64,000 bases of DNA, from the IMG/VR virus record IMGVR_UViG_3300042473_001540, positions 124,001-188,000 of that record; one strand, written 5' to 3'. Within the stretch, counting starts at the first letter, position 1, and every line of letters begins with the position of its first letter. The notes under the pieces are model-generated. The model had not been told where the DNA came from and did not search any database. It was given only the letters and a program-made list of their open reading frames with translations. Shown here in pieces: positions 1 through 64,000 of this stretch. A program made the position numbers and the translations under genes.

Positions 1-1
1 A

Positions 2-103
2 TTGCCCTCTACAGCTAGAGAACAAAACATAGAGGCTGTAAAAGACTTATTGAGTATCCTAGACAATTTTGGTTACCAGATCAGTCAAAAAACTACCGCC
101 TAA
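2..103 (+). CDS. 3' end of a hypothetical protein (truncated by window edge)
   Basis: Open frame LPSTAREQNIEAVKDLLSILDNFGYQISQKTTA ending in TAA at 101-103. Confidence 0.4.
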   Translation: MPSTAREQNIEAVKDLLSILDNFGYQISQKTTA

Positions 104-131
104 AAACTTGCACCCTTAAAATTATCACCGT

Positions 132-193
132 TAAATAAACATGCTGGATACAGTGTTCAGCATGTTTGTATCTCCAGGCAGTTTAGACCTGGA
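132..193 (+). promoter_or_regulatory. TAAATA late-promoter box followed by two stem-loops in the vWA gene leader
   Basis: TAAATA 132-137; AAACATGCTG/CAGCATGTTT inverted repeat 137-167; TCCAGG/CCTGGA 173-193. Confidence 0.45.
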
Positions 194-211
194 CGTGAAA
201 GAAGGCAAGTA

Positions 212-964
212 ATGCAACAAAATAATAACCCAGTCTGGGCAAATCCTTTTCCTGCACAATCACTAGTGAATTGGACACCAGCCGCAGCTGGTCGCAATGG
301 AACTCTTATTGCAGTGGTTCTTGATGAAAGTGGAAGCATGGGCCGTGTGCGCGATGCTACAATTTCTGGATTGAATGAGTTTGTTGAAGGACAAAAGACT
401 GCCGAAGGCGCTGGTGATGCCTATCTCACTATTGTTAAATTTGACGCCCCACAAATCACTACATTGTTTGAAAATCAACATGTGAAGTCTGTTAAGGCAC
501 TTACATCAGCTGACTATCAGCCTGGTGGTGGCACCAACCTAATGGATGCTATTGGGCACACTTTGGAAAAGATCAACAAGGTTCTTAACTCAGTGCCTCA
601 GGCCGAACGGCCAGGTGTGCTGGTTGTGATTGTAACTGACGGCGAGGAAAACTCAAGCCGCAGCTACAACACAGCTCAAATCAAGGAAATGGTCAAGCTG
701 AGTGAAGCCTCTGACTGGACTTTCACCTTCCTTGGTGCCAATGTAGATGCATTTGCAATGGGTCACACATTTGGTATGCAACAAAGTAACACAGTAACCT
801 ACTCAACCAACAGCATGGCAGACACCATGGATGTGCTAAGCAAGACCACTACTCGTGTTCGCATGGCCAAAAGTGCTGGAGTATCTACCGCTGATCTCTA
901 TGCAAGCGAGACTATGTATAGCGCAGTTGATCGCAACACGGTAATGGGCAACAAAAATGCGTAA
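212..964 (+). CDS. von Willebrand factor A (vWA) domain protein
   Basis: MIDAS motif VLDESGSM, GGGTNLMDAIG, IVTDGEEN. Confidence 0.9.
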   Translation: MQQNNNPVWANPFPAQSLVNWTPAAAGRNGTLIAVVLDESGSMGRVRDATISGLNEFVEGQKTAEGAGDAYLTIVKFDAPQITTLFENQHVKSVKALTSADYQPGGGTNLMDAIGHTLEKINKVLNSVPQAERPGVLVVIVTDGEENSSRSYNTAQIKEMVKLSEASDWTFTFLGANVDAFAMGHTFGMQQSNTVTYSTNSMADTMDVLSKTTTRVRMAKSAGVSTADLYASETMYSAVDRNTVMGNKNA

Positions 965-1694
965 CGGCTATGGGTTGGATTTTATTATTCGGCCCAAAGG
1001 TCGCTCTCCAGCTGATGAATACCCTCATCGTGGCCAAACCTGGATTGAGGGTCGAGCGGGCAGTAACTATGTTATTGAACTTCAAAACCACACCTTAAGC
1101 CCAGTGATGGCTGTAGTGTCTGTTGACGGCATCTGCGTAATTGATGGCAAGCCCGCCAGTTATGAAAGCAATGGGTTTTTGATTCCAGCACAGGGAACCA
1201 CAAGCGTTCCTGGCTGGATGTTGAATAGGGAACAGGCAGCTGAGTTTGTATTTGGCAGCAAGAAGCATAGTTATGCAGCAGAATCTGGTTCAGACACCAG
1301 CAATGTTGGGGTGATTGGTGTAGCTTGGTTTCTCCAAAAAGAGCCCAGCTACACTGGGCAACCCTTTCCATTTTATGGAGCCGTTGACATTCATCAACTT
1401 GGCAAGAGTGTGCTGCGAGCCTCTGGGTCAATAGCTGCTAGTTCAATGAGTATAGGCAGTGTTGGTACTGGATTTGGTCAAGAAACGTCCTTCAATACCA
1501 CTCATGTGAGATTTGAACGAAACAGCAATCAACCGCAGGTTGTTCAAACCATCTTTTATGACAGTGCTGACAACCTTCAAAAAATGGGTATCCGTCTCAA
1601 GGAAAGAAACAGTTATCAGACTCGAGTCGCCTTCCCAGGTAGCGAGCCTGGCTTCTGCAAGCCTCCACCCAGTTGGGTACGAAAAACTCAATGA
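957..1694 (+). CDS. conserved hypothetical protein coupled to the vWA gene
   Basis: 245-aa ORF overlapping the vWA stop; VVSVDG..VIDGKPA and NVGVIGVA segments. Confidence 0.7.
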   Translation: MRNGYGLDFIIRPKGRSPADEYPHRGQTWIEGRAGSNYVIELQNHTLSPVMAVVSVDGICVIDGKPASYESNGFLIPAQGTTSVPGWMLNREQAAEFVFGSKKHSYAAESGSDTSNVGVIGVAWFLQKEPSYTGQPFPFYGAVDIHQLGKSVLRASGSIAASSMSIGSVGTGFGQETSFNTTHVRFERNSNQPQVVQTIFYDSADNLQKMGIRLKERNSYQTRVAFPGSEPGFCKPPPSWVRKTQ

Positions 1695-1732
1695 CAAATT
1701 GACATTGCTGTTTCTGTGCACAAATATAATGC

Positions 1733-2578
1733 ATGGAAACAGCAATTTCAGTTTTTGGGGCCACAGGATTTGTGGGCAGTGCATTTGTTCAAAAAACCCA
1801 ACACAAATGCATAGGTGTTCCTCGAAATTCCCGAACTCCTCCCACAAACAACATACTGTATCTCATCTCTACAACTGACAATTATAATGTATTCAGTGAC
1901 CTGCACAAGGACATCAATACAAATTTAAATGTATTGATGGAGACCCTACAACACTGCAATCAACCAGATGTTGTTTTCAATTTTGTGTCATCTTGGTTTG
2001 TGTATGGAAGTCATACACAATTACCTGTTCCTGAAACTGCGCATTGTGATCCTCGGGGATTTTACAGCATTACCAAGAGAACAGCAGAGCAGCTCTTGAT
2101 GAGCTGGTGCAACACCTTTGGCGTCAAGTATCGTATCCTGCGTTTGTCTAACATTTATGGGCCAGGAGACGCTGGAGCAAGCACAAAGAAAAACGCTATC
2201 CAACACATGGTCTCACAATTGTATCATAACAAACCCATTGACTTGTATGAGAATGGTATGGTTTACAGAGACTTACTCTATATTGACGACGCAGTAAGAG
2301 CCATCAGCTTGGTGCTTGAAAAAGGTGAGCTCAACACTATCTACAACATTGGCTCAGGGCATGCCACGCTATTGCGTGATGTGATTGACATATCTGCCCA
2401 TCTAACAAATAGTAGATCTCAGATCAATGGCATACCAACACCTGAATTTCATCAAAAAATACAAAGTCGAGATTTTTGGCTTGATACGACCCTGCTTCAA
2501 AGTTTGGGGTTTGCGCCTCAAGTGTGTTTGACACAAGGCTTAACTGATCTTATCCGCAGCATTTCCACACACTCTTAA
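1733..2578 (+). CDS. NAD-dependent epimerase/dehydratase (extended SDR), possibly NDP-4-keto-sugar reductase
   Basis: GATGFVG Rossmann motif, SSWFVYG, YSITK (YxxxK), RLSNIYGPG. Confidence 0.9.
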   Translation: METAISVFGATGFVGSAFVQKTQHKCIGVPRNSRTPPTNNILYLISTTDNYNVFSDLHKDINTNLNVLMETLQHCNQPDVVFNFVSSWFVYGSHTQLPVPETAHCDPRGFYSITKRTAEQLLMSWCNTFGVKYRILRLSNIYGPGDAGASTKKNAIQHMVSQLYHNKPIDLYENGMVYRDLLYIDDAVRAISLVLEKGELNTIYNIGSGHATLLRDVIDISAHLTNSRSQINGIPTPEFHQKIQSRDFWLDTTLLQSLGFAPQVCLTQGLTDLIRSISTHS

Positions 2579-2599
2579 CAAAAAGGCCTTGAGTTTTTC

Positions 2600-3904
2600 A
2601 TGAGCATTCGCGCCCACATACAAGATTTTCTTAACCAAGTTGGTAATGAAGAACCCAATTTGTTTCCTTACATGGCCAACTCAGGTGATTTTGAACCTGG
2701 TAAATCCACTGTTTATTATTCTGGTCCCTACTGGGATCAAGATGAAATTGCCGAAATGATGCACAGCATATTGAAGGGCAAATGGTTGAGCAGTGGTGAA
2801 AAGGTTGCTCGCTTTGAAAAGGGTTTTGGCGAAAAGTTCAATCTACCCCATAATGTGATGGTAAACAGCGGGAGCTCGGCCAATCTCGCAATGATTGCAG
2901 CACTGAAAAAGAGTTTTGGGTGGAGTGACGACAGCGAGATTTTGGTTTGTGTGTGTGGCTTCCCCACTACTATTGCTCCCATTGTACAAAACAATCTCAA
3001 GCCAGTTTTTGTGGACATTGACTTCTCTGATCTCAACTGGGATTTGACACAACTGGAGTCAAAAATCACATCAAAAACGGTTGCGGTGTTCAGCAGTCCC
3101 GTGTTGGGCAATCCCTATGACTTTGATAGGATTCAAGAGATTGCAGCCCGGCACAAGCTCCAGCTCATCTCAGACAACTGTGACAGCCTAGGCAGCAAGT
3201 GGCGAGGACAGTATCTCACCGACTTCAGTGTGGCAGCATCTTGTAGCTTTTATCCAGCACACCATCTCTGCACCATGGAAGGCGGTATGGTGAGCAGCAA
3301 GAGTAAAGAGATCGTCACCCTGGCACGGAGCATCAGCTGGTGGGGTCGCGACTGCCATTGTGTGGGGGCACAAAATCTCATTCAGTGTGGCATGTGTGGC
3401 GAGAGGTTCAAAAAGTGGATCCAAGAGTATGACACGGTCATGGACCACAAATATTTGTTCAGCAACATGGGCTATAATCTCAAGCCACTAGACATGCAAG
3501 GTGGAGTTGGCTTAGTTCAGCTGAAAAAATGGGAAAAGATACACGCTCTTCGCCGTATCAACAAAACTCGCATCCAAGATATTTTAGAAACTGTGCCGGG
3601 GGTGCGTGTGGTGAATGAGCGAAGAGAAGCCGAGACCAGTTGGTTCGGTGTGCCTGTGATTTGTGAAAGCAAAGAACAGAAAGAGCACCTTGTGAGCTTC
3701 CTAGAGGGAAATAGGATTCAAACCAGAAATTATTTTGCTGGCAATATCCTAGTGCATCCTGGGTATCGCCATCTCGGTGACTATCGAGATTATTCCAATG
3801 CCAACTTGGTGCTCGACCGCGTGTTTTTCCTGGGTTGCAGTCCCACAATCACAGAGGGTATGTGCGACTACATCGCTTCAGTGGTGCAGCGAGCCACAAG
3901 CTAA
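2600..3904 (+). CDS. rfbH: CDP-4-keto-6-deoxyglucose 3-dehydrase (RfbH/DdhC-like; DegT/DnrJ family)
   Basis: VNSGSSANL; SFYPAHH with His in place of the Schiff-base Lys; GRDCHC...C iron-sulfur Cys motif; YDHKY-like segment. Confidence 0.85.
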   Translation: MSIRAHIQDFLNQVGNEEPNLFPYMANSGDFEPGKSTVYYSGPYWDQDEIAEMMHSILKGKWLSSGEKVARFEKGFGEKFNLPHNVMVNSGSSANLAMIAALKKSFGWSDDSEILVCVCGFPTTIAPIVQNNLKPVFVDIDFSDLNWDLTQLESKITSKTVAVFSSPVLGNPYDFDRIQEIAARHKLQLISDNCDSLGSKWRGQYLTDFSVAASCSFYPAHHLCTMEGGMVSSKSKEIVTLARSISWWGRDCHCVGAQNLIQCGMCGERFKKWIQEYDTVMDHKYLFSNMGYNLKPLDMQGGVGLVQLKKWEKIHALRRINKTRIQDILETVPGVRVVNERREAETSWFGVPVICESKEQKEHLVSFLEGNRIQTRNYFAGNILVHPGYRHLGDYRDYSNANLVLDRVFFLGCSPTITEGMCDYIASVVQRATS

Positions 3905-3912
3905 ATCTCCTG

Positions 3913-3940
3913 TTGACATTTTTCCTGAGTCAGCTATTAT
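3913..3940 (+). promoter_or_regulatory. sigma70-type early promoter
   Basis: TTGACA-N16-TATTAT (GC before -10); GGAGG SD precedes ATG 3964. Confidence 0.6.
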
Positions 3941-3963
3941 GAGCTCCATAACAGGAGGCACAT

Positions 3964-4323
3964 ATGCTGACTCAGGAAGCTTTGGTTGAGAGTGGCTACA
4001 AGAGGTTTCCTAATCCTCTTCCTTCCCGACTTGATCCAGAGTTCAACCAATACGGGTATCAAAAGCGTGTGTCAGATGAAAAGGGCATTCGTTATTTCAT
4101 CGATGTGATCCAGTACAACTGGAAGAATGTGCCTGGCTATCCGGGTGCGCAACTCACTTATGAGCCGGAAGTGCATCTATACACCAGCGATTGTGCAGCG
4201 TTGATTCGGGTCATTGTGCTCAATGACGCGCATTGCGCTAGTGTTGAAGCCCTTGAAGCATATGTGGATCAACTTTGGCGTCAAACAGGCGCCGGATATT
4301 ACGAAAGGTTTGGCTATGAGTGA
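3964..4323 (+). CDS. hypothetical protein
   Basis: 119-aa ORF with promoter and strong SD. Confidence 0.7.
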   Translation: MLTQEALVESGYKRFPNPLPSRLDPEFNQYGYQKRVSDEKGIRYFIDVIQYNWKNVPGYPGAQLTYEPEVHLYTSDCAALIRVIVLNDAHCASVEALEAYVDQLWRQTGAGYYERFGYE

Positions 4324-4855
4324 TCTAGTTCACAGTGCAAAGATCTTCTCAATTGCTGCTCACTCTGCTGTGGGACAGCGACGCAAGTATTCAGATGCAC
4401 CTTACTGGACACACTGCGAGCGTGTGGTGGCTACCTTGGACAAGTTCAGCCAGGCCCCTGTCTCGGATGAGATGCGTGCTGCCGCCTGGCTTCACGACGC
4501 AGTTGAGGACACCAATGTGGACCTTGAACTGATTCGTGACCTGTTTGGTAACAATGTGTATCACCTCGTGGAGATGCTAACTGATGTTAGTCGGCCTGAA
4601 GATGGGAACCGGCGAGCACGCAAAGCTCTAGACCTGGAGCACACCAAGCTAGCTAGCACAGAGGCTCGGAACATCAAGCTTGCAGATCTTATTGATAATG
4701 CTGAGAGTATTGTTGACAATGACCCAGGTTTCGCTGTAGTATGGCTTCGAGAGAAGCGTGCTCTCCTAGAGGTGCTGGCGGATGCTGATCCAGGTCTATA
4801 TGCTGAGGCACTTCGTGTATATAAGGAGTGTGATCGGAAACTGAACAAAAATTGA
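4316..4855 (+). CDS. HD-domain phosphohydrolase, RelA/SpoT-hydrolase (Mesh1/SAH)-like
   Basis: AH..GQRRK...PYWTH, AAWLHDAVEDT, IKLADLIDN; start set at ATG 4316. Confidence 0.85.
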   Translation: MSDLVHSAKIFSIAAHSAVGQRRKYSDAPYWTHCERVVATLDKFSQAPVSDEMRAAAWLHDAVEDTNVDLELIRDLFGNNVYHLVEMLTDVSRPEDGNRRARKALDLEHTKLASTEARNIKLADLIDNAESIVDNDPGFAVVWLREKRALLEVLADADPGLYAEALRVYKECDRKLNKN

Positions 4856-4888
4856 TAACTCTTTGAAACGTTTTTGACTGGCAGGGTG

Positions 4889-4917
4889 TTGACAGCACAA
4901 AAACTACGCGCTATATA
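4889..4917 (+). promoter_or_regulatory. sigma70-type early promoter
   Basis: TTGACA-N17-TATATA, AAGGAG SD downstream. Confidence 0.5.
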
Positions 4918-4952
4918 CAGATACACTACAAACACACAAAGGAGAGACTCAA

Positions 4953-5147
4953 ATGGTAATTTATTCTGCTGAACCTCGTCGGGGCTTTGTGGCCAACATT
5001 GGTGATCGAGTTGTGTATGGCGAAGATGAAAACAACCTCCGCGGTGTGGGCTCAGTGACAGTGAACGAAAAGGGTCGACTGGTGGTAAATGAGCAGCCGC
5101 TGGAAACACTGCTTCGCAAATATGGCTACCTGCGCCTAGCAGCCTAA
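4953..5147 (+). CDS. small hypothetical protein
   Basis: 64-aa ORF with AAGGAG SD. Confidence 0.65.
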   Translation: MVIYSAEPRRGFVANIGDRVVYGEDENNLRGVGSVTVNEKGRLVVNEQPLETLLRKYGYLRLAA

Positions 5148-5151
5148 ATTT

Positions 5152-5202
5152 TGTGCGGGAGTCACAATTTGGTGTTGACTCCCGCACACACTGCTGTATA
5201 GT
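5152..5202 (+). promoter_or_regulatory. 13-bp inverted repeat overlapping the ligase promoter
   Basis: TGTGCGGGAGTCA 5152-5164 / TGACTCCCGCACA 5176-5188; TTGACT-N16-TATAGT 5175-5202. Confidence 0.55.
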
Positions 5203-5228
5203 GTGCTGACAAAGAGGGAAGAGAGCGT

Positions 5229-6578
5229 ATGCAAACCGCAGCTGACGTAATTGTTGCACTAGAAGCCACCAACAGTCGGCTGGACAAGGAAGCGATTGTT
5301 GAGCAGGCTTGGAAGCTGGGCATCACAGACTTTTTTAAAGGTGCAATGCTGGCGTTTGATGCGCTCGTGACCTTTGGCATCAAGAAGGTTCCGCTTATTG
5401 ATGATACTGAGCAGGGACCAGCTGCGGGCAGCTACACGTTTGCACACTTCAAAACTCTCGCAGATGCACTGAAGAATCGCAAGCTTACCGGGCATGATGC
5501 TCGTGACGCTGTGTTGGAAGCTGCTGAAAGCTGCAACACGCACGAGTGGAACAATTGGTATAGGCGCGTGCTACTCAAGGACTTCAAGTGCGGCCTGAGT
5601 GAGACCACCATCAACAAGGTGCTAGGCAAGCTCGGCAAAGACGCCAAAGCTTACACTGTGCCAGTGTTCACTTGCCAGCTGGCCAAGGACAGTGACGATC
5701 ACCCCAATGACATGCGGGGCAAGAAGCTGTGCGACTTCAAGCTGGATGGAGCAAGGTTGCTCACTGTGTTGAACAAGGCTACTGGCGAAGTAATCCAATA
5801 CAGCCGGAATGGCCACATCAACAATAACTTCCCTCAACTAACTGAGGCGCTGGCTACACTCTTGCCCCAACTAACTGAAAGCGTTGTGCTGGATGGGGAG
5901 GTTGTGTCTGCCAGCTTTCAGGCTATGATGAAGCAGTTCAAGCGCAAGAAGAACGTTGACACTTCTGATGCACATCTTGCACTGTTTGACATTGTGCCCT
6001 TGAGTGCATTTCTCAAGGGCGAATACAAGGTCTCGCAGCGTGATCGTCACCTCGCACTGTGTGAGCTGGAACCGCTCCTGAAGTCTGCTACCAAGGACCA
6101 GGTCAGTGTTGTGCCCAAGGTGGAAATTGACCTAGACACAGAGGAGGGGCAGGCTCGCCTCAGCGAGTTCAACCGCGAGGCACTTGACAGTGGCGTAGAA
6201 GGAATCATGGTGAAGGATCCCGGGGCTCCTTACAAGTGCAAGCGAAGCTCAAATTGGTTGAAGACAAAACCATTTATTTTTGTAGACCTTGAGGTAACTG
6301 CTGTTGTTCCAGGTAAACCTGGCACCAAGTATGAACACACCATGGGTGCTGTGGAGTTTGGTGGCGAGGATCAAGGACGAGTGATCTCGGTTAGTGTAGG
6401 CAGCGGCTGGAGCGACGAGGATCGTGATGTGATCTGGAAGCACCGGAAAAAGGCAGTTGGGCGTATTGGTGAGATACGAGCAGATCTCATCTCCAAGAGT
6501 GAGAACGGTGACACGTATAGCCTGCGCTTTCCTCGCTTTGAGCGTTGGCGTGGCTGGGCCCCAGGCGAGAAGATCTAA
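5229..6578 (+). CDS. ATP-dependent DNA ligase
   Basis: KLDGAR adenylation motif, VLDGEV, FDIV, EGIMVK, WLKTK, SLRFPRF. Confidence 0.95.
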   Translation: MQTAADVIVALEATNSRLDKEAIVEQAWKLGITDFFKGAMLAFDALVTFGIKKVPLIDDTEQGPAAGSYTFAHFKTLADALKNRKLTGHDARDAVLEAAESCNTHEWNNWYRRVLLKDFKCGLSETTINKVLGKLGKDAKAYTVPVFTCQLAKDSDDHPNDMRGKKLCDFKLDGARLLTVLNKATGEVIQYSRNGHINNNFPQLTEALATLLPQLTESVVLDGEVVSASFQAMMKQFKRKKNVDTSDAHLALFDIVPLSAFLKGEYKVSQRDRHLALCELEPLLKSATKDQVSVVPKVEIDLDTEEGQARLSEFNREALDSGVEGIMVKDPGAPYKCKRSSNWLKTKPFIFVDLEVTAVVPGKPGTKYEHTMGAVEFGGEDQGRVISVSVGSGWSDEDRDVIWKHRKKAVGRIGEIRADLISKSENGDTYSLRFPRFERWRGWAPGEKI

Positions 6579-6838
6579 TGAAGTATGAGAAACTGCCCAA
6601 GAGCCCAGGCTGGATATTTTTCAGCACTGCAACAAATGCCAAGGAAAGGCGTGCTGAGCTCAAGCCCATTATGGTGCTATGCAAGAGTACCCTGGGACGC
6701 AGCCATGGACCCCACAATCAAGGCAGTCGGTGGTATTACTGCCATGCTCGCAGTCCCAACGGCTGGCTCAACAATAGAGACAGTGTGGTGATCGTGGACC
6801 CTGGCGTGGCTGCCCAGGTTATTTTGACATTTTTCTGA
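6578..6838 (+). CDS. hypothetical protein (possible distant member of the small Trp-rich family)
   Basis: ATG overlaps ligase stop (TAATG). Confidence 0.55.
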   Translation: MKYEKLPKSPGWIFFSTATNAKERRAELKPIMVLCKSTLGRSHGPHNQGSRWYYCHARSPNGWLNNRDSVVIVDPGVAAQVILTFF

Positions 6839-6854
6839 AAAAGGAAACCCAGAG

Positions 6855-7253
6855 ATGCTACTAGCTACCCTGCCCAACTTCCTGCTGTATTTTGGCAGCA
6901 GCCTTGTGATGATTGTCATCAGCCTCTACATCTACATCCGGATCACGCCCTATGATGAGATCCAACTCATCCGAGAAGGGAACACAGCCGCAGCACTGAG
7001 TTTTGCTGGCACCCTGCTGGGCATGACAGTAGCTATGGCCTCTGTGATCATCTACAGCACTGGTTGGCTTGACAAGGTCATTTGGTGTGCTGTGGCACTG
7101 GCTATGCAACTCCTAATGTGGGAGATCATGAACTGGGTGTTTGGCAACCTACAGCGCAGTATTGCAGTTGACCGCTGCATGGCTGATGCAATCATGTTGG
7201 GTACCAGCAGCCTGGCTGTTGGTATCCTACAGGCAGCCTGCTTCACCTACTAA
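6855..7253 (+). CDS. DUF350 (YjfL-like) inner-membrane protein
   Basis: Four hydrophobic segments; ITPYDE..LIREGNTAAA signature. Confidence 0.85.
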   Translation: MLLATLPNFLLYFGSSLVMIVISLYIYIRITPYDEIQLIREGNTAAALSFAGTLLGMTVAMASVIIYSTGWLDKVIWCAVALAMQLLMWEIMNWVFGNLQRSIAVDRCMADAIMLGTSSLAVGILQAACFTY

Positions 7254-7255
7254 GC

Positions 7256-7283
7256 TTGACACTTTCCTTAAACCTGCTATAGT
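7256..7283 (+). promoter_or_regulatory. sigma70-type early promoter
   Basis: TTGACA-N16-TATAGT (GC before -10). Confidence 0.6.
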
Positions 7284-7300
7284 CCTCGCAGGAGACACAC

Positions 7301-8017
7301 ATGCGACACAGTCAAAAAATTGCTCTAGTGCTGTTGGGCTCAGTAAGCGCCATCAGCCTCACAGCTTGTGATGACAAGCCCAAGGATGGTGATCCCATCT
7401 ACGAGAGTGCTGACCAATGCAAGAGCATGGGAGGCACAAATTGTGATGATCGCTGGTACAAGGCCATGAGCGATCATGTGTCTACAGCGCCGAAATACAA
7501 TGACGAGCAAAGCTGTATTGCTCGTGGACACGAGCGTTGCACGTCGGTAACTGGACCGGGAAATTCGGGCAACATTTGGCTACCAGCCATGGTTGGCTTC
7601 ATGGCAGGACGCATGACAGCAGATACTCGGCCGGTTTACTTTCAAGGCTACAACAGCCCTACAAATGCCCGAGAGCGCGAAGATCGTCGAGTGATGGCTG
7701 GTGGTTACCACGGCGGCGGTGGGGCCACTACACCAGTTATGGTAGGAAACTACTACGGAGGCGGCTCGAGTTATGACAGCGGGCGCTTGGGCAGTGGCAT
7801 GAACCAGGGCGCAGCCCGCGCTGGATGGAATGTAAAGCCCGCCTCTCCAGGTGCTCCGGCTGCAAGCAGTGCAGGCACAGTGGCCCGGACTATGCCCACC
7901 TCTGTAAGCCGCGCGAGTGTCCCCTCTAGTGGCTCAAGTGCTGTGAGCACCAGCAGTGCTAGCCGCGGTGGATTTGGTGGTAGTGGTGCTGGTATGGGCA
8001 GCTCGGGCGGCGGTTGA
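7301..8017 (+). CDS. DUF1190 (YgiB/YjfM-like) lipoprotein
   Basis: Lipobox LTAC, APKY...C, WLPAMVGF, Gly/Ser tail with SRGGFG. Confidence 0.85.
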   Translation: MRHSQKIALVLLGSVSAISLTACDDKPKDGDPIYESADQCKSMGGTNCDDRWYKAMSDHVSTAPKYNDEQSCIARGHERCTSVTGPGNSGNIWLPAMVGFMAGRMTADTRPVYFQGYNSPTNAREREDRRVMAGGYHGGGGATTPVMVGNYYGGGSSYDSGRLGSGMNQGAARAGWNVKPASPGAPAASSAGTVARTMPTSVSRASVPSSGSSAVSTSSASRGGFGGSGAGMGSSGGG

Positions 8018-8041
8018 CAAACCCAAAAATTCTGCTACAGT
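8014..8041 (+). promoter_or_regulatory. sigma70-type early promoter
   Basis: TTGACA-N16-TACAGT (GC before -10); AAGGAG SD before ATG 8064. Confidence 0.55.
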
Positions 8042-8063
8042 AAGGCTCAGAAGGAGACATCAT

Positions 8064-9215
8064 ATGCGACGTCACACAATGCAGGCCCGTCCCAACTGGC
8101 GCGAGCGTGCCGAGGAAGTGGGCTTCACGTTTCACACAAGTGGCAACCCCAGCACTGGTGGAGATGGCACCTACTGGGACGAGACTGTGGCCTACGAGTT
8201 CACCAGTGCCGAGATTGATGAGCTGGAAGCTGCTACCGAAGAGGTGCATGCTCGCTGCCTCGATGCTGTGGACCGAGTGTTCAATGACCGTGAGCTGATG
8301 ACGCGCATGGGCATCCCAGCTGACTATCACGACTACATCCAGTGGAGTTGGGCACGGAACGACCCATCACTCTATGGGCGATTTGACTTCGCCTATGACG
8401 GCAAGGGTCCGCCCAAGATGCTGGAATACAACGCTGACACGCCCACTATGGTGATTGAGTCGGCTATGATGCAGTGGTTTTGGCTACAGGACGAGCGCCG
8501 TGGCGCAGATCAGTTCAACAGCCTACATGAGCGCCTCGTGGAGCGATTTACTGAGATTCGCGTGCTCATGCCACCGGGTGAGCCCTTTTACTTTGCTGGC
8601 TTTGGGGACAATGAGGAAGAGCGGCAGACTTGTGTGTATCTTCAGGACCTGGCCACACAGGCTGGCCTTGATGCACGCTTCATCAACCTAGGCGACATTG
8701 GCTGGCTCAACAATCAGTTTGTGGACCTGGAAGATCGCCCCATCAAGTATTGGTTCAAGCTGTATCCGTGGGAGTGGATGTTCTCGGATGAGTTTGGCCA
8801 GCACACAAGGAATGATGTCAGCGGCATCATTGAACCCATCTGGAAGTGCATACTGAGCAACAAAGGCATTCTGCCTGTGCTCCACGAGATGTTCCCGGAT
8901 CACCCCAACATTCTGCCTGCCTACTGGACCTCAACAGAAGCTGGTGGCAGCGACTACGTGGCTAAGCCCATGCTCAGCCGTGAGGGTGCCAACATCAGTA
9001 TTGTGAGCAATGGACGCGAGGTAGCGAGCACTGCGGGCAAGTATCACGGGCACCGGATCTACCAACAGCGGGCGCGACTGTTCCAGCAAGATGGCCATCA
9101 TGCTGTGATTGGCAGTTGGGTGGTGGGAGACAAGCCAGCTGGGCTCATCATTCGAGACAGTGCCCGAGAGATTGTGCAGGACACCAGCCGCGTGGTGCCA
9201 CATTGGTTTCTGTGA
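8064..9215 (+). CDS. glutathionylspermidine synthase family ATP-grasp protein (YgiC/YjfC-like)
   Basis: LYGRFDF, LEYNADTPT, FKLYPWEWM, ILSNKG, KP..SREGAN. Confidence 0.92.
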   Translation: MRRHTMQARPNWRERAEEVGFTFHTSGNPSTGGDGTYWDETVAYEFTSAEIDELEAATEEVHARCLDAVDRVFNDRELMTRMGIPADYHDYIQWSWARNDPSLYGRFDFAYDGKGPPKMLEYNADTPTMVIESAMMQWFWLQDERRGADQFNSLHERLVERFTEIRVLMPPGEPFYFAGFGDNEEERQTCVYLQDLATQAGLDARFINLGDIGWLNNQFVDLEDRPIKYWFKLYPWEWMFSDEFGQHTRNDVSGIIEPIWKCILSNKGILPVLHEMFPDHPNILPAYWTSTEAGGSDYVAKPMLSREGANISIVSNGREVASTAGKYHGHRIYQQRARLFQQDGHHAVIGSWVVGDKPAGLIIRDSAREIVQDTSRVVPHWFL

Positions 9216-9472
9216 GGGACTGGTTTGCACCAATTGGGACAGACATCAGCAAGTGGCGGAAACTGCCTCCGAACCAAAGAGTCTCTAGCAATAATCTATT
9301 GGCTGCTGGTTATCCGTATGTTCTGGTTCAAAATTCACAGAGTAATAAATGGAGTGAGATTCACGCATGGTGCCAAAATGTTTTGGGACAAGACAACTAC
9401 ACCTGGACTGGTGATGTGTTTTGGTTCCTCACAGAAGATGATGCAGTAAAATTCTCACTTGTGTGGGGCTAA
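9212..9472 (+). CDS. small Trp-rich phage protein, paralog 1
   Basis: GTGA overlap with upstream stop; ends YTWTGDVFWFLTEDDAVKFSLVWG. Confidence 0.7.
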   Translation: MRDWFAPIGTDISKWRKLPPNQRVSSNNLLAAGYPYVLVQNSQSNKWSEIHAWCQNVLGQDNYTWTGDVFWFLTEDDAVKFSLVWG

Positions 9473-9789
9473 CATGGAAAAAAACATTGGTTTTCCTAGT
9501 TGACATTGATATTCGAGTTACCATATGGCCCTATCTTTCAGCAGAGACGCCCATGTTTGATATAACAAAATGGACTCGGCTTCCTAAAGACAGAATTGTG
9601 TACGGCAAAGATCTTCAGGACGCCGAGTATCCTTTTGTCTACACGTCAAAAGAACATTTTGGCAAGTGGCAGGAGATACATCAATGGTGCAACACTGTGA
9701 TTGGCGCTGACAGATACACTTGGACCGGTGATGTGTTTTGGTTTCTCACGGAAGATGATGCTGTGAAATTCTCATTGGTATGGGGGTAG
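9398..9789 (+). repeat. 75-bp imperfect direct repeat (9398-9472 and 9715-9789)
   Basis: Identical 24-aa translation, differences are synonymous only. Confidence 0.85.
9553..9789 (+). CDS. small Trp-rich phage protein, paralog 2
   Basis: Same C-terminal 24 aa as paralog 1; start set at ATG 9553. Confidence 0.7.
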   Translation: MFDITKWTRLPKDRIVYGKDLQDAEYPFVYTSKEHFGKWQEIHQWCNTVIGADRYTWTGDVFWFLTEDDAVKFSLVWG

Positions 9790-9790
9790 C

Positions 9791-10099
9791 ATGAAAATCC
9801 AAAGAAGTATTGATGGCTACGAGCGCAAAGACCTCTTGCAATATGTGTTTGCTTACTGTGTGAGTATTGAACAGGATATCCTCAACAGCGCCAAATTGCA
9901 AGAAATGCAGGCCTGGTGTGAAAAAGAGCTCTGTGAAGAAAGAGCAGGCAACATCATCCAGGAGGCAATGTGGGGCTGGTTGGACTACTTTGAAGGAGAT
10001 TGGTGTTTCATTTACGATGATCTCCACGACAATGGCGACTGGGTGTTTTGGTTCGCCAACAAAAGCGACATGACTAGGTTTCAACTCACATGGCTATAA
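9791..10099 (+). CDS. small Trp-rich phage protein, paralog 3
   Basis: AWC...W...FWFANKSDMTRFQLTW pattern. Confidence 0.7.
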   Translation: MKIQRSIDGYERKDLLQYVFAYCVSIEQDILNSAKLQEMQAWCEKELCEERAGNIIQEAMWGWLDYFEGDWCFIYDDLHDNGDWVFWFANKSDMTRFQLTWL

Positions 10100-10431
10100 A
10101 CGAGATTCGCTGGCAAGACATCTTTGTGGAGAAGGTGCATGAGTTTGAAAAAGTGCTGCCCATCTACAGGTGGTGCCTAGAAAGCTGGGGCAAAGAAGTG
10201 CCCGCCAATGCCTACACGTGGTTCAGGGTAGTGTTCTCAGCTGGTGAGCCCGGTGGTTGGACCAACAGTTGGCGAGACAGTGGCTTCAGCTTGATACACA
10301 TGAACAGCAAGGTAATTGAAGACATCAAAGAGGACGCGGGAAGCTATCCGGACCTACTGAAACGCTTCCCACTCTATGTTCTATTTTATAGCCAAGAGGC
10401 AGTAACTGAGTTTCGGTTGACCTGGCAATAA
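10090..10431 (+). CDS. small Trp-rich phage protein, paralog 4
   Basis: RWCLESWG...YTWF...FYSQEAVTEFRLTW pattern. Confidence 0.65.
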   Translation: MAINEIRWQDIFVEKVHEFEKVLPIYRWCLESWGKEVPANAYTWFRVVFSAGEPGGWTNSWRDSGFSLIHMNSKVIEDIKEDAGSYPDLLKRFPLYVLFYSQEAVTEFRLTWQ

Positions 10432-10485
10432 GTTTTGACGCAACAGCAAACTATGTTAAAAAAGTGTGTAACACAGGAGACTCTG

Positions 10486-11511
10486 GTGACTGACAAGCGA
10501 ATTGGTTTTTGCTGTAAATTTGTATCTGAAACAGAGTTCAAAGACAAGAAGAGCGCAGCAGAGTGGCACAGCCTCTACAACACAAAAGGCACAACTGTAA
10601 CCTCACTGGAAAAGCTCACACGTACACAAGCCATTGACAAGCTGTGTGGCATTGTGCGCTACAACACTGAGGTACTTATGAGGCAGTTTCAGCTTGTAGG
10701 CAGTTGGCCACAAGAACTCCGAATGATGCGAATTGGCAGTGAGATTCTCCCTGCTCGCACACACGCCAATTGGAGCTCTGCCTATCAAGAATCTGTGATG
10801 ATTGAAGCACTGCGCGGATTTGGGGAGGTAGGCAAACTAGCACGTGACTTCGACATTCGACTCAGCACGCATCCTGGACAGTTCACTATGCTTGTGAGTC
10901 ATGAGCCCGAGGTGGTGGAGCGTGCTATTGAAGACCTCGAGTACCACTCGGAGATTTTCCGGCTCATGGGCTTTGATGGAAGTGATCAGCGACAGGAGAT
11001 CAACATCCATGGTGGTGCCCGTCGAGACGATTTCCTTGATTACTTTCAACACAGCTTTGCTCGGCTGAGCAGTGACACAAAGCAATGGCTGAGTGTGGAG
11101 AATGATGAGTACAGTTACGGTCTCGATCATCTCTTGCCCTTGAAAGACAAGGTGAAGATCTGTCTCGACATCAACCACTACTGGATTCATCAAGGAACGT
11201 ATCTCAGTCCAGATGACCCAAGGCTGACCCAGGTGATTGAAAGTTGGCGTGGTGCACGTCCAGAAATTCATGTGGCTTGGCCGCACGAAGATGTACTTCC
11301 CTCCCACAGCAACACAACCAGGCCAGACATTGCGTTGCTCGAGTCAAGTGGTATCAAACGAAGCAAGCTGCGTGCCCACAGCAAGCGACCTTGGAACAAG
11401 GCGTTGAACAGCTACTGTCTTGAGTTTTGGGATAGGATGGATCTCATGTGCGAAGCCAAGGAAAAGAATTTAGCTGCTAGAGAATTATATGACTATTCTC
11501 AAACACTATAA
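10486..11511 (+). CDS. uvsE: UV-damage endonuclease (UvsE/UVDE)
   Basis: RIGFCC, RLSTHPGQF, INIHGG, VENDE, LDINHYW, RAHS, CEAKEK; GTG start after AGGAG. Confidence 0.9.
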   Translation: MTDKRIGFCCKFVSETEFKDKKSAAEWHSLYNTKGTTVTSLEKLTRTQAIDKLCGIVRYNTEVLMRQFQLVGSWPQELRMMRIGSEILPARTHANWSSAYQESVMIEALRGFGEVGKLARDFDIRLSTHPGQFTMLVSHEPEVVERAIEDLEYHSEIFRLMGFDGSDQRQEINIHGGARRDDFLDYFQHSFARLSSDTKQWLSVENDEYSYGLDHLLPLKDKVKICLDINHYWIHQGTYLSPDDPRLTQVIESWRGARPEIHVAWPHEDVLPSHSNTTRPDIALLESSGIKRSKLRAHSKRPWNKALNSYCLEFWDRMDLMCEAKEKNLAARELYDYSQTL

Positions 11512-11514
11512 ATA
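11507..11514 (+). promoter_or_regulatory. T4-type late promoter
   Basis: Exact TATAAATA upstream of speD. Confidence 0.6.
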
Positions 11515-11554
11515 ACCACTTAAACCATCTTTTATACCAAGGAGCACATATGAG

Positions 11555-11935
11555 ATGAAAAACCTACCAAGCTGGGGCAAACATTTGGTCGTCGATGCAG
11601 CAGGGTGCAATGAAGCCATCAACGACAAAGAGACTGTAACCAAATGGGTTGACCAACTGGTTAACGATATTGATATGATTGCATTTGGTCGACCAGAGAT
11701 TCATTGGTTCGCAGACCACGATGTTACTAAAGCTGGTATCAGTGCTGTGCAACTTATTACTACATCGGCTATTGTATGTCATTTTGTACCTCACACTTGG
11801 ACACTTCACCTAGACGTGTTTTCTTGTAAGGACTTTGATTCCAATATTGTGCTCAAGCTGTTGCAGGAATATTTTGGGGTGAAAGCTTGGAATATCAAGG
11901 AGTTTGAACGCGAAGCTCCTGACCTCAATAGCTGA
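11555..11935 (+). CDS. speD: S-adenosylmethionine decarboxylase proenzyme (phage type)
   Basis: WGKHLVVD, GISAVQLITTSAIVCH (self-cleavage region; ES replaced by TS), LDVFSCK. Confidence 0.8.
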   Translation: MKNLPSWGKHLVVDAAGCNEAINDKETVTKWVDQLVNDIDMIAFGRPEIHWFADHDVTKAGISAVQLITTSAIVCHFVPHTWTLHLDVFSCKDFDSNIVLKLLQEYFGVKAWNIKEFEREAPDLNS

Positions 11936-11957
11936 ATTATATTATAAGGAAAAAGTA

Positions 11958-12545
11958 ATGCTTATAGGTTATGCAAGGACTAGCACACATGAACAATCCG
12001 CAAGTCTAGAATCTCAAATTGCAGCATTGCAACAGGCTGGGTGTGAAAAAATCTTCGCAGAACAAACCAGTGCTGTTGGAAGTAGACCGCAGCTCACCGC
12101 AGCGATGTCATATATTCGTGAAAAAGATGTGTTTATGGTTACACGAGTAGACCGGTTGGCTCGAAGTACATCAGATCTTCTCAAAATTGTAGAAGATTTG
12201 GAAAAGCGAGAAATTGGCCTAATAGTGCAGAGCATGAACGGCATGGAATTAGACACACGAAATGCAATATCCAAGTTGATGCTGACTGTTTTAGGCGCAG
12301 TAGCAGAGTTTGAGCGTCAAATGATGCTTGAGCGGCAGCGAGAGGGCATCGCCAAGGCAAAGGCAGAGCGGCGCTACAAGGGCAGGGCGCCAACAGCACG
12401 CAGGCAGCTGGCTGAGATTCAGTCACTAAAATCCCAAGGGGTTGGTGCAAGTGAGATCGCAAGGCGGCTTAAGATCAATAGGTCAAGCGTTTATCGAGTG
12501 TTGGCACCAAACTCTGTTATCAGCCCACTGGTTCAAGGTAAGTAA
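11958..12545 (+). CDS. serine recombinase, resolvase/invertase family with C-terminal HTH
   Basis: IGYARTST, RVDRLARS, AEFER..MLERQREGI, HTH ending RSSVYR. Confidence 0.92.
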   Translation: MLIGYARTSTHEQSASLESQIAALQQAGCEKIFAEQTSAVGSRPQLTAAMSYIREKDVFMVTRVDRLARSTSDLLKIVEDLEKREIGLIVQSMNGMELDTRNAISKLMLTVLGAVAEFERQMMLERQREGIAKAKAERRYKGRAPTARRQLAEIQSLKSQGVGASEIARRLKINRSSVYRVLAPNSVISPLVQGK

Positions 12546-12564
12546 GTATAATGGCCACTGGTAC

Positions 12565-12837
12565 CTAATCTTCAACTATCAACAATTTCAAATCCCCTGA
12601 GCCCTTCAATAGTCTATGGAAGGTGTCTCGGGGGATTCTCACGACATCGCCGGGCTTGAGATTGCAGGGCATGCAGTTGTCCATTTGAAGTTGCCAACCA
12701 TTACCCTCAACCACTGTAATAAGTCTGTGACAGTGATCTCGATGCCACACTAGCTCATGAGAATCTACAGATTGAAAGAATGTTCTTTCCAAACCTTGAA
12801 TTTGTTTCTTGTCACTGTAGGGATTCATTACCACCAT
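12565..12837 (-). CDS. small cupin-like phage protein
   Basis: ELVWHRD...GWQLQMDN...IP...FHRLLKG. Confidence 0.7.
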   Translation of the reverse strand: MVVMNPYSDKKQIQGLERTFFQSVDSHELVWHRDHCHRLITVVEGNGWQLQMDNCMPCNLKPGDVVRIPRDTFHRLLKGSGDLKLLIVED

Positions 12838-13406
12838 TTGGCACTAATTGGACTCAATCCCAAGGATTTAGTATAGCGGGGAACTCTACACGCCCAGTAT
12901 CCAGCCTTCATTTTGTCTGTTTTTTGTTCACAGTTGTGACGAGAAGCAAACGCTTTGCGTCGTTTGGGATCGCGGATTTTAACACTCAAACCTGACACAT
13001 CACCAAAGGCAATTTTTTTGACCCTGCCTGTTTTGGGATTCTTGACGTAGACGTAATACTTTTTAGGACCGCCTCTCTTGGGCTTGTTAAGCTCAACAGC
13101 TTTTCCTTGATACTCAGCCTCATCAAGACTTTCTGGAGTTTCAAAAATACAATCCAACGGAACCATTCTGCCTTCATACACACCAAACGTGCCTAAATCA
13201 CTCTCAATCATGTCCTGGTCAAGAGCGTGTTCCAAGAGTATATCTCCACAAGAAACACGACGTCGCATCTCACAAAAAAACTCAAACCAAGCTGGGCTGT
13301 GAATACGGAATATGTTATCAACTAGCGGAACTTTGTTATCCTGGTGCCATTGAATGGCTTGATTTACACTTTCATTCAAAGGTTGCGTAAGGTCTTGAAT
13401 TTTCAT
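12828..13406 (-). CDS. two-module probable virion internal protein with basic C-terminal module
   Basis: MKIQDL..PLNES start, internal SLDEA, KKYYVYVKNP...FASRHNC...YWAC; CTAAATA upstream (13437-13443, minus). Confidence 0.7.
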   Translation of the reverse strand: MKIQDLTQPLNESVNQAIQWHQDNKVPLVDNIFRIHSPAWFEFFCEMRRRVSCGDILLEHALDQDMIESDLGTFGVYEGRMVPLDCIFETPESLDEAEYQGKAVELNKPKRGGPKKYYVYVKNPKTGRVKKIAFGDVSGLSVKIRDPKRRKAFASRHNCEQKTDKMKAGYWACRVPRYTKSLGLSPISAKWW

Positions 13407-13439
13407 TTGGTTTCCCAGATCTTGAAACGTTTGTGTTAT

Positions 13440-14171
13440 TTAGAAACCAAAATGCTCTTGTAAGATCTTGTCTATTTTGTGCAGTTGTTGAGTTACAGGC
13501 CCTAATAGGCAGTGAGTCCAGTGAGAAGGAACTATCGGAGGCAAGTAGCCGTCAATGTCCCGATTTAAATTTAACACGTTGATTACACTAGGACAATCCA
13601 ACACTTTTGCGAAGTTATCAACAGGAACAACTGAGCCTGATGTTCCAATACACAGGAACAGGCTTTTGTCTGTAAGGCTGTCCAGTGTGTTGTAGAGATA
13701 TTGGTATTTGGGTGCTGGTTCACCAAACAACACTACCGCAGGCTTGACATCAGTCAGGCTTTGGCAATTGGGACAACCTAGGGAGATGTTGTATCGAGTG
13801 TAGCCAATATTCCAAACATGGCCACAGTTTTCGCATTGCATTTCATCCAGCTGTCCGTGAACATGCACAACAGGGATGCAACCAGCCTCCTCTAGCAAGA
13901 GGTCTGCATTTTGAGTTATCACTGTTGCACTGTATTTTCTCTGCCATTCTGCCACCTGTTTGTGGGCGGCGTTTGGCTGAAACTTCAGAAGCATTTCCCG
14001 TAAGTCGCTGTGAAATTCATTTACAATTTGAAAGTTTTGTCGCCAAGTGGCGTAATTACTGTAAACCAATGGATCATAACGGCTCCATAAACCTTCGCTA
14101 TCTTCTCTAAATGTGGGGATGCCGCTTTCAGCACTCAAACCAGCGCCGCTAAAAATCAATAATTGGGTCAT
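13440..14171 (-). CDS. Sir2/CobB-family NAD-dependent protein deacylase
   Basis: GAGLSAESGIPTFR, TQNAD, HVHG, two CxxC, KPAVVLFGE, GTSG. Confidence 0.92.
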   Translation of the reverse strand: MTQLLIFSGAGLSAESGIPTFREDSEGLWSRYDPLVYSNYATWRQNFQIVNEFHSDLREMLLKFQPNAAHKQVAEWQRKYSATVITQNADLLLEEAGCIPVVHVHGQLDEMQCENCGHVWNIGYTRYNISLGCPNCQSLTDVKPAVVLFGEPAPKYQYLYNTLDSLTDKSLFLCIGTSGSVVPVDNFAKVLDCPSVINVLNLNRDIDGYLPPIVPSHWTHCLLGPVTQQLHKIDKILQEHFGF

Positions 14172-14267
14172 AATTTTGATTATGCAACAAATTTCTGGAG
14201 GGTTGCAATCCAATTCTCATGTTTACTGCCTTTGTATTGTGCTCACTGTCCAGACAATAAATATACT

Positions 14268-14906
14268 ATGCCATATTTGAATCATAATATCCCCGTTTTA
14301 ACATGCCTAATACGTAACCAATACCTTTACAATCACACCAAAGGCCACGGCGAGTTCACTCCCTGTGATGTACACAGTGTCGCAAGTATGGAGAAACGCA
14401 CGCCTTTATTTGAAGCATTTTTGGAAAATGGAGTGAACTGGACACGTCGACCCATAACTGCTTTTTGTTGGCGTAATGATGCACCAGTAAGACCACTTGC
14501 AGAACATGTTTATTGGGACTGTTTCAGTCATTATATTGATGTGCAGGTCCGGCAACGCATGGCGGGGTTAAGGGCTACGTTGTTGGTTTACACTGGGGAA
14601 CGTCGTCAAGGACAATACTGTATGACTTTAGACTGGGGTTGGGAAAACTCTGCTTTTACTGACACCAATTTCAGTGAAACGCCTGAACACAAATGCGCGC
14701 ATTTGTTCAAAATGGATGAAGGAAACTATTATCTTTATCCCAACAATAGAATCATTTGGCATGACAATGCTTGGGTGAAAAATCCTATAACCAGTAATCC
14801 TGGGTATCAAATAGACATGACAGTCTACAGTGTGGAGAACGCTGTGGACTTTTATACAGATGACAGCTATATGACACATGTGGAGCCTGTAAATGAAGCT
14901 GGTTGA
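14268..14906 (+). CDS. conserved phage hypothetical protein
   Basis: MPYLNHNIP..., WDCFS, SETPEHKC, YPNNRIIW; AATAAATA box just upstream. Confidence 0.75.
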   Translation: MPYLNHNIPVLTCLIRNQYLYNHTKGHGEFTPCDVHSVASMEKRTPLFEAFLENGVNWTRRPITAFCWRNDAPVRPLAEHVYWDCFSHYIDVQVRQRMAGLRATLLVYTGERRQGQYCMTLDWGWENSAFTDTNFSETPEHKCAHLFKMDEGNYYLYPNNRIIWHDNAWVKNPITSNPGYQIDMTVYSVENAVDFYTDDSYMTHVEPVNEAG

Positions 14907-17900
14907 TATTTTGGAAAACAAGGAGGACCAACAGAATCAAAAACCCAGTGTGTTCAGCCAGTGGGAAGACACTGACCCAAAGAATGACAAGCCGGAAGAG
15001 TCAAAAAATAATCCCAGTGAACTCTATCATAGCACTATACTAGACAATGCGCCTAATATCCTGCAATCAGGATATATAACAACCTCTATCTACAAAGATC
15101 CAGCCAAGGATATAGTGTTTGATTCTCGCTCTACAACACCCCATACATCACCAACTATAGCTGTTCTCACTTCTTGTGGGACACTGATGCAAACCTACAA
15201 CGAACAAATTTCTCGCCAGCTAACGACGGCAAGCAGTCAACTGGGAACGCAAAGCAAAGCCTATCGAGCCTTGCGTGCCATCAGTCACGTTTTGGAATCA
15301 CAGAAGCTTTTTGAAAACGATCCACAACTAGGTAACAACAGCATTTGGCTCTACACTGAAGGTTGCCAAAGTGCATTGCACATACTGCTCGACAACAAGA
15401 CAGCAAAAATCACTTGGTTAGGTAGTTTGAATGGCACTGGTAGGCAACTTTTGGAGCAGGGGTTAGCACAAAGCCAGAAACAAGGTGCCTTACTCGCTGT
15501 TGTGAAACCCATCTGGAACAGCCACAAATTTTATGAGAAGATGGGATTTCAAGATCAAGGAACTGGTTATTGGAACTTACCTCTTGAGGAATCAGCTAAT
15601 CAACTGGATCGCGCAGATCTAGAAGACTTATTGGGTGCAATCACATATGAGCAAGAAGAGATTAACGACGCCAGCTATGATGCTGCGGGACCAAAGTATG
15701 AAAAACTTGACAAGGATTTCAAAGCCTTAGAGGCTGTTGCTTATGTGGTTAAAAATAACTTACGAGCACTTGACAATCCCAACTTGGGAAAAAATAGCAT
15801 TTTCCTCTATAACTATACCCCAGATCTAGGCGTGTTCAGTGTAACTGCAATACATGTGGTGATTGAAAATCAAGTGGCGCATGTGAAATGGTTGGGCAGT
15901 TATGACAACAAACCTGGTGCTGGCAAAGCGTTGATGTTACAAGCCTTGACTATCGCAAAGAACAAAGGGGCCACCAAGAGCGTCGTAGAGGCCAAATGGG
16001 AAAGCGAAGGCTTTTATCACAAGCTGGGTTACGATGTGGAGAACAGAGGATCAAACAACCCATTTACAGGCACCAGTTTAGTCCAAATGGGAAAGAAGTT
16101 GGAAGAAGCTTGGACTGATGAAGACCAGCGTATGGTTCACAAAAATCCCACAATTCAAGATTTGAAAAGGTTGGCACGCAACAACAAGTATCACAGTGCC
16201 AGATTTGTGATCTACAAAGATGGCAGTGTTGTGGCTGCGGATAGCGAACATTATACTCACCACAGTGCTGCACCTGCCATGGGCGCTTGGGCTTTGAGAG
16301 GGTATGTGCAATACTTGGGTGGCAACGACTATGCCTATCGCAGCATGGAAGTCTACAGTCCCAAAAGTGTTGACCATCCTCTTTTCCGCAAGTGGGAATC
16401 TAGTGGTATAGAGAATGGCAATCCCTCTGTTGTTGAGGAAAAATGGACCAAAAAGTATAAGAAGAGTATCAACTGCTCTAATCCTCAAGGGTTCAGCCAA
16501 CGTGCTCACTGTGCTGCTAGACGCAAACGACAAAAGGGCGGAAAGACAACTAGCAAGCCCTTGAATGAAAACAATAACGTAGAAATACACAACTATAAAA
16601 AGCTGGATCGCATCTTAGTTGCATTGTGTAACCTAGTTGACACCAGACGAAAGAAAAACCCTGACAAATACGGATGGGTAGCCGCAGGGTTGTTGGATCC
16701 CCGCAACCGTCTTGTAATAGGTTTCAGCACATTTGCCAATGACAAATGGTATCATGCTGAACGATTGGCTATGAGGGCTTATCGTAAAAAATACGGAAGC
16801 ATACCTGATGGCTGTATAATTGTAACCACATGCAGTCCATGCAGCGAGCAGATGCCAAGATATGGTGAAAGTTGTACTGACCTAATCAACAAGAGTCCTG
16901 TCAAAAAAGTCTATTGCGGCTACTCTGATACAACTCAATCCCAAAGTCAACGCACTTTCAATATTATGGTTACTGCTGATACAAACATACGAGAACGGTG
17001 CCAAAAATTTGCTGAAAACTTCATGGATTGGGAAGCGCAATATTTGGATGAAAGCTTGCGTGATTGGTTCAAACAAAAATGGGTGCGATTTGGGACAGAT
17101 GGCAAGATCAGAGGCGACTGTGCTAGAGGCAGTGAAGGCGAAGGCAAGCCCAAATGCCTGCCACAGCGGAAGGCTTGGGCACTGGGCAAGAAAAAACGTG
17201 CAACTGCTGCTAGGCGCAAGCGTAGAGAAGATCCCAATCCTGAACGTGAAGGCAAGGCCCGGAACGTAGCCACAAAAGAAAGTGTTGGCTCTACAAAATT
17301 GGGAGATCTCTGCACTATCAAAACTAATTTTCCTGATGCTGACTTTTGGCTTGTGCGACGCAGTGATAGAACAAATGTGGGCACACCAGCCAAAGAATTC
17401 AGTCCCTATCATATTGGAATCAAAGTCACAGCTACTGAACAGCTGATGCCAGAATATCTCTACTATATGATGATGCATCTCCACAACCAAGGCTATTGGA
17501 ACAGTCGAAGCATGGGCATGAGCAATCTTGTGCACATACGCACAGAAGATGTGAAAAACATACAACTGGCTTTGACAGAGCATGAGCTGAAAGAAAACTC
17601 CAGTTGTCCACATTGCGGAGGCCAAATGGTTAACTACTCTATGCTCAGTGAAAAACAAGATGCCTGCTACTACAAAGTCAAGAGTCGCTACAAAGTTTGG
17701 CCCAGTGCCTATGCCAGCGGTGCATTAGTGCAGTGCAGGAAAAAGGGTGCAAAAAACTGGGGCAAGAGCAAGACAAATGAAAGCATAAGCATTGATCAAC
17801 AAGAGGAACATGGAGGTCTCGAAGCCTACATAACTGATACATCTACCCCACAATTGGTCAATTATCTTGCAAGTGAAAATGCACCCGCCGACCTTGCAGA

Positions 17901-18621
17901 AAAATTGCAACGCAGATACAAAACAATAGCTGTGTTCAAAAACATATGGGTCGAGGAAGATCATCAAGGGTCTGGAGTAGGTAGCTGGATTTTAGAGGCT
18001 GGTATTGGGGATGCAATAGACAACCAGGCTCATGCTGTCATTCTCACTGCTGTCTCAGATGATCCCAAAAGACAATCACAACTTGAGAAATGGTATAAGT
18101 CTTATGACTTCAAAGAAATAGCTCGCAGTTCAACTGGGTATCCTGTGATGTTACTAGATTTAAACAAAGACCAGGTCTCAGAAGCTGCCCCGTGGCTCGG
18201 GCAGGGAGATGAGCCACTGCCCACTAAACTCTATCATGTCACAAGAACAAGAAACCGTTTGAGCATACGCCAGAGAGGACTTGTTCCCAAAACAAAGGAA
18301 CATGATCATATATTGCGACAACCAGGTGTGTTTCTGTTTGAAACTTTTGAACAAGCTGAAGATTGGGCTTACTATTGGAGTCAAGATGAGGGCGAGAGTA
18401 TGGATATATGGGAAATCAAGGTTCAAGATCCCAATGATCTAACTCCTGATCCAGCATTGGATATTCAGCACGATTACGATGCATGGGTCATCTACAAGCC
18501 AATTCCTGCAGCCAATGTGAGGCTGAAATTTACGCAACGCTGGCCGGAACCTTGGGGAAAGCCTACTACAACGGTGAAAAAAATCCGCAACCTTGAAGAA
18601 GATCCTAATGAAACTGAATGA
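14893..18621 (+). CDS. mosaic multidomain protein/polyprotein (3 GNAT-like, deaminase, HsdS-like, ART-like and small basic modules)
   Basis: GNAT motifs (GTGRQLL..FYEKMGF; GAGKALM..FYHKLGY; HQGSGVG..WYKSYDF), HAE..SPC deaminase, KLYHVT..GLVP..GVFL ART-like; modules bounded by LxE. Confidence 0.8.
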   Translation: MKLVDILENKEDQQNQKPSVFSQWEDTDPKNDKPEESKNNPSELYHSTILDNAPNILQSGYITTSIYKDPAKDIVFDSRSTTPHTSPTIAVLTSCGTLMQTYNEQISRQLTTASSQLGTQSKAYRALRAISHVLESQKLFENDPQLGNNSIWLYTEGCQSALHILLDNKTAKITWLGSLNGTGRQLLEQGLAQSQKQGALLAVVKPIWNSHKFYEKMGFQDQGTGYWNLPLEESANQLDRADLEDLLGAITYEQEEINDASYDAAGPKYEKLDKDFKALEAVAYVVKNNLRALDNPNLGKNSIFLYNYTPDLGVFSVTAIHVVIENQVAHVKWLGSYDNKPGAGKALMLQALTIAKNKGATKSVVEAKWESEGFYHKLGYDVENRGSNNPFTGTSLVQMGKKLEEAWTDEDQRMVHKNPTIQDLKRLARNNKYHSARFVIYKDGSVVAADSEHYTHHSAAPAMGAWALRGYVQYLGGNDYAYRSMEVYSPKSVDHPLFRKWESSGIENGNPSVVEEKWTKKYKKSINCSNPQGFSQRAHCAARRKRQKGGKTTSKPLNENNNVEIHNYKKLDRILVALCNLVDTRRKKNPDKYGWVAAGLLDPRNRLVIGFSTFANDKWYHAERLAMRAYRKKYGSIPDGCIIVTTCSPCSEQMPRYGESCTDLINKSPVKKVYCGYSDTTQSQSQRTFNIMVTADTNIRERCQKFAENFMDWEAQYLDESLRDWFKQKWVRFGTDGKIRGDCARGSEGEGKPKCLPQRKAWALGKKKRATAARRKRREDPNPEREGKARNVATKESVGSTKLGDLCTIKTNFPDADFWLVRRSDRTNVGTPAKEFSPYHIGIKVTATEQLMPEYLYYMMMHLHNQGYWNSRSMGMSNLVHIRTEDVKNIQLALTEHELKENSSCPHCGGQMVNYSMLSEKQDACYYKVKSRYKVWPSAYASGALVQCRKKGAKNWGKSKTNESISIDQQEEHGGLEAYITDTSTPQLVNYLASENAPADLAEKLQRRYKTIAVFKNIWVEEDHQGSGVGSWILEAGIGDAIDNQAHAVILTAVSDDPKRQSQLEKWYKSYDFKEIARSSTGYPVMLLDLNKDQVSEAAPWLGQGDEPLPTKLYHVTRTRNRLSIRQRGLVPKTKEHDHILRQPGVFLFETFEQAEDWAYYWSQDEGESMDIWEIKVQDPNDLTPDPALDIQHDYDAWVIYKPIPAANVRLKFTQRWPEPWGKPTTTVKKIRNLEEDPNETE

Positions 18622-21502
18622 CCTATTGAACAAGCCTACCAGTAGCGTAGCTGAGCTGGCTAAAAAATACAAAGTGTCAACAGACTCTGTGGAGAAACAG
18701 CTGGCACAGGGCATCAAAGTGGAGATGGAACACACCCGGTTGCGGAGTGTGGCGCGAGAAATAGCCTTGGATCACTTGGGTGAGGATCTTAACTATTACA
18801 AGAAATTGAGCAAACTTGAGAAAAAGCCTGCTCAAGAAGCTCTTCTGATAGAGCTGTTTGCCCTGCTAAATGAAGTAAAAATCGACAATGTGAGTGGCAT
18901 TGGGGAAGTGCCTGACAATAAGAATGTGGATTATCTTGGCTTGAGAGTCGCGATGAAGCCCAGTGTATTTTTGAAATTGGCTAGCCCTTTGTCAAGAGAA
19001 CATGCTGGGAGTGTGGATTATATCAAACAGCAACTAGATCAAGGGCAGGGAATGGCCAGTCCTTGGCTGGTCTTAGACATACCAATAGAATGGGAAAAAG
19101 GTCGTTATAATAAATCCGCAAGAGTAATTGGGCACGAAGGCCGCAACAGAATGTATGCGGTCCTAGAAACTGAAGGCGATGCACCTGTTGAAACTCATTT
19201 GTTTTTTGTCGGTGGATTGCGTGCTAGGCACATCAAACCTGAATGGATTGAAGCACTCAACCTGCGTCTTGTACCACAGAGAGCAAACACTAGTGTATCT
19301 GGCCCGTTTTTTGAACTGCTGTTAAAGACTCAAAAAAGTCTCTCAGAAGAAAATGAAAACAAAAGAGACACATACCGTGTAACCTGGAGAGGTAGATTGG
19401 GCGAATATGATCCCAATTATTTTGACATCAAAAGTGACCCACTTGAAGACGATGATGGCAAAGTCATCGCCGTAAAAGATCAGCTTGTTCCCAAATCTCA
19501 TTTGCGTGCCAATTTAAACATAACTCCAAATCCCAACCTAGTGTATAGGGGCATGAGTAATCATGAATTTCAAAATATCAAAAAAACAGGAGTGATACAA
19601 AGCAAAGGCGAGTATAACTTGGCTGGGCAACAGGGCTTAACCTATTTTTCAACTGAACCCAGGTCAGCTGAAACTTATGCTCATAGTTTTGCACCATGGA
19701 ATCAAAAAGCCAACTGGGACAATCCAGCATGGGTAATTGCAGTGCCCAAACCTGATGAATCAAAAATTGTGCATGTGCAAGGCACAGGATCACATGAAGT
19801 GGGAGTCAAAGGCTCTATACCAGCGAATCAAATAAGGGAGATATACCGAGGAAAGGTTGTAGAATACGATCCTGGTGTGCACAACCAAGTTGCACCATCA
19901 GCATGGCTGCATTGGGAGAAAATGCCTGTTGATACATTGTTAACAGAGCGCAAAGGTGCGCCTGGCACTCTCAAATCCAAAATCACCAGACTGTATGGCG
20001 GAGGTGTCACATGTGACAAAACACAAAAACTCAAAACACGCCAGGGTGCTACAACTCTAGACAAACGCCAAGCCAACTGGTTTCAAAACAAACATTGCGG
20101 CGGAGCAACTAGAGTTGATGAAATCATAAGTGGTGAGCATATTCCAGGCGATTGGAAAAAATATGGAAGCGGCGACGCAGAAATGTTTGAAACAGAGTTT
20201 GATCTTCAAGGATATAAGATCACAATAAGTGTGAGTCGGGATTGGGCCCAATCTGGTGCCTATGTGTTGATGAAGAAAAACATAGAGGCTGGAGCAAACC
20301 TGGTTGGCAGAGAAATAATATTCAGGGTAGATGGCGAAACTGATCCAACAGGCTTACTAGGCACAGGTGCAGCGAATGTAATTTCAATTGTTGTAGGAAA
20401 AATCATAGGACTACTACAAAATATAGAATGGGACTATTTGGTCTTCGCAGGTGCTGGGGACAGTAGACAAAGAGTATATACTAAAATATTGAGTCAGATA
20501 TCTCCAGGACTTGATTCAGAGCCAATGCAATTTGGAGATTGGTTCCTGCTGATCAAAAACCATTTGTTGGCAGCAAAATCTCAAGAGCTGGATGAAGTTT
20601 TTAAAGGCAAGCCACTTCCTGGAGATTGGCAATCAATAAAGGGCGGTTCAACCCACTACACTGAATTTGAATTTGCTGGCAGTGAAGTGCAAATAGCAGT
20701 CGTAAAAGACGCTTCTTATGAGCTTCAAACTATCTTGCAAAAGCAAGTGCCAGAAAACTGGGTTGGATATGAAGTGTCCTTCTCTGTAGATCACAGCATC
20801 TCTGTAACAGGTATGTTTGACCAAAAAAGTGCCCAATTATTTGATTTGATTATACGAAAACTCAAATGGTTTTTCCAGACCCACAGCTGGGACTACATCA
20901 ACTTCAGTGGGGATGAGCGCAGCCGCAACAAGCTCTATCTCCGGCTGGCAAAACAGTTGGCACCTGCTGATAGCACAGTGTTGCACACTAACAAAAGCTT
21001 TGCAATTGTCAAGCAGGACAAGCTTGCATCATTCACTAACTTGGACGAAAGTTTAAGTTACAAAGGTTTGCGTCCTGGAGCAAATATTTGGTATGAGCCT
21101 GGCATGCAATATTCCCAATATAATTTATATCCAGGCAAAAGTATTGTGGGCCAGCGAGTATACCATATGACCAATAAGCTTACAAGTATAATAAAGTCAG
21201 GCGGACTGAAACCAAAATATGATGAGACTGGTGCTAGAGAATTTGGCCGATATAGCACTGTGGAATATCCTTTCACTCCAGTTATTGCTATATTTTTTGA
21301 TGTTGGTGAGCATGATTGGTTTGGCAAATACATCTTAAGTTGGGAAATAACACCTGAGGATAAAACTGCACGAGCATATATGCCAGTAGATACCATGCAG
21401 CCTTCAGATAGAGATAATTTGCTGCCCAATTGTCAGGTAACACCTGTAAGTATTGATAGGATTACTATCACAGATCTCAAAGGAAACCTTATAAAAGTAT
21501 GA
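18608..21502 (+). CDS. mosaic multidomain protein/polyprotein (EMEH/DH helical module, ParB-like, 2 ART-like, 2 SR-x-x-L/V-Y modules)
   Basis: GIKVEMEH..IALDHLGE, GHEGRNR, VYRGMS..YFST..HEV, VYHMT..GLKP; modules bounded by LxE. Confidence 0.78.
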   Translation: MKLNDLLNKPTSSVAELAKKYKVSTDSVEKQLAQGIKVEMEHTRLRSVAREIALDHLGEDLNYYKKLSKLEKKPAQEALLIELFALLNEVKIDNVSGIGEVPDNKNVDYLGLRVAMKPSVFLKLASPLSREHAGSVDYIKQQLDQGQGMASPWLVLDIPIEWEKGRYNKSARVIGHEGRNRMYAVLETEGDAPVETHLFFVGGLRARHIKPEWIEALNLRLVPQRANTSVSGPFFELLLKTQKSLSEENENKRDTYRVTWRGRLGEYDPNYFDIKSDPLEDDDGKVIAVKDQLVPKSHLRANLNITPNPNLVYRGMSNHEFQNIKKTGVIQSKGEYNLAGQQGLTYFSTEPRSAETYAHSFAPWNQKANWDNPAWVIAVPKPDESKIVHVQGTGSHEVGVKGSIPANQIREIYRGKVVEYDPGVHNQVAPSAWLHWEKMPVDTLLTERKGAPGTLKSKITRLYGGGVTCDKTQKLKTRQGATTLDKRQANWFQNKHCGGATRVDEIISGEHIPGDWKKYGSGDAEMFETEFDLQGYKITISVSRDWAQSGAYVLMKKNIEAGANLVGREIIFRVDGETDPTGLLGTGAANVISIVVGKIIGLLQNIEWDYLVFAGAGDSRQRVYTKILSQISPGLDSEPMQFGDWFLLIKNHLLAAKSQELDEVFKGKPLPGDWQSIKGGSTHYTEFEFAGSEVQIAVVKDASYELQTILQKQVPENWVGYEVSFSVDHSISVTGMFDQKSAQLFDLIIRKLKWFFQTHSWDYINFSGDERSRNKLYLRLAKQLAPADSTVLHTNKSFAIVKQDKLASFTNLDESLSYKGLRPGANIWYEPGMQYSQYNLYPGKSIVGQRVYHMTNKLTSIIKSGGLKPKYDETGAREFGRYSTVEYPFTPVIAIFFDVGEHDWFGKYILSWEITPEDKTARAYMPVDTMQPSDRDNLLPNCQVTPVSIDRITITDLKGNLIKV

Positions 21503-22614
21503 GAATTTACCATTTAGTGCCCTTAAAGAAGTTGCTAGAAGCTTATCAGCCATTGACAACCAAATGGCAACAAGACAATGTGGGCTCAGTTTCAAGATAT
21601 ATTACAAGCTTTGAGTATGATGACCATTTAGTCGAACAAAGACTTACTCAAGATAAAAATCAAAAAGACTTACAGGATGCATTGGCTGCCAGTGATTTAG
21701 AGCCCAATCCACAAGCCAAGGGCTATGTTTGGTTATGGACAGTGGATGGGGAAATAGAACAAACTGGCACAATGGGCCTTAAGGCCATACCCTTGTGGAA
21801 AGAATTGGTGCGACGCCTCTTTGGTTGGCTTGGATCTCATGAATGGGACTACTTGACTTTTATTGGTGGACGCGGCAGCAGGAACAAGCTCTATAGCGCA
21901 TTGGGTCAAATGTTGGCGCAGAGAGCTGGTGCCAAAGTATATTTTGATTTTGACACAAGTGACTTTGTTGTATATAAGCCCAGTGCAATAGTTCAACCAA
22001 AATTGCAAGAGGCTTTTGATTACCAACTTCCCCGGGATAAATGGAAGATAAAAACAGAAGGCGACAGCTATATTGATTTTTTGTTTGAAATTGATGGCAA
22101 CGAATACGAGCTTCGAATGTCTCGATTGCAAGAGCCTCAGAAGAGGGGTATTTACGAGGTGGAATTTAGGCACACAGAGTATGGCATGGACATAAGTGGC
22201 ACAGGTTCAGCCTTTAAAGTCTTCAGTGCTGTGTTTCAACTTCTCAAGTATGCTATTGATCATCAAAAAACCTTACCTGTAAATGGACTTTGGTTCCAGG
22301 CTTGGGCCCCGAGCAGGAAAAAGCGTTATAAGAGTATGGCACCAAAATTAGCAAGACATCTGGGTTGGACTTGGGTAACCAAGCAAGAGAGTTTTCCCTA
22401 CTCTCTCTCGCCAGGAACAGATGGCTACTTGATTCTCAAACCCAGTCTTGGCGAAACAGCTGGTGTGGGCAAGATAGTTAAAGGTGTGAACACTACCACC
22501 GATGTGGGACCTGATGCTGTTCAAAAACAAGCCCGGAAATTTCTCAACAAAGTCACAGCAGGAGGAGTTCCTCCTCAAACTCAAAGCAATGGCAAATTTC
22601 CCTCGGTTAAATAA
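21499..22614 (+). CDS. mosaic protein with two SR-x-x-x-Y modules and a C-terminal peptide module
   Basis: SRNKLY and SRKKRY modules paralogous to those upstream; LLE, LQE, LGE boundaries. Confidence 0.75.
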   Translation: MRIYHLVPLKKLLEAYQPLTTKWQQDNVGSVSRYITSFEYDDHLVEQRLTQDKNQKDLQDALAASDLEPNPQAKGYVWLWTVDGEIEQTGTMGLKAIPLWKELVRRLFGWLGSHEWDYLTFIGGRGSRNKLYSALGQMLAQRAGAKVYFDFDTSDFVVYKPSAIVQPKLQEAFDYQLPRDKWKIKTEGDSYIDFLFEIDGNEYELRMSRLQEPQKRGIYEVEFRHTEYGMDISGTGSAFKVFSAVFQLLKYAIDHQKTLPVNGLWFQAWAPSRKKRYKSMAPKLARHLGWTWVTKQESFPYSLSPGTDGYLILKPSLGETAGVGKIVKGVNTTTDVGPDAVQKQARKFLNKVTAGGVPPQTQSNGKFPSVK

Positions 22615-22620
22615 GCTGAA

Positions 22621-23616
22621 ATGGCAACTTTGTATAGTTTTGGTATGGATCCCACACGGTGGTACAGCAGGGCATTATATGCCTTCTCTACCAATGAATT
22701 AGGCTGGACTACAGGCAATAGTCCAGTCAATGGACTGGGCAGCATACAATCCATGGCGTATGGAAACAATACGTGGGTTGGTGCTACAAATTTTGGAGAC
22801 TTCACAGTAAGTGGTGATGGTGTAAATTGGTATTCCTACACTCCTGAAAACAAAAGTTGGCTTGTTAACAAAATCACATGGGGACAAGGATTGTTCACAG
22901 TTGTGGGACATGAAAAAAACTTCAGTAACCTTGCAGAAACTGGATTTGTCGCAGTGTCTGGAAATGGTGGTCCAGCAACTTGGGTCAGAAAATTTGTCAG
23001 TTATCAAGAACCCATGACTTTGTTTGATATCAAACACTTGGGCCTAGGAAAATGGATTGCTGTGGGCTGCACAAATCATCTGCGACAGCCTGTGGTAATC
23101 TATAGTGAAGACAACACTGACTCTTGGACAAGAATACTACTTCCAGATATTATCCCTGGCGGTATTTACAGTATTGAAGCCCACGTAGGAAGTAGTGTAA
23201 AAGTTTGGCTGGGCGGCAAAGGCTGGATAGCCTATACCAACGATTTTCAAACCACAAGCACAGAATGGACATTGTTTGATAATTTAAAAGATCAAGGCAA
23301 ATCCAAACCATTTACGCGGTTATTATACCGATCCACACTGGGCAAAGAAGCTATTGTTGCACTGTCAGGATCTACAGTTTGGTTCAACGACACAGCTTTG
23401 AATTGGCGGAGCACTACACAAGAGGGCTATAGATTCCAGGACGTAGCTAATTTCCAAAACCCCTTAACAAGCCAAGAGTCATTTAACTTTTCTGTTGGAG
23501 GCATGTTGAACCAGTACACTGGATTCAAAACTCCTTGGCAAGCCCAGAGCACACAAGAATTCTCCCTCATTGGATATAACAATGGAGTCCAAGCCAGCAG
23601 CCTTATTGTTGTTTGA
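22621..23616 (+). CDS. BNR/beta-propeller-like repeat protein, probably structural
   Basis: Repeats like AYGNNTWV..SGDGVNW, YSEDNTDSW; TTAAATA at 22607-22613. Confidence 0.6.
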   Translation: MATLYSFGMDPTRWYSRALYAFSTNELGWTTGNSPVNGLGSIQSMAYGNNTWVGATNFGDFTVSGDGVNWYSYTPENKSWLVNKITWGQGLFTVVGHEKNFSNLAETGFVAVSGNGGPATWVRKFVSYQEPMTLFDIKHLGLGKWIAVGCTNHLRQPVVIYSEDNTDSWTRILLPDIIPGGIYSIEAHVGSSVKVWLGGKGWIAYTNDFQTTSTEWTLFDNLKDQGKSKPFTRLLYRSTLGKEAIVALSGSTVWFNDTALNWRSTTQEGYRFQDVANFQNPLTSQESFNFSVGGMLNQYTGFKTPWQAQSTQEFSLIGYNNGVQASSLIVV

Positions 23617-23672
23617 CACATGTGCTGTCTGCCACACAATCATGGCATACAACAAACGTGGAGCAAAAGTAG

Positions 23673-23948
23673 ATGGGTATCGGCACTCTAGGACCAAATG
23701 ATCGCTCAAAGATTATGGCCCTTGTGAATTCAGGTATTGATGTGTTGCGCGAGATTGCTACCCTCAAAGAGGGACTAAAAGACCAAGTGGGATCAGTAAG
23801 TGAGGAACTGGATATTGACAAAAAGATCCTAAACATGGCTATCCGAACCGCCTACAAGATGAGCCAGCAGAATCAAGACACTTTGAACGATCTTCAAACA
23901 CAGCTGGACAGTGTTGAAGAAGTGCTAAAAGCAGCAGGTGTTTCCTAA
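23673..23948 (+). CDS. small helical dsDNA-binding protein (T4 DsbA/GapR-like)
   Basis: 91-aa coiled pattern EIATLKEGLKD...EELDIDKKILN.AIR.AYK, upstream of the polymerase. Confidence 0.55.
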   Translation: MGIGTLGPNDRSKIMALVNSGIDVLREIATLKEGLKDQVGSVSEELDIDKKILNMAIRTAYKMSQQNQDTLNDLQTQLDSVEEVLKAAGVS

Positions 23949-24228
23949 GGCTGCACTCAAAGCAAGGATACATTTTTATAGATCTTTGACTCAAAGATCT
24001 AAATGGATTGTAATGTTTTTTTTGGAGATTTTAGGTACAGCCAGCATACTGCTGGCTGTCGCCGTTTAAGCCTTTCAAATATTACCTTTGAGCACATTGT
24101 ATTTGTTTTGGTTGTTTGGCAGTGTAGCCTTGACCATCAGCAGTATTTTGCGTAAGAATCTATTACTCGCTGTAATGATGTTGTTTTATACAGGGTTGAA
24201 TTTATATGGATTATGGAGTTTTGGATGA
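23938..24228 (+). pseudogene. small 3-TM membrane protein gene interrupted by one in-frame TAA (24067-24069)
   Basis: Frame reads ...MFFLEILGTASILLAVAV*AFQILPLSTLYLFWLFGS...LNLYGLWSFG*; final TGA overlaps the polymerase ATG (ATGA). Confidence 0.7.
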
Positions 24229-26981
24229 CGTATGTTGATGCTATTTTGGAGAAAGACAAACACTGTATTCAAGTTGTGGAGCGTGTAAACCACAAACGAG
24301 TCTACAACACATATCCCAGCAAATACGTAATGTATTTTCCCAGTGAGCGTGGAAAATACACTAGCATTTATGGTGAACGGCTGGATAAATTTGAAACCAA
24401 TCGTTGGGAAGAGTTTCAAAGAGAGTGTCGCTTGGTTCCAAAAACACAACAATATGAAAGTGATAGCAATCCCATTTTCCGTTGTTTTTATGAACATTAC
24501 AAAAATACAGCAAGTCCACAGTTGCATGTGGCGTTTTTTGACTTGGAAACTGATTTTGATCCTGATCGGGGCTTCTCGTCAACTGACGAGGCGTTCAATC
24601 CCATTACAGCAGTATCTGTATATTTGAGTTGGCTGGGCAAAAACTTTACTCTTGTCCTCAAACCCAAAACACTCACAGTAGAGCAAGCATCAGCAGTTGT
24701 GGACAAATTTGAAGACACTGTGCTGTGTAGCAATGAAACTGAGCTATTGGATGTGTTTCTCACCCTCATTGAGGATGCAGATGTTCTCACAGGTTGGAAT
24801 TCAGAGGGTTATGATATTCCCTATTTGCACAATCGTATCATTCAAATTTTGAGTAAGGAGCACACTAAAAGGCTGTGTCTCTGGAACAAATTTCCCAAGA
24901 AAAGGGAGTATGAAAGCTATGGCAAGCCCACTATTACTTTTGATCTAGTGGGCAGAGTCCATCTTGACTATCTGCAACTGTACCGCAAGCATACCTATCA
25001 CGAGATGCACAGTTATCGACTGGACTTTGTGGGCGAGTATGAAGTGGGCGACAAGAAGATAGCTTACGAAGGCAGCTTGGACAAGCTCTATAACGAAGAC
25101 TTTGAAAAGTTCATTGCCTATAACAGGCAAGACGTTATGCTGTTGGTGAAAATTGATCGCAAGCTGAAATTCATTGATCTAAGCAATGATCTAGCACACA
25201 CAAACGGAGTGTTGATCCAAACAACAATGGGGTCAGTACAGCTTATTGACAATGCCATTACTAACGAAGCACATGATCTTGGCTTATGTGTTCCTACTCG
25301 ACGTAGAGACAATCCTGAAATCATGAAAGACGATCAGGGTGAAGACATTGAGCCCAATGGTATTGCTGGTGCATATGTGGCTGACCCAGTTGAAGGCATG
25401 CACAAATGGATTGGCGGTGTAGACATCAACAGTCTATATCCCAGTGCTATTCGAAGTTTGAACATGAGCAAGGAAACAGTAGTGGGGCAAATCCGCCCTG
25501 TGGGTAATGATCGTTTGATTCAACACAGGATGCAAAAGGAAAAACGCACTTTTGCTGACAGTTGGAACGAGATGTTTGGCATTATTGAGTATAACCAAGT
25601 GATGAATAGGGAAATGGTTATGCTGACTGTGGACTTTGAAGACGGCACCACTGTGGAACTCAGTGCTGACGAACTGTATCAATGGATTTTTGAAAATCCC
25701 AAAAAGCAAATGACGCTCAGTGCCAATGGCACTATTTTTGATCTCAACAAGGAAGGTGTGGTACCAGGCTTGCTGGCCCGCTGGTATGGTGAGAGAAAGG
25801 AGTTGCAGGCAGAAGCCAAAGCATGTTTCAAAAAAGCTGATGAAGAACCTAATCCCTCTAAGAAGAGTGAGTATCAAGAAAAAGCTGATTTTTATGACAG
25901 AAGGCAGTTGATTAAGAAAATTTTGCTAAATTCACTTTATGGAGCTATCGGAAATTCTAGCTCATCGTGGTTTGACAACCGTATTGCACAAAGTACTACT
26001 TTAACAGGTAGATGTATCGTCAAACACATGGGTAGTAAGATCAATGAGGTAATATCAGGGAAATATCACTACAAAGGTGATGCTGTCATATATGGCGACA
26101 CCGACAGCATTTATTTTAGCGCATATCCAGTAATGAGCCAGCTTGAAGACTTCAAAAGCTTTGATTGGAGTCGTGAAGCAGTGGTGCAACTGTATGATCA
26201 AGTTGCAGACATCACTAACCAAAGCTTTCCTGGATTTATGAAACAGGCATTCAATGTACCTGAATCCAGGAGTGTGATCAAAGCTGGCCGTGAACTAGTA
26301 GCAAGCCATGGATTGTTCATTACCAAAAAACGGTATGCTGTGATGATCTACGACAAAGAAGGCAAGCGAAAGGATGTAGATGGCAAGCCAGGTGAGATCA
26401 AAGTTATGGGGCTTGATCTCAAGAGAAGTGATACACCAAAACCAGTCCAGGACTTCTTGAGTGAGATTTTAACTTTGGTTTTGACTGAGGTTGACAAAGA
26501 CAGCATTTTCACGCGCATCAAGGAGTTCCGCACAGAGTTCAGCCAATGGCCCAGCTGGGCAAAAGGCAGCCCCAAAAGGGTGAATAACCTTACTCAATAT
26601 GGCATGATTAAGAAAGCTCAGGAAAGCGTTGACCTCAACAAAGACACTGGGAAAAGAAAAACTATTCCGGGCCATGTCCTTGCGAGCCTAAACTGGAACC
26701 TATTGTGTGAGATCTACAACGATTATGGATCAATGCGAATTCAAGACGGGCAAAAGGTGATTGTCTGTAAGCTGAGATCAAACCCTTTGGGTATGACATC
26801 TGTTGCATACCCTGTAGATCAACTGTATCTTCCTGATTGGTTCAAGTCTATGCCTTTTGACAACGCTCTTATGGAGGCCACAATTTTGGACAAGAAACTG
26901 GAAAACTTGTTGGGTGTATTGCACTGGAATCTTGAAGATGCCAAAAACAACGAAACTTTTGACAGCATGTTTAGTTTTTGA
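24225..26981 (+). CDS. family B DNA polymerase (T4 gp43-like)
   Basis: ExoI FFDLET, ExoII GWNSEGYD, ExoIII YNRQDV; DINSLYPS, KILLNSLYG, YGDTDS, KKRY. Confidence 0.97.
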   Translation: MTYVDAILEKDKHCIQVVERVNHKRVYNTYPSKYVMYFPSERGKYTSIYGERLDKFETNRWEEFQRECRLVPKTQQYESDSNPIFRCFYEHYKNTASPQLHVAFFDLETDFDPDRGFSSTDEAFNPITAVSVYLSWLGKNFTLVLKPKTLTVEQASAVVDKFEDTVLCSNETELLDVFLTLIEDADVLTGWNSEGYDIPYLHNRIIQILSKEHTKRLCLWNKFPKKREYESYGKPTITFDLVGRVHLDYLQLYRKHTYHEMHSYRLDFVGEYEVGDKKIAYEGSLDKLYNEDFEKFIAYNRQDVMLLVKIDRKLKFIDLSNDLAHTNGVLIQTTMGSVQLIDNAITNEAHDLGLCVPTRRRDNPEIMKDDQGEDIEPNGIAGAYVADPVEGMHKWIGGVDINSLYPSAIRSLNMSKETVVGQIRPVGNDRLIQHRMQKEKRTFADSWNEMFGIIEYNQVMNREMVMLTVDFEDGTTVELSADELYQWIFENPKKQMTLSANGTIFDLNKEGVVPGLLARWYGERKELQAEAKACFKKADEEPNPSKKSEYQEKADFYDRRQLIKKILLNSLYGAIGNSSSSWFDNRIAQSTTLTGRCIVKHMGSKINEVISGKYHYKGDAVIYGDTDSIYFSAYPVMSQLEDFKSFDWSREAVVQLYDQVADITNQSFPGFMKQAFNVPESRSVIKAGRELVASHGLFITKKRYAVMIYDKEGKRKDVDGKPGEIKVMGLDLKRSDTPKPVQDFLSEILTLVLTEVDKDSIFTRIKEFRTEFSQWPSWAKGSPKRVNNLTQYGMIKKAQESVDLNKDTGKRKTIPGHVLASLNWNLLCEIYNDYGSMRIQDGQKVIVCKLRSNPLGMTSVAYPVDQLYLPDWFKSMPFDNALMEATILDKKLENLLGVLHWNLEDAKNNETFDSMFSF

Positions 26982-27044
26982 AAGGTTGACAACGGAGCTA
27001 TATGTCAAGTAGATTTGACAAAAGTCAACCTTAAGGAATAATTC

Positions 27045-27419
27045 ATGAATATTTTTTCTGCCTTATACGAACGCATACGACGGATGTTTGGGCCTGATCA
27101 AACACCAGTTTCAACTACTCTTGCACCCAGGACAGAACCAATCCAGCCAATAGTTGTGACACCCGCTGGAAATCCTGTGCCACCCAGCTCAGAGAAGGCA
27201 GCCCTTGTAATTGAAAAAGGTGCATACCAACCAATCACGTCTAGTCCAACAGATCCACCAGTGTTGCAGCAACCTGCCCCTGTAATTACTGCCAAACAAG
27301 AGCCATCACAGGAACCTCCCCCAGCTAAAACAGGGAAAAAGCCAAAAGCTACAACAGCCCTTAAGGAACCCAAGGCGCCTAGTCAACGCAAGGCACCAGC
27401 CAAAAAGAAAACTAATTAG
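27045..27419 (+). CDS. Pro/Lys-rich low-complexity hypothetical protein
   Basis: 124-aa ORF, AAGGA SD, basic tail. Confidence 0.65.
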   Translation: MNIFSALYERIRRMFGPDQTPVSTTLAPRTEPIQPIVVTPAGNPVPPSSEKAALVIEKGAYQPITSSPTDPPVLQQPAPVITAKQEPSQEPPPAKTGKKPKATTALKEPKAPSQRKAPAKKKTN

Positions 27420-27428
27420 CCAATTCTA

Positions 27429-28061
27429 GTGAGCCCTCTCTTTGGAACCTCTCTTGAAGAGAGGGCTCAACTCTTACGGTATAAGTCCTACCCTCCAACT
27501 TCACCGGCTTCTTGGAACTCACCAACAAGCACCCCCACTAGCACCTTAGTGTTCGTTACTGGCCATGTGTGTCTAGATTCAGTAGTGGACGACTTTCATG
27601 AAGTCGACAGCATAATTGAAGCTGAAGATTTGCTGTTTTCACAAGCAAACACTGTGGTGGAAAAATACGATGGATTGCCATTTGCACTCCGTAGACAGTC
27701 AACCTTATTAGGGCATCAAAATCGTCGAGGCTGTGGTAATCTCATTTTCACAACTCCGGAGATACGTGCCCAAATACCAGACAATCAACTGTATATTGAT
27801 GACAGCAATTCCTGTAAACAAGTGGGCTGTTGGTACTCAGCAGGCGTGTTGCGCAAATTTGACAAACAAGGCAGTCAAATATTTGTTAGTGATCGGGTAC
27901 CCGAGCACACTGCCTATGTGGCATACAAAGGTTCAAGTGATTTAGACAGCGTTGCACTCCTGTTCAAAAAAGAAGATCAAATGCGACTGTGGTGTCCCTT
28001 AAGAGTTGACATACCCGTGAGCATCGCTCACTATATTACAAAGGTTGTGTTTGACAACTGA
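27429..28061 (+). CDS. truncated paralog of T4 gp23-type major capsid protein (C-terminal part only)
   Basis: VEKYDGL.F...NRRGCGNLIF, AGVL, IFVS...YVAYKGSSDLDS follow the order of gp23 C-terminal motifs. Confidence 0.6.
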   Translation: MSPLFGTSLEERAQLLRYKSYPPTSPASWNSPTSTPTSTLVFVTGHVCLDSVVDDFHEVDSIIEAEDLLFSQANTVVEKYDGLPFALRRQSTLLGHQNRRGCGNLIFTTPEIRAQIPDNQLYIDDSNSCKQVGCWYSAGVLRKFDKQGSQIFVSDRVPEHTAYVAYKGSSDLDSVALLFKKEDQMRLWCPLRVDIPVSIAHYITKVVFDN

Positions 28062-28079
28062 CTCAATTGTGGAAAAATT

Positions 28080-28283
28080 ATGAAATCCCAAAAAACTCGA
28101 ATATATGAGCCTACTGAACTCAAAACTTTATTTGAAGCATTGAACAGTGCACCACCTTGGCTAAGTCGAAGGTTCATACTCAAGAACATGATGGGTTGGA
28201 CTGATGATGATTTGAAACAAAATGCCATCCTGGTTGACGAAGAGACAACACAACGCAAAATGGGTAACAAAGGGAGTTATTGA
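28080..28283 (+). CDS. small protein resembling the C-terminal segment of gp20-type portal protein
   Basis: PWLSRRFILKNMMGWTDDDLKQN...DEE resembles the portal Y.S..F.LK..L..T.EEI..N....EE segment. Confidence 0.45.
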   Translation: MKSQKTRIYEPTELKTLFEALNSAPPWLSRRFILKNMMGWTDDDLKQNAILVDEETTQRKMGNKGSY

Positions 28284-29038
28284 AAATGACAGCAACAGCT
28301 ATTAAGGATGCAATTTCTGATCTTGCAAAGAACGTGATCAGTACTGGCTTTTACGAAAAAATCAAGGTGTCTGGTGGCGCCAAAACCAGCACCATTGAGG
28401 CTATTGACAAAGACAAACAAGTGATTCTCAAGGCTGAAACTTTGCATCCTGTGGACGGCTGGGCTGGAGAATTTGGCCTTGCCAATCTAGGCTTGCTCAA
28501 CAGCATTGTGAATGATTCCGAGTTTGCCCACAAAGACAGCAAGCTTGAACTAGTGCTTACTGAGCGTGAAGGTGTAGACGTTCCCACTGAGATGCACTAC
28601 ACAAACAAGAGCAATAGTTTCATCAATTATCGCTTCCTAGCAAAAAACATGGTCCCAGATCAACCCAAGTACATGGAACCACAGTGGGACGTGAAAATCA
28701 AACCCAGCAAAAGCAACATTCAACAGTTCAATTGGGCTGCTGGCAGTCTCAGCAGCTACGAGCAATACTTCATTCCCAAGACAGTTGATGGTAACCTCAA
28801 GTTTTTCATTGGAGATGAAGGTGCAGCTACTCAACGCGGCGGTGTAGTGTTTGCTACAGGGGTTACGGGCGAGTTTGAAAGCTCACACAAATGGCCTATT
28901 GCTCTTGTATCTGCACTTTTGAAGCTGGTTGATGGTGCTGATGCTGAAATGAGCTTCTCCGTCAAGGGTGCTATTCAGCTCAAGCTCAATACTGGCATTA
29001 CCACATACAAGTATGTGCTGCCAGCAAAGCTGCGCTAA
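28280..29038 (+). CDS. DNA polymerase sliding clamp (gp45-like)
   Basis: ~250 aa, GEFGLANL..L, NYRFL, C-terminal YKYVLPA; replication block context. Confidence 0.7.
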   Translation: MKMTATAIKDAISDLAKNVISTGFYEKIKVSGGAKTSTIEAIDKDKQVILKAETLHPVDGWAGEFGLANLGLLNSIVNDSEFAHKDSKLELVLTEREGVDVPTEMHYTNKSNSFINYRFLAKNMVPDQPKYMEPQWDVKIKPSKSNIQQFNWAAGSLSSYEQYFIPKTVDGNLKFFIGDEGAATQRGGVVFATGVTGEFESSHKWPIALVSALLKLVDGADAEMSFSVKGAIQLKLNTGITTYKYVLPAKLR

Positions 29039-29048
29039 TAGGACACAG

Positions 29049-29074
29049 TGGGCACCCCACAGTGCCCATTTTTT
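29049..29074 (+). terminator. intrinsic terminator
   Basis: TGGGCAC-N6-GTGCCCA followed by T6. Confidence 0.75.
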
Positions 29075-29085
29075 GGAGACTGCTT

Positions 29086-29616
29086 GTGCCAGTTGAACAC
29101 GAACGCAAAATGCTCCTGCGACCTGAAAGCCCGCAGGAGCTACTACGACATTTGAAACGCCAACCCCTTGTGCAAACCTTTGAAATAACACAGGGTTATA
29201 TCAACAAAAGTGCAAGAATTCGACATGTGGTACCACACAATGGTGATGCAGAAACGCATTGGTTCACTTTCAAAACCAAGGTTACTGGAAATACAGTGGA
29301 GATCGAAACAGAAATTTCAATCCACGACTATCACAAACTTTTCTTGATAGCTAAACCCGTAATCCACAAAACTCGCTGCAAGTTTCAAGAAGGGTTGAAC
29401 TGTTGGGACGTGGATTTTTTCAAAAATCCCAAAAGCGGCGACATTTATTTGAGCATGGCAGAAGTGGAAATGCCAGAATTTGAGTTAGACCTTCCTGAGG
29501 TTCATCCTCTCTTACAGGAGAATTTTTGGCGCTGGATTGACGCAAACGACAAGAGGTTTCAGAACAAGAATCTTAGTAACTATAAAAAAGTTTTGATGAA
29601 CCTGAAAGGTCTATAA
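29086..29616 (+). CDS. CYTH/triphosphate-tunnel metalloenzyme
   Basis: EHERK (ExExK), ITQGY, RIR, EIETEI, KTR, WDVDFF, AEVE. Confidence 0.85.
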   Translation: MPVEHERKMLLRPESPQELLRHLKRQPLVQTFEITQGYINKSARIRHVVPHNGDAETHWFTFKTKVTGNTVEIETEISIHDYHKLFLIAKPVIHKTRCKFQEGLNCWDVDFFKNPKSGDIYLSMAEVEMPEFELDLPEVHPLLQENFWRWIDANDKRFQNKNLSNYKKVLMNLKGL

Positions 29617-30404
29617 TGCCAAACAGCAAATATCGTAGCATCTTCATAAGCGATACGCATCTTGGTAGTCGTGCATGCCAAGCTGAGCTACTTGTGGAGT
29701 TTTTGAAACACAACTCCTGCCAAAATCTATACCTCGTTGGTGACATATTTGATTTGTGGAAATTGAAAAGCAGCAAATTCTGGCCACAAACACATAGCAA
29801 TGTGGTTCGAAGAATTCTCACTGCGGCCAAGAGAGGCACACAGGTGAGATATGTTTTAGGTAATCATGATGAGTACCTTCGAGCATGGATTCCAGACATA
29901 CACACTTTTGGCAACATTGAGCTGGGCAATGCCTTTGAACATCACTCTGTTCATGGGCAGAGATTTTTGGTAACACACGGTGATTTGTTTGACGGTGTAA
30001 TTCGATATCACAAATGGCTTAGCTTGATGGGCGACAAAGCACACAGTTTTTTACTGTGGTTGAACACACATTTGAATCATATGCGCCGGTTTTTTGGAAA
30101 AGATTATTGGAGTCTAAGTTCATACCTTAAAACAAACACGAAACAAGCTGTTGCATTTATCACCAAATACGAGCAACATGTAGTACAATATGCTCGGGAC
30201 GAAGCATTTCATGGAGTAATTTGTGGCCATATTCATTCTCCATCGTTGAAAACGTTTGAGGATGGGTTTGTGTATATGAATTGTGGTGATTTTTGTGAAA
30301 CTGTGTCAGCTTTGGTTGAAAACTTTGATGGCTCAATAGAGCTACTGGTTTACGACACTGAAACAAAAAGTATGATGACGAAAAACACATGGAGCCTTGA
30401 ATGA
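29616..30404 (+). CDS. metallophosphoesterase, UDP-2,3-diacylglucosamine hydrolase (LpxH)-like
   Basis: ISDTHLG, LVGDIFD, GNHD, HGDLFD, CGHIH, YMNCGD. Confidence 0.9.
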   Translation: MPNSKYRSIFISDTHLGSRACQAELLVEFLKHNSCQNLYLVGDIFDLWKLKSSKFWPQTHSNVVRRILTAAKRGTQVRYVLGNHDEYLRAWIPDIHTFGNIELGNAFEHHSVHGQRFLVTHGDLFDGVIRYHKWLSLMGDKAHSFLLWLNTHLNHMRRFFGKDYWSLSSYLKTNTKQAVAFITKYEQHVVQYARDEAFHGVICGHIHSPSLKTFEDGFVYMNCGDFCETVSALVENFDGSIELLVYDTETKSMMTKNTWSLE

Positions 30405-31393
30405 GACTTGTGATTGTTGATGACAACTGCCAAGACCAAGTGAATGGTGTTGTAACTACAATGAATGCAGTGAAAAAACAAATGTTTTCTCGAGGCATAC
30501 AGAATCTCATTCACATCACTCCTGATCAAATGATGTCTATGCCTGCATTGGTATATCCAGGTGCTCGCATACCATTGAATTTTTGGAATTTGAAAAAAAG
30601 AATAGAGGCGTATGAACCCACACACTTGCACATTTGTACAGAAGGTGTGCTGGGCTTAACTGCTAGGCAATTTTTTCAAAACAAAAATTGGCGCTACACA
30701 ACTAGCTTTCACACAAGATGGGATCACTATCTCAAGGAAAAATTTGGTGTGCCGGCCCTCAAAACCATGAGGTATCTCAAATGGTTTCATCAAAATAGTG
30801 CAGCAACTTTGGTCAACACTCCTACTATGCAAAGAGAGATGGTGTCGCTTGGCCTGTCTCAAGCCATCACATGGTCACGGGGAGTCAACACCCAACTGTT
30901 TCAATTTAATGACCGCAAGTGTGACACCAAGCCCACATTGTTGAGTGTTGGTCGAATCAGTGCTGAGAAAAATTTAGAGGTGTTTTGTAGCCTATCAGCA
31001 GAAAAATACAATCTAGTGTGTGTTGGTGATGGCCCTGATCTCAAGCGGTTACAGAACAAATACCCCTGGGTGACATTTACTGGGCAATTGAGCGGTAAGC
31101 AACTGGTACAGCAGTTCCAAAATGCTGACTGCTTTGTTTTCACCAGCAAAAGTGACACGTTTGGGTTGGTTATGATTGAAAGCATGAGTGTTGGTACTCC
31201 TGTTGCAGCATTTCCTGTGCAGGGTCCAATAGATGTTGTAGATGATGGGGTGACTGGTGTGCTAAATGAGGATATTCAGACAGCTATCTCGCAATGTTTG
31301 ACATTGAGTCGAAAAACTGTTTTTGAAGGCAGCAAGCGATGGAGTTGGGAAAAAACAACTGATATCTTTGTTGATACGCTGGTACCCAAATGA
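30401..31393 (+). CDS. GT4 family glycosyltransferase
   Basis: QVNGVVTT, EGVLG, VGRISAEKN, SDTFGLVMIESM..GTPV. Confidence 0.9.
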   Translation: MRLVIVDDNCQDQVNGVVTTMNAVKKQMFSRGIQNLIHITPDQMMSMPALVYPGARIPLNFWNLKKRIEAYEPTHLHICTEGVLGLTARQFFQNKNWRYTTSFHTRWDHYLKEKFGVPALKTMRYLKWFHQNSAATLVNTPTMQREMVSLGLSQAITWSRGVNTQLFQFNDRKCDTKPTLLSVGRISAEKNLEVFCSLSAEKYNLVCVGDGPDLKRLQNKYPWVTFTGQLSGKQLVQQFQNADCFVFTSKSDTFGLVMIESMSVGTPVAAFPVQGPIDVVDDGVTGVLNEDIQTAISQCLTLSRKTVFEGSKRWSWEKTTDIFVDTLVPK

Positions 31394-31617
31394 AACATAA
31401 AAAAACCATTCCATCAAATTTTCCCACTCTCAAATGTGTTGCATGCGGCACAAGCTGTGAGCCTTACAGGAAATACGTTTGTGACAATGATGGGGCAGTA
31501 GTCCATACTCAAAGTGACATTTGGCCAGAATATTTCCGTGACATGGGGACCACCCGTATTGAGTTTTGTAGTGCACAATGTGGCCTCAAATATTGCACAG
31601 TAAATCAATTGGTGTAG
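31390..31617 (+). CDS. small Cys-containing (zinc-finger-like) protein
   Basis: CVAC...FCSAQC; ATGA overlap with upstream gene. Confidence 0.6.
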   Translation: MKHKKTIPSNFPTLKCVACGTSCEPYRKYVCDNDGAVVHTQSDIWPEYFRDMGTTRIEFCSAQCGLKYCTVNQLV

Positions 31618-31673
31618 CGGTTGATTTAGCTGACTACAGCATATAATCTGAACACATAACAAAGAGAGAAATA

Positions 31674-32045
31674 ATGACAGAACCAACTACAAGAAAAATC
31701 TACGTGACTTTTCAACGTGAAGGGATTCACAAGTATCCAGCAGCTGGAACTGACCCCTCCCTTGCAGATGTAAATTTTCTTCAATATCCGCATAGGCACA
31801 TGTTTCATTTCAAGGTTGGAATTGGCGTCAATCACCTAGACCGAGACATTGAATTTATCATTTTCAAGCGTTGGCTGGAAAGTCTCTATGGTGATGGTGT
31901 GATCCAACTGGATTTCAAAAGCTGCGAGATGATCGCCGAAGACCTCTACGCCCAAATCTCTGCTCGCTATCCAGGTCGTGCAGTGAGCATTGACGTTAGT
32001 GAAGATGGTGAGAATGGGGCTGTGCTAGCCTGGGACGCTGCATAA
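31674..32045 (+). CDS. T-fold QueD paralog (DpdL-like)
   Basis: LQYPHRHMF (LxxxHRHxF instead of QueD CxxxHGH), DIEF, SCEMIA, VSEDGENG. Confidence 0.75.
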   Translation: MTEPTTRKIYVTFQREGIHKYPAAGTDPSLADVNFLQYPHRHMFHFKVGIGVNHLDRDIEFIIFKRWLESLYGDGVIQLDFKSCEMIAEDLYAQISARYPGRAVSIDVSEDGENGAVLAWDAA

Positions 32046-32060
32046 CCACCAAGGATTGCT

Positions 32061-32122
32061 ATACAAAGTATTTGAGCGCCAGGAGATCGAGATAGGATTG
32101 TGCTGGCTCAAATACTTTGTAT
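32061..32122. repeat. 17-bp perfect inverted repeat forming a long intergenic hairpin
   Basis: ATACAAAGTATTTGAGC 32061-32077 / GCTCAAATACTTTGTAT 32106-32122. Confidence 0.85.
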
Positions 32123-32215
32123 TGGCGATAACCTTATAATTTTCAATGCTATAATTGTCAAAAACTCCTGTGGTTTATATACTATCTCTATTAGAGAATA
32201 TTTGAAGGATCAAAA

Positions 32216-33304
32216 ATGCCCAATGTATTTGTATGGCCTATCGAGCCATTGGATAATCGCTACACCCAACAATGGTATCACGAGATTCCGTTGCGGCTCC
32301 AAGAAATAGTTGGAAATGCAGCAAAAGTAATCCAACTTGATGGGGTCCAAAACACTACAAGCACCACATCTGGTGCATTTTTGAATTTCAGCGACACCAA
32401 CAGATGGAAAAGCACTCAACTGGTTGAGTTTCTCAACAAACATGATGCTGGAGAAACAACTCCAAATGATGTGCATTTGTTCACTGACGCTTGGAATCCA
32501 GTGATTCTGCAAGTCAAGTATATGAATGATCTCATGGGATATAATTGGAACATACAAGGTTACTGGCATGCTGGAGCATACGATCCCACTGATATCCTTG
32601 GATATAAAATGAGCAAACCGTGGCCCTGGCTAGCTGAGCAGGCACTGTTTCATGCCTGCGATGAGAATTGGTATGCAACAGATTTTCATAAAAAAATGTT
32701 TTTGAGCAATCTGGGCATCAGCAATGAATATCATCACAAAGCCAAAACTAGTGGGCAACCACACTCTGCTATTGTCAAACAAATGCAAGATATTATGCAG
32801 GACAGCCGAGAGAGGAAACAGGGCGTTATTTGGCCACACCGTTACAATCCAGATAAGCAGCCTGAAATTGCTGAAGATCTCTCCAACAGCATGAAACAGC
32901 CTTGGTGTATTACACAAAAAATGAATCTCAACAAAAGCAGTTATTACGAAAAGCTGGCTGACTGCCAAGTAATTTTTTCCTGTAGCTTGCATGAAAACTT
33001 GGGCATCAGTGTAATGGAAGCTGTGCTGGCAGATGTGATCCCAGTGCTGCCCAATCGGTGCAGCTACAGCGAAATGTATCATCCTGATTTTCTCTATCCC
33101 AGCAACTGGACTCAAGATTGGGAAAGTTATCAAACACACAAACAACAATTGACTGAATTTATTCAGTACAGATTGAATCACCCCAAAAAGTTCAGTAGGC
33201 AGTTGGAAAAGCAAAAGAAAGTGCTCTTACAAAAATATCTTTCAGCTAGCGTAATGTTTGAAAACATCAGCAACACAGTTGCTAGATCAACCACAGTAAA
33301 GTAA
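32216..33304 (+). CDS. GT-B glycosyltransferase, GTDC1/QTMAN-like C-terminal domain
   Basis: WPHRYNPDKQPE and YY..L....VIFSCSLHENLGISVMEAV...PVLPNRCSYSEM...FLY. Confidence 0.75.
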   Translation: MPNVFVWPIEPLDNRYTQQWYHEIPLRLQEIVGNAAKVIQLDGVQNTTSTTSGAFLNFSDTNRWKSTQLVEFLNKHDAGETTPNDVHLFTDAWNPVILQVKYMNDLMGYNWNIQGYWHAGAYDPTDILGYKMSKPWPWLAEQALFHACDENWYATDFHKKMFLSNLGISNEYHHKAKTSGQPHSAIVKQMQDIMQDSRERKQGVIWPHRYNPDKQPEIAEDLSNSMKQPWCITQKMNLNKSSYYEKLADCQVIFSCSLHENLGISVMEAVLADVIPVLPNRCSYSEMYHPDFLYPSNWTQDWESYQTHKQQLTEFIQYRLNHPKKFSRQLEKQKKVLLQKYLSASVMFENISNTVARSTTVK

Positions 33305-33313
33305 GATATATCT

Positions 33314-34972
33314 ATGACAAAACTTTCCAGCCCCAACCCACATTTGAAAAAAATTGATCAAAACATGCAACCTGTGGTGGGTAGAGACATGTGGACCACC
33401 AACAAGGACTATGCTATTTTTCTTCCTTCAATCTCAGCGATCTATGTGCGACTAGTAAGTCAGCCCAACGCTCGCACAGTCAAGGGGCTGCCGGGTGGAT
33501 TGCAGGATTTGGACTTTCTGCAAACCAATACCAACTTATTTTATTATCCCACTGCACTCTACAGCAGCGGTCACAGTTATTGGGATCCTGCTCAAAGTGA
33601 TATCCAAGAAGCTATGGTGCAAAAGCGAGACAAAAACGCCTCAGTAATTGTGGGCGACAGTGGTGGTTATCAGATTGCTACTGGCGTTCTCAAATGGCCT
33701 TGGCAGAAAAAAGAAAAGCAAACTGATCAAGACTGGATGAAGGACAAAGACGCCATTAGGATGAAAATCCTACGCTGGCTTGAACACACTTGTGACTACA
33801 GTATGGTATTAGATGTCCCCACAGGCAGCTTGTTGAAGTTTGGTAACGATCCCATCACAGGTGAGAACCTACATCCTGGGGTTAAGAACTTTAGAGACTG
33901 TCTTGAAAGCAGTATGGAGAATCACAACTTTTTCATCAAAAATCGTCGGGAAGGTAGTACACAATTTTTGAATGTGTTGCAGGGGCGCAATCAAGAAGAA
34001 GGTGACATTTGGTGGGACGTTGTGAAAGATCTTCCTTTTGAAACCTGGGCATTCAGTAATGTGCAAGCCAGCAACTTTGCTATAAATCTCCGTCGGATCA
34101 TTATCATGCGAGATGGCAAGTATTTGGATAACAGAGATTGGATCCATTATCTAGGCAATGGCAAAATCAAGGCAGGCTGCGCTCTTACTACACTTCAACG
34201 AGTGTGGAGAAAGCACATCAACGAGCGTACAACTCTCAGTTACGATGCAGCAAGTCCTTTTGTGAACGTAGCAAAAGGCAACATCTACTACAGTTGGGAA
34301 GTAAGTCCGCAAAGCATTGCATATAAAAACAACTCGTTGCCAGACAAAAAAGAGCTTAAGGGCAGTCAAGAACTGTTTCAAGACTGGATCAATCGCCACA
34401 ATCAAAAACATGCTGTTCGCGAAAGCAGCATTGGCAAGCGGATCACCATTGGTGATATCTGTGTCAAAGGTTATGAAGATCTCAATTTCAAAAAACAAGC
34501 TTTTTCACAAAAAGAGTTTGAAAGCTTGTTGTATCAACAAAGCTTGGAAGGCGTTCATGGCGAGAAGTTTCGCTACAGTGATGAATACAAACATTATCTT
34601 ATGCATGAGCACACTGACCACGGCAGCGGCATGTTTGATTGGGGCAAGAAAGAGTTTAAGGACCATGAAAAGTATCAGGTCAAATGGCCCAGCAGCATGG
34701 ATGGTCTCAGCTATGTGCTGGGCATGAGCCACAATGTTGAGCTTCATATTGAAGCTATTCAACATGCATGTGCAATGCAAGACCTGCCAATGGAGGAGAG
34801 GAAACATCACATCAGCGAAGACTTGATTGAATTTGCTGGGGGACTTTGTGAAGAGATCTTCACTAGTGAAAAACCCATGCAACTGATTGAAAAACATTCT
34901 GCTATGTTAGCCAAAATCACAGGAATGAACGCTGATAACAACATTGTCATGGATTTTGATGAATTTGAATAG
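33314..34972 (+). CDS. divergent guanine transglycosylase (TGT/DpdA superfamily)
   Basis: GDSGGYQI, LDVP, VLQG, HYLG, SYDAASP, HNV; no CxCxxC zinc site; flanked by QueD-like and folE genes. Confidence 0.75.
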   Translation: MTKLSSPNPHLKKIDQNMQPVVGRDMWTTNKDYAIFLPSISAIYVRLVSQPNARTVKGLPGGLQDLDFLQTNTNLFYYPTALYSSGHSYWDPAQSDIQEAMVQKRDKNASVIVGDSGGYQIATGVLKWPWQKKEKQTDQDWMKDKDAIRMKILRWLEHTCDYSMVLDVPTGSLLKFGNDPITGENLHPGVKNFRDCLESSMENHNFFIKNRREGSTQFLNVLQGRNQEEGDIWWDVVKDLPFETWAFSNVQASNFAINLRRIIIMRDGKYLDNRDWIHYLGNGKIKAGCALTTLQRVWRKHINERTTLSYDAASPFVNVAKGNIYYSWEVSPQSIAYKNNSLPDKKELKGSQELFQDWINRHNQKHAVRESSIGKRITIGDICVKGYEDLNFKKQAFSQKEFESLLYQQSLEGVHGEKFRYSDEYKHYLMHEHTDHGSGMFDWGKKEFKDHEKYQVKWPSSMDGLSYVLGMSHNVELHIEAIQHACAMQDLPMEERKHHISEDLIEFAGGLCEEIFTSEKPMQLIEKHSAMLAKITGMNADNNIVMDFDEFE

Positions 34973-34992
34973 CAATAACACAATTTTTGTGT

Positions 34993-35075
34993 TATAAATA
35001 GTCTGCTACATTACGGTAGCAAATTGGTGGAAACACCCGTTGTGCATAAACGACAGATGCTTTGAAAGGAAAGAT
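34993..35075 (+). promoter_or_regulatory. late promoter and structured leader of folE
   Basis: TATAAATA 34993-35000; TGCTAC/GTAGCA stem, GGTG-GAAA-CACC tetraloop, CGTT/AACG stem; AAGGA SD. Confidence 0.5.
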
Positions 35076-35756
35076 ATGAGCTATAATCGCACAAAATGTG
35101 ATCCTGAACTGGGTCGCAAAGTACATGAATACCTAGTTTCCAAAGGGGTTGAAACCCCAACAGTGGAAAATTCCCTAAGCCGCACAGACAAAATTGATAT
35201 TATTGAACGCAAGTTCAAGGACATCATGGAAACAATGGGCTTGAATCTATCAGATGATAGTTTGGCTGAAACGCCGACACGAGTGGCTCGCATGTTTATC
35301 CAGGAACTTTTTTGGGGTCTTGATTGGGAAGCTTTCCCCAAGTGCACCACTGTTGCCAACAAAATGGGCTATGATGAAATGGTGTGTGAACGAAATGTCA
35401 CTGTCAAAAGTGCCTGCGAACATCACTTCATTGTGATTGATGGTGTAGCAACTGTGGCTTATATTCCCAAAGAAAAGGTATTGGGCCTAAGCAAGATCAA
35501 TCGAATTGTCGAATACTTTAGCCGCCGACCACAAATTCAAGAGCGTTTGACTGAGCAGATCTTTCATGCAATGGAATATATCCTGGAAACCGATAGCATT
35601 GCTGTCGTCATTCACGGCAAGCACTATTGCGTAAGTCATCGTGGCGTTGAAGATGATTGCAGCAGCACAGTTACCAGCAAGCTGGGTGGTGCGTTCAAAC
35701 AGGATCCCAGTGCTCGTGCTGAATTTATGAAGATGGTTGACTTGACCTCTCTCTAA
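35076..35756 (+). CDS. folE: GTP cyclohydrolase I
   Basis: ETPTRVARM, SACEHHF, GLSKINR, RPQIQERLT, HYC...RG. Confidence 0.96.
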   Translation: MSYNRTKCDPELGRKVHEYLVSKGVETPTVENSLSRTDKIDIIERKFKDIMETMGLNLSDDSLAETPTRVARMFIQELFWGLDWEAFPKCTTVANKMGYDEMVCERNVTVKSACEHHFIVIDGVATVAYIPKEKVLGLSKINRIVEYFSRRPQIQERLTEQIFHAMEYILETDSIAVVIHGKHYCVSHRGVEDDCSSTVTSKLGGAFKQDPSARAEFMKMVDLTSL

Positions 35757-35795
35757 TACAACAGTTATTGTAACAGAGAATTTTTAGGTCAAAAT

Positions 35796-36080
35796 ATGAA
35801 AATCATCAACAGTAGATATAGAGAGTGGAATGTGTTGCCCGAGAGTGTTCGGGCAATACTCATTCACAATCAATTACTCCTTAGCTTCGAAGAGCTTTAC
35901 AAGCCATCCAACCAACGTTATGAACCCAGTTATGAACTGTTGTTCAATTGGTGTGTGGAAAATTGCACCAATATTTGGTCCACAGAAAAAATCAGCTATG
36001 AGAGTTTTCGGTTCAGTTTTTGGGCTGTGGAAGATCAAGCTCGTTTTATAGAGTTTTTGCAATCGCCCAGAGGTTCCTGA
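35796..36080 (+). CDS. small Trp-containing phage protein (related to 9.2-10.4 kb family)
   Basis: NWCVENC..IW...FSFWAVEDQARF. Confidence 0.6.
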   Translation: MKIINSRYREWNVLPESVRAILIHNQLLLSFEELYKPSNQRYEPSYELLFNWCVENCTNIWSTEKISYESFRFSFWAVEDQARFIEFLQSPRGS

Positions 36081-36535
36081 TGGCCTCTAATATTTTTAAG
36101 GTAACCAGTGTCTGTCAAGGCAGTGTAACCGGTATCACAGTGAATAACCTTGGATCAGGTTACACGGTTGGTACGTTACTGACATTTGGTAGCAGTAATG
36201 CCAGGCCTACTCAAGCATTGCGAGTTGACAATGACTATGGCGAAACCATCTTAAGCATCAGCATACAAGGTGAGGTCACTTGGCATCAAAACCATCCCAC
36301 TAAGGCAGCATCTAAGTTGGTAGACAGTTTGCAGAACTGCATTGACATAAAAGCCGCTGGGGAAGTAGCTATAGCAAGAAGTTATCTACAAGGGGTTAAA
36401 AAGTGTTTGAGGATAGCTAAACAAGTTTCCCATGAGGACCTGATTAGGCCATTGGAAACAGAAGTTGAGCATAGAGAAGGGAAACTCACTTGGCAGGCGT
36501 TAAACAACAGTTTGGAGAATCAAAATGACACATGA
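36080..36535 (+). CDS. hypothetical protein
   Basis: ORF coupled to both neighbours; N-terminal VTGITVNN.GSGY motif typical of phage structural repeats. Confidence 0.55.
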   Translation: MASNIFKVTSVCQGSVTGITVNNLGSGYTVGTLLTFGSSNARPTQALRVDNDYGETILSISIQGEVTWHQNHPTKAASKLVDSLQNCIDIKAAGEVAIARSYLQGVKKCLRIAKQVSHEDLIRPLETEVEHREGKLTWQALNNSLENQNDT

Positions 36536-37106
36536 AACCAGTAAAGCTGTTATGAGAAGGCTCTCTGACAGCAGATTTATTACTCGATATTTCGTAGGCA
36601 ATGGCATTGACATTGGTGCTGGGGATGACCCAGTCAGCAATTACAAAGATTTTTTTCCAGGAATGCAGCAGGTGAGAAATTGGGACCTACCTGATGGTGA
36701 TGCGCAGTTGATGGCAGGTGTAGCTGACAACAGTTTTGATTGGTTACTCAGCAGCCATTGTCTTGAGCACATGAGAGACCCTACAGAAGCTATGAGAAAC
36801 TGGAGCAGAATTTTGCAACCAGGTGGGCATATGGTCCTATTGGTTCCAGATGAAGACCTTTATGAACAAGGGGTTTTTCCCAGTCGTTTCAACTGGGATC
36901 ACAAAACTACTTGGACAATTCAAAAAAATCTCAGCTGGAGTCCTGTTTCTGTAAGCTGCACAAGTTTCCTAGCCAACTTTCCCGAACTCACTATCTTGAA
37001 GCTTGAGCTTTTGGATGCCAGTTATCGATACCATATTCAAAATCAAGATCAAACACTGACACCCATTGGTGAATCAGCTATCGAAATCATTCTTAGGAAA
37101 AAGTGA
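36525..37106 (+). CDS. class I SAM-dependent methyltransferase
   Basis: GIDIGAG, FD..LSSHCLEH, RILQPGG. Confidence 0.88.
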   Translation: MTHETSKAVMRRLSDSRFITRYFVGNGIDIGAGDDPVSNYKDFFPGMQQVRNWDLPDGDAQLMAGVADNSFDWLLSSHCLEHMRDPTEAMRNWSRILQPGGHMVLLVPDEDLYEQGVFPSRFNWDHKTTWTIQKNLSWSPVSVSCTSFLANFPELTILKLELLDASYRYHIQNQDQTLTPIGESAIEIILRKK

Positions 37107-37151
37107 CAATCTTGCACGACTCTGGTATAGTTTTGAAATAGTTTTCTTGGG

Positions 37152-37949
37152 TTGATTGTGCTGAAAAACTTCATAACCTATGCCACTGCTGGTGATATAA
37201 TATACAGTCTTTGTGCAGTAAAAATCCTTGGGGGTGGCAACATTTACCTCAAATTGGGATACCTTGATGAGTTTTGCCGAAATGTGTTGGGTTGGTACAA
37301 TCAGCCCTTCACAGGCAGAATAAGTGAAAAAGATTTTCAAAACATTGAAAGCCTGTTGTTACACCAAAGTTATTTGCATGAAGTGCAAATCTATACCAAC
37401 CAGCACATTGATTATGATTTAGCAGCTGAAAATTGGAAATTCATATTACCTTCTGGTTGGCAAGGTAATCAAACTCAAGCCTATGCCTTGGGACTGGGAT
37501 GGGATATGACTGACGTTCAATTGCAGCACCAGTTGTTGAGAGAGCCTTGGCTCACACAGGTTAGCCCAATCCTTATCCCCAATCGACCCATAGTAATCAA
37601 TCGAACACCTAGACATAGAGACAACAGTGCTACACAAAAATGGATGGATTTTATCAAACAAGGTCTGTGCAAGCAGGCTGTGTTTGTGGGCACACCTAGA
37701 GAACATCAAGAGTGGCAAACAGAGTTCAAGGAGACTATTGACTATTTTCCTACCCTAGATCTGTTGCATTTGGCACAGGTAATTCAAGGTTGTGAAATGT
37801 TCATTGGCAATCAAAGTGCGCCATTGGCTATAGCGATAGGTTTGGGCAAAAGCTATTGGTGCGAAGGCAATCGGGATACAAAAACACAAACTCCTCTAGG
37901 AGGCGGGGGCGATTGTTGGTTTGACCGCATAAATGGAAATTATTTTTGA
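37152..37949 (+). CDS. GT9 (heptosyltransferase)-like glycosyltransferase
   Basis: GDIIYSL, LLHLAQVIQGCEMFIGNQS..LAIA.GLG. Confidence 0.7.
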   Translation: MIVLKNFITYATAGDIIYSLCAVKILGGGNIYLKLGYLDEFCRNVLGWYNQPFTGRISEKDFQNIESLLLHQSYLHEVQIYTNQHIDYDLAAENWKFILPSGWQGNQTQAYALGLGWDMTDVQLQHQLLREPWLTQVSPILIPNRPIVINRTPRHRDNSATQKWMDFIKQGLCKQAVFVGTPREHQEWQTEFKETIDYFPTLDLLHLAQVIQGCEMFIGNQSAPLAIAIGLGKSYWCEGNRDTKTQTPLGGGGDCWFDRINGNYF

Positions 37950-38653
37950 TCGGGCAACACATGTATGGACTGCTGGTTGTTTACAACAACAATTTCTCAG
38001 AACTTTCAAAAATAACCTTGGACAAAAACAAAAAGCTGTATGCTCAGAGACACAATTATCATCTGTTTGAAAAAACCACTTGGACCAGTCACTTTGACAG
38101 AATCCATGCGGTGTTGGAACTTTTTGACACACACCCACATCTCAGTTGGCTTTGGTATACTGATACTGATGTTTTGATCACCAACTTCAAAACAACCATA
38201 CAAGAAAAAACTAGTGACACACATGATTTACTCATCTCAACTGATGTAAATGGCCTCAATACAGGCAGCATTTTATTTCGTAACTCAAGTCAGTGTCGGT
38301 CATTACTGCACGAGTTATTGAAAGTGGAAAAAGAAGCTTTGCAACATTGGGACTCAGAACAGTGGGCATTGAATCAGTTATTTGGGTTCCCCGGCACACA
38401 CCACCCAAGTTACCCGCAAGGCGAGTCTTTGAAAATTCCACATCCTTGGGACAAAACGATTCAAGTTGTGCCTCAACGAATGTTAAACAGCTATGATTAC
38501 AACCTATATCCTTATATACCAAAACCTGCCTTGGACAAACTGTTGACAGATGGCTCATGGCAGCCAGGCGATTGGGCTGTGCATTTTCCTGGTGTAAGTG
38601 AATCAGAAAAAATAAATTTGTGCAACAGTTGGCAAAACAAAATACTGTTGTAA
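37946..38653 (+). CDS. GT34 (GMA12/MNN10)-like glycosyltransferase
   Basis: NKKLYA.RHNY, WLWYTDTD (DxD), LNTGSILFRN, EQWAL, PGDWAVHFPG. Confidence 0.8.
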   Translation: MIGQHMYGLLVVYNNNFSELSKITLDKNKKLYAQRHNYHLFEKTTWTSHFDRIHAVLELFDTHPHLSWLWYTDTDVLITNFKTTIQEKTSDTHDLLISTDVNGLNTGSILFRNSSQCRSLLHELLKVEKEALQHWDSEQWALNQLFGFPGTHHPSYPQGESLKIPHPWDKTIQVVPQRMLNSYDYNLYPYIPKPALDKLLTDGSWQPGDWAVHFPGVSESEKINLCNSWQNKILL

Positions 38654-38671
38654 CTGCCAAAGGACAAAAAA

Positions 38672-39544
38672 TTGAAAGTATATGATTGTTTTACTTTTTT
38701 CAATGAGTTAGATCTACTTGAAATACGCCTTGAAGAGCTATGGGACGTTGTTGACTATTTTGTGTTAGCTGAATCAAATGTTACACATACTGGCATGTTC
38801 AAGCCCTTGTATTTTGATCTAAACAAACAACGCTTTGAAAAATATGCCCAGAAAATTCGTCACATTGTTGTTGATGACATGCCTGGCGGTGAAGACAACC
38901 TTTGGTTCAGAGAAAATCATCAACGCAGATGTCTTGCTCGAGGACTAGGAGACAAAAGCCCTGATGATTTGATCATTGTAACTGATGCCGATGAAATTCC
39001 TCGAGCATCAGTAGTTTCTAGCATAAAACATGATAGTCAGCACACTCGTTGGATTTTGTTTGCTCCACAGTATTTGTATAAATTAAATTACATGAGAATC
39101 AAAACCACAAATGGGGTAGATTGGCAAGCTGGTCCAAGTATTATTGTCTCAAAGTCTCAAGACTTTACTGACCCTCAAACAGAACGAACATTTACGTTTC
39201 CATGGGTTGGGTTGCCTGATGGCACAGCCTTTGTTGCGCATGGAGGTTGGCATTGGAGCTCATTGGGAAACAATCAGCATTGTATTCAAAAGATCAACAG
39301 TTTTGTTCATACAAATGAGAATATACCTGAAATAGTCGAAAACTTTGACATTGACAGATTTATAGCCACAAAAGGTAGCCATCACACCCCAGGACAGTTT
39401 TTTGAAACAGTGGAATTGAACAACTATTTTCCCAATTTTGTCTTATCCAATGCACAAAAATTCTCGCAACATGTTGCACCTGGGTTAGGTGTCAAAACAA
39501 GTGATATCTATCCTTTTGATACCCAACACACTTACAGAACATAA
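38672..39544 (+). CDS. GT17 (MGAT3-like) N-acetylglucosaminyltransferase
   Basis: YDCFTFFNELDLLEIRL, ESN.THTG..KPLYF, RENHQR, DADEIP, GGWHWS. Confidence 0.88.
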   Translation: MKVYDCFTFFNELDLLEIRLEELWDVVDYFVLAESNVTHTGMFKPLYFDLNKQRFEKYAQKIRHIVVDDMPGGEDNLWFRENHQRRCLARGLGDKSPDDLIIVTDADEIPRASVVSSIKHDSQHTRWILFAPQYLYKLNYMRIKTTNGVDWQAGPSIIVSKSQDFTDPQTERTFTFPWVGLPDGTAFVAHGGWHWSSLGNNQHCIQKINSFVHTNENIPEIVENFDIDRFIATKGSHHTPGQFFETVELNNYFPNFVLSNAQKFSQHVAPGLGVKTSDIYPFDTQHTYRT

Positions 39545-39560
39545 CAAGGGAGAAATAAAA

Positions 39561-40145
39561 ATGGACATGAGCCTTGAACAAATGCTGGCCCAAACAGGTA
39601 AGCGCCAAGCCAGCTTTGAAATAATGATAAATCATCTAAAACAAACTGCCAATCCGTTGATTGTTGAAACTGGATGCAGTCGCAGCCTACAACATGGATT
39701 CCACGGTGATGGTTTCAGTACAATAATTTTTGACAAGTATGTGGAAACTTTTTCTGGGCAACTATTGACAGTTGATTTGGATGAGTCTCATGTGAATTTT
39801 TCTCGCTCACAAGTGTGCTCAAACACACAAATTTTTTGTCAAGACAGTGTTGTTTGGTTACGAAATTTAAGTCAAAAGTTGCAGGCAGAAAACCGTCAGA
39901 TAAACTTACTCTATCTCGACAGTTTTGATTTTTACCCAGACAATCCTCATCCCAGTAGTTTTCATCATATGAAAGAATTGACTGCAATTTGGAGTTGTTT
40001 GGGTCCAGGCACAATGATTGCTGTGGACGATAATTTTGGTGACTCTTCTTCTCGGATAGGCAAAGGCAAGTATGTGGAAGAATTCTTTCAAAACATTTGT
40101 GTGCCGCTTGTATATGACGGCTATCAACTAGTTTGGCAGCTTTAA
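39561..40145 (+). CDS. SAM-dependent methyltransferase-like protein
   Basis: IVETG, TVD, DSV, LLYLDS, IAVDD, GKG. Confidence 0.7.
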   Translation: MDMSLEQMLAQTGKRQASFEIMINHLKQTANPLIVETGCSRSLQHGFHGDGFSTIIFDKYVETFSGQLLTVDLDESHVNFSRSQVCSNTQIFCQDSVVWLRNLSQKLQAENRQINLLYLDSFDFYPDNPHPSSFHHMKELTAIWSCLGPGTMIAVDDNFGDSSSRIGKGKYVEEFFQNICVPLVYDGYQLVWQL

Positions 40146-40207
40146 CACAAGCTCCTTGACTTGTCTGCATGGTTACAACAAAATTATAACAAATAGGAGA
40201 ATCTAGG

Positions 40208-41089
40208 ATGTTTGGACGCAATGAGCTGGTTGGTGAACGTTACTTCAAAAATGCAGAAGATGAACTTTTTGTAACTAGTATTTTCACCACATTTCAGGGA
40301 GAAGGCCCATATCGAGGCGAGCCTGCTGTGTTTGTTAGGCTAGCCAAGTGCAATCTCCAATGTTCATTTTGTGATACTTTCTTTGATGATGGTGATTGGA
40401 TGACAATCCAAGAGATTGACTCCAAAATCGCAAAGAGCATCTCTGACAGCTTCAATGGTAATACCCCTCTTTGGGCTGATGTTGTGTATGGGGGTCCAGG
40501 AAGTGATCCTGTAAAGAAACGCAACATGGTTCTCGTGCTTACTGGCGGTGAGCCCATGCTACAAAAAAACATTGTTCCATTTTTAGAGCATATGAATACC
40601 CAGTTTGCCCGAACGCAAATTGAAAGCAACGGCACTATCGTCCAGAACATTCCTCAGGAAACTACCTTAGTAGTAAGTCCCAAGTGCAGTGAAAAAAATG
40701 GCCGTCCGGTGAAATATCTTGAACCACGAGCAGAAATGCTAGGAAGAGCAGACTGTTTGAAATTTGTAATGAGTGCAGATTCTGATACTCCTTACAATAA
40801 TGTCCCTGACTGGGCACACAACTGGCGGGACCAAACTGGTAAGAAGGTGTTTGTAAGTCCCATGAACATTTACAACCATGAACCGCAGAAAAGCAAGCAA
40901 ATTCGAGCTGAGAAAAATCAAATTAGTCTTGAAGAACGCAGTATTGTGGATGAAGTTGTGAGTTTTTGGACGCCAGGGCTTATCAATATGCAAACTGCTC
41001 AAGCCAATCACGAACACGCTGCTCGTTATTGTGTCCAGAACGGATTCGTCTTTAATATGCAATTGCATTTATTTGGAAGTTACGCCTAA
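40208..41089 (+). CDS. queE: 7-carboxy-7-deazaguanine synthase (radical SAM)
   Basis: IFTTFQGEG...G.PAVFVRL, CNLQCSFCDT, LTGGEP, ESNG, VSPK, QLH. Confidence 0.88.
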   Translation: MFGRNELVGERYFKNAEDELFVTSIFTTFQGEGPYRGEPAVFVRLAKCNLQCSFCDTFFDDGDWMTIQEIDSKIAKSISDSFNGNTPLWADVVYGGPGSDPVKKRNMVLVLTGGEPMLQKNIVPFLEHMNTQFARTQIESNGTIVQNIPQETTLVVSPKCSEKNGRPVKYLEPRAEMLGRADCLKFVMSADSDTPYNNVPDWAHNWRDQTGKKVFVSPMNIYNHEPQKSKQIRAEKNQISLEERSIVDEVVSFWTPGLINMQTAQANHEHAARYCVQNGFVFNMQLHLFGSYA

Positions 41090-41091
41090 GC

Positions 41092-41358
41092 ATGAGCATA
41101 CCTGTCAGATTTGATTGGTATTCAGATAGTGGCGAGCTGTTGGTGGCCAACCGGGGATTCTTCACCATCTCGTATGGTCAGGATCCCCACAATCTCTCCA
41201 CGCTAGCTAGTAGGGTGGCTGAGTGTCCTATTTCAGAGCACCAAAAATACATCCATCCCCAAGTGAGGTATGCAGTGCCACTTTCAGCACCCGACTACAT
41301 GTTTGATCTACAAGATCTCAGTTATGTGCTACCAAACAACTTCAAGGAAAAAACATGA
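41092..41358 (+). CDS. hypothetical protein
   Basis: 88-aa ORF tightly packed between neighbours. Confidence 0.55.
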   Translation: MSIPVRFDWYSDSGELLVANRGFFTISYGQDPHNLSTLASRVAECPISEHQKYIHPQVRYAVPLSAPDYMFDLQDLSYVLPNNFKEKT

Positions 41359-41975
41359 GCAAGAATCTAAAAATCCCCTTTGGCCTTTGGCCAGGAAGTT
41401 GGGGTCTACGAGGTCGCACAAGACAAATTGCAGAAGCCGAATACACTATGCAGGGTCTTGACCTTGAGTTACGCTTGATTGAAATAAATGAGGAAGATCC
41501 TCTTCAGAAAGAGATCAAAACTCTCAAATCCAAAAAGAAATATGGGCAACTTACTGAGTATGAGTTTGACCAGCAAATATGCATGCTGACTACTGAAGAA
41601 ACCAGTGTTGATCGTGCAATAGCCCTGTTGGATGTTGAACTCAAACACAACAAAATTGATCGCAATGAGCATGAGAAGCAAACAGCTGAGGCCAAAAAAG
41701 AGCCTTGGGTAGCTATGCCCAACATCAGTTGGGACCCCACTGATCCGTCACGAAGCTTTTTTGAATTGGATTACAACAGTTATTTTGTGGAATTTCTCCG
41801 CAACCACGGTTATGAAGGTGCCAGTGAGCAAGAAGTAGTGGAAAAGTGGTTAACAGATGTTTGTCGAGCCGTAGCCTCAGATTTGGGCGAACAAGATGAT
41901 GCATTTGTTGCCACTGCTATACCAACTAACCGGAGAGCAAGGCGACCTAACAAACAGAAGACTGAATACAGTTGA
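41355..41975 (+). CDS. conserved phage hypothetical protein
   Basis: KEPWV...FFELDYN.YFVE.L...GY.G..E.EVVEKW..DVCR; AAGGA SD. Confidence 0.75.
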   Translation: MSKNLKIPFGLWPGSWGLRGRTRQIAEAEYTMQGLDLELRLIEINEEDPLQKEIKTLKSKKKYGQLTEYEFDQQICMLTTEETSVDRAIALLDVELKHNKIDRNEHEKQTAEAKKEPWVAMPNISWDPTDPSRSFFELDYNSYFVEFLRNHGYEGASEQEVVEKWLTDVCRAVASDLGEQDDAFVATAIPTNRRARRPNKQKTEYS

Positions 41976-41999
41976 CACACTGCCTAGCCTTGCTAGAGT
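41972..41999 (+). promoter_or_regulatory. sigma70-type early promoter
   Basis: TTGACA-N16-TAGAGT (GC before -10). Confidence 0.5.
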
Positions 42000-42024
42000 T
42001 GTGTCATATAGTGGAGATAGAACT

Positions 42025-43005
42025 TTGAGCACTTATGTAATTGTAGATCTGCAAAATTTGGCGATGCGTGTTCGATATGGTGTAAGAGCTCCAGATTTCA
42101 ATGCACAAGTGGGCTTGGCCATGCACATTATTTTCACCAGCATCAAAAAGGTGTGGAACGATTTCAATGGGTCACATTTAGTGTGCTGCCTCGAAAGCAG
42201 GAGTTGGCGACGGGATTTTTACCAGCCTTACAAAGCTCATCGCCGAGTAGCTGCTGGACAGCGCACAGCGGATGAACAGGAAGAAGATCGAGTGTTTTAT
42301 GAAGCTCTTGATGACTTCATTAAGTTCGTAAGCTCGCGTACCAATGCAACAGTGTTGAAGGCGCCACAAGCTGAAGCAGATGATCTCATTGCACGTTGGA
42401 TCCAATTGCATCCGGGTGATGATCATGTGATTGTCAGCACTGACAGTGACTTTCAACAACTGCTAGCCACGAATGTTAAAATTTACGATGGTATCAGTGC
42501 GTTGCTCTATACCATAAACGGAATTTACGACAAAGATGGCAATCTTGCGCACAACAAGAAGGGCGAGGCACTACCAGTGCCTCATCCTGAATGGATTTTG
42601 TTTGAAAAATGCATTAGGGGTGATGCCAGTGATAATGTCATGAGTGCATTCCCAGGTGTGCGGAAGAAAAAGATGTTGGAAGCATTTGAAAACAAAGTGT
42701 CCCAAGGCTATTCCTGGAACAATCTCATGCTCAGCACGTGGACAGACCACAACGGAGAAGAGATTCGAGTTCGTGACGCATATGAAAGAAACTGTACTCT
42801 TGTTGATCTCACCGCTCAGCCTCAAGAGTTTGTGGAAACTTGGGATACTTGCATCAAAAATGCAGTAAACCAACCCCGTAAGGCACAAGTGGGCATTGCA
42901 TTGCTGAAATTTGCAGCACAGTGGGGTTTGATGCGGATTGAAAAAACAGCCTCAGATTACAGTGTGTGTTTCAGTAGTGAATATCAAGGACACTTGACCG
43001 AGTAA
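42025..43005 (+). CDS. T4 RNase H-like 5'-3' exonuclease (FEN superfamily)
   Basis: IVD..N, SWRRDFY.PYK, EADDLI, STDSDF.Q, GDASDNV; TTG start after GGAG. Confidence 0.9.
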   Translation: MSTYVIVDLQNLAMRVRYGVRAPDFNAQVGLAMHIIFTSIKKVWNDFNGSHLVCCLESRSWRRDFYQPYKAHRRVAAGQRTADEQEEDRVFYEALDDFIKFVSSRTNATVLKAPQAEADDLIARWIQLHPGDDHVIVSTDSDFQQLLATNVKIYDGISALLYTINGIYDKDGNLAHNKKGEALPVPHPEWILFEKCIRGDASDNVMSAFPGVRKKKMLEAFENKVSQGYSWNNLMLSTWTDHNGEEIRVRDAYERNCTLVDLTAQPQEFVETWDTCIKNAVNQPRKAQVGIALLKFAAQWGLMRIEKTASDYSVCFSSEYQGHLTE

Positions 43006-43013
43006 ATAAGGCT

Positions 43014-43568
43014 ATGGATTTGGATTTTCAAAACATCTGGAACATCCTAGTCTCATGTCAACCTCCTGAGATCACACACTTTCAACAAAAGAGCCATCCT
43101 GGCCGCGGATGGTGGTTAAAGACGTGTGTACCACTTATTGGTGAACCAGACCTATACAAAATTTGGAGTCGCATCATCAAAAACAACAATCGTTTGGTTT
43201 GTATTACTAGTGAAAGTTTTGATTGGCAACAGGCCCCAATTCCAAATACTGCTAGCATTTGGTGCCGCGATGGTATAGATATAACCCTAAAAATAGCAGA
43301 TGGTGTTTTTGACTACAACATATTGCCTTTTGAAAATTCATTTAACCAACATGGAAACTCCTTAAGAAAACAATTGCTTAAATTCAACGAATCTTATCCA
43401 GGGGCACTAGCACCTGATGAGTTGACAAAGCTGGTTGCTGTTGCAGACTTGATGTGTAACTGGCAGACAGAAACACAAGCGAAGGCCCGTAGGGCAAAGT
43501 TCAAGGTAGTTGACAATGAAGAAAATCTCAGCCAAACCCATCAGTGCACAAAGTTGGATGTTGACTGA
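43014..43568 (+). CDS. hypothetical protein
   Basis: 184-aa ORF after GTAAATA box (43002-43008). Confidence 0.6.
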   Translation: MDLDFQNIWNILVSCQPPEITHFQQKSHPGRGWWLKTCVPLIGEPDLYKIWSRIIKNNNRLVCITSESFDWQQAPIPNTASIWCRDGIDITLKIADGVFDYNILPFENSFNQHGNSLRKQLLKFNESYPGALAPDELTKLVAVADLMCNWQTETQAKARRAKFKVVDNEENLSQTHQCTKLDVD

Positions 43569-43992
43569 ATGGGGGAATAGAGTTGGAGTGCTCAGTGCCC
43601 AGGATGGATCTTACACGCTCCTAAGCAGCCAAACAACTGAAACATTCTCTAGTCAAGAGGCGTTGGAAAAGTCGCTGGGGTGGCACATCACTTTTGAGCA
43701 ACTGGAAGCAAAGGAAGAACCTTTGGACAAAATTGGCGTTTGGCCAATCAAGCATACGAATCCACAAAATGTCCAAGACTCTCCTTTTGTTACCTATTCA
43801 AAAACAGCACACAGCAAAAGTAGATTTGCAGCTGGATATTGGGGCATTCACTATAGTCATGGCTGGAGTCCCAGTTTTTGTCCCAAGATGGAAACTGTAG
43901 AAAACGCCCCTACTGTGGGGCCATTTTCCAGCAAGTTGGAACTCAATACAGTGCTCAACAAAAAACAAAAAGAGGGACAAAAACAGCCATGA
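43516..43992 (+). CDS. conserved phage hypothetical protein
   Basis: YSK...SKS.FAAGY...W..SFCPK...GPF. Confidence 0.7.
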   Translation: MKKISAKPISAQSWMLTEWGNRVGVLSAQDGSYTLLSSQTTETFSSQEALEKSLGWHITFEQLEAKEEPLDKIGVWPIKHTNPQNVQDSPFVTYSKTAHSKSRFAAGYWGIHYSHGWSPSFCPKMETVENAPTVGPFSSKLELNTVLNKKQKEGQKQP

Positions 43993-44234
43993 GCAGCAAC
44001 TTTTCCAGTGATCCCATCAATCAGTTTGTGAAACTGGTGAACACTGCTCGCGACTACAACTCAAAAGAGATTCGCATGTCAAGAGAAGACGCGGAAAGTT
44101 TGGCCTTGAGCTTAACTGCATTGTTGGCTCGCGATGTAAATCTTGCACAAAAAGTGATGGAACTACAAGAAAAACTTGTGGGGCAACTGCAATCAACCCC
44201 ACGCAATCTAGATCTCAATGGAGGCACGTTCTGA
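43989..44234 (+). CDS. small helical hypothetical protein
   Basis: ATGA coupling; ends LNGGTF. Confidence 0.65.
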   Translation: MSSNFSSDPINQFVKLVNTARDYNSKEIRMSREDAESLALSLTALLARDVNLAQKVMELQEKLVGQLQSTPRNLDLNGGTF

Positions 44235-44926
44235 TGTTGATGAAGCCTGTGGTTGATCCCTTATTCCAAACTTTGATTGCTCGAATGCCTCCTTTGAGTA
44301 TTACTGAAGGGCCTTGGATTGCTGGCGGCGCGGCACGCAAACTTTGGGAAAACAATCCCTGGACTACTGGTGACTTAGATGTGTTTTTCACCAGCGGGGA
44401 ACAGCTGGCCACTTGGAAAAAAATCTTTGAAACCTCTCTTATGGTGAATGTGCAGGAGGAGTTTGAAAAAGAAACTGAATGCATGGAACAAGAAGACAAC
44501 ACCTTCACAGTAGAGCTTTTCAACAACTTCAAATGCCTACAGACCAAACCCAAAAACAAGTTTTACGTTGCACACCAAAGTGATAATGCCATCACTTATC
44601 GGATGCCAGGTGATTCCCCGCTCACAGGAATAACAGTGCAAATGATCAAACGCCGCTTTGGAGAAAGTGTAGAGAAGGTTTGGGACAGCTTTGACTTCCA
44701 CAATTGTGAGTTTGCCACAGATGGGAAAACACTGCTGGCTTCAGAATCTGCTGCTTGGGGCAGCCTTTCTGGAGAGCTGCTCTTGAAAGACTCTGACAAC
44801 ACCCGCAACTTGCCCTTGAGAACCTTGAAATATCATTTGCATGGTTTTGAAGCCAGCAAAGAATTGCTATTGACTGCGGTAGAGCAACTTACAAAGGGAG
44901 GAGTAACATGGGACAACGATTACTAG
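44234..44926 (+). CDS. polymerase-beta superfamily nucleotidyltransferase (stand-alone head domain)
   Basis: WIAGGAAR, GDLDVFF (DxD), VQMI, SFDF..CEFA. Confidence 0.75.
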   Translation: MLMKPVVDPLFQTLIARMPPLSITEGPWIAGGAARKLWENNPWTTGDLDVFFTSGEQLATWKKIFETSLMVNVQEEFEKETECMEQEDNTFTVELFNNFKCLQTKPKNKFYVAHQSDNAITYRMPGDSPLTGITVQMIKRRFGESVEKVWDSFDFHNCEFATDGKTLLASESAAWGSLSGELLLKDSDNTRNLPLRTLKYHLHGFEASKELLLTAVEQLTKGGVTWDNDY

Positions 44927-45321
44927 ACTTCCAGCATTCAGATTTGGAATGCCTCCGAATCGCCAGCGATTTGGGTGAAAGTGTCCTGGTAGACCGGTTG
45001 CCAACCTCAGAGGGCACCACTTGCGTAATTGCTGCTGGCAGCCTTTTGTTCACATCTCGCAGTTTCACCACATTTTGGATGTGGCTATGCATGGGTGGCA
45101 AATGGTATCAAGCAAACATCTGCAAAGATGGTGAACATGAGCTGATCCGTGATATGCGACTGTTAAATCCCAATGTCTATGCTCATGTGTGCAAAGACAC
45201 TCAGTTTGTGCCTGAGCGTTTTCTCAGCTTTCTCTTCAGTATTCTCAGCAAAAAACTCAAGAACATGACCCATGAGGAGCGTTTTGCCACTTTCAAGCGA
45301 GTGGTTTACGAGGTGGACTGA
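44908..45321 (+). CDS. hypothetical protein
   Basis: 137-aa ORF with GGAG SD. Confidence 0.55.
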   Translation: MGQRLLDFQHSDLECLRIASDLGESVLVDRLPTSEGTTCVIAAGSLLFTSRSFTTFWMWLCMGGKWYQANICKDGEHELIRDMRLLNPNVYAHVCKDTQFVPERFLSFLFSILSKKLKNMTHEERFATFKRVVYEVD

Positions 45322-45374
45322 CTGAGAAAACTCACGACTCATAAATATTGCACACCAGAAACAAGGCAATAGTC

Positions 45375-45677
45375 ATGAGTCGTCCCAAGCCCAAAGTGTT
45401 GTTGAGCTACACTGATCCCAAGACATTTCAGAGCGAACAGATTATTGCGGCCAAGGCAATTTATGCTGTATTTTATGATGGAACCCCCATCAACCTCAAG
45501 AGTGTCAATACACTGCATGACGATTCAAATCCAAAATATCGTAGGGTCACTTTTCCAGAAAGTCCTGGGCATGCCTTCAATCTTGCTGATAAACTTAACA
45601 AAATGTTCAAAACAACTAAATTTGAAGTGTTTGAGTTTTCCCAAGGTGTTAAGATATCTAGACCTCCCAAGGTGTAA
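45375..45677 (+). CDS. conserved phage hypothetical protein
   Basis: MSRPKP.VL, AVFYDG.PINLK, PKYRRV.F...GHAFNLA.KLN; CATAAATA upstream. Confidence 0.75.
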   Translation: MSRPKPKVLLSYTDPKTFQSEQIIAAKAIYAVFYDGTPINLKSVNTLHDDSNPKYRRVTFPESPGHAFNLADKLNKMFKTTKFEVFEFSQGVKISRPPKV

Positions 45678-46073
45678 GTGACCCAATTACAGCGGGCAAT
45701 CTGGGAAGATTTTTGCGAGCAGATCAACCCAGATGCAACTGAGCAAGCTTTTCCAGAAAACCTTGTGGAAGGTGGTTTTGAAGGTTTTTGTAAAATTCTG
45801 TTTGTAAATTGGAGCAGCACACGCCCTAGTTTTCGGTTAACATCAACAGGGCTTCTGATCCTTTGTAGGATGTACCAATTTTGGGAATTTGATATCAGCA
45901 AACAGCCTTTCAACACATTTAATATTCCAAAGGTTCACATCCATCTGTATAGGAGTGTGAAAAGCCCTTATCACTATGATCAAAAACGGTTTGTAGTTTT
46001 TCATTCTGAGCGTGCTATGGAACTGGAGATGGCGGGTGGCAATATACTGACGTGGGCTGAAATGTTCGGATGA
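45678..46073 (+). CDS. hypothetical protein
   Basis: 131-aa ORF, FRLT..G and PY motifs, abuts upstream stop. Confidence 0.6.
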   Translation: MTQLQRAIWEDFCEQINPDATEQAFPENLVEGGFEGFCKILFVNWSSTRPSFRLTSTGLLILCRMYQFWEFDISKQPFNTFNIPKVHIHLYRSVKSPYHYDQKRFVVFHSERAMELEMAGGNILTWAEMFG

Positions 46074-46146
46074 TTTTTGTGTTGACGTAAAAAATACCTG
46101 CCATATATTCAGCTGGTAATACACAACAGCAAGGACACACGCAGAC

Positions 46147-47361
46147 ATGGCTAAGGCAGCTCAAGAGAAAATCCAGACAATCACTACTGTCAGTCCCAGC
46201 AAGCTGAAGGTGATGATCGATCACGTGACGCGTAGGAAGCGACCTCTCTTCATCGCCGGCCCTCCTGGCATTGGCAAGAGTGACATTGTTGCAGAGGTTG
46301 CTCGTGCTCAGAAGCGCCCACTGATTGACATTCGACTTCCCCTACTTGAGGCCACTGACATTCGAGGCATTCCGCACCTCGCAGAAGTGACTATCCGCGA
46401 TGCAGAAGGCAACGTGGTAAAGAATGAGCACAACGTTCCACTGACAGAGAAGATTTTCAAGTGGAGCAACCCTACCGATCTGCCCACTGATCCCAACAGC
46501 CGCGCAATGGTGTTTTTTGATGAGATGAGCGCAGCACCACCCTCTGTGCAGGCTGCCACATATCAGCTGATCCTGAACCGGCGCATTGGCAGTTACCAGC
46601 TGCCTGATGATGCAGTGATGGTTGCTGCTGGTAACCGAGTGCGTGACAAGGGTGTGGCCTACAACATGCCAACTCCGCTGGCAAATCGCTTCATCCATGC
46701 AACGCTGGCTGTGGACTTTGATGACTGGCAGGAATGGGCTATGATGAATCGCATCCACGAGCATGTGGTGGGTTACCTCAGCTATCAGCCCAATGATCTC
46801 TTTGACTTTGATCCCCGTCGCGAAAGCTATGCGTTTGCTACCCCACGTAGCTGGAGCTTTGTCAGCGAACTGCTGTATGAGCCCCAACTGGATGGCAGCT
46901 ACCGCGAGACGGATCTGCCAGCAGATGTGCTTGGCGATCTCATCAAGGGCACTGTAGGTGAGGGTCCTGCCCTGAAGTTCCTCAGCTATCGTCGACAAGC
47001 AGCTAACCTACCCCGTGCACGCGACATCCTTGATGGCACAGTCACCAAGCTGAACGTGAAGCAGATGGACATTTGCTATGCACTGACCACTGCACTGGTG
47101 TATGAGCTCACAGATGATGTCAAGAAAGCTGAGAGTAATAAGCAGAATGGTGTGAAGAATTCGCACGATGACATGTATAAGAGCGCCGATCGCTTCTTCC
47201 AGTTCATGATGGACAACTTTGAACCGGAGATGGTTGTAATGGGTGCTCGGTCGTTTATGGCAACTACACGTGACCACCCCATCAAGCCAAATCAACTGAG
47301 TTCATGGAAAGTTTTTGTGAAACAATATTCGTCACTTATTCCGAGCATGAACGCAAACTAA
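46147..47361 (+). CDS. MoxR-type AAA+ ATPase
   Basis: Walker A GPPGIGKS, Walker B FFDEM, AAGNR, PLANRF, TPRSW. Confidence 0.92.
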   Translation: MAKAAQEKIQTITTVSPSKLKVMIDHVTRRKRPLFIAGPPGIGKSDIVAEVARAQKRPLIDIRLPLLEATDIRGIPHLAEVTIRDAEGNVVKNEHNVPLTEKIFKWSNPTDLPTDPNSRAMVFFDEMSAAPPSVQAATYQLILNRRIGSYQLPDDAVMVAAGNRVRDKGVAYNMPTPLANRFIHATLAVDFDDWQEWAMMNRIHEHVVGYLSYQPNDLFDFDPRRESYAFATPRSWSFVSELLYEPQLDGSYRETDLPADVLGDLIKGTVGEGPALKFLSYRRQAANLPRARDILDGTVTKLNVKQMDICYALTTALVYELTDDVKKAESNKQNGVKNSHDDMYKSADRFFQFMMDNFEPEMVVMGARSFMATTRDHPIKPNQLSSWKVFVKQYSSLIPSMNAN

Positions 47362-47381
47362 ACTCAGCTACTAGAGTTACC

Positions 47382-47428
47382 AAGAACAAGGGTGCAGCGT
47401 TGTGGAGCACTGCACCTTTGTTCTTTTT
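47382..47428 (+). terminator. intrinsic terminator (possibly bidirectional)
   Basis: AAGAACAAGGGTGCAG / CTGCACCTTTGTTCTT plus T-run. Confidence 0.75.
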
Positions 47429-47569
47429 AGCTACTGCGTTCCTTTCATATGCACTAGCAAGGTTGCGATCCTCAAAAGGATTTATGATACCTCAAGCCAA
47501 ATCAACTTTCTACGTGTAAGGTTGTTTGTGAATCAGTCTTCCCCGCGTGCACGTCTATAGCACCATAGG

Positions 47570-47609
47570 TGAAAACGGAGGACAATATGCCCTCCGTTTT
47601 CATGTTTTT
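47570..47609. terminator. terminator-like hairpin at the end of the inverted island
   Basis: TGAAAACGGAGG / CCTCCGTTTTCA 12-bp stem. Confidence 0.7.
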
Positions 47610-47621
47610 GCATAACTTAAA

Positions 47622-47930
47622 TTATCCGTTCAAAATGGTCTTGATACGTGTAATGAGATCTTCGTTGCGCCAAGTGTCCCTTATAGCATCATACGCATCA
47701 TTGTCCCACACTGTAATCCCTCGACGACTGCTTCCTCTTGTTTGCGTGCTGCCATCTGGTCTTGTGTCAGTAACAAATGGCCCAAGCTCAATCTCAGCCC
47801 GCACAGAACGGTTCACAATGCTTTCATAAATTTCAGCAATAACAAACTCATTTGTTACTACTCTTTCACTTAAAACAATTTCAGTAGTTATTGTTTGTGG
47901 ATCAATAATTGATCCCACTGTCTCACTCAT
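47622..47930 (-). CDS. hypothetical protein (late; possible fibre accessory)
   Basis: 102 aa, AAGGAG SD, exact TATAAATA at 47955-47962 on minus strand. Confidence 0.7.
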   Translation of the reverse strand: MSETVGSIIDPQTITTEIVLSERVVTNEFVIAEIYESIVNRSVRAEIELGPFVTDTRPDGSTQTRGSSRRGITVWDNDAYDAIRDTWRNEDLITRIKTILNG

Positions 47931-47957
47931 GTTTTTTTCTCCTTGGATATAACATAT

Positions 47958-48833
47958 TTATATAACTTTATTGAACTCTAGTGCAGTTAGCAAGGATTTT
48001 ATTATGTCGTTGAAACGGCATTCGTTAAGTAACCCGTGTAATTGATATTTTTCAATAATAGATGTTGGTTGTCCTGAACTCATACACAAGTCGTGTAAAT
48101 CTTCTCCCCATTTCTCAATAAAAGTTTGCATATACAACCGGTTACGCAGTTGAGTTTCAGCTAAGGTTTCCGCCCCGTTCCAACTACTGCAACCGTTGAA
48201 GTGTAGCAAATAACTGCTGCAATATTTGATTTCAAAGCCTTTTTGAAGTAGGCGCAATCTATAGTCCACATCTTCACCTCCCATGTTGAACGCTTCATCA
48301 AAGCCTCCAACTTCTTGGTAAATTAGACGTGGAATTCTACATACATAGGTGGGCATGAGAAGGCGCTCAAAAGGTGCTGGTGACCGTGCAGCATGTGTGT
48401 GAGCAGCTACATTCAAATGTAGAAATCTACCACCAAATTGCTGTAGATTTAAGGTAGGGTCAAAGCCATAAAAATGAGTTTGATTACAACTGGGAATGCT
48501 CACTGTCCTGTCATTTATCACTAGACGGGTAGCCCACTTGGGGGTAAAAACAACATCATTGCTGAGGAAAACTAAATCTGCATATTGTTCATCAGCCCAT
48601 CTCAGCAATTGATTGATATTTGTGCTAAAATTCTGAGGGTTTGAATTCACATATACTAGGTTGGGATCAAAACAGTCCAAATGCCAGTTTTTAGTCCATT
48701 CTCCGTCGTTGTCAATCAACACAAACCTATCTTCTGCAGATAATTTTGTGTGTTTGAAAAAACTTGTAAGGGCTACATGTGTATATTGGTTGCTGCTTGC
48801 AACAGTTATCATCCCATATAAGGTGCCTGCCAT
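47958..48833 (-). CDS. GT2 family glycosyltransferase
   Basis: LIDN, LSNDV, VGGFDE.F..GGEDVDY.LRL. Confidence 0.85.
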   Translation of the reverse strand: MAGTLYGMITVASSNQYTHVALTSFFKHTKLSAEDRFVLIDNDGEWTKNWHLDCFDPNLVYVNSNPQNFSTNINQLLRWADEQYADLVFLSNDVVFTPKWATRLVINDRTVSIPSCNQTHFYGFDPTLNLQQFGGRFLHLNVAAHTHAARSPAPFERLLMPTYVCRIPRLIYQEVGGFDEAFNMGGEDVDYRLRLLQKGFEIKYCSSYLLHFNGCSSWNGAETLAETQLRNRLYMQTFIEKWGEDLHDLCMSSGQPTSIIEKYQLHGLLNECRFNDIIKSLLTALEFNKVI

Positions 48834-48839
48834 TTATAA

Positions 48840-49276
48840 TTGCTTTCTTGTAGGTGTATGAAACTTCCAGTGTTGCATACTTTTGTTAAAAGATCTGCTA
48901 TATGCGTGAATCTAGAGGATATTTTGTAATTCTAAGCTGTTTCATTACCAAAAAATCATAAGGTAATTACAGATCCTACAACACAGTCGTCAAGTCTCTT
49001 GGAGAATTGGTAGTAGCGACCACTTTTTTTGGACTGTATGCTATCCAATATCAAACTCATTGTGAGTATTTGCCGGCGTCGATCTCAAGTTATTTGTGCA
49101 ACCACACCAACAGGGCTGTTGATGTCTCTTATAAGGATGTGCACAAAACTATGCAAAGGATCACTTATAGTGGCAGAGAACTTTGGATTTTGTTTAATTA
49201 TGCTGTTGAGCAGTGGGCTACCTGCTCCAGGTAACGCACTGCTCAAGTGAAACTCTTTTAAATTTACTGTTTGCAT
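48840..49276 (-). pseudogene. decayed sulfotransferase gene
   Basis: SALPGAGSPLLNSIIKQNP resembles the 5'-PSB motif GLPRSGSTLL..IL.QNP; frame breaks at 49085, DRRRQIL continues in another frame, then several stops. Confidence 0.7.
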
Positions 49277-50961
49277 ACTAACATTCCCAGATCGGGAAGA
49301 TACAGGTAGTGGATATCACAGTTGAAGATTGTTATCAAGGCGTCTACCAGTGTTTCCACCAATGGCTGCCCAGCTAGATTGAAACTAGTGTTAAACAGCA
49401 ACGGTGTTTCGGTTTGTTGCCGAAAAGCATCTAGCAGCTGATACAAATGCAAGTTTTGCTCGCTGGTGACAGTTTGTACTCTGCAGGTGCCATCCACATG
49501 TGTAACTGCAGGAATCAACTCTCTTTGGCTTTCCTTCACATTTACAGCATACATCATGTAAGGGCTTTCATTGAGATTGCGCATGTCAAACCAGTCATTT
49601 GCATGTTCTGCCATCACACTCGCAGCAAAAGGGCGGAACCATTCACGATTTTTAACTTGGTTAACAATATCCTTGCCGTTGGTTACTCGAGGATCAAAAA
49701 GAATGCTTCTGTTGCCTAGTGCACGAGGCCCACCTTCACTAGCGCCTTGAAACAAAGCCACAATATTGCCTTCTGCCAGCAGTAGTGCCACTTCAGCAGG
49801 TGATGTGTCTCTCATGCTGATACCTTCAACAGAAGCAATAGTGGTTTCAATCTGATTATAGTCTGGCAACACACTCAAGTAGAGATGAGAGAGTGGTTGA
49901 GGTGTAGTATCTTGGCTCAGAACATAATAAGCATGCCGAGCTAAACCAATGGCTGTTCCACCATCATGTGCAATGGGATCAATGTAAAACTCAATATTAG
50001 GGAAACGTTCTAGATATTTGTAGTTGGCAACACAGTTGAGTGCATAACCACCACTGATTACAATGCGATTTTCTCCAGTAATGTCAATAGCACGCTCAAT
50101 CAACTTCACCATCTGCTCTTCAGTTTCTTTCTGCACATGGTAGGCTAGATTCTTGTCTTGATCTCGCACTAATTCAAAGTTATTATGCCAGTCACTTGGT
50201 TGTGTGTATCTACGCAAGTAAGGAAATCTATTCTCGTCAATGTGTGCGCCGGTGGGATATCGAGGAATCAACAAGTTCTTGTTGCCTTTATTGTTGATGA
50301 AAAAGGCAGGAATGTTGCTGTCTTCTTGGCCATAAGGAGCTAGTCCCATGGTCTTCCCAGCTTCAATAGCCCCAAATCCTAAATAATCACTTACACTCTC
50401 GTATGCCTTAACAATAGTAACATTATTATCAAATTCTTGGATACCGTTGTCGTAGTAGAGGCTGGTTTCCGCACCGTCACTGTATCTTTTGTAAACTGCG
50501 TTGAACTCATGTGGATAGCTGCAATGATAGATGCTTTCAGTTTCAAAACCCCCAGTAAGTGGTAGTCCTTCTCCCATGCTTTCTTGCACATAGCTTCCGG
50601 CCCCATCTACGACCAAGGCGCATGCTGTTTCAAAACCACTGCCATAGAAGGCATTAGCTGCATGACCCAAGTGATGTAGATGGCCCATTAGGGTAACTTG
50701 CACATTAGGACTGAATTTGCGAGCTAATGCAGCATAGGCATTCTCGTTAGTCCAAGGAAGAGTAACCCAATTAGTGGTGGTCCCACCAATGATCAAGTGG
50801 TCTACCAAATGATTAGTTAGTACCCATAGCATGGCTCTAAATGGATTACCGTCATACTTTAGGCGACTCCATCGTTCTTCCTCGCTATAAAACAGCAACT
50901 TACCGTCTTCAACAAGCGCCACACTGCTGTTGTGACCGGGATTGATGGCCATTATTTTCAT
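49264..50961 (-). CDS. O-carbamoyltransferase (NodU/CmcH/TobZ family)
   Basis: GHNSS, EEERWSRLK, HHLGHA, VDGAG, GKTMGLAPYG, GGYALNC.AN, GPRALGNRS, RPFA, NTSFN. Confidence 0.93.
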   Translation of the reverse strand: MKIMAINPGHNSSVALVEDGKLLFYSEEERWSRLKYDGNPFRAMLWVLTNHLVDHLIIGGTTTNWVTLPWTNENAYAALARKFSPNVQVTLMGHLHHLGHAANAFYGSGFETACALVVDGAGSYVQESMGEGLPLTGGFETESIYHCSYPHEFNAVYKRYSDGAETSLYYDNGIQEFDNNVTIVKAYESVSDYLGFGAIEAGKTMGLAPYGQEDSNIPAFFINNKGNKNLLIPRYPTGAHIDENRFPYLRRYTQPSDWHNNFELVRDQDKNLAYHVQKETEEQMVKLIERAIDITGENRIVISGGYALNCVANYKYLERFPNIEFYIDPIAHDGGTAIGLARHAYYVLSQDTTPQPLSHLYLSVLPDYNQIETTIASVEGISMRDTSPAEVALLLAEGNIVALFQGASEGGPRALGNRSILFDPRVTNGKDIVNQVKNREWFRPFAASVMAEHANDWFDMRNLNESPYMMYAVNVKESQRELIPAVTHVDGTCRVQTVTSEQNLHLYQLLDAFRQQTETPLLFNTSFNLAGQPLVETLVDALITIFNCDIHYLYLPDLGMLVCKQ

Positions 50962-51893
50962 CAGCGTGTTTTCCTTTCAATATCTGCAACAATCTTTTGA
51001 TAGATGTCGTCTAGTTCTTTGGTTGAGAATTTCATTGTGCCTTCATTCAGCCTATTGCTGAGATTTACGTCCAGACCAGCAATACGAATAGGACTATATT
51101 TCCTAGCAGCAGGCTTTTCAATTATTTGAAAGTAATCTGGATAGCTGGTGTTCTTGGGAAACGTACTCCCAATAATTACTGTGCCTGGTACTCCAGAGGC
51201 TCTAGCAATATGCTGGCCTACACTGTCACATCCTACAAAATAGTCAGAGTTGGCAACTAGAGCTGACCAAACTCTTAAATCAGCAGTGTATTTGGCACTC
51301 CAGTTGTCGTCTTTCAATTGAAAGTCAGGCTCGCCAAAAAAGATCATGTTGTATTTTTGATTAAGACGCCGGCTCAGGCTCAAATAGTCGTTTGAGCTTA
51401 AGCTTCTGCTTTCTTCGTCAATCACTGTGGCACGATCCAGTTTGGCACCACGGCCAAAGGGTTGAAATACAATAGTTTTGTTCTTTTTGCTCACACTTTT
51501 GAGATCAGCTATGGTATTCTTGGCTACTAGAGTTTCTTGTTGATTGAATGCCAAGCGTGGTGGCAATAAATCACTGTGATCTGTAGTTTGGTTGATTTCC
51601 CTGTCAAAAGCTTCAGCCAAACTTATCTCTTGCCTAAAATATGCTGGGATACGATAAGGCTCCGGGGTTACTATTTGATCAGCATTCTTGACTACGTTGT
51701 CAAAAACACCTTTTGTATCAAGATTGTAGGTGCGATCTTGCAGCTCGGGAATACCCCAGTATAAGAAATCCCATGCCCCAACCAACACAGCCCATTCGCT
51801 GTTGGGATGCAATCGACCGTATTTGATTAATGCAGGAATAGCGGTGATTACTCTACCAGCACCACCGTCTATCCAAAATATCTTTTTTGTCAT
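50961..51893 (-). CDS. GT-B (GT9-like) glycosyltransferase
   Basis: DGGAGRVI.AIPAL, FQPFG, FVGCDSVGQHIA. Confidence 0.65.
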   Translation of the reverse strand: MTKKIFWIDGGAGRVITAIPALIKYGRLHPNSEWAVLVGAWDFLYWGIPELQDRTYNLDTKGVFDNVVKNADQIVTPEPYRIPAYFRQEISLAEAFDREINQTTDHSDLLPPRLAFNQQETLVAKNTIADLKSVSKKNKTIVFQPFGRGAKLDRATVIDEESRSLSSNDYLSLSRRLNQKYNMIFFGEPDFQLKDDNWSAKYTADLRVWSALVANSDYFVGCDSVGQHIARASGVPGTVIIGSTFPKNTSYPDYFQIIEKPAARKYSPIRIAGLDVNLSNRLNEGTMKFSTKELDDIYQKIVADIERKTR

Positions 51894-52015
51894 TCTAGTT
51901 CCTCGAAGCTTCAAGATATTATAAGGCAAATTGACTATTTTTGCCAAAATTTAAGATTCATCTGCCTATAATAGACTAAAAAGCTGTTGAGAACTTGACC
52001 AACACTTGTAGGTAG

Positions 52016-52714
52016 TCACAATTGCCGGCCTTTTGTCTGTCCCAGCCCTGTGTACCATTGTAGGAAGTCACCCTGATATTGCTTATAGCCGCCGTGCTTG
52101 CAAGTGATTGTGGTGTCAAGATATATGGGAAATCCGCCTTCCTGAAGTTTTTCAAACATACGTATGTCCTCACTCATAAGACCGGTGTTGGTAACTATCA
52201 CATCACAGATCATTCGGCGTTGCTTCATGTCTTTGGGATCAATATAGGCTTGACTGGTGTTCCACAAATGGTTTATAGCTTGTCGACTCATGCGTGCAAA
52301 TCCTGTGCCCAAGCCATCAACTTCCATCAAACCAGTTTGCGGGTCAATAGGGCGTTTAGTCATTTGTCTTACAACATATTCTGGACGATCCCCTTTTTTG
52401 GGATATGTGCCACCCACAACATCTACAGGATGATCCAGTAGTTTAAAAAACTGTTGCGGGGTCCATTCAATATCTTGATCAATCCATACGAGATCATCAA
52501 CACCGATCTCATATGCTAATTGCAAGGTGTCATTTCTAGCTCTTTGAATCAATGCATCGAAGCTGACCCATAAGGGTAAAAGTTCAATGTTTCTTTTTTC
52601 AGCAGCTTTAGTAGTATAAAATAAACTGCTAGTGTAGCTGACCTCTACCTTGCCATCATAGCTAGGGGTGCCTATCATTACTCTGCGACGAGTTGATTGA
52701 TTAAAATTTGCCAT
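52016..52714 (-). CDS. GT-A fold glycosyltransferase-like protein
   Basis: IGTPSY, IQRARN, WIDQD (DxD), GTGF, SED. Confidence 0.75.
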   Translation of the reverse strand: MANFNQSTRRRVMIGTPSYDGKVEVSYTSSLFYTTKAAEKRNIELLPLWVSFDALIQRARNDTLQLAYEIGVDDLVWIDQDIEWTPQQFFKLLDHPVDVVGGTYPKKGDRPEYVVRQMTKRPIDPQTGLMEVDGLGTGFARMSRQAINHLWNTSQAYIDPKDMKQRRMICDVIVTNTGLMSEDIRMFEKLQEGGFPIYLDTTITCKHGGYKQYQGDFLQWYTGLGQTKGRQL

Positions 52715-53586
52715 TCGTGTATTCTAGTGTTCCAACTGTAGAGTTTGTCAAATAATAATGCTTGATTTTGCCATTGAGGGTTATTTGAATCATATTTGCT
52801 CAATTGGTTATCAAGAGATTTAGCAAAGGCTGCTGACAATACCCGTTTGTTGGTAGTATAGTCTACAAAACAAGCACTTTCGCCAAGGGTTTCTTCAAGA
52901 GCACCAAGTCGAGTGGTGACCACCTGGCACCCAGCACTAGCAGCCTCTATTGCTGAGATGCAGCTGGTTTCTGGGAAAGTGCTGGGATATACCCATAAGT
53001 GACTGCCTTGCAATCTCTTTCTCACAGCTTGATTGAGCCCGTAACCAACATACTGGATTTGAGTGTGCTGGCGACAGCGATCAAACAAAGACTGATAGCC
53101 TCTCATGGTGCTGTCACTGAAACCTTTGCCATAGATAATGGTGCTGCTGTAAACTGTGAGACGCCAGTTTTGATATTGCAGTTGGTCTACAGCATCCAGC
53201 AACACATCAAGTCCTCTCCAAGGAGTGCTGGTGTAGATCATTTCAATTTGCTGAGAGGCGGGTTTGAGTTGCCAATTGAAAGAGTGTATGGCATTGCGGA
53301 TCACAACTGTTTTGTTTGGATCTATGCCAAAATAGTTTATCCATTTTATACGTTGCCATTCACTTACAAATATCCAGCAAGCAACAGCCTGTTGAAACTG
53401 TGGATTAGCCGCACCTTGACTGGCCTCTTGGTCGGTGTCGAGATGCTGCCAAACAACGTTCTTTTTGTTGGGATCTATTTGATGTAAGCTGCAATTGCTT
53501 ACTATGAGATTCAACGATGTTGGCCAACCTCCCAGTTGTTGAGAGAGATTGGCCATCATGAGTTCAGTGCCACCGCGTGGGATCAT
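52678..53586 (-). CDS. GT4-like glycosyltransferase
   Basis: RGGTE, YTSTPWRGL, YPSTFPETSCISAIEA..AG. Confidence 0.82.
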   Translation of the reverse strand: MIPRGGTELMMANLSQQLGGWPTSLNLIVSNCSLHQIDPNKKNVVWQHLDTDQEASQGAANPQFQQAVACWIFVSEWQRIKWINYFGIDPNKTVVIRNAIHSFNWQLKPASQQIEMIYTSTPWRGLDVLLDAVDQLQYQNWRLTVYSSTIIYGKGFSDSTMRGYQSLFDRCRQHTQIQYVGYGLNQAVRKRLQGSHLWVYPSTFPETSCISAIEAASAGCQVVTTRLGALEETLGESACFVDYTTNKRVLSAAFAKSLDNQLSKYDSNNPQWQNQALLFDKLYSWNTRIHEWQILINQLVAE

Positions 53587-53597
53587 AAGCCTAAAGT

Positions 53598-56500
53598 CTA
53601 CACACCTTTGGCAGTGAGTGCAAGTTCAAGAGCTGTCACACGCTGATTGAGCTGATCGTTGCTTTCAGCCAACTCTTGCACAGCTCGAATCAACACAGGG
53701 AACACGTTAGCTACTGTGGCTTCAAGCTTCTCTGGGTTGTCCTCAAGCACCAAATGCAGCCAGTCTTGTAGATTATATCGATTGCTGACTTCCAGTACTT
53801 CTTGAGCAATAAATCCAGCGCTCTTGACCCCTACTCGGCTGCCATCTCTAGTATTCCATGTGAATTTTACTGGACGTAGATCACGTATCAGCTGCAATCC
53901 CAAAGGAATATCTTCGATGTCAGTTTTGTCTCTAGCATCAGACAAAGCAGTAATAGTAGTTACCTGAGCTCGCAGTGTAGTAATGCTGGAATCACCAAAA
54001 GTTATTGTGTTGTTGCTGGTTGCTGTTGCTCCACTTGCACCGCATCCCAAAAACACGTTGTTACTGCCATTTGTGTTGCTCGTACCTGCTGATCGTCCTA
54101 TTGCAGTGTTGTTTGTGCCATTGGTATTCTGCTGTAGGGCAGCGCCGCCAATTGCTATGTTTGAATTGGTGGTATTGTTCCTTAGAGCACATGCCCCCAA
54201 TGCAATGTTGTCACTGCCACAAAAGTTAGTGCCAAGGGCATCAAAGCCCAGGCCTATATTATTGATACCACTTGTATTAAATTGGAGTGCCCAACAACCA
54301 ACTGCAATGTTATTGCTACCAGTTGTATTGCATCGTAGAGCACAAGCACCGATAGCTGTATTATTACTACCATTTTGGTTGCAACAAAGCGCAGCTAGGC
54401 CAAATGCCATGTTAAATAGCCCAGTGCTGCTGGTATTGGATGTGCCTATTTTATAACTGCTAGTGCAGTCCAAACACGCATATCCACAACAGCCCACAGG
54501 GTTGCCGTTTATAGCAAATCCATTCCCATCTATAGCCAGTCGCAGACAACTGCCAGCAGCAATCAGCACACAAGATACACTGCCTGCTGCTGGTGTTACA
54601 TTGCCAATTACCGTGTTGTTGAACCCAGTTGTGATCAGACTTCCAGCGTTTTGGCCAATTGCTATGTTACATGTTCCAGTGGTGTTGGCAGTCAGCGCAC
54701 CAATACCCAGTGCTATGTTACCAGTCCCAGTAGTATTCTGCTGTAGGGCAGCGCCGCCAATTGCTATGTTTGAATTGGTGGTATTGTTCCTTAGAGCACA
54801 TGCCCCCAATGCAATGTTGTCACAGCCACCAGGGTTAATTCCAAGGGCATCAAAGCCCATGCCTATGTTATTGTTACCACTTGTATTAAATTGGAGTGCT
54901 AAACAACCAACTGCAATGTTGTGACACCCGCTAGTATTGCATCGTAGAGCAGACGCACCGATAGCTGTATTGCTACAACCATTACGGTTGCAACAAAGCG
55001 CAGCTAGGCCAAATGCCATGTTAAATAGCCCAGTGCTGCTGGTATTGGATGTGCCTATTTTATAACTGCTAGTGCAGTCCAAACACGCATATCCACAACA
55101 GCCCACAGGGTTGCCGTTTATAGCAAATCCATTCCCATCTATAGCCAGTCGCAGACAACTGCCAGCAGCAATCAGCACACAAGATACACTGCCTGCTGCT
55201 GGTGTTACATTGCCAATTACCGTGTTGTTGAACCCAGTTGTGATCAGACTTCCAGCGTTTTGGCCAATTGCTATGTTACATGTTCCAGTGGTGTTGGCAG
55301 TCAGCGCACCAATACCCAGTGCTATGTTACCAGTCCCAGTAGTATTCTGCGATAGGGCAAAGTAACCAATTGCTATGTTGCAACCGGTGGTGTTTGAGCA
55401 AAGGGCCAATGCCCCCAATGCTATGTTGTCACTTCCATTCAAGTTAGTGCCTAGGGCATTAACTCCCATGCCTATGTTATTGCAACCTAGTGTGTTGAAT
55501 TGAAGTGCCAAACAACCAATTGCAATATTATGAGACCCGTTCTGGTTGCATCGTAGAGCAGACGCACCGATAGCTGTATTGCTACAACCAGTTAAATTAC
55601 AACAAAGCGCCCCTTGGCCAAATGCCATGTTAAATGTCCCAGCACTGCTGGACATAAATGTGCCTATTTTATAACTGGAAGTGCAGTCCAAACATGCATA
55701 TCCACAGCTACCAATAGATGCTCCATTAACATAAAGCCCAGTTCCGTCTACTCGCAGTCGTTCACATGCGCCAGCACCAATCAATACAGTGCAAACCAAA
55801 CCCCCGGTGCCAGACAAATTGCCAATTACCGTGTTGTTGAACCCAGTGGTTATTAGGGAGCCAGCGTTTTGGCCAATTGCTATGTTACATGTTCCAGTGG
55901 TGTTGGCAGTCAGCGCACCAATACCCAGTGCTATGTTAAATGTGCCATTGGTATTCTGCTGTAGGGCAGCGCCGCCAATTGCTATGTTTGAATTGGTAAG
56001 ATTGTTCCTTAGAGCACATGCCCCCAATGCAATGTTGTCACAGCCACCAGGGTTAATGCCAAGGGCATCAAAGCCCATGCCTATGTTATTGTTACCAGTT
56101 AGGTTTAATTGGAGTGCCAAACAACCAACTGCAATGTTATTGCTACCAGCAGTATTGCATCGTAGAGCAGACGCACCGATAGCTGTATTGCTACTACCAT
56201 TACGGTTGCAACAAAGCGCACCTAGGCCAAATGCCATGTTATATAACCCAGTGCTGCTGGACATAAATGTGCCTATTTTATAACTGCTAGTGCAGTCCAA
56301 AGACGCATATCCACAGCTACCAATAGATGCCCCATTAACATAAAGCCCACTTGAGTCTACTTTCAGTCGTTCACAACTGCCAGCACCAATCAATACAGTG
56401 TTATTCAAACCCGTAGTGCCAGACAAATTGCCAATTATTGTGTTGTTAGATCCAGTTACAACATTTCCAGCTCCTTGGCCAATTGCTATGTTACATGTTC

Positions 56501-59500
56501 CAACGGCGTTTGCACTCAGCGCACCAATACCCAGTGCTATGTTAAATGTGCCACTGCAATTCTGCTGTAGGGCAGCGCCGCCAATTGCTATGTTTGAATT
56601 GGTCTGATTGTTCCTTAGAGCACATGCCCCCAATGCAATGTTGTCACTGCCACCAGAGGTAGTGCCAAGGGTGCCAAGGGCATCAAAGCCCATGCCTATG
56701 TTATTGTTACCACTTGTATTAAATTGGAGTGCCAGACAACCAACTGCAATGTTATTGCTACCAGTTGTATTGCATCGTAGAGCAGACGCACCGATAGCTG
56801 TATTATTACTACCATTTAGATTAAGACAAAGCGCAGCTAGGCCAAATGCCATGTTATATAACCCAGTGCTGCTGGACATAAATGTGCCTATTTTATAACT
56901 GCTATAGACGTCCAAACACGCATATCCACAGCTACCAATAGATGCCCCATTAACATAAAGCCCACTTGAGTCTACTTTCAGTCGTTCACAACTGCCAGCA
57001 CCAATCAATACAGTGTTATTCAAACCCGTAGTGCCAGACAAATTGCCAATTATTGTGTTGTTAGATCCAGTTACAACATTTCCAGCTCCTTGGCCAATTG
57101 CTATGTTACATGTTCCAACGGCGTTTGCACTCAGCGCACCAATACCCAGTGCTATGTTAAATGTGCCACTGCAATTCTGCTGTAGGGCAGCGCCGCCAAT
57201 TGCTATGTTTGAATTGGTCTGATTGTTCCTTAGAGCACATGCCCCCAATGCAATGTTGTCACTGCCACCAGAGGTAGTGCCAAGGGTGCCAAGGGCATCA
57301 AAGCCCATGCCTATGTTATTGTTACCAGTTAGGTTAAGTTGGAGTGCTAAACAACCAACTGCAATATTGTGACACCCGCTAGTATTGCATCGTAGAGCAG
57401 ACGCACCGATAGCTGTATTGCTACAACCATTTCGGTTACAACAAAGCGCACCTTGGCCAAATGCCATGTTAAATGTCCCAGTGCTGCTGGTATTGAATGT
57501 GCCTATTTTATAACTGCTAGTGCAGTCCAAACACGCATATCCGCAACAGCCCACACCGCTGCCGTTTATAGCAAATCCATTCACATCTATAGCCAGTCGC
57601 TGACAACTGCCAGCAGCAATCAGCACACAACATACACTGCCGGCTGCTGGTGACAAATTGCCAATTATTGTGTTGTTGAACCCAGTTGTGATCAGACTTC
57701 CAGCGAGTTGGCCAATTGCTATGTTACATATTCCAGCGGTGTTTGCAGTCAGCGCACCAATACCCAGTGCTATGTTAAATGTGCCACTGGTATTCTGCTG
57801 TAGGGCAGCGCCGCCAATTGCTATGTTTGAATTGGTAATATTGTTCCTTAGAGCACATGCCCCCAATGCAATGTTGTCACTGCCATTAAAATTAGTGCCA
57901 AGGGCATCAAAGCCCATGCCTATGTTATTGTTACCACTTGTATTAAATTGGAGTGCCAAACAACCAACTGCAATGTTATTGCTACCAGTTGTATTGCATC
58001 GTAGAGCACTCGCACCGATAGCTGTATTGCTACAACCATTTCGGTTACAACAAAGCGCACCTTGGCCAAAAGCAAAGTTGTTTGTTCCTGTACTGACTGT
58101 AAGGCCGTTACCAACCTTATAGCTGGCATAGATGTCCAAATTGGCAGTAGTAGCCGCAACACCTGTTAAAGCAGCGCCGCAACCAAAATAACATCTTGCA
58201 CACACGTCCCCTGTGCCGTTGTTGACAACCAAACAGTTTGCGTCAACTCTTAGTCTTTCGTTTGTTCCAGCGCCTATCAACACTGTGTTCACACAATCAG
58301 CTGTGCCAGCCAAGTTACCAATTACTGTATTACTGCACCCAGTTGTTATTGAAAAACCTGCACAAACGCCTATACCAATGTTGCTGTTACCAGTTGTGTT
58401 GCAGTTCAGGGCCATGAATCCAAGTGCTGTATTGAAACAGCCTATAGTATTTGACTTAAGACTATTCCCGCCAACCGCAGTATTGCACAAACCTATTGTG
58501 TTAGCTGTAAGGCTGCAAGTGCCTATACCAACATTTTCCACTCCTGTGGTATTGGCGTCTACAGCATAAGCCCCAATTCCAATGTTGTTAAAGCCTGAGG
58601 TATTAGCCCCCAATGCAAAGGCACCAAAACCTATGTTTTGGCATCCTATTGTATTGTTTTGAAGTACTTGCTCACCAACCGCAGTGTTGTAGCCACCAGT
58701 TGTAGTCCTTCTCAAGGCAAAATGTCCCAGAGCCACATTGGCTGTTCCCTGTGTGCCACTTACGCAACAAAGAGCCCCGTTACCAACACCAATGTTACCA
58801 CACGGCCCGCCTCCTAACATCATGGTGTCAATGCCTATTGCGATATTACTGCGCCCAGTTGTGCTTGCACACATGCTGCTGCTGCCAAATGCCAAGTTTT
58901 GACATCCAAAACCGTTGTTGACCAAAGCTAGACAACCAACTGCAATGTTATCTGCTCCAGTAGCAGTAGTATTGCCAGCATTATATCCCAACTGCACATT
59001 CGACCCAACAGGAGTGTTGGCATAAACTGTCCCCAAACTTGTGGGAGTAGCAGCAGACACACTTCCGCCGCTAATGCCAGTTAAACCAGCACCACAGCCA
59101 AAGAAGCAGCGAGCACACACATCACCAGTGCCATTGTTTACAACTAGACAATTGGCGTCAACACGGATACGTTCAGTAGCCCCTGCGCCAATCAATACAG
59201 TGGCGGTGAGGCCAGCACAACCTGATAAATTACCTATAATAGTATTGCTGGTTCCGGTTGTGATATTACCCCCACTGCTGTTGCCAATTGCTATATTACA
59301 TGCACCAGTAGTTGTGTTGAGTAGCGAAAGAACACCAATGCCAATGTTGCAGTTGCCAGTATTAGCGGCCAAAGCACATCTGCCCATTGCAATGTTACGA
59401 ACTCCTACTGTATTGCTGGCCAAAGCAAATGGCCCAACAGCAACGTTGCTACCACCCGATGTGTTTGCAGCTAGTGAGCATGCGCCAAGAGCAATATTGC

Positions 59501-60728
59501 ATGCTCCAATGGTGTTGGCACATGATGCGTAGTGGCCGATAGCTGTATTCAAGGTTCCTGTTGTGTTGGCAGAGAGGGCAAACGATCCAAATGCAGCATT
59601 GTCTGAACCAACTGAGCTGCTGCACATGCTGGAGAATCCCAAAGCAATATTGTTGCAGCCTGTGGTGTTGCAGCGCAAAGCATTTGAGCCCACAGCGATG
59701 TTCCATAAGCCGTTAGTGAGTCCTCCCAGGGCACTGCTGCCAACAGCTACGTTGTCTGATCCACTCACACTATTGAACAGGGCACAGTCACCAACAGCAA
59801 TGTTCCGACTGCCACTGGTGTTGTTAAACAAACTGTTGTTGCCAACAGCAATGTTCAAGTTGCCTTGGGTATTGCAACGCAAGGCGCTTGTGCCCAGTGC
59901 AGTATTGTAGCTGCCTGTTGTGTTGCACAACAGGGTGGCTTCACCAAATGCGGCATTGAAGCTGCCAGTGGTATTAGTGCACAGACTGTTCCGCCCAACA
60001 GCCACATTCATTTGGCCCACAGTGTTGGCATATAGTGCACACCGCCCTACAGCCACGTTCCAATTGCCAGTTGTGTTTGAGAACAACGCGTCGCTGCCAA
60101 GGGCAGTATTTTCTTGCCCAATCGTATTGGATTTGAGCGCGTCTACCCCCACGGCAGTGTTTTGAACGCCAGTTGTGTTATTGCTGAGCGCCAAACAACC
60201 AATAGCAATATTTTCTGTGCCTGTGCTGGTTGTGCTGCCTGCACAGTATCCTATTGCAGTGTTGGAGTTGTTGCTTGTGAGGCCATACACAGTTCCCAAT
60301 TGAATTGGAGTTGCTGCTGAAACTGCCCCGCCAGAAATGCCAGTTAAACCAGCACCACAACCAAAGAAGCAGCGGGCACACACATCACCAGTGCCATTGT
60401 TGACAACTAGACAATTGGCGTCAACACGCAATCTCTCAGTTGTGCCAGCACCAATCAGCACAGTGTCAACGAGGCCTGGGGTACCAGCCAACTGCCCAAT
60501 CACTGTGTTGGCACAGCCTGTTGTGATGCTACCACCAGCATAGACACCTAGACCCATGTTCAGAGAGCCGGTTGAGACAGCCAGAAGAGCCCCACCACCA
60601 AAAGCTGTATTGCTAACACCTGTGTTGAGATTACAAAGTGCATTGATACCCACGGCTGTGTTAAGTGCAGTCGTATTGCATCCTGTACTATTGGGAATCA
60701 CTATATTCCCACAAATTTTTATCGCCAT
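53598..60728 (-). CDS. giant Cys/Asn/Gly-rich repeat fibre with C-terminal peptidase S74 intramolecular chaperone
   Basis: 14-residue N(I/T)A(I/V)GxxALxxNxxG repeats; SDARDK..I, LRPV.F.W, GFIAQEV, terminal coiled coil. Confidence 0.88.
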   Translation of the reverse strand: MAIKICGNIVIPNSTGCNTTALNTAVGINALCNLNTGVSNTAFGGGALLAVSTGSLNMGLGVYAGGSITTGCANTVIGQLAGTPGLVDTVLIGAGTTERLRVDANCLVVNNGTGDVCARCFFGCGAGLTGISGGAVSAATPIQLGTVYGLTSNNSNTAIGYCAGSTTSTGTENIAIGCLALSNNTTGVQNTAVGVDALKSNTIGQENTALGSDALFSNTTGNWNVAVGRCALYANTVGQMNVAVGRNSLCTNTTGSFNAAFGEATLLCNTTGSYNTALGTSALRCNTQGNLNIAVGNNSLFNNTSGSRNIAVGDCALFNSVSGSDNVAVGSSALGGLTNGLWNIAVGSNALRCNTTGCNNIALGFSSMCSSSVGSDNAAFGSFALSANTTGTLNTAIGHYASCANTIGACNIALGACSLAANTSGGSNVAVGPFALASNTVGVRNIAMGRCALAANTGNCNIGIGVLSLLNTTTGACNIAIGNSSGGNITTGTSNTIIGNLSGCAGLTATVLIGAGATERIRVDANCLVVNNGTGDVCARCFFGCGAGLTGISGGSVSAATPTSLGTVYANTPVGSNVQLGYNAGNTTATGADNIAVGCLALVNNGFGCQNLAFGSSSMCASTTGRSNIAIGIDTMMLGGGPCGNIGVGNGALCCVSGTQGTANVALGHFALRRTTTGGYNTAVGEQVLQNNTIGCQNIGFGAFALGANTSGFNNIGIGAYAVDANTTGVENVGIGTCSLTANTIGLCNTAVGGNSLKSNTIGCFNTALGFMALNCNTTGNSNIGIGVCAGFSITTGCSNTVIGNLAGTADCVNTVLIGAGTNERLRVDANCLVVNNGTGDVCARCYFGCGAALTGVAATTANLDIYASYKVGNGLTVSTGTNNFAFGQGALCCNRNGCSNTAIGASALRCNTTGSNNIAVGCLALQFNTSGNNNIGMGFDALGTNFNGSDNIALGACALRNNITNSNIAIGGAALQQNTSGTFNIALGIGALTANTAGICNIAIGQLAGSLITTGFNNTIIGNLSPAAGSVCCVLIAAGSCQRLAIDVNGFAINGSGVGCCGYACLDCTSSYKIGTFNTSSTGTFNMAFGQGALCCNRNGCSNTAIGASALRCNTSGCHNIAVGCLALQLNLTGNNNIGMGFDALGTLGTTSGGSDNIALGACALRNNQTNSNIAIGGAALQQNCSGTFNIALGIGALSANAVGTCNIAIGQGAGNVVTGSNNTIIGNLSGTTGLNNTVLIGAGSCERLKVDSSGLYVNGASIGSCGYACLDVYSSYKIGTFMSSSTGLYNMAFGLAALCLNLNGSNNTAIGASALRCNTTGSNNIAVGCLALQFNTSGNNNIGMGFDALGTLGTTSGGSDNIALGACALRNNQTNSNIAIGGAALQQNCSGTFNIALGIGALSANAVGTCNIAIGQGAGNVVTGSNNTIIGNLSGTTGLNNTVLIGAGSCERLKVDSSGLYVNGASIGSCGYASLDCTSSYKIGTFMSSSTGLYNMAFGLGALCCNRNGSSNTAIGASALRCNTAGSNNIAVGCLALQLNLTGNNNIGMGFDALGINPGGCDNIALGACALRNNLTNSNIAIGGAALQQNTNGTFNIALGIGALTANTTGTCNIAIGQNAGSLITTGFNNTVIGNLSGTGGLVCTVLIGAGACERLRVDGTGLYVNGASIGSCGYACLDCTSSYKIGTFMSSSAGTFNMAFGQGALCCNLTGCSNTAIGASALRCNQNGSHNIAIGCLALQFNTLGCNNIGMGVNALGTNLNGSDNIALGALALCSNTTGCNIAIGYFALSQNTTGTGNIALGIGALTANTTGTCNIAIGQNAGSLITTGFNNTVIGNVTPAAGSVSCVLIAAGSCLRLAIDGNGFAINGNPVGCCGYACLDCTSSYKIGTSNTSSTGLFNMAFGLAALCCNRNGCSNTAIGASALRCNTSGCHNIAVGCLALQFNTSGNNNIGMGFDALGINPGGCDNIALGACALRNNTTNSNIAIGGAALQQNTTGTGNIALGIGALTANTTGTCNIAIGQNAGSLITTGFNNTVIGNVTPAAGSVSCVLIAAGSCLRLAIDGNGFAINGNPVGCCGYACLDCTSSYKIGTSNTSSTGLFNMAFGLAALCCNQNGSNNTAIGACALRCNTTGSNNIAVGCWALQFNTSGINNIGLGFDALGTNFCGSDNIALGACALRNNTTNSNIAIGGAALQQNTNGTNNTAIGRSAGTSNTNGSNNVFLGCGASGATATSNNTITFGDSSITTLRAQVTTITALSDARDKTDIEDIPLGLQLIRDLRPVKFTWNTRDGSRVGVKSAGFIAQEVLEVSNRYNLQDWLHLVLEDNPEKLEATVANVFPVLIRAVQELAESNDQLNQRVTALELALTAKGV
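54030..58140 (-). repeat. seven tandem ~609-615 bp internal repeats in the fibre gene
   Basis: Equivalent anchor (YKIG/YKVG codons) at 54445, 55054, 55663, 56272, 56887, 57502, 58111; long blocks identical at nucleotide level; outer limits approximate. Confidence 0.92.
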
Positions 60729-60832
60729 AGTGGATTACACCTTGTTTTCGTTTTCAGAGTTCTTTCCTGCACTACAACAAAAATGGCTGAACCATCTTCG
60801 CTCTCCCCTGCTGGATCAAACTCGGCTACCCC

Positions 60833-60839
60833 TATTTAC
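60833..60839 (-). promoter_or_regulatory. late-promoter-like box for the fibre/glycosylation operon
   Basis: GTAAATA on minus strand about 100 nt before ATG 60728. Confidence 0.4.
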
Positions 60840-61001
60840 GGAATGGTCTTGGAGCTAGGTAGTTGATTACCGTTTTGCCTCTACCTTTTTAAGGTGTCCT
60901 GACACCGTCGGGAAAAATTTTTTCCCAAATTTCCACGTGACTTAAGAGTTTTTGGTTGTATATTATGCTGAATATGCCACTACGCAAGGAGGCCACTTAT
61001 T

Positions 61002-62264
61002 ATGTCTATCGCCAATGACGATTCAGCTATGACCAAGATCCGCAAGGCTCGATTGAAGTTGATGTTCACCCATCCTTTTTTCGGAACATTGGTCATGAAC
61101 CTTCCGGTTAAGGACGCAACTGATGCTGGATGGTGCCCGACTGCTGCGGTTGATGGTCGATATATCTACTACAACCGAAATTTCATCAACGACCTATCAG
61201 TTGATGAAGTGCTGTTTGTTTTTGCGCACGAGTGCTACCATTGTATCTTTGATCACTTTGGTCGACGCAGCCATCGTGATCCGCAGTGGTTTAACATGGC
61301 CAATGATTACGTTATAAACGGCCTACTTGTGCAAGACAAGATTGGCAAAATGCCAGAAAAAAAGGTAGAAGTTAAAGACGCTGATGGCAAATCCACCCAG
61401 CGTGTTGGCCTCTACGACAGCAAGTATCTGGGCTGGACGTCAGAAAAAGTCTATGACGACCTTGTAAAGCGCAAGGTGAAGAAACAGCTTACTCTCGACG
61501 TGCACATTGAGATGGGCAAAGATGCCCAAAACTCAGATGGGCAAAAAAGCAACCAAGGCATTCCTGTTGAGATTGATGAGGAAAGCCTCAAACAGCTTCG
61601 AGCTGAGCTCAAAGACAAGGTTCTGCAAGCTGCCAATGCCTCTGCTGGAAATCTTCCAGCCAGCATTGCACGTCTTGTGGACCATCTTGTGGAGCCCAAG
61701 ATCAACTGGCGTGACTTCATTCGCGAGACTATTCAAAGCCAACTCACAAGCGACTACACCTACCGGCGCCCCAATCGTCGCCATCATGGTGGTGATGTGG
61801 TGTTTGCCAGCCTGGAGCGTGAGGAAACTGTGGATGTGGAGGTCAGCATTGACCAAAGCGGCAGCATCTCTGCTGACATGGCACGCGACTTTCTAAGTGA
61901 AGTTTTGGGGATAACTTCACAATATGATAATTTCCGGCTTGCAGTCAGCACCTTTGATACCCGGCTCTATAATCGCCAGGAGTTTACTCCAGAAAACATT
62001 GAAGAGCTGCTGGAGTATGAGCCCATGGGTGGCGGCGGAACCGACATTTCTGTGGTTATTAGATCACTCAAGGAAATGAATGTTGAGCCCAAGGTATTGA
62101 TCATCTTCACAGATCTTGAATCAAGTGAGTTTGGCGAGCCCAATTTCTGTCCCGTTGTTTGGCTTGTCAACAATCCTTGGAACAAGAATATCGTTCCGCC
62201 GTTTGGTACCTGGGTGCGGTTCACAAAAGAAGAAGGGGTGGCTGAAACAGGAGATGCAGGCTAG
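61002..62264 (+). CDS. metallopeptidase-vWA protein (DUF2201-like), MoxR partner
   Basis: PFFG.L, TAAVDG, HECYH (HExxH), IDQSGS, GGGGTD, FTD. Confidence 0.9.
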   Translation: MSIANDDSAMTKIRKARLKLMFTHPFFGTLVMNLPVKDATDAGWCPTAAVDGRYIYYNRNFINDLSVDEVLFVFAHECYHCIFDHFGRRSHRDPQWFNMANDYVINGLLVQDKIGKMPEKKVEVKDADGKSTQRVGLYDSKYLGWTSEKVYDDLVKRKVKKQLTLDVHIEMGKDAQNSDGQKSNQGIPVEIDEESLKQLRAELKDKVLQAANASAGNLPASIARLVDHLVEPKINWRDFIRETIQSQLTSDYTYRRPNRRHHGGDVVFASLEREETVDVEVSIDQSGSISADMARDFLSEVLGITSQYDNFRLAVSTFDTRLYNRQEFTPENIEELLEYEPMGGGGTDISVVIRSLKEMNVEPKVLIIFTDLESSEFGEPNFCPVVWLVNNPWNKNIVPPFGTWVRFTKEEGVAETGDAG

Positions 62265-62275
62265 ATAATTGCCTC

Positions 62276-62305
62276 AATAGGCGGAAGTTATTTCCGCCTA
62301 TTTTT
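62276..62305 (+). terminator. intrinsic terminator overlapping the 3' end of the convergent endonuclease gene
   Basis: AATAGGCGGAA / TTCCGCCTATT plus T-run. Confidence 0.7.
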
Positions 62306-63223
62306 AGCACTTGCAGACATTTTTCTTTTTGACTCGTCAGAATGTTTGAGACCTTGTCTGCTTTCACTGATTTTCTTTTTTGTCTCATCCGAAAGCTTGC
62401 GACCTTTGTTATTTTCGCTGATTTTCCTTTTTGTTTCTTCAGATTGAGTTTTACCCTTTTTAATCTCGCTCATTTTCTGTTTTGACAAATCGCTGTGTTT
62501 CTTTCCTTTGAACGGGTTAACCATTCCGTTGGTGTAATTCTGCTTGTTTTTTTGACGTGATTTTTCTTTTACTTCTTCGCTGCGCGGAATGCCACGGAGT
62601 TTACTGACCTTGCCCATATTGATTTGGGATAATAAGGCTCTAGTTTGCTCGGATACAATACGACCCTTCAATTTAGCTGCGCGTTTAGCCACTAATTCTA
62701 GTGGCTGTTTTTTACCTTTCAAAGCTTCTGATCTTTTTCTATTGGACTCCTCTGAGGGAGTTCTGCCTTTGCTACTTTCTCCTATCTTCTTGCAGGTTTC
62801 TGGTGAATGTTTTCTGCCTGTCCTGACTTGTGATACCATCTTTCTGCACTTCTCATATAGAGATGCAGTAACAAAATGTGAATTTGTTCGATAACCTACC
62901 ATATAATTCAGTGCATAAATCATTTTAGCTTTCGCTGAGTCAGTAGATACTATATAAATCAATAGTTGATGACATAACAAATGTTCTCTTGCTGTGAGGC
63001 GAACTAAATTCGAAGGGTCATTTGAATTTCCTTCAATCCATCCTCTTGTACCCTTCCGATTACGATGTAAAAAGAAAGAGTCAGGGACTATGTGATGTTG
63101 TTCTGTATACCCAACAAGTTGACGAATTCTTGCTGATTCAATTATACTGTAATACCATTGAGTGTATTTGTTGTCTAAATACGGATGGTTGATAGGCAAA
63201 GATACCCTAGGCAATAATTTCAT
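62288..63223 (-). mobile_element. free-standing HNH homing endonuclease with NUMOD3 repeats
   Basis: EQHHIVP...NLVRLTAREH..CH.LL; repeated G.K.SEE.K.KISE motifs; AAGGAG SD before ATG 63223. Confidence 0.9.
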
Positions 63224-63294
63224 GCTGAATGCTCCTTCATAGCGTTTAGAGCGGTCGGAGAGGTTAGAGGCTCGCGGACCGCAATTGTATTTAG
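63224..63294 (-). promoter_or_regulatory. late promoter and structured leader of the endonuclease
   Basis: CTAAATA 63288-63294 (minus); GCGGTC/GACCGC stem 63251-63282. Confidence 0.5.
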
Positions 63295-63337
63295 TGTCAA
63301 TTTTGACACGTACACACATAATTGTACAAACTCTGCT

Positions 63338-63607
63338 ATGAGCACCAACATATCAACCCAACTTGAAGAACTGGCTGTGGGCATTGTCACCAGAGTCAGT
63401 GAAATGCTGTATGTGGCCAGCAAAGATCTTGAGCCCAGCAAGCGGGAAAAGATCGTAGAGATGATTGAAAACCAACTGCCTACAGTGGTTGTCAACACTC
63501 TCTTCCGAACAGAGGCTCTTCACACACCAAAAGGCATTGATCATCTCAGAGAGAATATCGAAGATTATTCAATGCAGTTCACACAAATGTTCATCAGGAA
63601 CGATTGA
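63338..63607 (+). CDS. hypothetical helical protein
   Basis: 89-aa ORF after TTGACA at 63303. Confidence 0.65.
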   Translation: MSTNISTQLEELAVGIVTRVSEMLYVASKDLEPSKREKIVEMIENQLPTVVVNTLFRTEALHTPKGIDHLRENIEDYSMQFTQMFIRND

Positions 63608-63930
63608 GCTTAAATAGGGGTGTGACCCAACCCCTCACTGTTTGTCTCAAATTTCCACGAGACTGTTCCATGACACTGCTAAGAATAGCAGTACTGGAAA
63701 CTCAAATCACAAACACATATGAAAATGTAGGTTTCCGCAAACAGGAAACAATTTATGACATTGACGTCACCATAGAGTTTAACTCAGTTGGTGACCAAAT
63801 ACATTGGGAATTTACCAATTCCTCCTTGACACAAGTGGCTGGCATGTTATTTTGGCCCCATGAGCAAGAAAACAACAGCTTATTTTTCCATAGACATCGA
63901 AACCGATGGACCCTGTCCAGGACTCAATAG
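63604..63930 (+). CDS. hypothetical protein (start uncertain)
   Basis: ORF fills the gap but overlaps the next gene by about 70 nt. Confidence 0.4.
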   Translation: MSLNRGVTQPLTVCLKFPRDCSMTLLRIAVLETQITNTYENVGFRKQETIYDIDVTIEFNSVGDQIHWEFTNSSLTQVAGMLFWPHEQENNSLFFHRHRNRWTLSRTQ

Positions 63931-64000
63931 TATGTTGAGCTTGGGTTGTGTGGCTTTTGATGAACAGGGCAACAATCTTGACACCTACTATGTGAACTTG
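63860..64000 (+). CDS. DEDD 3'-5' exonuclease, N-terminus (runs off window; not in ORF track)
   Basis: MSKKTTAYFSIDIETDGPCPGLNSMLSLGCVAF, ExoI DxE motif. Confidence 0.8.
   Translation, partial: MSKKTTAYFSIDIETDGPCPGLNSMLSLGCVAFDEQGNNLDTYYVNL

Follow-up and report, generated by a model that had tools for sequence, protein, structure and literature searches.

In an uncultured giant phage of the T4 type, three adjacent genes (ORF1-3) encode approximately 20 small enzymes and highly basic peptides strung together in chains. Together with a fourth leader-bearing gene, they probably form part of a very large family of T4-superfamily phage proteins that are mosaic in structure and would be packaged, cut and injected. 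The joints of these chains are hydrophobic-x-Glu tripeptides and their leaders are T4-like targeting leaders, and therefore loading into the head, cutting and injection are suggested. What is documented here is how the chains are built from modules, which joints and leaders they carry, that this pattern is kept in non-homologous contexts and that the joints are placed in linkers between domains.

Modules of ORF1-3 and their genomic setting

The features identified in the window (the whole 64-kb stretch of DNA analyzed) are listed in Table 1. The three consecutive ORFs described in an earlier sequence-only reading match in coordinates and length, and both domain assignments and exchange among relatives agree with its description of them as chains of unrelated modules. 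ORF1 and ORF2 overlap by 14 nt and ORF2 and ORF3 by 4 nt. ORF2 has an alternative TTG start at 18593, which would give a protein of 969 aa.

Table 1. Location of the mosaic genes and their modules in the window
Feature	Residues	Coordinates	Strand	Description
Fourth leader-bearing gene		12828-13406	-	192 aa; starts MKIQDLTQPLNE
ORF1		14893-18621	+	1242 aa; leader, 11 modules and 6-aa tail
ORF1 leader MKLVDILE		14893-14916	+	Resembles T4 capsid targeting sequence
N-terminal remnant (LYHST motif), then GNAT 1	9-233	14917-15591	+	End LEE
GNAT 2	234-405	15592-16107	+	Pfam Acetyltransf_10 at 342-402; end LEE
Compact domain without family	406-516	16108-16440	+	AF2 pLDDT 88-97; end VVEE
Basic peptide 1 (KWTKKYKK...)	517-559	16441-16569	+	pI 10.9; end LNE
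Zinc deaminase domain	560-720	16570-17052	+	Pfam PF00383; end LDE
Basic peptide 2 (LRDWFKQKWVRF...)	721-796	17053-17280	+	pI 10.8; end TKE
Module without family	797-901	17281-17595	+	Ends LTE and LKE; AF2 model poor
CPxCGG zinc-ribbon piece (end LSE), then basic peptide 3	902-963	17596-17781	+	End TNE
GNAT 3 cassette	964-1097	17782-18183	+	Pfam Acetyltransf_7; end VSE
Candidate ART-like module (LYHVT...)	1098-1242	18184-18618	+	End LEE, tail DPNETE
ORF2		18608-21502	+	964 aa, 7 modules; start ATG (MKLNDLL)
Leader MKLNDLL and DUF5661	1-89	18608-18874	+	Pfam PF18905; end LNE
VKIDN module without family	90-247	18875-19348	+	AF2 core pLDDT 55-82; end LSE
Candidate ADP-ribosyltransferase-like module	248-447	19349-19948	+	End LTE
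Basic helical peptide (GAPGTLK...)	448-505	19949-20122	+	pI 10.3; end VDE
Repeated domain, two copies (WDYLxFxG..SRxxLY)	506-663, 664-814	20123-21049	+	Each with end LDE
Candidate ART-like module (VYHMT...)	815-964	21050-21499	+	Few homologs
ORF3		21499-22614	+	371 aa; leader, two repeated GNAT-like domains, basic tail
Two further copies of the repeated GNAT-like domain	15-171, 172-319		+	Ends LQE and LGE
ORF3 basic tail	320-371		+	pI 10.4

The enzyme labels of the sequence-only reading are confirmed for three GNATs and one deaminase, whereas its ADP-ribosyltransferases are candidates with weak leads. GNAT 1 is assigned from a Pfam FR47/GNAT match at ORF1 residues 187-227. The deaminase model (AF2 pLDDT 94-98) has Foldseek matches to RibD, TadA and dCMP deaminases (E-value: 3.5e-7). 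ORF1 residues 1098-1242 have Atlas leads to PARP, Tox-ART-HYD1 and Arr clusters (0.93-0.94) and a weak match to DUF7002, while ORF2 residues 248-447 have Atlas ART leads (0.87-0.90) and a weak match to TreTu_C (E-value: 0.054). The repeated domain, an internal paralogy that links ORF2 with ORF3, has a GNAT-like fold (AF2 pLDDT 80-95) and weak Foldseek matches to GNAT-like domains. Five modules are very basic (pI 10-10.9), among them basic peptide 3 (DACYYKVKSRYKVWPSAYASG..., pI 10.0). As these five may bind DNA in the head rather than act as effectors, the earlier description of every module as an effector was overstated. ORF1-3 contain no Pfam peptidase family (single modules, E-values up to 1) and no HExxH motif.

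The cluster is surrounded by metabolic and replication genes, not head genes, and its neighbors are Sir2, DNA polymerase, ligase, an invertase and a protein of phrog_3704. Among the window genes inspected, there is no MuF/portal fusion and no late virion gene neighborhood at ORF1-3, and no T4-type late promoter lies upstream of the cluster. The T4-type background of the phage is indicated by its DNA polymerase and its gp25 baseplate protein.

Glu joints and N-terminal leaders

In related phages these modules appear in other orders, are missing or added, or are split up, and at most junctions the break falls directly after Glu. ORF1 VVEE/KWTKKYKK (where the slash marks the joint) corresponds to MKLQELLDFNAANLEE/KWTKKYKK in related locus L030, MMLWEILDCHIADLEE/KWTKK in L026 and NLEETPLEE/KWTKK in L014. 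ORF2 LNE/VKIDN corresponds to MKLWDFLQE/VKIDN in relatives, and ORF3 LGE/TAGVGK to VQE/VGGVGT, fused to a different upstream module. In ORF1, the 134-aa GNAT 3 stands between KTNE and VSE/AAPWLG, while L005, L030 and L026 have KTNE/AAPWLG; the insertion or deletion of this cassette has both of its ends exactly at a Glu. In L030, an ORF1-type module has the ORF2 248-447 module fused behind it, and the ORF3 tail module follows VQE, fused to an ORF2-type module upstream. In L014, the ORF1 1098-1242 module is fused elsewhere, and the module that follows GNAT 2 (residues 406-516) stands at a gene start, opening L014_9998 behind the leader MKLLDLFE. These cases bear out both the idea that new modules join behind a joint and the expectation that modules would recur in new orders, in fusions or as the first module of another gene, still behind x-x-Glu. 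ORF1 residues 1-74 are missing in L030.

These modules are widespread, and the pattern reaches into thousands of metagenomic proteins. ORF1 has 5901 database matches among 50%-identity representatives. Its three basic modules are the most widespread parts (631 matches with E-values <1e-30, typically with three matched stretches), and basic peptide 2 occurs in hundreds of proteins, at any position, with identical query boundaries. The DUF5661 module of ORF2 is found in many further phage contigs, and the VKIDN module heads genes in L027, L014 and approximately 25 database proteins, where it follows leaders of the MKLWDFLQE type. Domains present in mosaic relatives are GNAT, deaminase, DUF5661, PF18760 and ParB (PF02195).

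All 21 tripeptides named in the sequence-only reading (19 strong and 2 weak) are in frame. ORF1-3 contain 46 [LIV]xE sites, compared to 32 +/- 4.9 in within-protein shuffles; as 19 of these are strong joint sites, 27 further sites lie inside modules. Breakpoints were defined as 17 clusters of BLASTP HSP ends against related phages. An [LIV]xE site lies within 3 aa on either side of 9/17 clusters (2.8 expected, P = 4e-4) and within 6 aa of 11/17 (4.3 expected, P = 2e-4), while the control tripeptides [LIV]x[D/K/Q/S] show no enrichment at the same 17 clusters. LxE is thus commoner at boundaries than chance predicts, as had been proposed. When 64 polyproteins were compared all-versus-all, HSP ends were most frequent precisely at the Glu of LxE, and HSP starts at its Leu. 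Database relatives contain 2711 [LIVM]xE sites, compared to 1657 +/- 37 in shuffles. The claim that nearly every boundary carries hydrophobic-x-Glu holds for most junctions, but the ORF1 breakpoint at residue 75 is without Glu and two ORF1 boundaries have T-x-E (TKE794 and TNE961). Glu is also missing from the n2/n4 joint of L014, and the joint Glu at ORF1 residue 902 is not kept in relatives.

Glu in position P1, with a hydrophobic residue in position P3, precedes basic peptide 1 in 31/31 database relatives, basic peptide 2 in 62/62 and basic peptide 3 in 134/134, so that Glu stands before the module in all 227 cases, although for these three modules LxE could simply be the module's own conserved first residues. 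Other linkers are portable: QLDE and GVAE stand before many different modules, and in the distant lineage L015/L016, (Q)GVAE occurs at least 8 times before a joint within one protein. The P3 residue at joints is L, I, V, M (or T), not S, A or G. In AF2 models, LSE245, LTE445, VDE503, LDE661 and LDE812 of ORF2 and VEE514, LNE557, LDE718 and TKE794 of ORF1 lie at the ends of domains or in linkers modeled with low confidence, while the interior ORF1 site IRE699 is within a helix. In these models the junction sites fall in linkers between folded domains; defining the domains with AlphaFold had been suggested as a check.

The leaders are of the type MK-hydrophobic-x-acidic-hydrophobic-hydrophobic-x-Glu. 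Of the window's ORFs of 50 aa or longer, only four open with the pattern M[KR][LIVM]x[DENQHS][LIFV]: ORF1, ORF2, ORF3 (leader MRIYHLVPLKKLLE) and the minus-strand gene at 12828-13406. The likeness of the N-termini noted earlier is therefore real and specific, but the fourth ORF had been missed. In this gene, an SLDE joint precedes a basic module (phrog_7595) at the C-terminus, residues 93-175; the gene and its identical leader are also present in L005, L027 and L014. The pattern occurs on 28/678 ORFs of related loci and on almost all of 40 ORF2 relatives. Relatives have leaders such as MKLWDFLQE, MKLQDLLQE, MKANEFVTE and MRANEFVAE, and when a module stands at a gene start, a leader of this kind takes the place of the upstream LxE. 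MKANEFVTE and MRANEFVAE, which directly precede N-terminal copies of basic module 2, are closer copies of the T4 peptide MKTYQEFIAE/A, with which both IPII and IPIII start. This likeness is to be read as resemblance only, as 8-10 residues are too short to measure homology. The leader of ORF2 itself (MKLNDLLNKP) has its first Glu only in VAE, at residues 14-16.

Related systems and alternative explanations

T4 gp21 cuts after L/I-x-E, a 10-residue targeting sequence is enough for packaging into the T4 capsid, and T4 Alt loses residues from both of its termini (PMC9026906). IPI-III and Alt share with the proteins described here a short N-terminal leader ending in hydrophobic-x-Glu (MKTYQEFIAE/A compared to MKLVDILE, MKLWDFLQE and MKANEFVTE), the L/I-x-E site type, a variable, fast-evolving cargo (an ADP-ribosyltransferase in T4) and genes outside of the head gene cluster. 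Their cargo is a single module trimmed at one or both ends, whereas ORF1-3, whose packaging and cleavage are predicted, have up to 12 unrelated modules with internal sites between them; no sequence homology is detectable between ORF1-3 and IPI-III. Several internal L/I-x-E cuts are also made in the T4 core proteins gp22, gp67 and gp68, and some of the resulting small peptides stay in the head (PMC9026906), but these are scaffold proteins that are neither enzyme chains nor mosaic. The giant phages phiKZ, 201phi2-1 and SPN3US use their prohead protease to cut many head-internal proteins, ejection proteins among them, after a Glu that ends a three-residue motif, and little else determines the site (PMC9026906). 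They differ in their S/A/G-x-E motif, lineage and substrates, which are not chains of swappable enzymes. The P3 residues and the T4-type background argue against identity with phiKZ-type inner-body or ejection proteins.

A gp21-type protease was not found in approximately 178 kb of the approximately 328-kb genome (the 64-kb window and approximately 114 kb of flanks), whereas every relative examined has one. A PF03420 protease is encoded by Atu_ph07, three Rak2-like phages and two environmental loci, where it adjoins portal and major capsid genes; among the matches listed for the protease profile, 120/120 also carry PF03420, and none of the matches listed in collection scans is on a contig of this phage. 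Cyanophage S-RIM2 has a gp21 homolog (strain record KX349239.1), and its basic-module homolog (NC_020859.1) lies in the structural cluster between terS and a virion protein, adjoining a gene that starts MKSYKQFMSE.

The polyvalent proteins (Iyer, Burroughs, Anand, de Souza and Aravind 2017; PMC5512222) are likewise large mosaics of GNAT, ART and nucleic-acid enzymes with extreme domain shuffling and predicted delivery with the DNA. Their mark is at least two unrelated effector-type domains per polypeptide, and ORF1 has three GNATs and a deaminase. In the polyvalent model, domains are released by an embedded MPTase and packaging is marked by MuF/portal fusion or late-gene context (PMC5512222); ORF1-3 have none of these and instead have a targeting-type leader and Glu joints. 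It is unlikely, though, that ORF1-3 are simply polyvalent proteins, functioning and perhaps also traveling as one intact polypeptide, with hydrophobic-x-Glu serving as a favored linker or helix cap and a tolerated recombination point. This is an established class in which combinations of GNAT and ART occur (PMC5512222), some relatives carry PF18760, PF02195 and GNAT domains, known members including the N4 virion RNA polymerase are packaged without processing (PMC5512222), and in close relatives interior [LIV]xE sites are as conserved as junction sites. However, a passive linker explains neither the invariant P1 Glu before the three basic modules, given variable upstream sequence, nor the short leader ending in x-x-Glu that precedes gene-starting modules, nor lineage-specific extended consensuses such as QLDE or GVAE. 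An intact 1242-aa chain of approximately 12 folded domains would also be awkward cargo for passage through the tail.

There is a similarly small chance that these are cytoplasmic polyproteins, never packaged, whose Glu joints are cut by a host, phage or autocatalytic protease other than that of the prohead; the arrangement would only secure co-expression of host-takeover enzymes, and the leader would have another role. The early/middle-type neighbors (Sir2, ligase, DNA polymerase), the lack of nearby head genes and the failure to locate this phage's prohead protease in the approximately 178 kb read are all in keeping with this, as is a polyprotein of the distant relative L015 (3438-4913) with an HExxH zincin-like module, as proposed for self-processing polyvalent proteins (PMC5512222). 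ORF1-3 themselves lack a peptidase domain, however, and hydrophobic P3 with Glu P1 is the specificity of gp21-type head proteases (PMC9026906). Furthermore, the length of the leader, the pattern of its charges and its final x-x-Glu are those of the T4 targeting peptide, T4 ipI-III and alt are themselves outside of the head gene cluster, and the S-RIM2 homolog sits within structural genes. It is very unlikely that the proteins are mainly head-core or DNA-condensing material, in which the conserved basic trio and perhaps other pieces are internal peptides derived from the scaffold that neutralize DNA charge in a giant capsid and the enzymes are passengers or active inside the head. The five basic modules, the wide distribution of three of them, their place in the S-RIM2 structural cluster and the small internal peptides cut from T4 core proteins (PMC9026906) favor such a role, but it leaves unexplained the GNAT, deaminase and ART-like enzymes and the rapid shuffling typical of host-directed effectors. 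It is also compatible with packaging, cutting and injection rather than exclusive of them.

Proposed processing and delivery

Under the preferred explanation, the steps that we infer (cleavage, the protease responsible, packaging and injection) would run in this way. The leader would dock the precursor on the prohead scaffolding core. A gp21-type serine protease (Pfam PF03420, Peptidase_S77), cutting after Glu in L/I-x-E, would remove the leader and cut the chain at exposed joints; if joints are cut, the 27 interior sites would need protection by folding. Approximately 20 pieces would be freed: three GNAT acetyltransferases, four GNAT-like domains, one nucleotide or nucleic-acid deaminase, three or four ART-like domains, DUF5661, several domains without family and five basic peptides. 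These pieces would remain alongside the packaged DNA and go into the cell together with it. No mention of a targeting-type leader combined with Glu joints was found in the literature searched. The pattern is real and widespread, and appears to be an undescribed variant in which polyvalent effectors are combined with T4 targeting-peptide cargo.

Genomic setting of the polyprotein cluster

The three ORFs described in the sequence-only reading are present, consecutive and on the + strand at 14893-22614, and they overlap slightly (table). The window belongs to an uncultured giant phage, and identical copies occur on other contigs, the longest of which has 328,603 bp (IMGVR_UViG_3300044972_002389); ENA ERZ27272062 k141_697863 (326,193 bp) is a further contig of this genome. 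A megablast search of the region returned no cultured-phage match at the DNA level. Agrobacterium phage Atu_ph07 and Rak2-like giant phages, all members of the T4 superfamily, have family-B DNA polymerases with 46.7% and ~42% identity, respectively, to the one encoded in the window. The neighbours of ORF1-3 are metabolic and replication genes (encoding Sir2, a phrog_3704 protein, ligase, glutathionylspermidine synthase, invertase and polymerase). Neither head genes nor a protease were identified when all larger ORFs of the window were scanned against PHROGs. The T4 late promoter, TATAAATA, has three matches in the window, not above chance, and none at the cluster.

Positions of the polyprotein genes and other features in the window
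Feature	Position	Strand	Length	Remarks
ORF1	14893-18621	+	1242 aa	
ORF2	18593 or 18608 to 21502	+	969 or 964 aa	
ORF3	21499-22614	+	371 aa	
Fourth leader-bearing member	12828-13406	-		starts MKIQDLTQPLNE
Sir2-family protein	13440-14213	-		PF02146, E-value: 2.8e-37
phrog_3704 protein	14268-14906	+	212 aa	'ferredoxin' in PHROGs
ORF directly 3' of ORF3	22621-23616	+	331 aa	no family match
Family-B DNA polymerase	24213-26981			
Glutathionylspermidine synthase and S-adenosylmethionine decarboxylase	7956-9215, 11555-11935			
Repetitive virion/tail-spike-like protein	53598-60728	-	2376 aa	
HNH/DUF2201-type protein and adjoining NUMOD3 homing endonuclease	61002-63319		420 aa and 343 aa	

Several genes around the cluster are of interest in their own right. 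The Sir2-family gene is directly upstream of and divergent from the cluster, beside candidate NAD-using ART-like modules. The phrog_3704 protein lacks a leader and travels with the cluster: among related environmental loci with diverged copies, it is found in L030 (2794-3432), upstream of a gene with a KWTKK module in L026 and L013, and between the two halves of a split ORF1 homolog in L030 and L027. The 331-aa ORF may encode a beta-propeller, judging from its repeated W/G-rich strand motifs, and is conserved beside the cluster in both L005 and L030. With its genes for glutathionylspermidine synthase and S-adenosylmethionine decarboxylase, the phage may direct polyamine metabolism, of possible interest beside the putatively DNA-binding basic peptides.

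Further away, the highly repetitive 2376-aa protein has 11-22 matched stretches to phrog_23837, phrog_4636 and phrog_6002, is flanked by glycosyltransferases and a carbamoyltransferase, and may relate to the 'hairy' fibres of Atu_ph07-like giant phages. Approximately 12-20 kb left of the window start (flanking stretches L166/L167), six tandem paralogs of ~440 aa with RCC1/WD40_RLD repeats adjoin Peptidase_S74 and Phage_tail_APC genes, probably as a diversified tail-fibre or receptor-binding array. Approximately 50-65 kb right of the window end (L178/L180/L258), genes for a DUF8360 protein (1126 aa) and a gp25 baseplate protein precede that of a 4017-aa protein; these three genes are likewise arranged in Atu_ph07, with products of 4449 aa, 1198 aa and 129 aa. 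Additional HNH genes are found to the right of the HNH/NUMOD3 pair (L160, L161), and the region is rich in mobile endonucleases.

Modules and the joints between them

ORF1 encodes three GNAT domains and a zinc deaminase, and ORF2 begins with DUF5661 (Pfam). The AlphaFold2 model of the deaminase (pLDDT 94-98) matches RibD, TadA and dCMP deaminases in Foldseek (E-value: 3.5e-7), and the assignment is confirmed by this predicted structure. Four copies of one domain (ORF2 residues 506-814 and ORF3 residues 15-319) model well and weakly resemble GNAT-like folds. Five modules are very basic (pI 10-10.9). The proposed content of acetyltransferases, a deaminase and basic peptides is borne out. The proposed ADP-ribosyltransferases are weak leads, with three candidate modules; because Pfam searches of single modules, run to an E-value of 1, yielded no more than sub-threshold hints (TreTu_C and DUF7002), these assignments stay leads. 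No peptidase domain or HExxH motif was found in ORF1-3 by Pfam (single modules to an E-value of 1) or motif search.

All 21 tripeptides listed in the sequence-only reading are in frame where it placed them. Nineteen strong and two weak sites are real, but the list omitted 27 of the 46 [LIV]xE tripeptides in ORF1-3, a total that compares with 32 +/- 4.9 in shuffles. The predicted enrichment at module boundaries was observed. When BLASTP HSP ends, treated as unbiased breakpoints, were merged into 17 clusters, nine had an [LIV]xE within +/-3 aa (2.8 expected, P=4e-4) and 11 within +/-6 aa (4.3 expected, P=2e-4); the control tripeptides [LIV]x[D/K/Q/S] were not enriched at these clusters. In an all-versus-all comparison of 64 polyproteins, HSP ends peak exactly at the Glu (85 vs a background of ~25) and HSP starts at the Leu of LxE (92 vs ~20). 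Conservation was dropped as a test of the joints, as Glu is kept in 30/36 junction and 37/41 interior LxE sites of close relatives and so does not discriminate.

Two alignment-based AlphaFold models were made, of ORF1 residues 406-964 and of ORF2 residues 81-964 without its third and seventh modules, n3 and n7 (for which the alignments were too shallow). In both, the well-folded domains stop at joints. VEE514, LNE557, LDE718 and TKE794 of ORF1 and LSE245, LTE445, VDE503, LDE661 and LDE812 of ORF2 fall at low-confidence segments or domain ends, while the interior ORF1 site IRE699 is within a long helix. This predicted difference would explain how interior [LIV]xE sites could escape a protease.

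IMG/VR contains several diverged versions of the cluster that differ by whole modules, and most of these differences start or stop directly after Glu. The third GNAT of ORF1 is a 134-aa cassette (KTNE/SISID...DQVSE/AAPWLG, where the slash is a predicted cut); it is absent from L005, L030 and L026, in which KTNE is joined directly to AAPWLG. Recombination at a shared DNA repeat was rejected as the cause of this indel: the cassette ends have nothing in common beyond the Glu and the Ala-Ala after it, a match too short to account for the pattern unless the joint is under selection. In L030, the ORF2 module 248-447 is fused behind an ORF1-type module, after QISE, and the ORF3 tail module is fused behind an ORF2-type module, after VQE. 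In L014, ORF1 modules occur in another order, in every case joined after x-x-Glu. Relatives also split the chains into separate genes at the same points as the joints, and a short leader ending in x-x-Glu then stands directly before the module (MKLQELLDFNAANLEE/KWTKKYKK, MKLWDFLQE/VKIDN and MKLLDLFE/ARFQ), so the predicted mature N-terminus is the same whether a module is internal or first. The proposal that modules are shuffled, or start genes, behind such joints holds for most junctions. The exceptions are a breakpoint without Glu at ORF1 residue 75, RTT at one L014 joint, T-x-E at two joints and a non-conserved Glu before a zinc-ribbon piece.

The pattern is common in sequence databases. 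With ORF1 residues 1-1200 as the query, a full HMMER scan identified 5901 representatives (at 50% identity), 631 of them with E-values below 1e-30. ORF1 basic peptide 2 (basic module 2) occurs at any position in proteins of 196-1852 aa with constant query boundaries (713-718 to 796-800). A P1 Glu and hydrophobic P3 precede three different modules in 62/62, 31/31 and 134/134 cases, and [LIVM]xE was observed 2711 times, compared with 1657 +/- 37 for shuffled sequences. Many unrelated modules begin after the linker QLDE (108 occurrences) or GVAE (175 occurrences). In one protein of the distant lineage L015/L016, at least eight modules are separated by (Q)GVAE/, among them one resembling sigma-70 region 4; such a helix-turn-helix module is found in a GVAE-jointed polyprotein at L015 9713-13360. 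Another L015 polyprotein (3438-4913) has an HExxH zincin-like module at its end, which may be a peptidase for self-processing of the kind that has been proposed for polyvalent proteins.

Leaders and the prohead protease

In T4, gp21 cuts after L/I-x-Glu, packaging requires no more than a 10-residue targeting sequence, and Alt is processed at both termini (PMC9026906). The pattern M[KR][LIVM]x[DENQHS][LIFV], searched in ORFs of at least 50 aa on both strands, starts only four window ORFs: ORF1-3, whose similar N-termini had been recognized, and the fourth member, which had been missed. It starts 28 of 678 ORFs in 25 related loci, nearly all within the cluster, and almost all of 40 database relatives of ORF2. 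T4 IPII and IPIII start with MKTYQEFIAE/A; leaders of database proteins with an N-terminal basic module 2 (MKANEFVTE/, MRANEFVAE/ and MRAEEFINE/) are even closer to this start. An Asp in place of the Glu prevents processing in T4 and leaves targeting intact. In cyanophage S-RIM2 (NC_020859.1), a basic-module homolog is inside a structural cluster and the adjacent gene starts MKSYKQFMSE/; a gp21 homolog is present in a second S-RIM2 strain record (KX349239.1).

A PF03420 protease is encoded between the portal and major capsid genes in three Rak2-like phages, Atu_ph07 and two environmental loci, and PF03420 was also found on 120/120 protease-profile matches among those listed in a 5.8-billion-protein search. 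The window phage was not among the matches listed in that search, and its contigs were not among the listed viral-contig matches to the Rak2-like and Atu_ph07 protease alignments or to the Atu_ph07 major capsid protein. The narrower scans, one of those of viral contigs and one of genome contigs, gave 21 and nine loci, none from the window phage; two candidate proteases from the same sampling project (L094, L108) are on other phages. Walking from -38 kb to +139.6 kb of the window (~178 kb of the ~328-kb genome) revealed tail-fibre, gp25 baseplate, ClpA/DnaJ, RNA-ligase and Thg1 genes and the 4017-aa giant protein, and no portal, protease or capsid genes.

A proposed model for payload processing

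The pattern of modules, joints and leaders is itself almost certainly real. This anatomy is best explained if the joints are proteolytic: the invariant Glu and hydrophobic P3 are kept before modules whatever lies upstream, a removable leader replaces the joint at gene starts, the joints are in linkers predicted to be exposed, and the extended consensus is lineage-specific. The 'polyvalent' proteins are a known class; they are large and mosaic, contain GNAT and ART domains and are presumably injected, and the model for them relies on an embedded metallopeptidase and on MuF/portal fusions or late-gene context (PMC5512222, PMC7824862, PMC9503650). ORF1-3 have no embedded metallopeptidase, MuF/portal fusion or late-gene context. 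That they are intact polyvalent proteins with a favoured linker is unlikely. Cutting at the joints by another protease in the cytoplasm is comparably improbable. Site type and leader together point to the T4 paradigm of targeting to the prohead core and then cutting by the head protease. A mainly DNA-condensing role of the basic peptides, less likely again, would be compatible with this main model.

The proposed model is as follows. The leader would target the precursor to the prohead core, and the head protease would then cut the chain at the hydrophobic-x-Glu joints. By analogy with T4, this full sequence of events is somewhat favoured. T4 internal proteins and Alt have a leader and site type in common with ORF1-3, although they are single-module proteins whereas ORF1-3 are multi-module chains. 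No description of leader-bearing, Glu-jointed polyproteins was found in the literature; they are a variant on known themes, and a very widespread one. Somewhat more tentatively, and at slightly less than even probability, T4-superfamily phages, including uncultured giants and cyanophages, may share a general plug-and-play payload. Any domain behind a leader or joint would be packaged in the head, released by the protease and injected, payloads would evolve as cassettes are exchanged at joints, and the prohead-protease specificity of each lineage would co-evolve with its extended joint consensus (LxE in the window phage; QLDE or GVAE in others).

The polyprotein hypothesis is directly testable by virion proteomics, for example of S-RIM2-type cyanophages (in Synechococcus phage S-RIM2, proteins SWTG_00073 and SWTG_00074), and the GNAT, deaminase and ART-like enzymes of the cluster form a defined group of candidates for an early role against the host or its defences. 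If the joints are cleavage sites, phages have an unrecognized way to assemble, diversify and deliver a multi-enzyme arsenal, for which a single precursor, a single targeting peptide and the housekeeping head protease suffice. The T4 principle of expression, packaging and processing would then apply to natural polyproteins as well, a simple sequence rule would predict which phage proteins are delivered along with the DNA, and thousands of 'hypothetical' mosaic proteins of metagenomes and marine cyanophages would gain a role.

What the first reader, a model, noticed from the sequence alone, without database searches (positions are those of the whole stretch)
27429..28283. Adjacent miniature capsid-like and portal-like genes inside the replication block: possible immune decoys
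Seen: the 210-aa ORF has VEKYDGLPFALRRQSTLLGHQNRRGCGNLIF...SAGVL...IFVSD...YVAYKGSSDLDS, the motif order of the C-terminal half of gp23-type capsid proteins (EKFKGL.F...TRRG.GN.I...AGVL...VYID...VGYKG...D). The next 67-aa ORF (PWLSRRFILKNMMGWTDDDLKQN...DEE) resembles the gp20 portal C-terminal segment. Both are far too short to be functional and sit between polymerase and clamp, with a TTGACA box at 28005. Established: several defence systems sense capsid or portal proteins (CapRel, Lit, Avs NLR-like ATPases). Inference: early-expressed fragments that occupy such sensors, or dominant-negative inhibitors of competing phage assembly.
Basis: partly seen in the sequence, partly recalled or inferred. 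Interest (0 to 1): 0.68.

Follow-up and report, generated by a model that had tools for sequence, protein, structure and literature searches.

The report
Mini capsid and portal-crown genes
Between the DNA polymerase and sliding-clamp genes of an uncultivated jumbo phage lie two small, conserved genes that are cut-down copies of the major capsid protein and of the portal's inner "crown"; selection keeps them intact, but what they do (decoy, assembly modulator or minor head part) is still unknown.

Summary
The 210-aa ORF (27429-28061) and the 67-aa ORF (28080-28283) are homologous to gp23-type major capsid protein and to the gp20-type portal C-terminal segment (hhalign 96.4%, E=1e-9; 97.4%, E=1e-11). 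They are not relics. Each defines a length-conserved family in related uncultivated jumbo phages (Atu_ph07/Rak2-like). dN/dS is 0.09-0.17, and the start position is conserved.

The 210-aa protein is more than a C-terminal fragment. AlphaFold gives a compact HK97-like fold over its whole length (Z=15 to T4 gp23). A family member aligns to capsid residues 97-400 with the spine helix deleted. It is a miniature capsid protein without propeptide or N-arm.

The 67-aa protein is a three-helix copy of the portal crown. In every relative that has it, it lies directly before the clamp gene.

With an upstream proline-rich basic protein they form a tight operon behind a sigma-70-like promoter, in an insertion hot spot. 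Relatives carry full-length divergent gp23 paralogues at the same place.

Function is untested. A soluble mimic that competes for a partner of capsid or portal is my best guess. "Immune decoy" is neither supported nor excluded, and three relatives with Tat-like signal peptides argue against a purely cytoplasmic role.

The parts
24213..26981 (+). Family B DNA polymerase (gp43-like), upstream context gene
   Evidence: PHROG 262 E=1e-198; Pfam DNA_pol_B and exonuclease domain. 46-47% identical to Atu_ph07 and Phosso polymerases.
26986..27042 (+). Two overlapping sigma-70-like promoter matches in the polymerase-P124 intergenic gap (TTGACA-18-TAGATT and TTGACA-16-AATAAT)
   Evidence: Consensus scan, 10/12 and 11/12 matches. 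The first TTGACA box directly after the polymerase stop is kept in L182, L183 and L184, and a TTGAC box is present in L097, L175, L178 and L181. Consensus match only; no expression data.
27045..27419 (+). P124: small protein with an amphipathic N-terminal helix, a Pro/Thr/Val-rich middle and a Lys-rich tail; first gene of the operon
   Evidence: No family match. The same architecture, but barely alignable sequence, follows the polymerase in L182, L183, L175, L181 and L100. Its stop lies 9 nt before the cap210 start.
27429..28061 (+). cap210: miniature HK97-fold protein derived from gp23-type major capsid protein (GTG start)
   Evidence: See the full report.
28080..28283 (+). por67: stand-alone three-helix homologue of the portal (gp20) C-terminal crown segment
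28286..29038 (+). Sliding clamp (gp45-like); start codon 2 nt after the por67 stop
   Evidence: PHROG 12062 E=1e-40. Aligns with the gene annotated as sliding clamp in Phosso. Junction shown.

Best explanation
What it is (well supported). These are two exapted, independently folding pieces of head proteins, kept as accessory genes in the replication module of an uncultivated Atu_ph07/Rak2-like jumbo phage.

cap210 is a miniature major capsid protein. It begins at the conserved 'QPM-(S/T)-(P/G)' motif at about MCP residue 97. It therefore lacks the N-terminal ~96 MCP residues, which by analogy with T4 gp23 (my knowledge) hold the propeptide and N-arm. It has also lost most of what I read as the P-domain spine helix, and several loops. 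It keeps the A-domain and P-domain core of the HK97 fold.

por67 is a 67-aa three-helix copy of the portal's C-terminal crown segment. It has no clip, stem or wing.

P124, cap210, por67 and the clamp gene are separated by only 9, 18 and 2 nt and sit behind a sigma-70-like promoter right after the polymerase gene.

How it most likely works (inferred, not shown). Neither protein can tile a shell or form a portal ring, yet both are under purifying selection and keep native-like surfaces. I think they act as soluble mimics. Made with the replication proteins, they would occupy a partner that normally binds the real capsid protein or the portal crown. That partner could be a host protein that senses head proteins, or a head-assembly partner such as the scaffolding core of this phage or of a co-infecting relative. 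The identity of the partner is unknown.
For: Homology: hhalign 96.4% with E=1e-9, and 97.4% with E=1.1e-11. Family member P0029 aligns over aa 32-256 to Phosso MCP aa 97-400 with E=5e-18, and MCP ~176-234 is deleted.

Fold: pLDDT 81.6; Z=15.0 to T4 gp23 over model residues 1-210. por67 is three helices and its best matches are gp20.

Real genes:
- Eight length-matched homologues at 46-96% identity, and eleven for por67 at 59-99%.
- A phmmer search of 1.84 billion representatives finds 15 proteins, 14 of them 101-262 aa and none a full-length capsid protein.
- dN/dS is 0.09-0.16 for cap210 and 0.09-0.17 for por67, except 0.73 in one pair with only four differences. The clamp is at about 0.04.
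- The start codon position is conserved, GTG here and ATG in relatives.

Accessory character:
- cap210 is absent from L097 and L100, which keep por67.
- dN of cap210 is about 0.20 against about 0.05 for the clamp.
- The polymerase-clamp junction holds varied cargo in dozens of relatives.

Timing: a sigma-70-like promoter lies upstream, and no T4-type late box TATAAATA is nearby.

Missing parts: the family lacks the capsid protein's first ~96 residues and the region I read as the spine helix. The window holds no full-length capsid or portal gene.
Against: - There is no expression, interaction or phenotype data; 'mimic' is inferred from anatomy alone.
- Relatives L175 and L178 carry one or two full-length divergent gp23 paralogues at the same locus. 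The locus could therefore be a head-gene outpost and cap210 a minor head part.
- Three family members (P0024, P0026, P0029) have Tat-like signal peptides immediately or shortly before the conserved SP(L/I)(F/L) motif. This suggests export and fits a cytoplasmic competitor poorly.
- por67's fixed coupling to the clamp gene hints at a replication-linked or late-transcription-linked role.
- The first ~60 residues of the cap210 model have low confidence (pLDDT 51-79).
- The phage's own capsid and portal genes were not recovered, so no comparison with them was possible.
Confidence: 0.4

Rival explanations
1. They are minor structural or assembly parts of the phage's own head. cap210 would be a special capsomer, vertex, plug or decoration subunit. 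por67 would be an accessory piece that binds at or replaces part of the portal crown. The locus is then a displaced head-gene cluster.
For: - L175 has a 438-aa gp23 paralogue, and L178 has two (377 and 417 aa), directly upstream of the cap210 homologue. All three are only ~30-32% identical to Atu_ph07 MCP, whereas the capsid proteins of related phages are 60-75% identical to it.
- The arrangement resembles T4's gp23/gp24 pair.
- The HK97 core is kept over the whole length.
- In GAP32 the capsid gene lies 4 kb from the polymerase gene.
Against: - cap210 lacks the capsid protein's N-terminal ~96 residues and the region I read as the spine helix, and most of its E-loop region is poorly modelled. 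In HK97-type shells these elements link subunits (established knowledge).
- It is absent from L097 and L100, two of the closest relatives by polymerase identity.
- It evolves about four times faster than the clamp in dN.
- A sigma-70-like promoter is present and no late-type box is nearby.
- Some members carry Tat-like signals.
Confidence: 0.25
2. They are specifically immune decoys. Early-made cap210 and por67 would bind and block host sensors of capsid or portal proteins (CapRel-, Avs- or CBASS-type sensing) without triggering them. This is the narrow form of the first reader's idea and a special case of the best explanation.
For: - Small, fast-evolving, patchily distributed genes in an insertion hot spot under a sigma-70-like promoter.
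- A gene with a Gad2 (anti-Gabija) Pfam hit lies about 8 kb downstream in relatives L175 and L178.
- Host sensing of capsid and portal proteins is documented (PMC13728456, read).
Against: - No sensor is known for this host and no binding data exist.
- por67 is only the crown helices, a small part of the portal.
- cap210 lacks the N-terminal region that holds the Gol peptide sensed by Lit in T4 gp23 (my knowledge).
- Tat-like signals in three relatives.
- Two full-text searches and one recent review of phage countermeasures turned up no phage-encoded capsid or portal decoy.
Confidence: 0.15
3. por67 is a replication or late-transcription accessory factor that works with the sliding clamp, and its likeness to the portal crown reflects a shared small helical domain rather than head function. 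cap210 would then be unrelated cargo.
For: In all thirteen loci or contigs examined that carry a por67 gene (window, L184, L182, L183, the P0002 contig, L175, L176, L177, L178, L181, the ERZ1426845 contig, L100, L097) it is the gene directly before the clamp. The spacing is 0-5 nt in most and about 80 nt in L100, while other genes come and go.
Against: - The complex prediction of por67 with a clamp trimer gave no answer, which is not evidence either way.
- por67 has no obvious clamp-binding C-terminal motif like the polymerase's ...FDSMFSF.
- Gene adjacency alone is weak evidence.
Confidence: 0.12
4. They are decaying relics of a rearranged head-gene cluster, or the similarity is due to chance.
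For: The single-sequence Pfam hits are below the curated cut-offs. cap210 starts with GTG and has no Shine-Dalgarno sequence.
Against: - Length-conserved families down to about 30% identity.
- dN/dS 0.09-0.17.
- A conserved start position, ATG in relatives.
- A confident compact fold.
- Significant profile-profile matches.
Confidence: 0.02

Closest known systems
T4 gp23 major capsid protein and gp24 vertex protein (Pfam PF07068, HK97 fold)
   Same: Sequence-profile homology and predicted fold. The motifs RQ..RRG.GN, YKG...D and the N-terminal SP..(L/F) strand correspond to gp23-type motifs. Like gp24, it is a paralogue of the major capsid protein.
   Different: About half the size of the related capsid proteins (210 against ~400-520 aa). 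It lacks the capsid protein's N-terminal ~96 residues, and the region I read as the spine helix is largely deleted. It is encoded in the replication module. It is a family of its own: 14 of the 15 hits among 1.84 billion representatives are 101-262 aa. The window protein scores below the Pfam gathering cut-off.
T4 gp20 portal protein (Pfam PF07230), C-terminal crown domain
   Same: por67 aa 15-61 align to portal 475-520 of ~588 (T4 gp20 479-513 of 524). Three helices are predicted, and the best structural matches are gp20.
   Different: It is only the crown segment. It has no clip, stem or wing, so it cannot form a portal ring or a DNA channel. It is a separate gene lying directly before the clamp gene.
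Satellite-encoded capsid-protein homologues that redirect helper capsid assembly (for example SaPIbov5 Ccm); recalled from my own knowledge, not checked here
   Same: A capsid-protein homologue used for something other than building the element's main shell. This is a precedent for capsid mimics that interfere with assembly.
   Different: Those are full HK97-fold proteins that co-assemble into shells and are encoded by satellites. cap210 is strongly reduced and encoded by the phage itself. No assembly effect is shown.
Anti-defence proteins that compete with a structural-protein trigger (for example DSAD1 against DSR2, which senses the tail tube; PMC11087589, abstract seen)
   Same: The concept is the same: a phage protein occupies a sensor that recognises a virion protein.
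   Different: From the abstract alone there is no sign that DSAD1 is a copy of the trigger (I did not check). For cap210 and por67 no sensor or binding is known.
Encapsulin shell proteins
   Same: Small HK97-fold proteins outside a virion context; structural matches at Z about 9-10.
   Different: Those matches are well below the gp23 match (Z 15). The encapsulin chains matched were 228-275 residues long and keep the elements needed for shell formation. There is no cargo gene context here.

Membership tests
Gp23-type major capsid protein (PF07068) | Scores above Pfam's gathering cut-off | tested here: not met
   20.1 bits against a cut-off of 24.4 for the window protein. All 9 family members hit Gp23 and nothing else, best E=2.5e-5. 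Some homologues carry a precomputed PF07068 hit.
Gp23-type major capsid protein (PF07068) | Homology detectable by profile-profile comparison or through intermediate sequences | tested here: met
   hhalign 96.4%, E=1e-9. P0029 against Phosso MCP E=5e-18 over MCP 97-400.
Gp23-type major capsid protein (PF07068) | HK97 fold | tested here: met
   AF2 model with pLDDT 81.6; VIA-align Z=15.0 to T4 gp23, 184 of 210 residues aligned, rmsd 4.0. The first ~60 residues are of low confidence.
Gp23-type major capsid protein (PF07068) | Complete subunit with propeptide, N-arm, full E-loop and spine helix, as needed to tile a shell | tested here: not met
   The protein starts at MCP residue ~97, and MCP ~176-234 is deleted in the family. 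Length is 210 aa against ~400 in related phages.
Gp23-type major capsid protein (PF07068) | Present in virions and forms capsomers | not testable with these tools
   Uncultivated phage. No cultured phage carries a family member.
T4-like portal protein (PF07230) | Scores above Pfam's gathering cut-off | tested here: not met
   15.2 bits against 22.9. 10 of 14 family members hit Portal_T4 only, best E=0.0027.
T4-like portal protein (PF07230) | Homology of the C-terminal crown segment | tested here: met
   hhalign 97.4%, E=1.1e-11. L175 homologue against Atu_ph07 portal: 51% over 39 aa, E=8e-9 in a comparison against seven sequences. The best PDB sequence and fold matches are T4 gp20.
T4-like portal protein (PF07230) | Clip, stem and wing domains forming a dodecameric channel | tested here: not met
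   67 aa in all; only portal residues ~475-520 are represented.
Phage anti-defence decoy or mimic | Binds and neutralises a host sensor | not testable with these tools
   No host or sensor is known.
Phage anti-defence decoy or mimic | Early expression | tested here: inconclusive
   A sigma-70-like promoter lies upstream of the operon and TTGACA is enriched on the coding strand: 60 observed, about 19 expected. These are consensus matches only.
Phage anti-defence decoy or mimic | Accessory, patchy, fast-evolving gene in a variable region | tested here: met
   The polymerase-clamp gap is a cargo hot spot. cap210 is absent in L097 and L100. dN is about 0.20 against 0.05 for the clamp. This feature is not specific to anti-defence genes.

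The most novel reading that the evidence does not exclude
Jumbo phages have turned their own capsid protein and portal crown into small soluble mimics. Made with the replication proteins, these would neutralise host receptors that sense conserved head proteins, or poison the head assembly of co-infecting rivals. This would be the first case of a phage using reduced copies of its own structural 'patterns' as decoys.
Probability: 0.15. Interest if true: 0.85.

Novelty: new variant of a known kind. Interest (0 to 1): 0.6.

Why it matters
Capsid-protein paralogues such as gp24 are known. A conserved family of ~200-260-aa HK97-fold proteins with no N-terminal propeptide/N-arm region and a largely deleted spine-helix region would be, as far as I know, among the smallest derivatives of this fold. 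I found no description of it, nor of a free-standing portal crown domain, in the libraries and full-text searches used here.

The two genes show that head proteins can be pared down to stable cores and reused. They give two small, expressible proteins with which to test whether phages use copies of their own conserved structural proteins against host sensors or competitors.

If they are only minor head parts, they still bear on how very large capsids are built.

Tried and rejected
- **por67 with clamp.** A complex prediction of por67 with a clamp trimer gave the verdict "no answer" (score 0.00). This is not evidence for or against binding.
- **The phage's own capsid and portal genes.** The window has none. 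The claim that full-length copies exist elsewhere in the genome is therefore unverified.
- **Phosso's gene in the same gap.** Phosso's 93-aa ORF between polymerase and clamp is unrelated to all three small ORFs.
- **Nucleotide relatives.** Megablast of the region against cultured phages found nothing.
- **Family libraries.** NCBIfam has no match. PHROGs gives only weak major-head and portal hits.
- **Cultured phages.** Family member P0022 has no tblastn match in cultured phages. P0029 matches only their full-length capsid genes.
- **Loss of P124 in L184.** Rejected: that stretch is a run of N.
- **TTGACA at 28006 and 28051 as promoters for por67.** Rejected. The spacing to a -10 box, or to the ATG, is wrong. 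The 28051 box lies in the codons for the conserved VFDN end of cap210.
- **Literature.** Searches for capsid or portal decoys found no precedent.

Full report
**Context.** The window comes from an uncultivated jumbo phage.
- Its family B DNA polymerase (24213-26981) is 46-47% identical to those of Agrobacterium phage Atu_ph07 and Sinorhizobium phage Phosso, and about 42% identical to Rak2-like phages such as GAP32.
- There is no nucleotide-level relative among cultured phages.
- IMG/VR holds eight near-identical contigs, the longest 328 kb.
- The local gene order is polymerase, a 124-aa proline-rich ORF (P124, 27045-27419), the 210-aa ORF (cap210, 27429-28061, GTG start), the 67-aa ORF (por67, 28080-28283), then the sliding clamp (28286-29038).
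- Next come a CYTH-like gene, a metallophosphoesterase and glycosyltransferases.

**The observation.** The quoted motifs are present.
- On their own the two proteins give only sub-threshold Pfam hits: Gp23 at E=4.7e-4 and Portal_T4 at E=0.009. tblastn hits to capsid, vertex and portal genes are weak but one-sided.
- Pairwise against Atu_ph07, por67 matches portal residues 478-523 (E=1e-6) and cap210 matches MCP 234-347 (E=0.001).
- Once the families were collected the signal became significant. The cap210 family against jumbo-phage capsid proteins gives hhalign 96.4%, E=1e-9. The por67 family against portals gives 97.4%, E=1.1e-11.
- T4 gp23 and gp20 are the top solved-structure sequence hits.

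**Both are real, selected genes.**
- The 5.8-billion-protein search returned eight cap210 homologues of 170-211 aa at 46-96% identity, and eleven por67 homologues of 64-69 aa at 59-99%.
- An exhaustive phmmer search of 1.84 billion representatives found 15 proteins. Fourteen are 101-262 aa. The weakest hit is an 1816-aa protein matched only in short stretches, which I did not follow up. No full-length capsid protein reached E≤0.001.
- Conservation runs over the whole length, including the N-terminal M-x-SPLFG...AQLLRYK motif.
- The window's GTG start sits where L184 has ATG, and one codon after the ATG of L182 and L183.
- Nei-Gojobori dN/dS against three relatives is 0.09-0.16 for cap210. For por67 it is 0.09-0.17, apart from 0.73 in one pair with only four differences. 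The clamp is at about 0.04 and the polymerase C-terminal part at 0.02-0.09.
- cap210 nevertheless evolves fast: dN is about 0.20 against about 0.05 for the clamp.
- These results reject the relic reading.

**What cap210 is.**
- AlphaFold2 on the 18-member alignment gives pLDDT 81.6 and pTM 0.80. Confidence is high for residues 61-210 and low (51-79) for the first 60.
- All top Foldseek hits are HK97-fold capsid proteins, headed by T4 gp23 (E=1.3e-5).
- VIA-align gives Z=15.0, rmsd 4.0 and 184 aligned residues, with model residues 1-210 spanning gp23 107-520. HK97 gp5 and the encapsulins score Z about 9-10.
- Family member P0029 gives independent support. It aligns over aa 32-256 to Phosso MCP aa 97-400 (E=5e-18). 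MCP ~176-234, which I read as the spine-helix region, is deleted, and loops near the C-terminus are trimmed.
- The N-terminal motif of the family therefore corresponds to the MCP motif QPM-TGP...LRVRY.
- cap210 is thus a whole but pared-down HK97 core. It lacks the first ~96 MCP residues, where T4 gp23 has its propeptide and N-arm (my knowledge).
- Family members are closer to the conserved capsid proteins of related jumbo phages than to the divergent full-length paralogues described below.
- BFVD contains other short HK97-like viral proteins, unnamed in the tables at hand, including a 149-aa protein of Sinorhizobium phage phiN3.

**What por67 is.**
- It is a three-helix protein (helices 11-23, 30-37 and 42-62; pLDDT 79).
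- Its seven best Foldseek matches are T4 gp20 chains, with rmsd about 2 Å over 44-45 columns in four of them and about 5 Å in the other three. Probability is 0.77-0.91 for six and 0.35 for one, and E is only 0.4-2.2.
- It corresponds to portal residues 475-520 of ~588, or T4 gp20 479-513 of 524, which is the crown at the inner end of the portal.

**Synteny.**
- Among 80 polymerase-bearing relatives, most have either about 60 nt between polymerase and clamp or about 1 kb, and the rest range from about 120 nt to 2.2 kb.
- The longer gaps carry varied cargo: a methyltransferase family in 21 loci, Thg1, a nucleotide-sugar epimerase, UDP-glucose dehydrogenase, radical SAM, an exonuclease, an HhH-GPD glycosylase and an endolysin. 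The junction is therefore an insertion hot spot.
- por67 is found only in the window's sub-clade. There it is the gene directly before the clamp in all thirteen por67-bearing loci or contigs examined. Spacing is 0-5 nt in most and about 80 nt in L100.
- cap210 is missing from L097 (polymerase, por, clamp) and from L100 (polymerase, 109-aa Pro-rich ORF, Thg1, por, clamp).
- L175 reads: polymerase, 438-aa gp23 paralogue, 92-aa Pro-rich ORF, cap220, Thg1, por66, clamp.
- L178 reads: polymerase with an intein, two gp23 paralogues (377 and 417 aa), cap218, Thg1, por64, clamp.
- These full-length paralogues are only 30-32% identical to Atu_ph07 MCP. The capsid proteins of related phages are 60-75% identical to it. 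They are probably not the main capsid protein and may be gp24-like.

**Expression signals.**
- Two sigma-70-like matches fill the polymerase-P124 gap: TTGACA-18-TAGATT and TTGACA-16-AATAAT.
- The first TTGACA box directly follows the polymerase stop in the close relatives, and a TTGAC box occurs there in more distant ones.
- TTGACA is three times over-represented on the coding strand. Several genes are preceded by a TTGACA box followed by a -10-like (G)CT(A/G)TAGT motif.
- The T4-type late box TATAAATA occurs only three times in the window and never near this locus.
- The intergenic gaps of 9, 18 and 2 nt suggest translational coupling from P124 through to the clamp.
- All of this rests on consensus matches, not on measured expression.

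**Interpretation.**
- Shown: homology, a compact fold, purifying selection, accessory distribution and operon structure.
- Inferred: function.
- Both proteins keep native-like cores but lack what is needed to polymerise. They sit with replication genes behind a host-type promoter. The most economical mechanism is competition for a partner of the real capsid protein or portal crown (confidence about 0.4).
- The main rival is a minor structural or assembly role (about 0.25). The neighbouring full-length gp23 paralogues in L175 and L178 favour it.
- A clamp-linked role for por67 is possible (about 0.12). The one complex prediction gave no answer.
- One awkward fact applies to any cytoplasmic model. 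Three family members (P0024, P0026, P0029) carry N-terminal (T/K)-R-R-x-(hydrophobic)-L signals followed by hydrophobic stretches, and two of them end in Ala-x-Ala-like sites. These lie immediately or shortly before the conserved SP(L/I)(F/L) motif, as Tat export signals do. P0029 lies on a 138-kb phage-like contig in a different context.

**Novelty.**
- No library names either family.
- No cultured phage in the collection searched has a cap210-family gene.
- Literature searches found no description of capsid or portal decoys or of miniature capsid paralogues.
- I rate it a new variant of a known kind (head-protein paralogues), of moderate to good interest. Interest would be high if the decoy or interference function were shown.

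**Limits.**
- The phage's own capsid and portal genes were not recovered.
- The N-terminal third of the cap210 model is uncertain.
- The promoter calls are consensus matches.
- The dN/dS values rest on three relatives, and dS is saturated in the deeper pairs.

Noticed in passing
window 26981-28286; loci L097-L174: The polymerase-clamp junction is an insertion hot spot in this jumbo-phage group. Most relatives have either about 60 nt or about 1 kb there, others up to 2.2 kb. Cargo includes a methyltransferase family (21 loci), Thg1, an epimerase, UDP-glucose dehydrogenase, radical SAM, an exonuclease, an HhH-GPD glycosylase and an endolysin.
   Followed up: partly
window 27045-27419; L182:4995-5339, L183:4989-5339, L175:8226-8504, L181:649-960, L100:10876-11202: A small protein with a conserved architecture but hypervariable sequence follows the polymerase: an amphipathic N-terminal helix, a Pro/Val/Thr-rich middle and a Lys-rich tail. 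Similar N-terminal helices and basic tails flank the HK97 body of two of the full-length gp23 paralogues (L175 438 aa, L178 417 aa). L181's 103-aa protein shares 61% identity over 23 aa with the N-terminus of the L175 paralogue. It could be a capsid-targeting or DNA-binding module, or a body-less remnant of a paralogue.
   Followed up: partly
L175:6871-8187; L178:5261-6394 and 6420-7673: Full-length but divergent gp23-family paralogues (30-32% identical to Atu_ph07 MCP) lie between polymerase and clamp in relatives. They may be gp24-like vertex proteins, and L178 has two in tandem.
   Followed up: partly
proteins P0024, P0026, P0029 (loci L180, L186, L185:10001-10789): Three cap210-family members have twin-arginine (Tat)-like signal peptides immediately or shortly before the conserved SP(L/I)(F/L) motif. 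P0029 lies on a 138-kb phage-like contig near T4-type RNA ligase and NUDIX genes, not next to a polymerase. No signal-peptide predictor was available.
   Followed up: partly
window, + strand, e.g. 3913, 5175, 7256, 8014, 41972: A recurrent promoter-like motif, a TTGACA box followed by a -10-like (G)CT(A/G)TAGT, lies 45-93 nt upstream of four gene starts (a fifth copy at 41972 is 672 nt from the next ORF). TTGACA occurs 60 times on the + strand, 28 on the - strand, with about 19 expected. These are probably the phage's host-RNA-polymerase promoters.
   Followed up: partly
L184:818-5181; L178:1504-5193; L099 and L100 polymerase match; L002 (Atu_ph07): The polymerase gene is interrupted in several relatives. 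L184 has an inserted 395-aa ORF, L178 has an intein, L099 and L100 have an ~860-nt insertion, and Atu_ph07 has two polymerase ORFs. The window's polymerase is uninterrupted.
   Followed up: no
window 61002-62264 (+) and 62288-63319 (-): Two homing-endonuclease-like genes: HNH (PHROG 1314) and a NUMOD3-repeat protein.
   Followed up: no
window 35040-35756, 40208-41089, 7956-9215, 2600-3904: Auxiliary genes: GTP cyclohydrolase I and a QueE-like radical SAM enzyme (from my knowledge, this suggests 7-deazaguanine base modification), glutathionylspermidine synthase and an aminotransferase.
   Followed up: no
window 53598-60728 (-): A very large ORF of 2376 aa on the minus strand, next to glycosyltransferase and carbamoyltransferase genes. 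It was not analysed.
   Followed up: no
L175:18313-18915; L178:15974-16322: A gene with a Pfam Gad2 (anti-Gabija) hit lies about 8 kb downstream of the clamp in two relatives. Whether the window has an equivalent was not checked.
   Followed up: no
BFVD entries A0A345MM67, A0A345MM72, A0A0F6YPW4 (Sinorhizobium phage phiN3), A8WEB5: Other short (149-328 aa) viral proteins have predicted structures resembling the cap210 model, best E=4e-11 and TM 0.69. Reduced HK97-like paralogues may be more widespread than this family.
   Followed up: no

Follow-up and report, generated by a model that had tools for sequence, protein, structure and literature searches.

A conserved glycosyltransferase within a jumbo-phage 7-deazaguanine DNA-modification cluster points to a putative sugar-decorated purine in phage DNA

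We examined a 64,000-nucleotide stretch of DNA (the window; positions 124,001 to 188,000 of IMG/VR record IMGVR_UViG_3300042473_001540), in which an initial annotation, made from sequence alone, had described a 7-deazaguanine locus with an embedded glycosyltransferase (GT). The following features were identified:

24213-26981, + strand, family B DNA polymerase (Pfam), marking the replication module that houses the cluster
29062-31617, + strand, lineage-specific accessory block upstream of DpdL (Pfam): CYTH-like protein, metallophosphoesterase, GT4 glycosyltransferase (30401-31393) and small Zn-finger protein
31674-32045, + strand, DpdL, a QueD/PTPS paralog and proposed 7-carboxy-7-deazaguanine decarboxylase, 123 aa
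32216-33304, + strand, conserved GT-B/GT4-like glycosyltransferase (the embedded GT), 362 aa
33314-34972, + strand, divergent DpdA-like DNA-guanine transglycosylase (here called DpdAx), 552 aa, with no Zn-finger motif and an extra C-terminal helical region
35040-35756, + strand, GTP cyclohydrolase I (FolE)
36525-40145, + strand, lineage-specific accessory block between FolE and QueE (Pfam): methyltransferase (36525-37106), weak GT9-like protein (37152-37949), GT34 (37946-38653), GT17 (38672-39544) and Methyltransf_24-like protein (39489-40145)
40208-41089, + strand, divergent QueE-like radical-SAM enzyme (7-carboxy-7-deazaguanine synthase family)

All five core open reading frames exist as first annotated, and the observation of this gene set is therefore confirmed. 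The DpdL protein carries LQYPHRHMF at residue 36, which fits the LxxxHRHxF signature defined for this family (PMC10516641), and it is 37% identical to phiST DpdL (E 8e-11), 55% identical to PA5oct EST35_0318 and matches phrog_17812 at 4e-35. Alignment with hhalign against a QueD alignment gave 79% probability (E 1.6e-5) over the C-terminal part only, while H19, H40, H42, E60, S83-C84-E85 and E110 are invariant. DpdAx carries DSGGYQ at residue 115 and has no CxCxxC motif, but has a TGT/DpdA fold with the catalytic Asp motifs conserved. FolE was identified with Pfam PF01227 (2e-60) and NCBIfam NF006824 (307.7 bits against a cutoff of 202), and the QueE-like protein with phrog_2076 (1e-49) and a CxxxCxxC motif at residue 48 (CNLQCSFC), although its best NCBIfam hits, which are QueE models, fall below their cutoffs. 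As the initial annotation had claimed, no QueC or canonical QueD was found in the window, since phmmer searches with the ACP17 and RHph_I1_18 QueD and the X1 PAPS-reductase-like protein gave no hit at E<=10 and there is no CxxxHGH motif; QueF, likewise claimed to be absent, was not seen, although without a dedicated search.

We next examined the GT, which the initial annotation had likened to GTDC1/QTMAN, the enzyme that mannosylates queuosine in animal tRNA. The protein carries WPHRYNPDKQPE at residue 206, HENLGISVMEA at 259, PVLP at 276, YSEM at 284 and FLY at 292, and it keeps the E-x7-E motif (E260-x7-E268) and the invariant Arg, His, Gly and Glu residues of active GT4 enzymes. Pfam Glycos_transf_1 is weak here (16.6 bits against a cutoff of 26.4). 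However, an AF2 model (pLDDT 87.5) compared with the PDB using Foldseek gave GT4 enzymes at about E 1e-8, and in a search of Swiss-Prot models QTMAN orthologs took rank 1 and six of the top eight places. QTMAN is thus the best named structural match and, like the activity proposed here, puts a hexose on a 7-deazaguanine-derived base within a nucleic acid, but the resemblance is only partly borne out, as other GT4 enzymes score almost as well, sequence identity is 11–15%, and the Pfam QTMAN_N domain (PF12038) is not detected in any of 31 family members. The structural match might suggest QTMAN-like glycosylation of a queuosine-type base in host or phage tRNA, but we consider this very unlikely. 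The window has no tRNA genes and no QueC, and QueA, QueG and QueF were not seen, so the cyclopentenediol of queuosine that serves as the QTMAN acceptor cannot be made by these genes, while the partner transglycosylase is homologous to phage DpdA proteins and the DNA of the related phage PA5oct is itself G-modified.

We then assessed whether the GT is syntenic with the transglycosylase gene in relatives, a lack of which had been set beforehand as grounds for rejecting the interpretation, and the linkage clearly held. The GT family is large, and its close subfamily is almost confined to phage contigs, with one hit in 185,579 species genomes, on a contig that carries the same cluster. In three IMG/VR samplings the GT sits inside DpdL-type 7-deazaguanine clusters. 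Among near GT relatives, DpdL (within 10 kb of the GT), DpdA and FolE were present in 76, 72 and 71 of 83 loci, respectively, among distant GT relatives (33–52% identity) DpdL (within 10 kb), FolE and DpdA were present in 74, 62 and 56 of 80 loci, respectively, and among DpdL-seeded loci the GT was present in 76 of 78, with a median gap of 556 bp. All 887 core-gene pairs lie on the same strand as the GT, although seven different orders of the four core genes occur. These loci are from related phages and the counts are not independent events, but the same arrangement also occurs in five cultured phage lineages of different sizes and taxa: PA5oct, ACP17, Xanthomonas X1/BUDD, Burkholderia BCSR5 and Sinorhizobium Phosso. 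As the same gene set recurs in hundreds of related loci, this is not a chance arrangement.

It is also possible that the GT has a target unrelated to 7-deazaguanine, such as another modified base, a phage or host protein, or the host envelope, and lies beside these genes only because both belong to the same early, replication-linked module. The window does hold many other GTs and methyltransferases, and a more distant GT4 relative in Xanthomonas phage PhiXhv-12 lies beside GlmS and a deacetylase and not beside deaza genes. However, adjacency survives seven gene orders, five cultured lineages and 33–100% sequence divergence, DpdL predicts the GT in nearly all DpdL-seeded loci, and no hydroxymethylase was seen among the window ORFs scanned, and we therefore regard this reading as quite unlikely.

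Examination of the neighbouring genes showed that in 145 of 248 loci nucleotide-sugar genes are interleaved with the deazaguanine genes, and these encode SDR epimerase/dehydratase, rfaE-domain-II-like nucleotidyltransferase, DegT aminotransferase, eukaryotic-type phosphomannomutase and HIT proteins. They are 6.7 times denser inside the cluster span than in the flanks. In the window, the slot that holds nucleotide-sugar genes in other relatives is occupied by the block between FolE and QueE, which is shared only with the nearest relatives (loci L011, L012 and L017) and may elaborate the sugar further, although its membership in the pathway is inferred. The genes of the block upstream of DpdL are present in only 7–9 of 78 related loci and a link to the pathway is speculative.

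The closest described system is the DpdL/DpdA3 system of Cellulophaga phage phiST (Cui et al. 2023, PMC10516641), which has FolE, QueD, QueE and DpdL with the same LxxxHRHxF signature, a TGT-superfamily DNA transglycosylase and no QueC, and which likewise lies next to the polymerase genes. However, phiST has no GT homolog and carries a P-loop AAA_18 ATPase in the position the GT holds elsewhere, its 259-aa DpdA3 shows no detectable similarity to DpdAx (hhalign probability 0.2%), and its DNA contains plain dDG, which indicates that DpdL chemistry does not require a GT. Expression of ACP17 dpdL plus dpdA without the GT gave no dDG, and the authors suggested a missing enzyme (PMC10516641), a result that also supports the model proposed below, while DpdL plus DpdA alone failed to make dDG in E. 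coli for both ACP17 and phiST. The GT could work in the biosynthesis of the deazapurine but leave no sugar in the DNA, for example by transiently glycosylating or activating CDG or a nucleotide intermediate so that DpdL can act, with plain dDG as the final base. The near-constant adjacency of DpdL and the GT, the ATPase in phiST, which would fit interchangeable activating partners, and a phosphoribosyltransferase (PRTase) in 97 of 248 loci, which hints at chemistry on nucleotides, are in keeping with this. Nonetheless, we consider it unlikely, as the cluster-encoded sugar-tailoring enzymes (aminotransferase, epimerase/dehydratase and phosphomannomutase), which vary between phages, would be pointless if the sugar were discarded, and decarboxylation of a pyrrole carboxylate needs no glycosyl activation.

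In Pseudomonas jumbo phage PA5oct (Wroclawvirus), the uncharacterised G-modification cluster EST35_0316 to EST35_0322 encodes orthologs of the transglycosylase (30% identity), the GT (35%), DpdL (55%) and QueE in the same module, and the polymerase, clamp-like protein, cluster and RNaseH/5'-3' exonuclease (41896-43005 in the window) are syntenic between the two. However, its gene order is DpdA-GT-DpdL, it adds a truncated SDR-like protein and a phosphoribosyltransferase, and it lacks the extra GT and methyltransferase blocks of the window. PA5oct DNA resists five G-containing restriction enzymes and is targeted by END nucleases, which sense hypermodified DNA (PMC12191111), and both observations support the model proposed below, but the END nucleases also target preQ0- and archaeosine-bearing phages, so their targeting does not discriminate between a glycosylated and a plain deazapurine.

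Taken together, we suggest that this is the replication-module DNA-hypermodification cluster of an uncultured jumbo phage (about 330 kb) distantly related to PA5oct. In this model FolE, a QueD encoded elsewhere or supplied by the host, and QueE would make 7-carboxy-7-deazaguanine, by established chemistry that is inferred here, and DpdL would convert it, by the published but unproven proposal, to 7-deazaguanine. DpdAx would then swap the deazapurine for guanine in phage DNA after replication, as inferred from its fold and conserved catalytic Asp residues, and the GT would transfer a sugar from a nucleotide-sugar onto the deazapurine, most likely on DNA and possibly before insertion, to yield a glycosylated 7-deazaguanine that blocks restriction. 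The sugar would probably differ between phages according to the nucleotide-sugar genes interleaved in their clusters, and in this phage may be extended or methylated by the extra GTs and methyltransferases. While gene identities, folds, motifs and linkage are demonstrated by our analysis, every chemical step, the acceptor atom and the order of the steps are inferred. Furthermore, plain 7-deazaguanine has no hydroxyl group, so the acceptor would have to be unusual (C7/C8, N2 or the carboxylate of CDG), or DpdL would have to do something other than decarboxylation. Although this is the most likely function, we hold it with no more than even confidence, and the initial interpretation of a sugar-decorated 7-deazaguanine in DNA (or tRNA) is supported only in part, with its gene identities correct and its central claim still an inference. 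We found no published description of such a modification.

A variant of this model is that the GT glycosylates the free deazapurine base, or a PRTase-made nucleotide, before incorporation, with the enlarged DpdA-like enzyme or the polymerase then installing the pre-glycosylated unit, so that the DNA is still glycosylated. DpdAx has large insertions and an extra C-terminal region compared with the 259–446 aa DpdA3-type enzymes, the GT is not basic (pI 6.5), which also counts against our main model, and PRTase genes are embedded between FolE and QueD/QueE in relatives. However, ACP17, X1 and BCSR5 combine the same GT with shorter DpdA proteins, the known DNA and tRNA base glycosyltransferases (T4 alpha/beta-GT and QTMAN) act on the polymer, and a PRTase could equally well salvage the guanine that DpdA releases, making this order of steps unlikely.

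The T4 alpha- and beta-glucosyltransferases (glucosyl-hmC), and related hmC/hmU sugar modifications, are comparable in that these phage GT-B enzymes decorate a non-canonical base in DNA after replication to evade restriction, with a sugar that varies between phages. They do, however, act on a pyrimidine hydroxymethyl acceptor, belong to other GT families and are not among the top 50 structural matches to the GT. The deazapurine nucleoside antibiotic pathways (toyocamycin, tubercidin) make free nucleosides and have no DpdA or GT, and the window itself shows no PRTase in the cluster, but these pathways combine FolE, QueD and QueE with a phosphoribosyltransferase, as do the 97 PRTase-bearing loci among the 248 relatives.

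The window contains five co-directional ORFs matching those described in the initial annotation, which confirms its observation, while its interpretation, a sugar-decorated 7-deazaguanine made with the help of a QTMAN-like enzyme, is partly supported. One of the five encodes the divergent transglycosylase DpdAx and the other four are as follows:

31674-32045, DpdL family member (QueD paralog), 123 aa
32216-33304, GT-B/GT4-like glycosyltransferase (GT), 362 aa
35040-35756, FolE, canonical
40208-41089, QueE, divergent but recognisable

The 31674-32045 product carries LQYPHRHMF at residue 36, which is exactly the LxxxHRHxF signature, replacing the QueD motif CxxxHGH, by which Cui et al. 2023 (PMC10516641) defined DpdL, a QueD paralog proposed but never shown to decarboxylate 7-carboxy-7-deazaguanine (CDG). 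Using tblastn it is 37% identical to the founding DpdL of Cellulophaga phage phiST (CGPG_00067/gp040) over 93% of the query (E 8e-11). It gave no hit to Pfam, including the T-fold/PTPS model PF01242, or to NCBIfam, and hhalign against phage QueDs gave 79% probability and E 1.6e-5, but over 42 C-terminal columns only. Alignment of the DpdL family showed invariant His, Glu and S-C-E residues, with the S-C-E motif at residues 83-85 of the window protein and invariant E60 and E110 in addition to the three His residues. The QueD catalytic Cys is lost in this family but another Cys is strictly conserved, while PA5oct and Aeromonas phage Ahp1 have HFH instead of HRH. As expected of a DpdL locus, FolE, QueE and a DpdA-like protein are encoded alongside, and no QueC or canonical QueD was found in the 64 kb. 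An HGHSF match at 13748-14107 lies inside the opposite-strand Sir2 gene and is a chance match.

DpdAx has a predicted TGT-type TIM-barrel fold, and D115 (in DSGGxQ), D167 and D311 (in an S-x-D motif) are invariant across DpdAx and the ACP17/X1-type DpdA proteins. DSGG and the LD motif align to QTRT1, while equating D311 with the TGT nucleophile is our inference. There was no hit to Pfam (including PF01702), NCBIfam or PHROG, and no PDB hit even with the family profile. Homology to TGTs is reached only through the 410-446 aa DpdA proteins of phages ACP17, X1 and BCSR5, to which the DpdAx family is clearly homologous (hhalign 99.9%, E 5e-36) and whose profile reaches TGT/QTRT1 by sequence. The Zn-binding CxCxxC...H site of tRNA TGTs is absent, with no CxCxxC motif and only six scattered Cys residues. 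Comparison with phiST DpdA3 (gp042), the only DpdA subfamily reference used (DpdA1, DpdA2, DpdA4 and bDpdA were left out), gave an hhalign probability of 0.2%, and we therefore do not assign DpdAx to the phiST/Campylobacter-type DpdA3. Within the TGT/DpdA superfamily it instead forms a long, zinc-less branch related to the ACP17/X1-type DpdA.

The GT was modelled with confidence (pLDDT 87.5) and is predicted to adopt a two-Rossmann GT-B fold, with the GT4 enzymes BshA, glycogen synthase, MshA, WaaG and PglA as its nearest PDB structures (E 1e-8 to 1e-5; TM about 0.6). An E-x7-E motif is present at E260 and E268, and Pfam Glycos_transf_1 (PF00534) matches 29 of 31 family members (best E 3e-6), although the window protein scores only 16.6 bits against a cutoff of 26.4. 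In Swiss-Prot models QTMAN takes rank 1 and six of the top eight places (E 5e-11 to 2e-8), but YqgM and PimB score equally well; it takes ranks 6 and 18 among AFDB clusters, and the Atlas structural neighbour has TM 0.73. The QTMAN_N domain (PF12038) gave no hit in any of the 31 family members at E<=10, and for this reason we do not assign the GT to QTMAN. The initial annotation had put forward a WPHR(W/Y)xxDKxPE-type motif as shared with QTMAN/GTDC1; within the phage family this is conserved as (W/F)PHR..(D/E)KQP. Ancestry from T4-type DNA glucosyltransferases was also considered and rejected, as neither alpha-GT nor beta-GT is among the 50 best Foldseek PDB matches. Single-sequence and profile searches of PDB with the GT, DpdAx and DpdL gave no meaningful hit, and megablast of the region against GenBank phages found nothing. 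A HMMER search of 1.84 billion representatives returned only the family itself among the best 150 hits (all E<1e-48), which do not extend to the boundary with QTMAN.

The same sequence occurs on IMG/VR contigs of up to 328,603 bp, so this is a jumbo phage. The order polymerase, clamp-like protein, cluster and RNaseH-like exonuclease is syntenic with Pseudomonas jumbo phage PA5oct, where EST35_0316, EST35_0317 and EST35_0318 are the transglycosylase, GT and DpdL orthologs (30%, 35% and 55% identity, respectively), and QueE is EST35_0322.

We next assessed whether the GT keeps its position beside the deazaguanine genes in relatives, as loss of synteny had been named in advance as grounds for refutation. 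Among 80 IMG/VR loci found with the close GT family, plus three cultured phages, DpdL lay within 10 kb of the GT in 76 of 83, the transglycosylase in 72 and FolE in 71. Among 80 loci found with a distant GT subfamily (33-52% identity to its seed), DpdL was present in 74, FolE in 62, a DpdA in 56 and QueE in 55. Likewise, starting instead from a narrow DpdL alignment, 76 of 78 loci carried the GT, at a median distance of 556 bp. Every core gene lies on the strand of the GT (887 of 887 pairs), and the four core genes occur in seven different orders. The GT also lies inside the deazaguanine cluster in Acidovorax phage ACP17, Xanthomonas X1/BUDD, Burkholderia BCSR5 and Sinorhizobium Phosso. These loci are related phages and not independent events, but linkage that persists through rearrangement, across genome sizes from 156 to 469 kb, argues for a shared function.

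The GT family is large, with about 403 clusters at 50% identity with E<1e-30, while the close GT subfamily is almost confined to phage contigs. A search of 185,579 species genomes with a narrow GT alignment gave one hit, on a 49-kb contig (JAHFUM010000010.1) of a MAG labelled Nitrosarchaeum sp., which carries FolE-DpdA-DpdL-GT and QueD and is probably a phage contig binned into an archaeal MAG. Contigs recovered for two distant GT members were only about 1.5 kb in size. A more distant GT4 relative in Xanthomonas phage PhiXhv-12 (6740-7843 of that locus; 24% identity over 58% of the query) lies beside GlmS and a BshB-like deacetylase and not beside deazaguanine genes, and the link to deazaguanine clusters therefore belongs to this orthologous group and not to all phage GT4 enzymes.

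Clustering all ORFs of 248 loci against each other revealed, besides the core genes, further families interleaved with the deazaguanine genes. These were an SDR epimerase/dehydratase (68 loci), a cytidylyl/adenylyl-transferase resembling RfaE domain II (55 loci), a DegT-type sugar aminotransferase (42 loci), a eukaryotic-type phosphomannomutase (26 loci), a HIT protein (52 loci) and a phosphoribosyltransferase (97 loci). At least one nucleotide-sugar gene is present in 145 of 248 loci, and their density in the non-core space within the cluster is 2.28 per 10 kb, against 0.34 in the flanks. Typical orders are DpdA-DpdL-NT-GT-FolE-PRT and DpdL-SDR-DegT-DpdA-GT-FolE-PMM-PRT-QueD-QueE. The phosphoribosyltransferase is small (PF00156, XPRT-like), is embedded between FolE and QueD/QueE in many clusters, and includes EST35_0321 of PA5oct (12955-13389 of that locus), but it is not present in the cluster of the window. 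It may indicate nucleotide-level chemistry, making a deazapurine nucleotide as in tubercidin and toyocamycin biosynthesis, or simply salvage of the guanine released by DpdA.

The window phage lacks these nucleotide-sugar genes in its cluster, and in the same slots it has two lineage-specific blocks that are shared only with its nearest relatives:

29062-31617 (+), upstream block: CYTH-like protein, metallophosphoesterase, GT4 and a 75-aa Zn-finger protein
36525-40145 (+), block between FolE and QueE: methyltransferase, weak GT9-like protein, GT34, GT17 and a Methyltransf_24-like protein

GT34 and GT17 are families known mainly from eukaryotes. Elsewhere in the window lie a NodU/CmcH-type carbamoyltransferase (49264-50961, -), another GT1-family glycosyltransferase (52678-53586, -) and a full-length DegT/DnrJ/EryC1 sugar aminotransferase (2600-3904, +), which together would allow amino-sugar synthesis and O-carbamoylation of a sugar.

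In the mechanism we consider most likely, FolE, QueD and QueE would make CDG, as in the established pathway, DpdL would transform it, by the published proposal through decarboxylation, the DpdA-like enzyme would exchange the deazapurine for guanine in DNA, and the GT would transfer a sugar from a nucleotide-sugar to the deazapurine. The gene identities, motifs, predicted folds and linkage are results of this analysis, whereas each catalytic step in these phages is inferred, including CDG decarboxylase activity, which is unproven even for the founding DpdL. A glycosylated final product is favoured as the GT appears catalytically intact, judged from sequence and model, and as tailoring enzymes for the donor sugar are cluster-encoded and vary between phages. 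A further point is the first rank, shared closely with other GT4 enzymes, of QTMAN, which mannosylates a 7-deazaguanine base in tRNA. Indirect experimental support comes from published work on PA5oct (PMC12191111), albeit without nucleoside analysis, and from ACP17, where dpdL plus dpdA expressed without the GT gave no dDG and the authors suspected a missing enzyme (PMC10516641).

However, this model is proposed without chemistry for any GT-bearing phage, and 7-deazaguanine lacks a hydroxyl group, meaning that the acceptor could be C7/C8, N2 or the carboxylate of CDG, or that DpdL may do something else in these phages. In addition, the GT is not basic. In phiST, whose DNA contains plain dDG and which has DpdL, a short DpdA3 and no GT, an AAA_18 P-loop ATPase/kinase-like gene (gp041; 9311-9808 of that locus) sits between DpdL and DpdA3, the position held by the GT in other phages, and a biosynthetic, non-decorating role for the GT therefore cannot be excluded. 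Modification of tRNA was also considered and rejected as unlikely, with no QueC, canonical QueD or tRNA genes found in the window.

The system would work like a DpdL/DpdA deazaguanine DNA-modification pathway combined with a base-glycosylation step, as in T-even phages or QTMAN. 7-Deazaguanine DNA modifications and sugar-decorated pyrimidines are each established phage counter-defences, but literature searches aimed at this question, in a library that does not cover most subscription journals, found no report of a glycosylated 7-deazaguanine in DNA or of a role for this GT. A broader possibility, which we hold only tentatively and consider somewhat less likely than not, is that a large group of phages, many of them jumbo phages (more than 590 matching stretches in IMG/VR and about 400 protein clusters at 50% identity with E<1e-30), replace guanine with a glycosylated 7-deazaguanine, which would be the first sugar-bearing purine in DNA. 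In this view, the sugar would be diversified by cluster-encoded nucleotide-sugar enzymes (mannose-, heptose- or glycerol-phosphate-, amino- and deoxy-sugar routes), while in the window phage three further GTs and two methyltransferases might build it into a methylated oligosaccharide, and the linkage might be a C- or N-glycoside or an acyl glycoside on the carboxy derivative. The gene signature of DpdL, a GT4-type GT and a DpdA, often with nucleotide-sugar genes, is abundant in environmental phages and also occurs in culturable phages, including the therapy candidate PA5oct, which makes the proposal highly testable. It may also explain why DpdL plus DpdA from ACP17 could not be reconstituted without further enzymes, would define a new substrate class for type IV, END and glycosylase defences, and could supply new enzymes for site-specific glycosylation of purines in DNA.

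Outside the cluster, a 1242-aa ORF (14893-18621, +) combines several GNAT acetyltransferase domains with a dCMP/cytidine deaminase domain, an unusual fusion for a phage that might bear on nucleotide or DNA modification. The window also encodes a glutathionylspermidine-synthase-like protein (7956-9215, +; E 7e-140) and a Sir2-family protein (13440-14213, -), both uncommon phage cargo, together with a UvdE UV-endonuclease (10435-11511, +) and an ATP-dependent DNA ligase (5229-6578, +). On the minus strand there is a 2376-aa ORF (53598-60728), and an ORF at 62288-63319 with three NUMOD3 motifs is probably a homing endonuclease.
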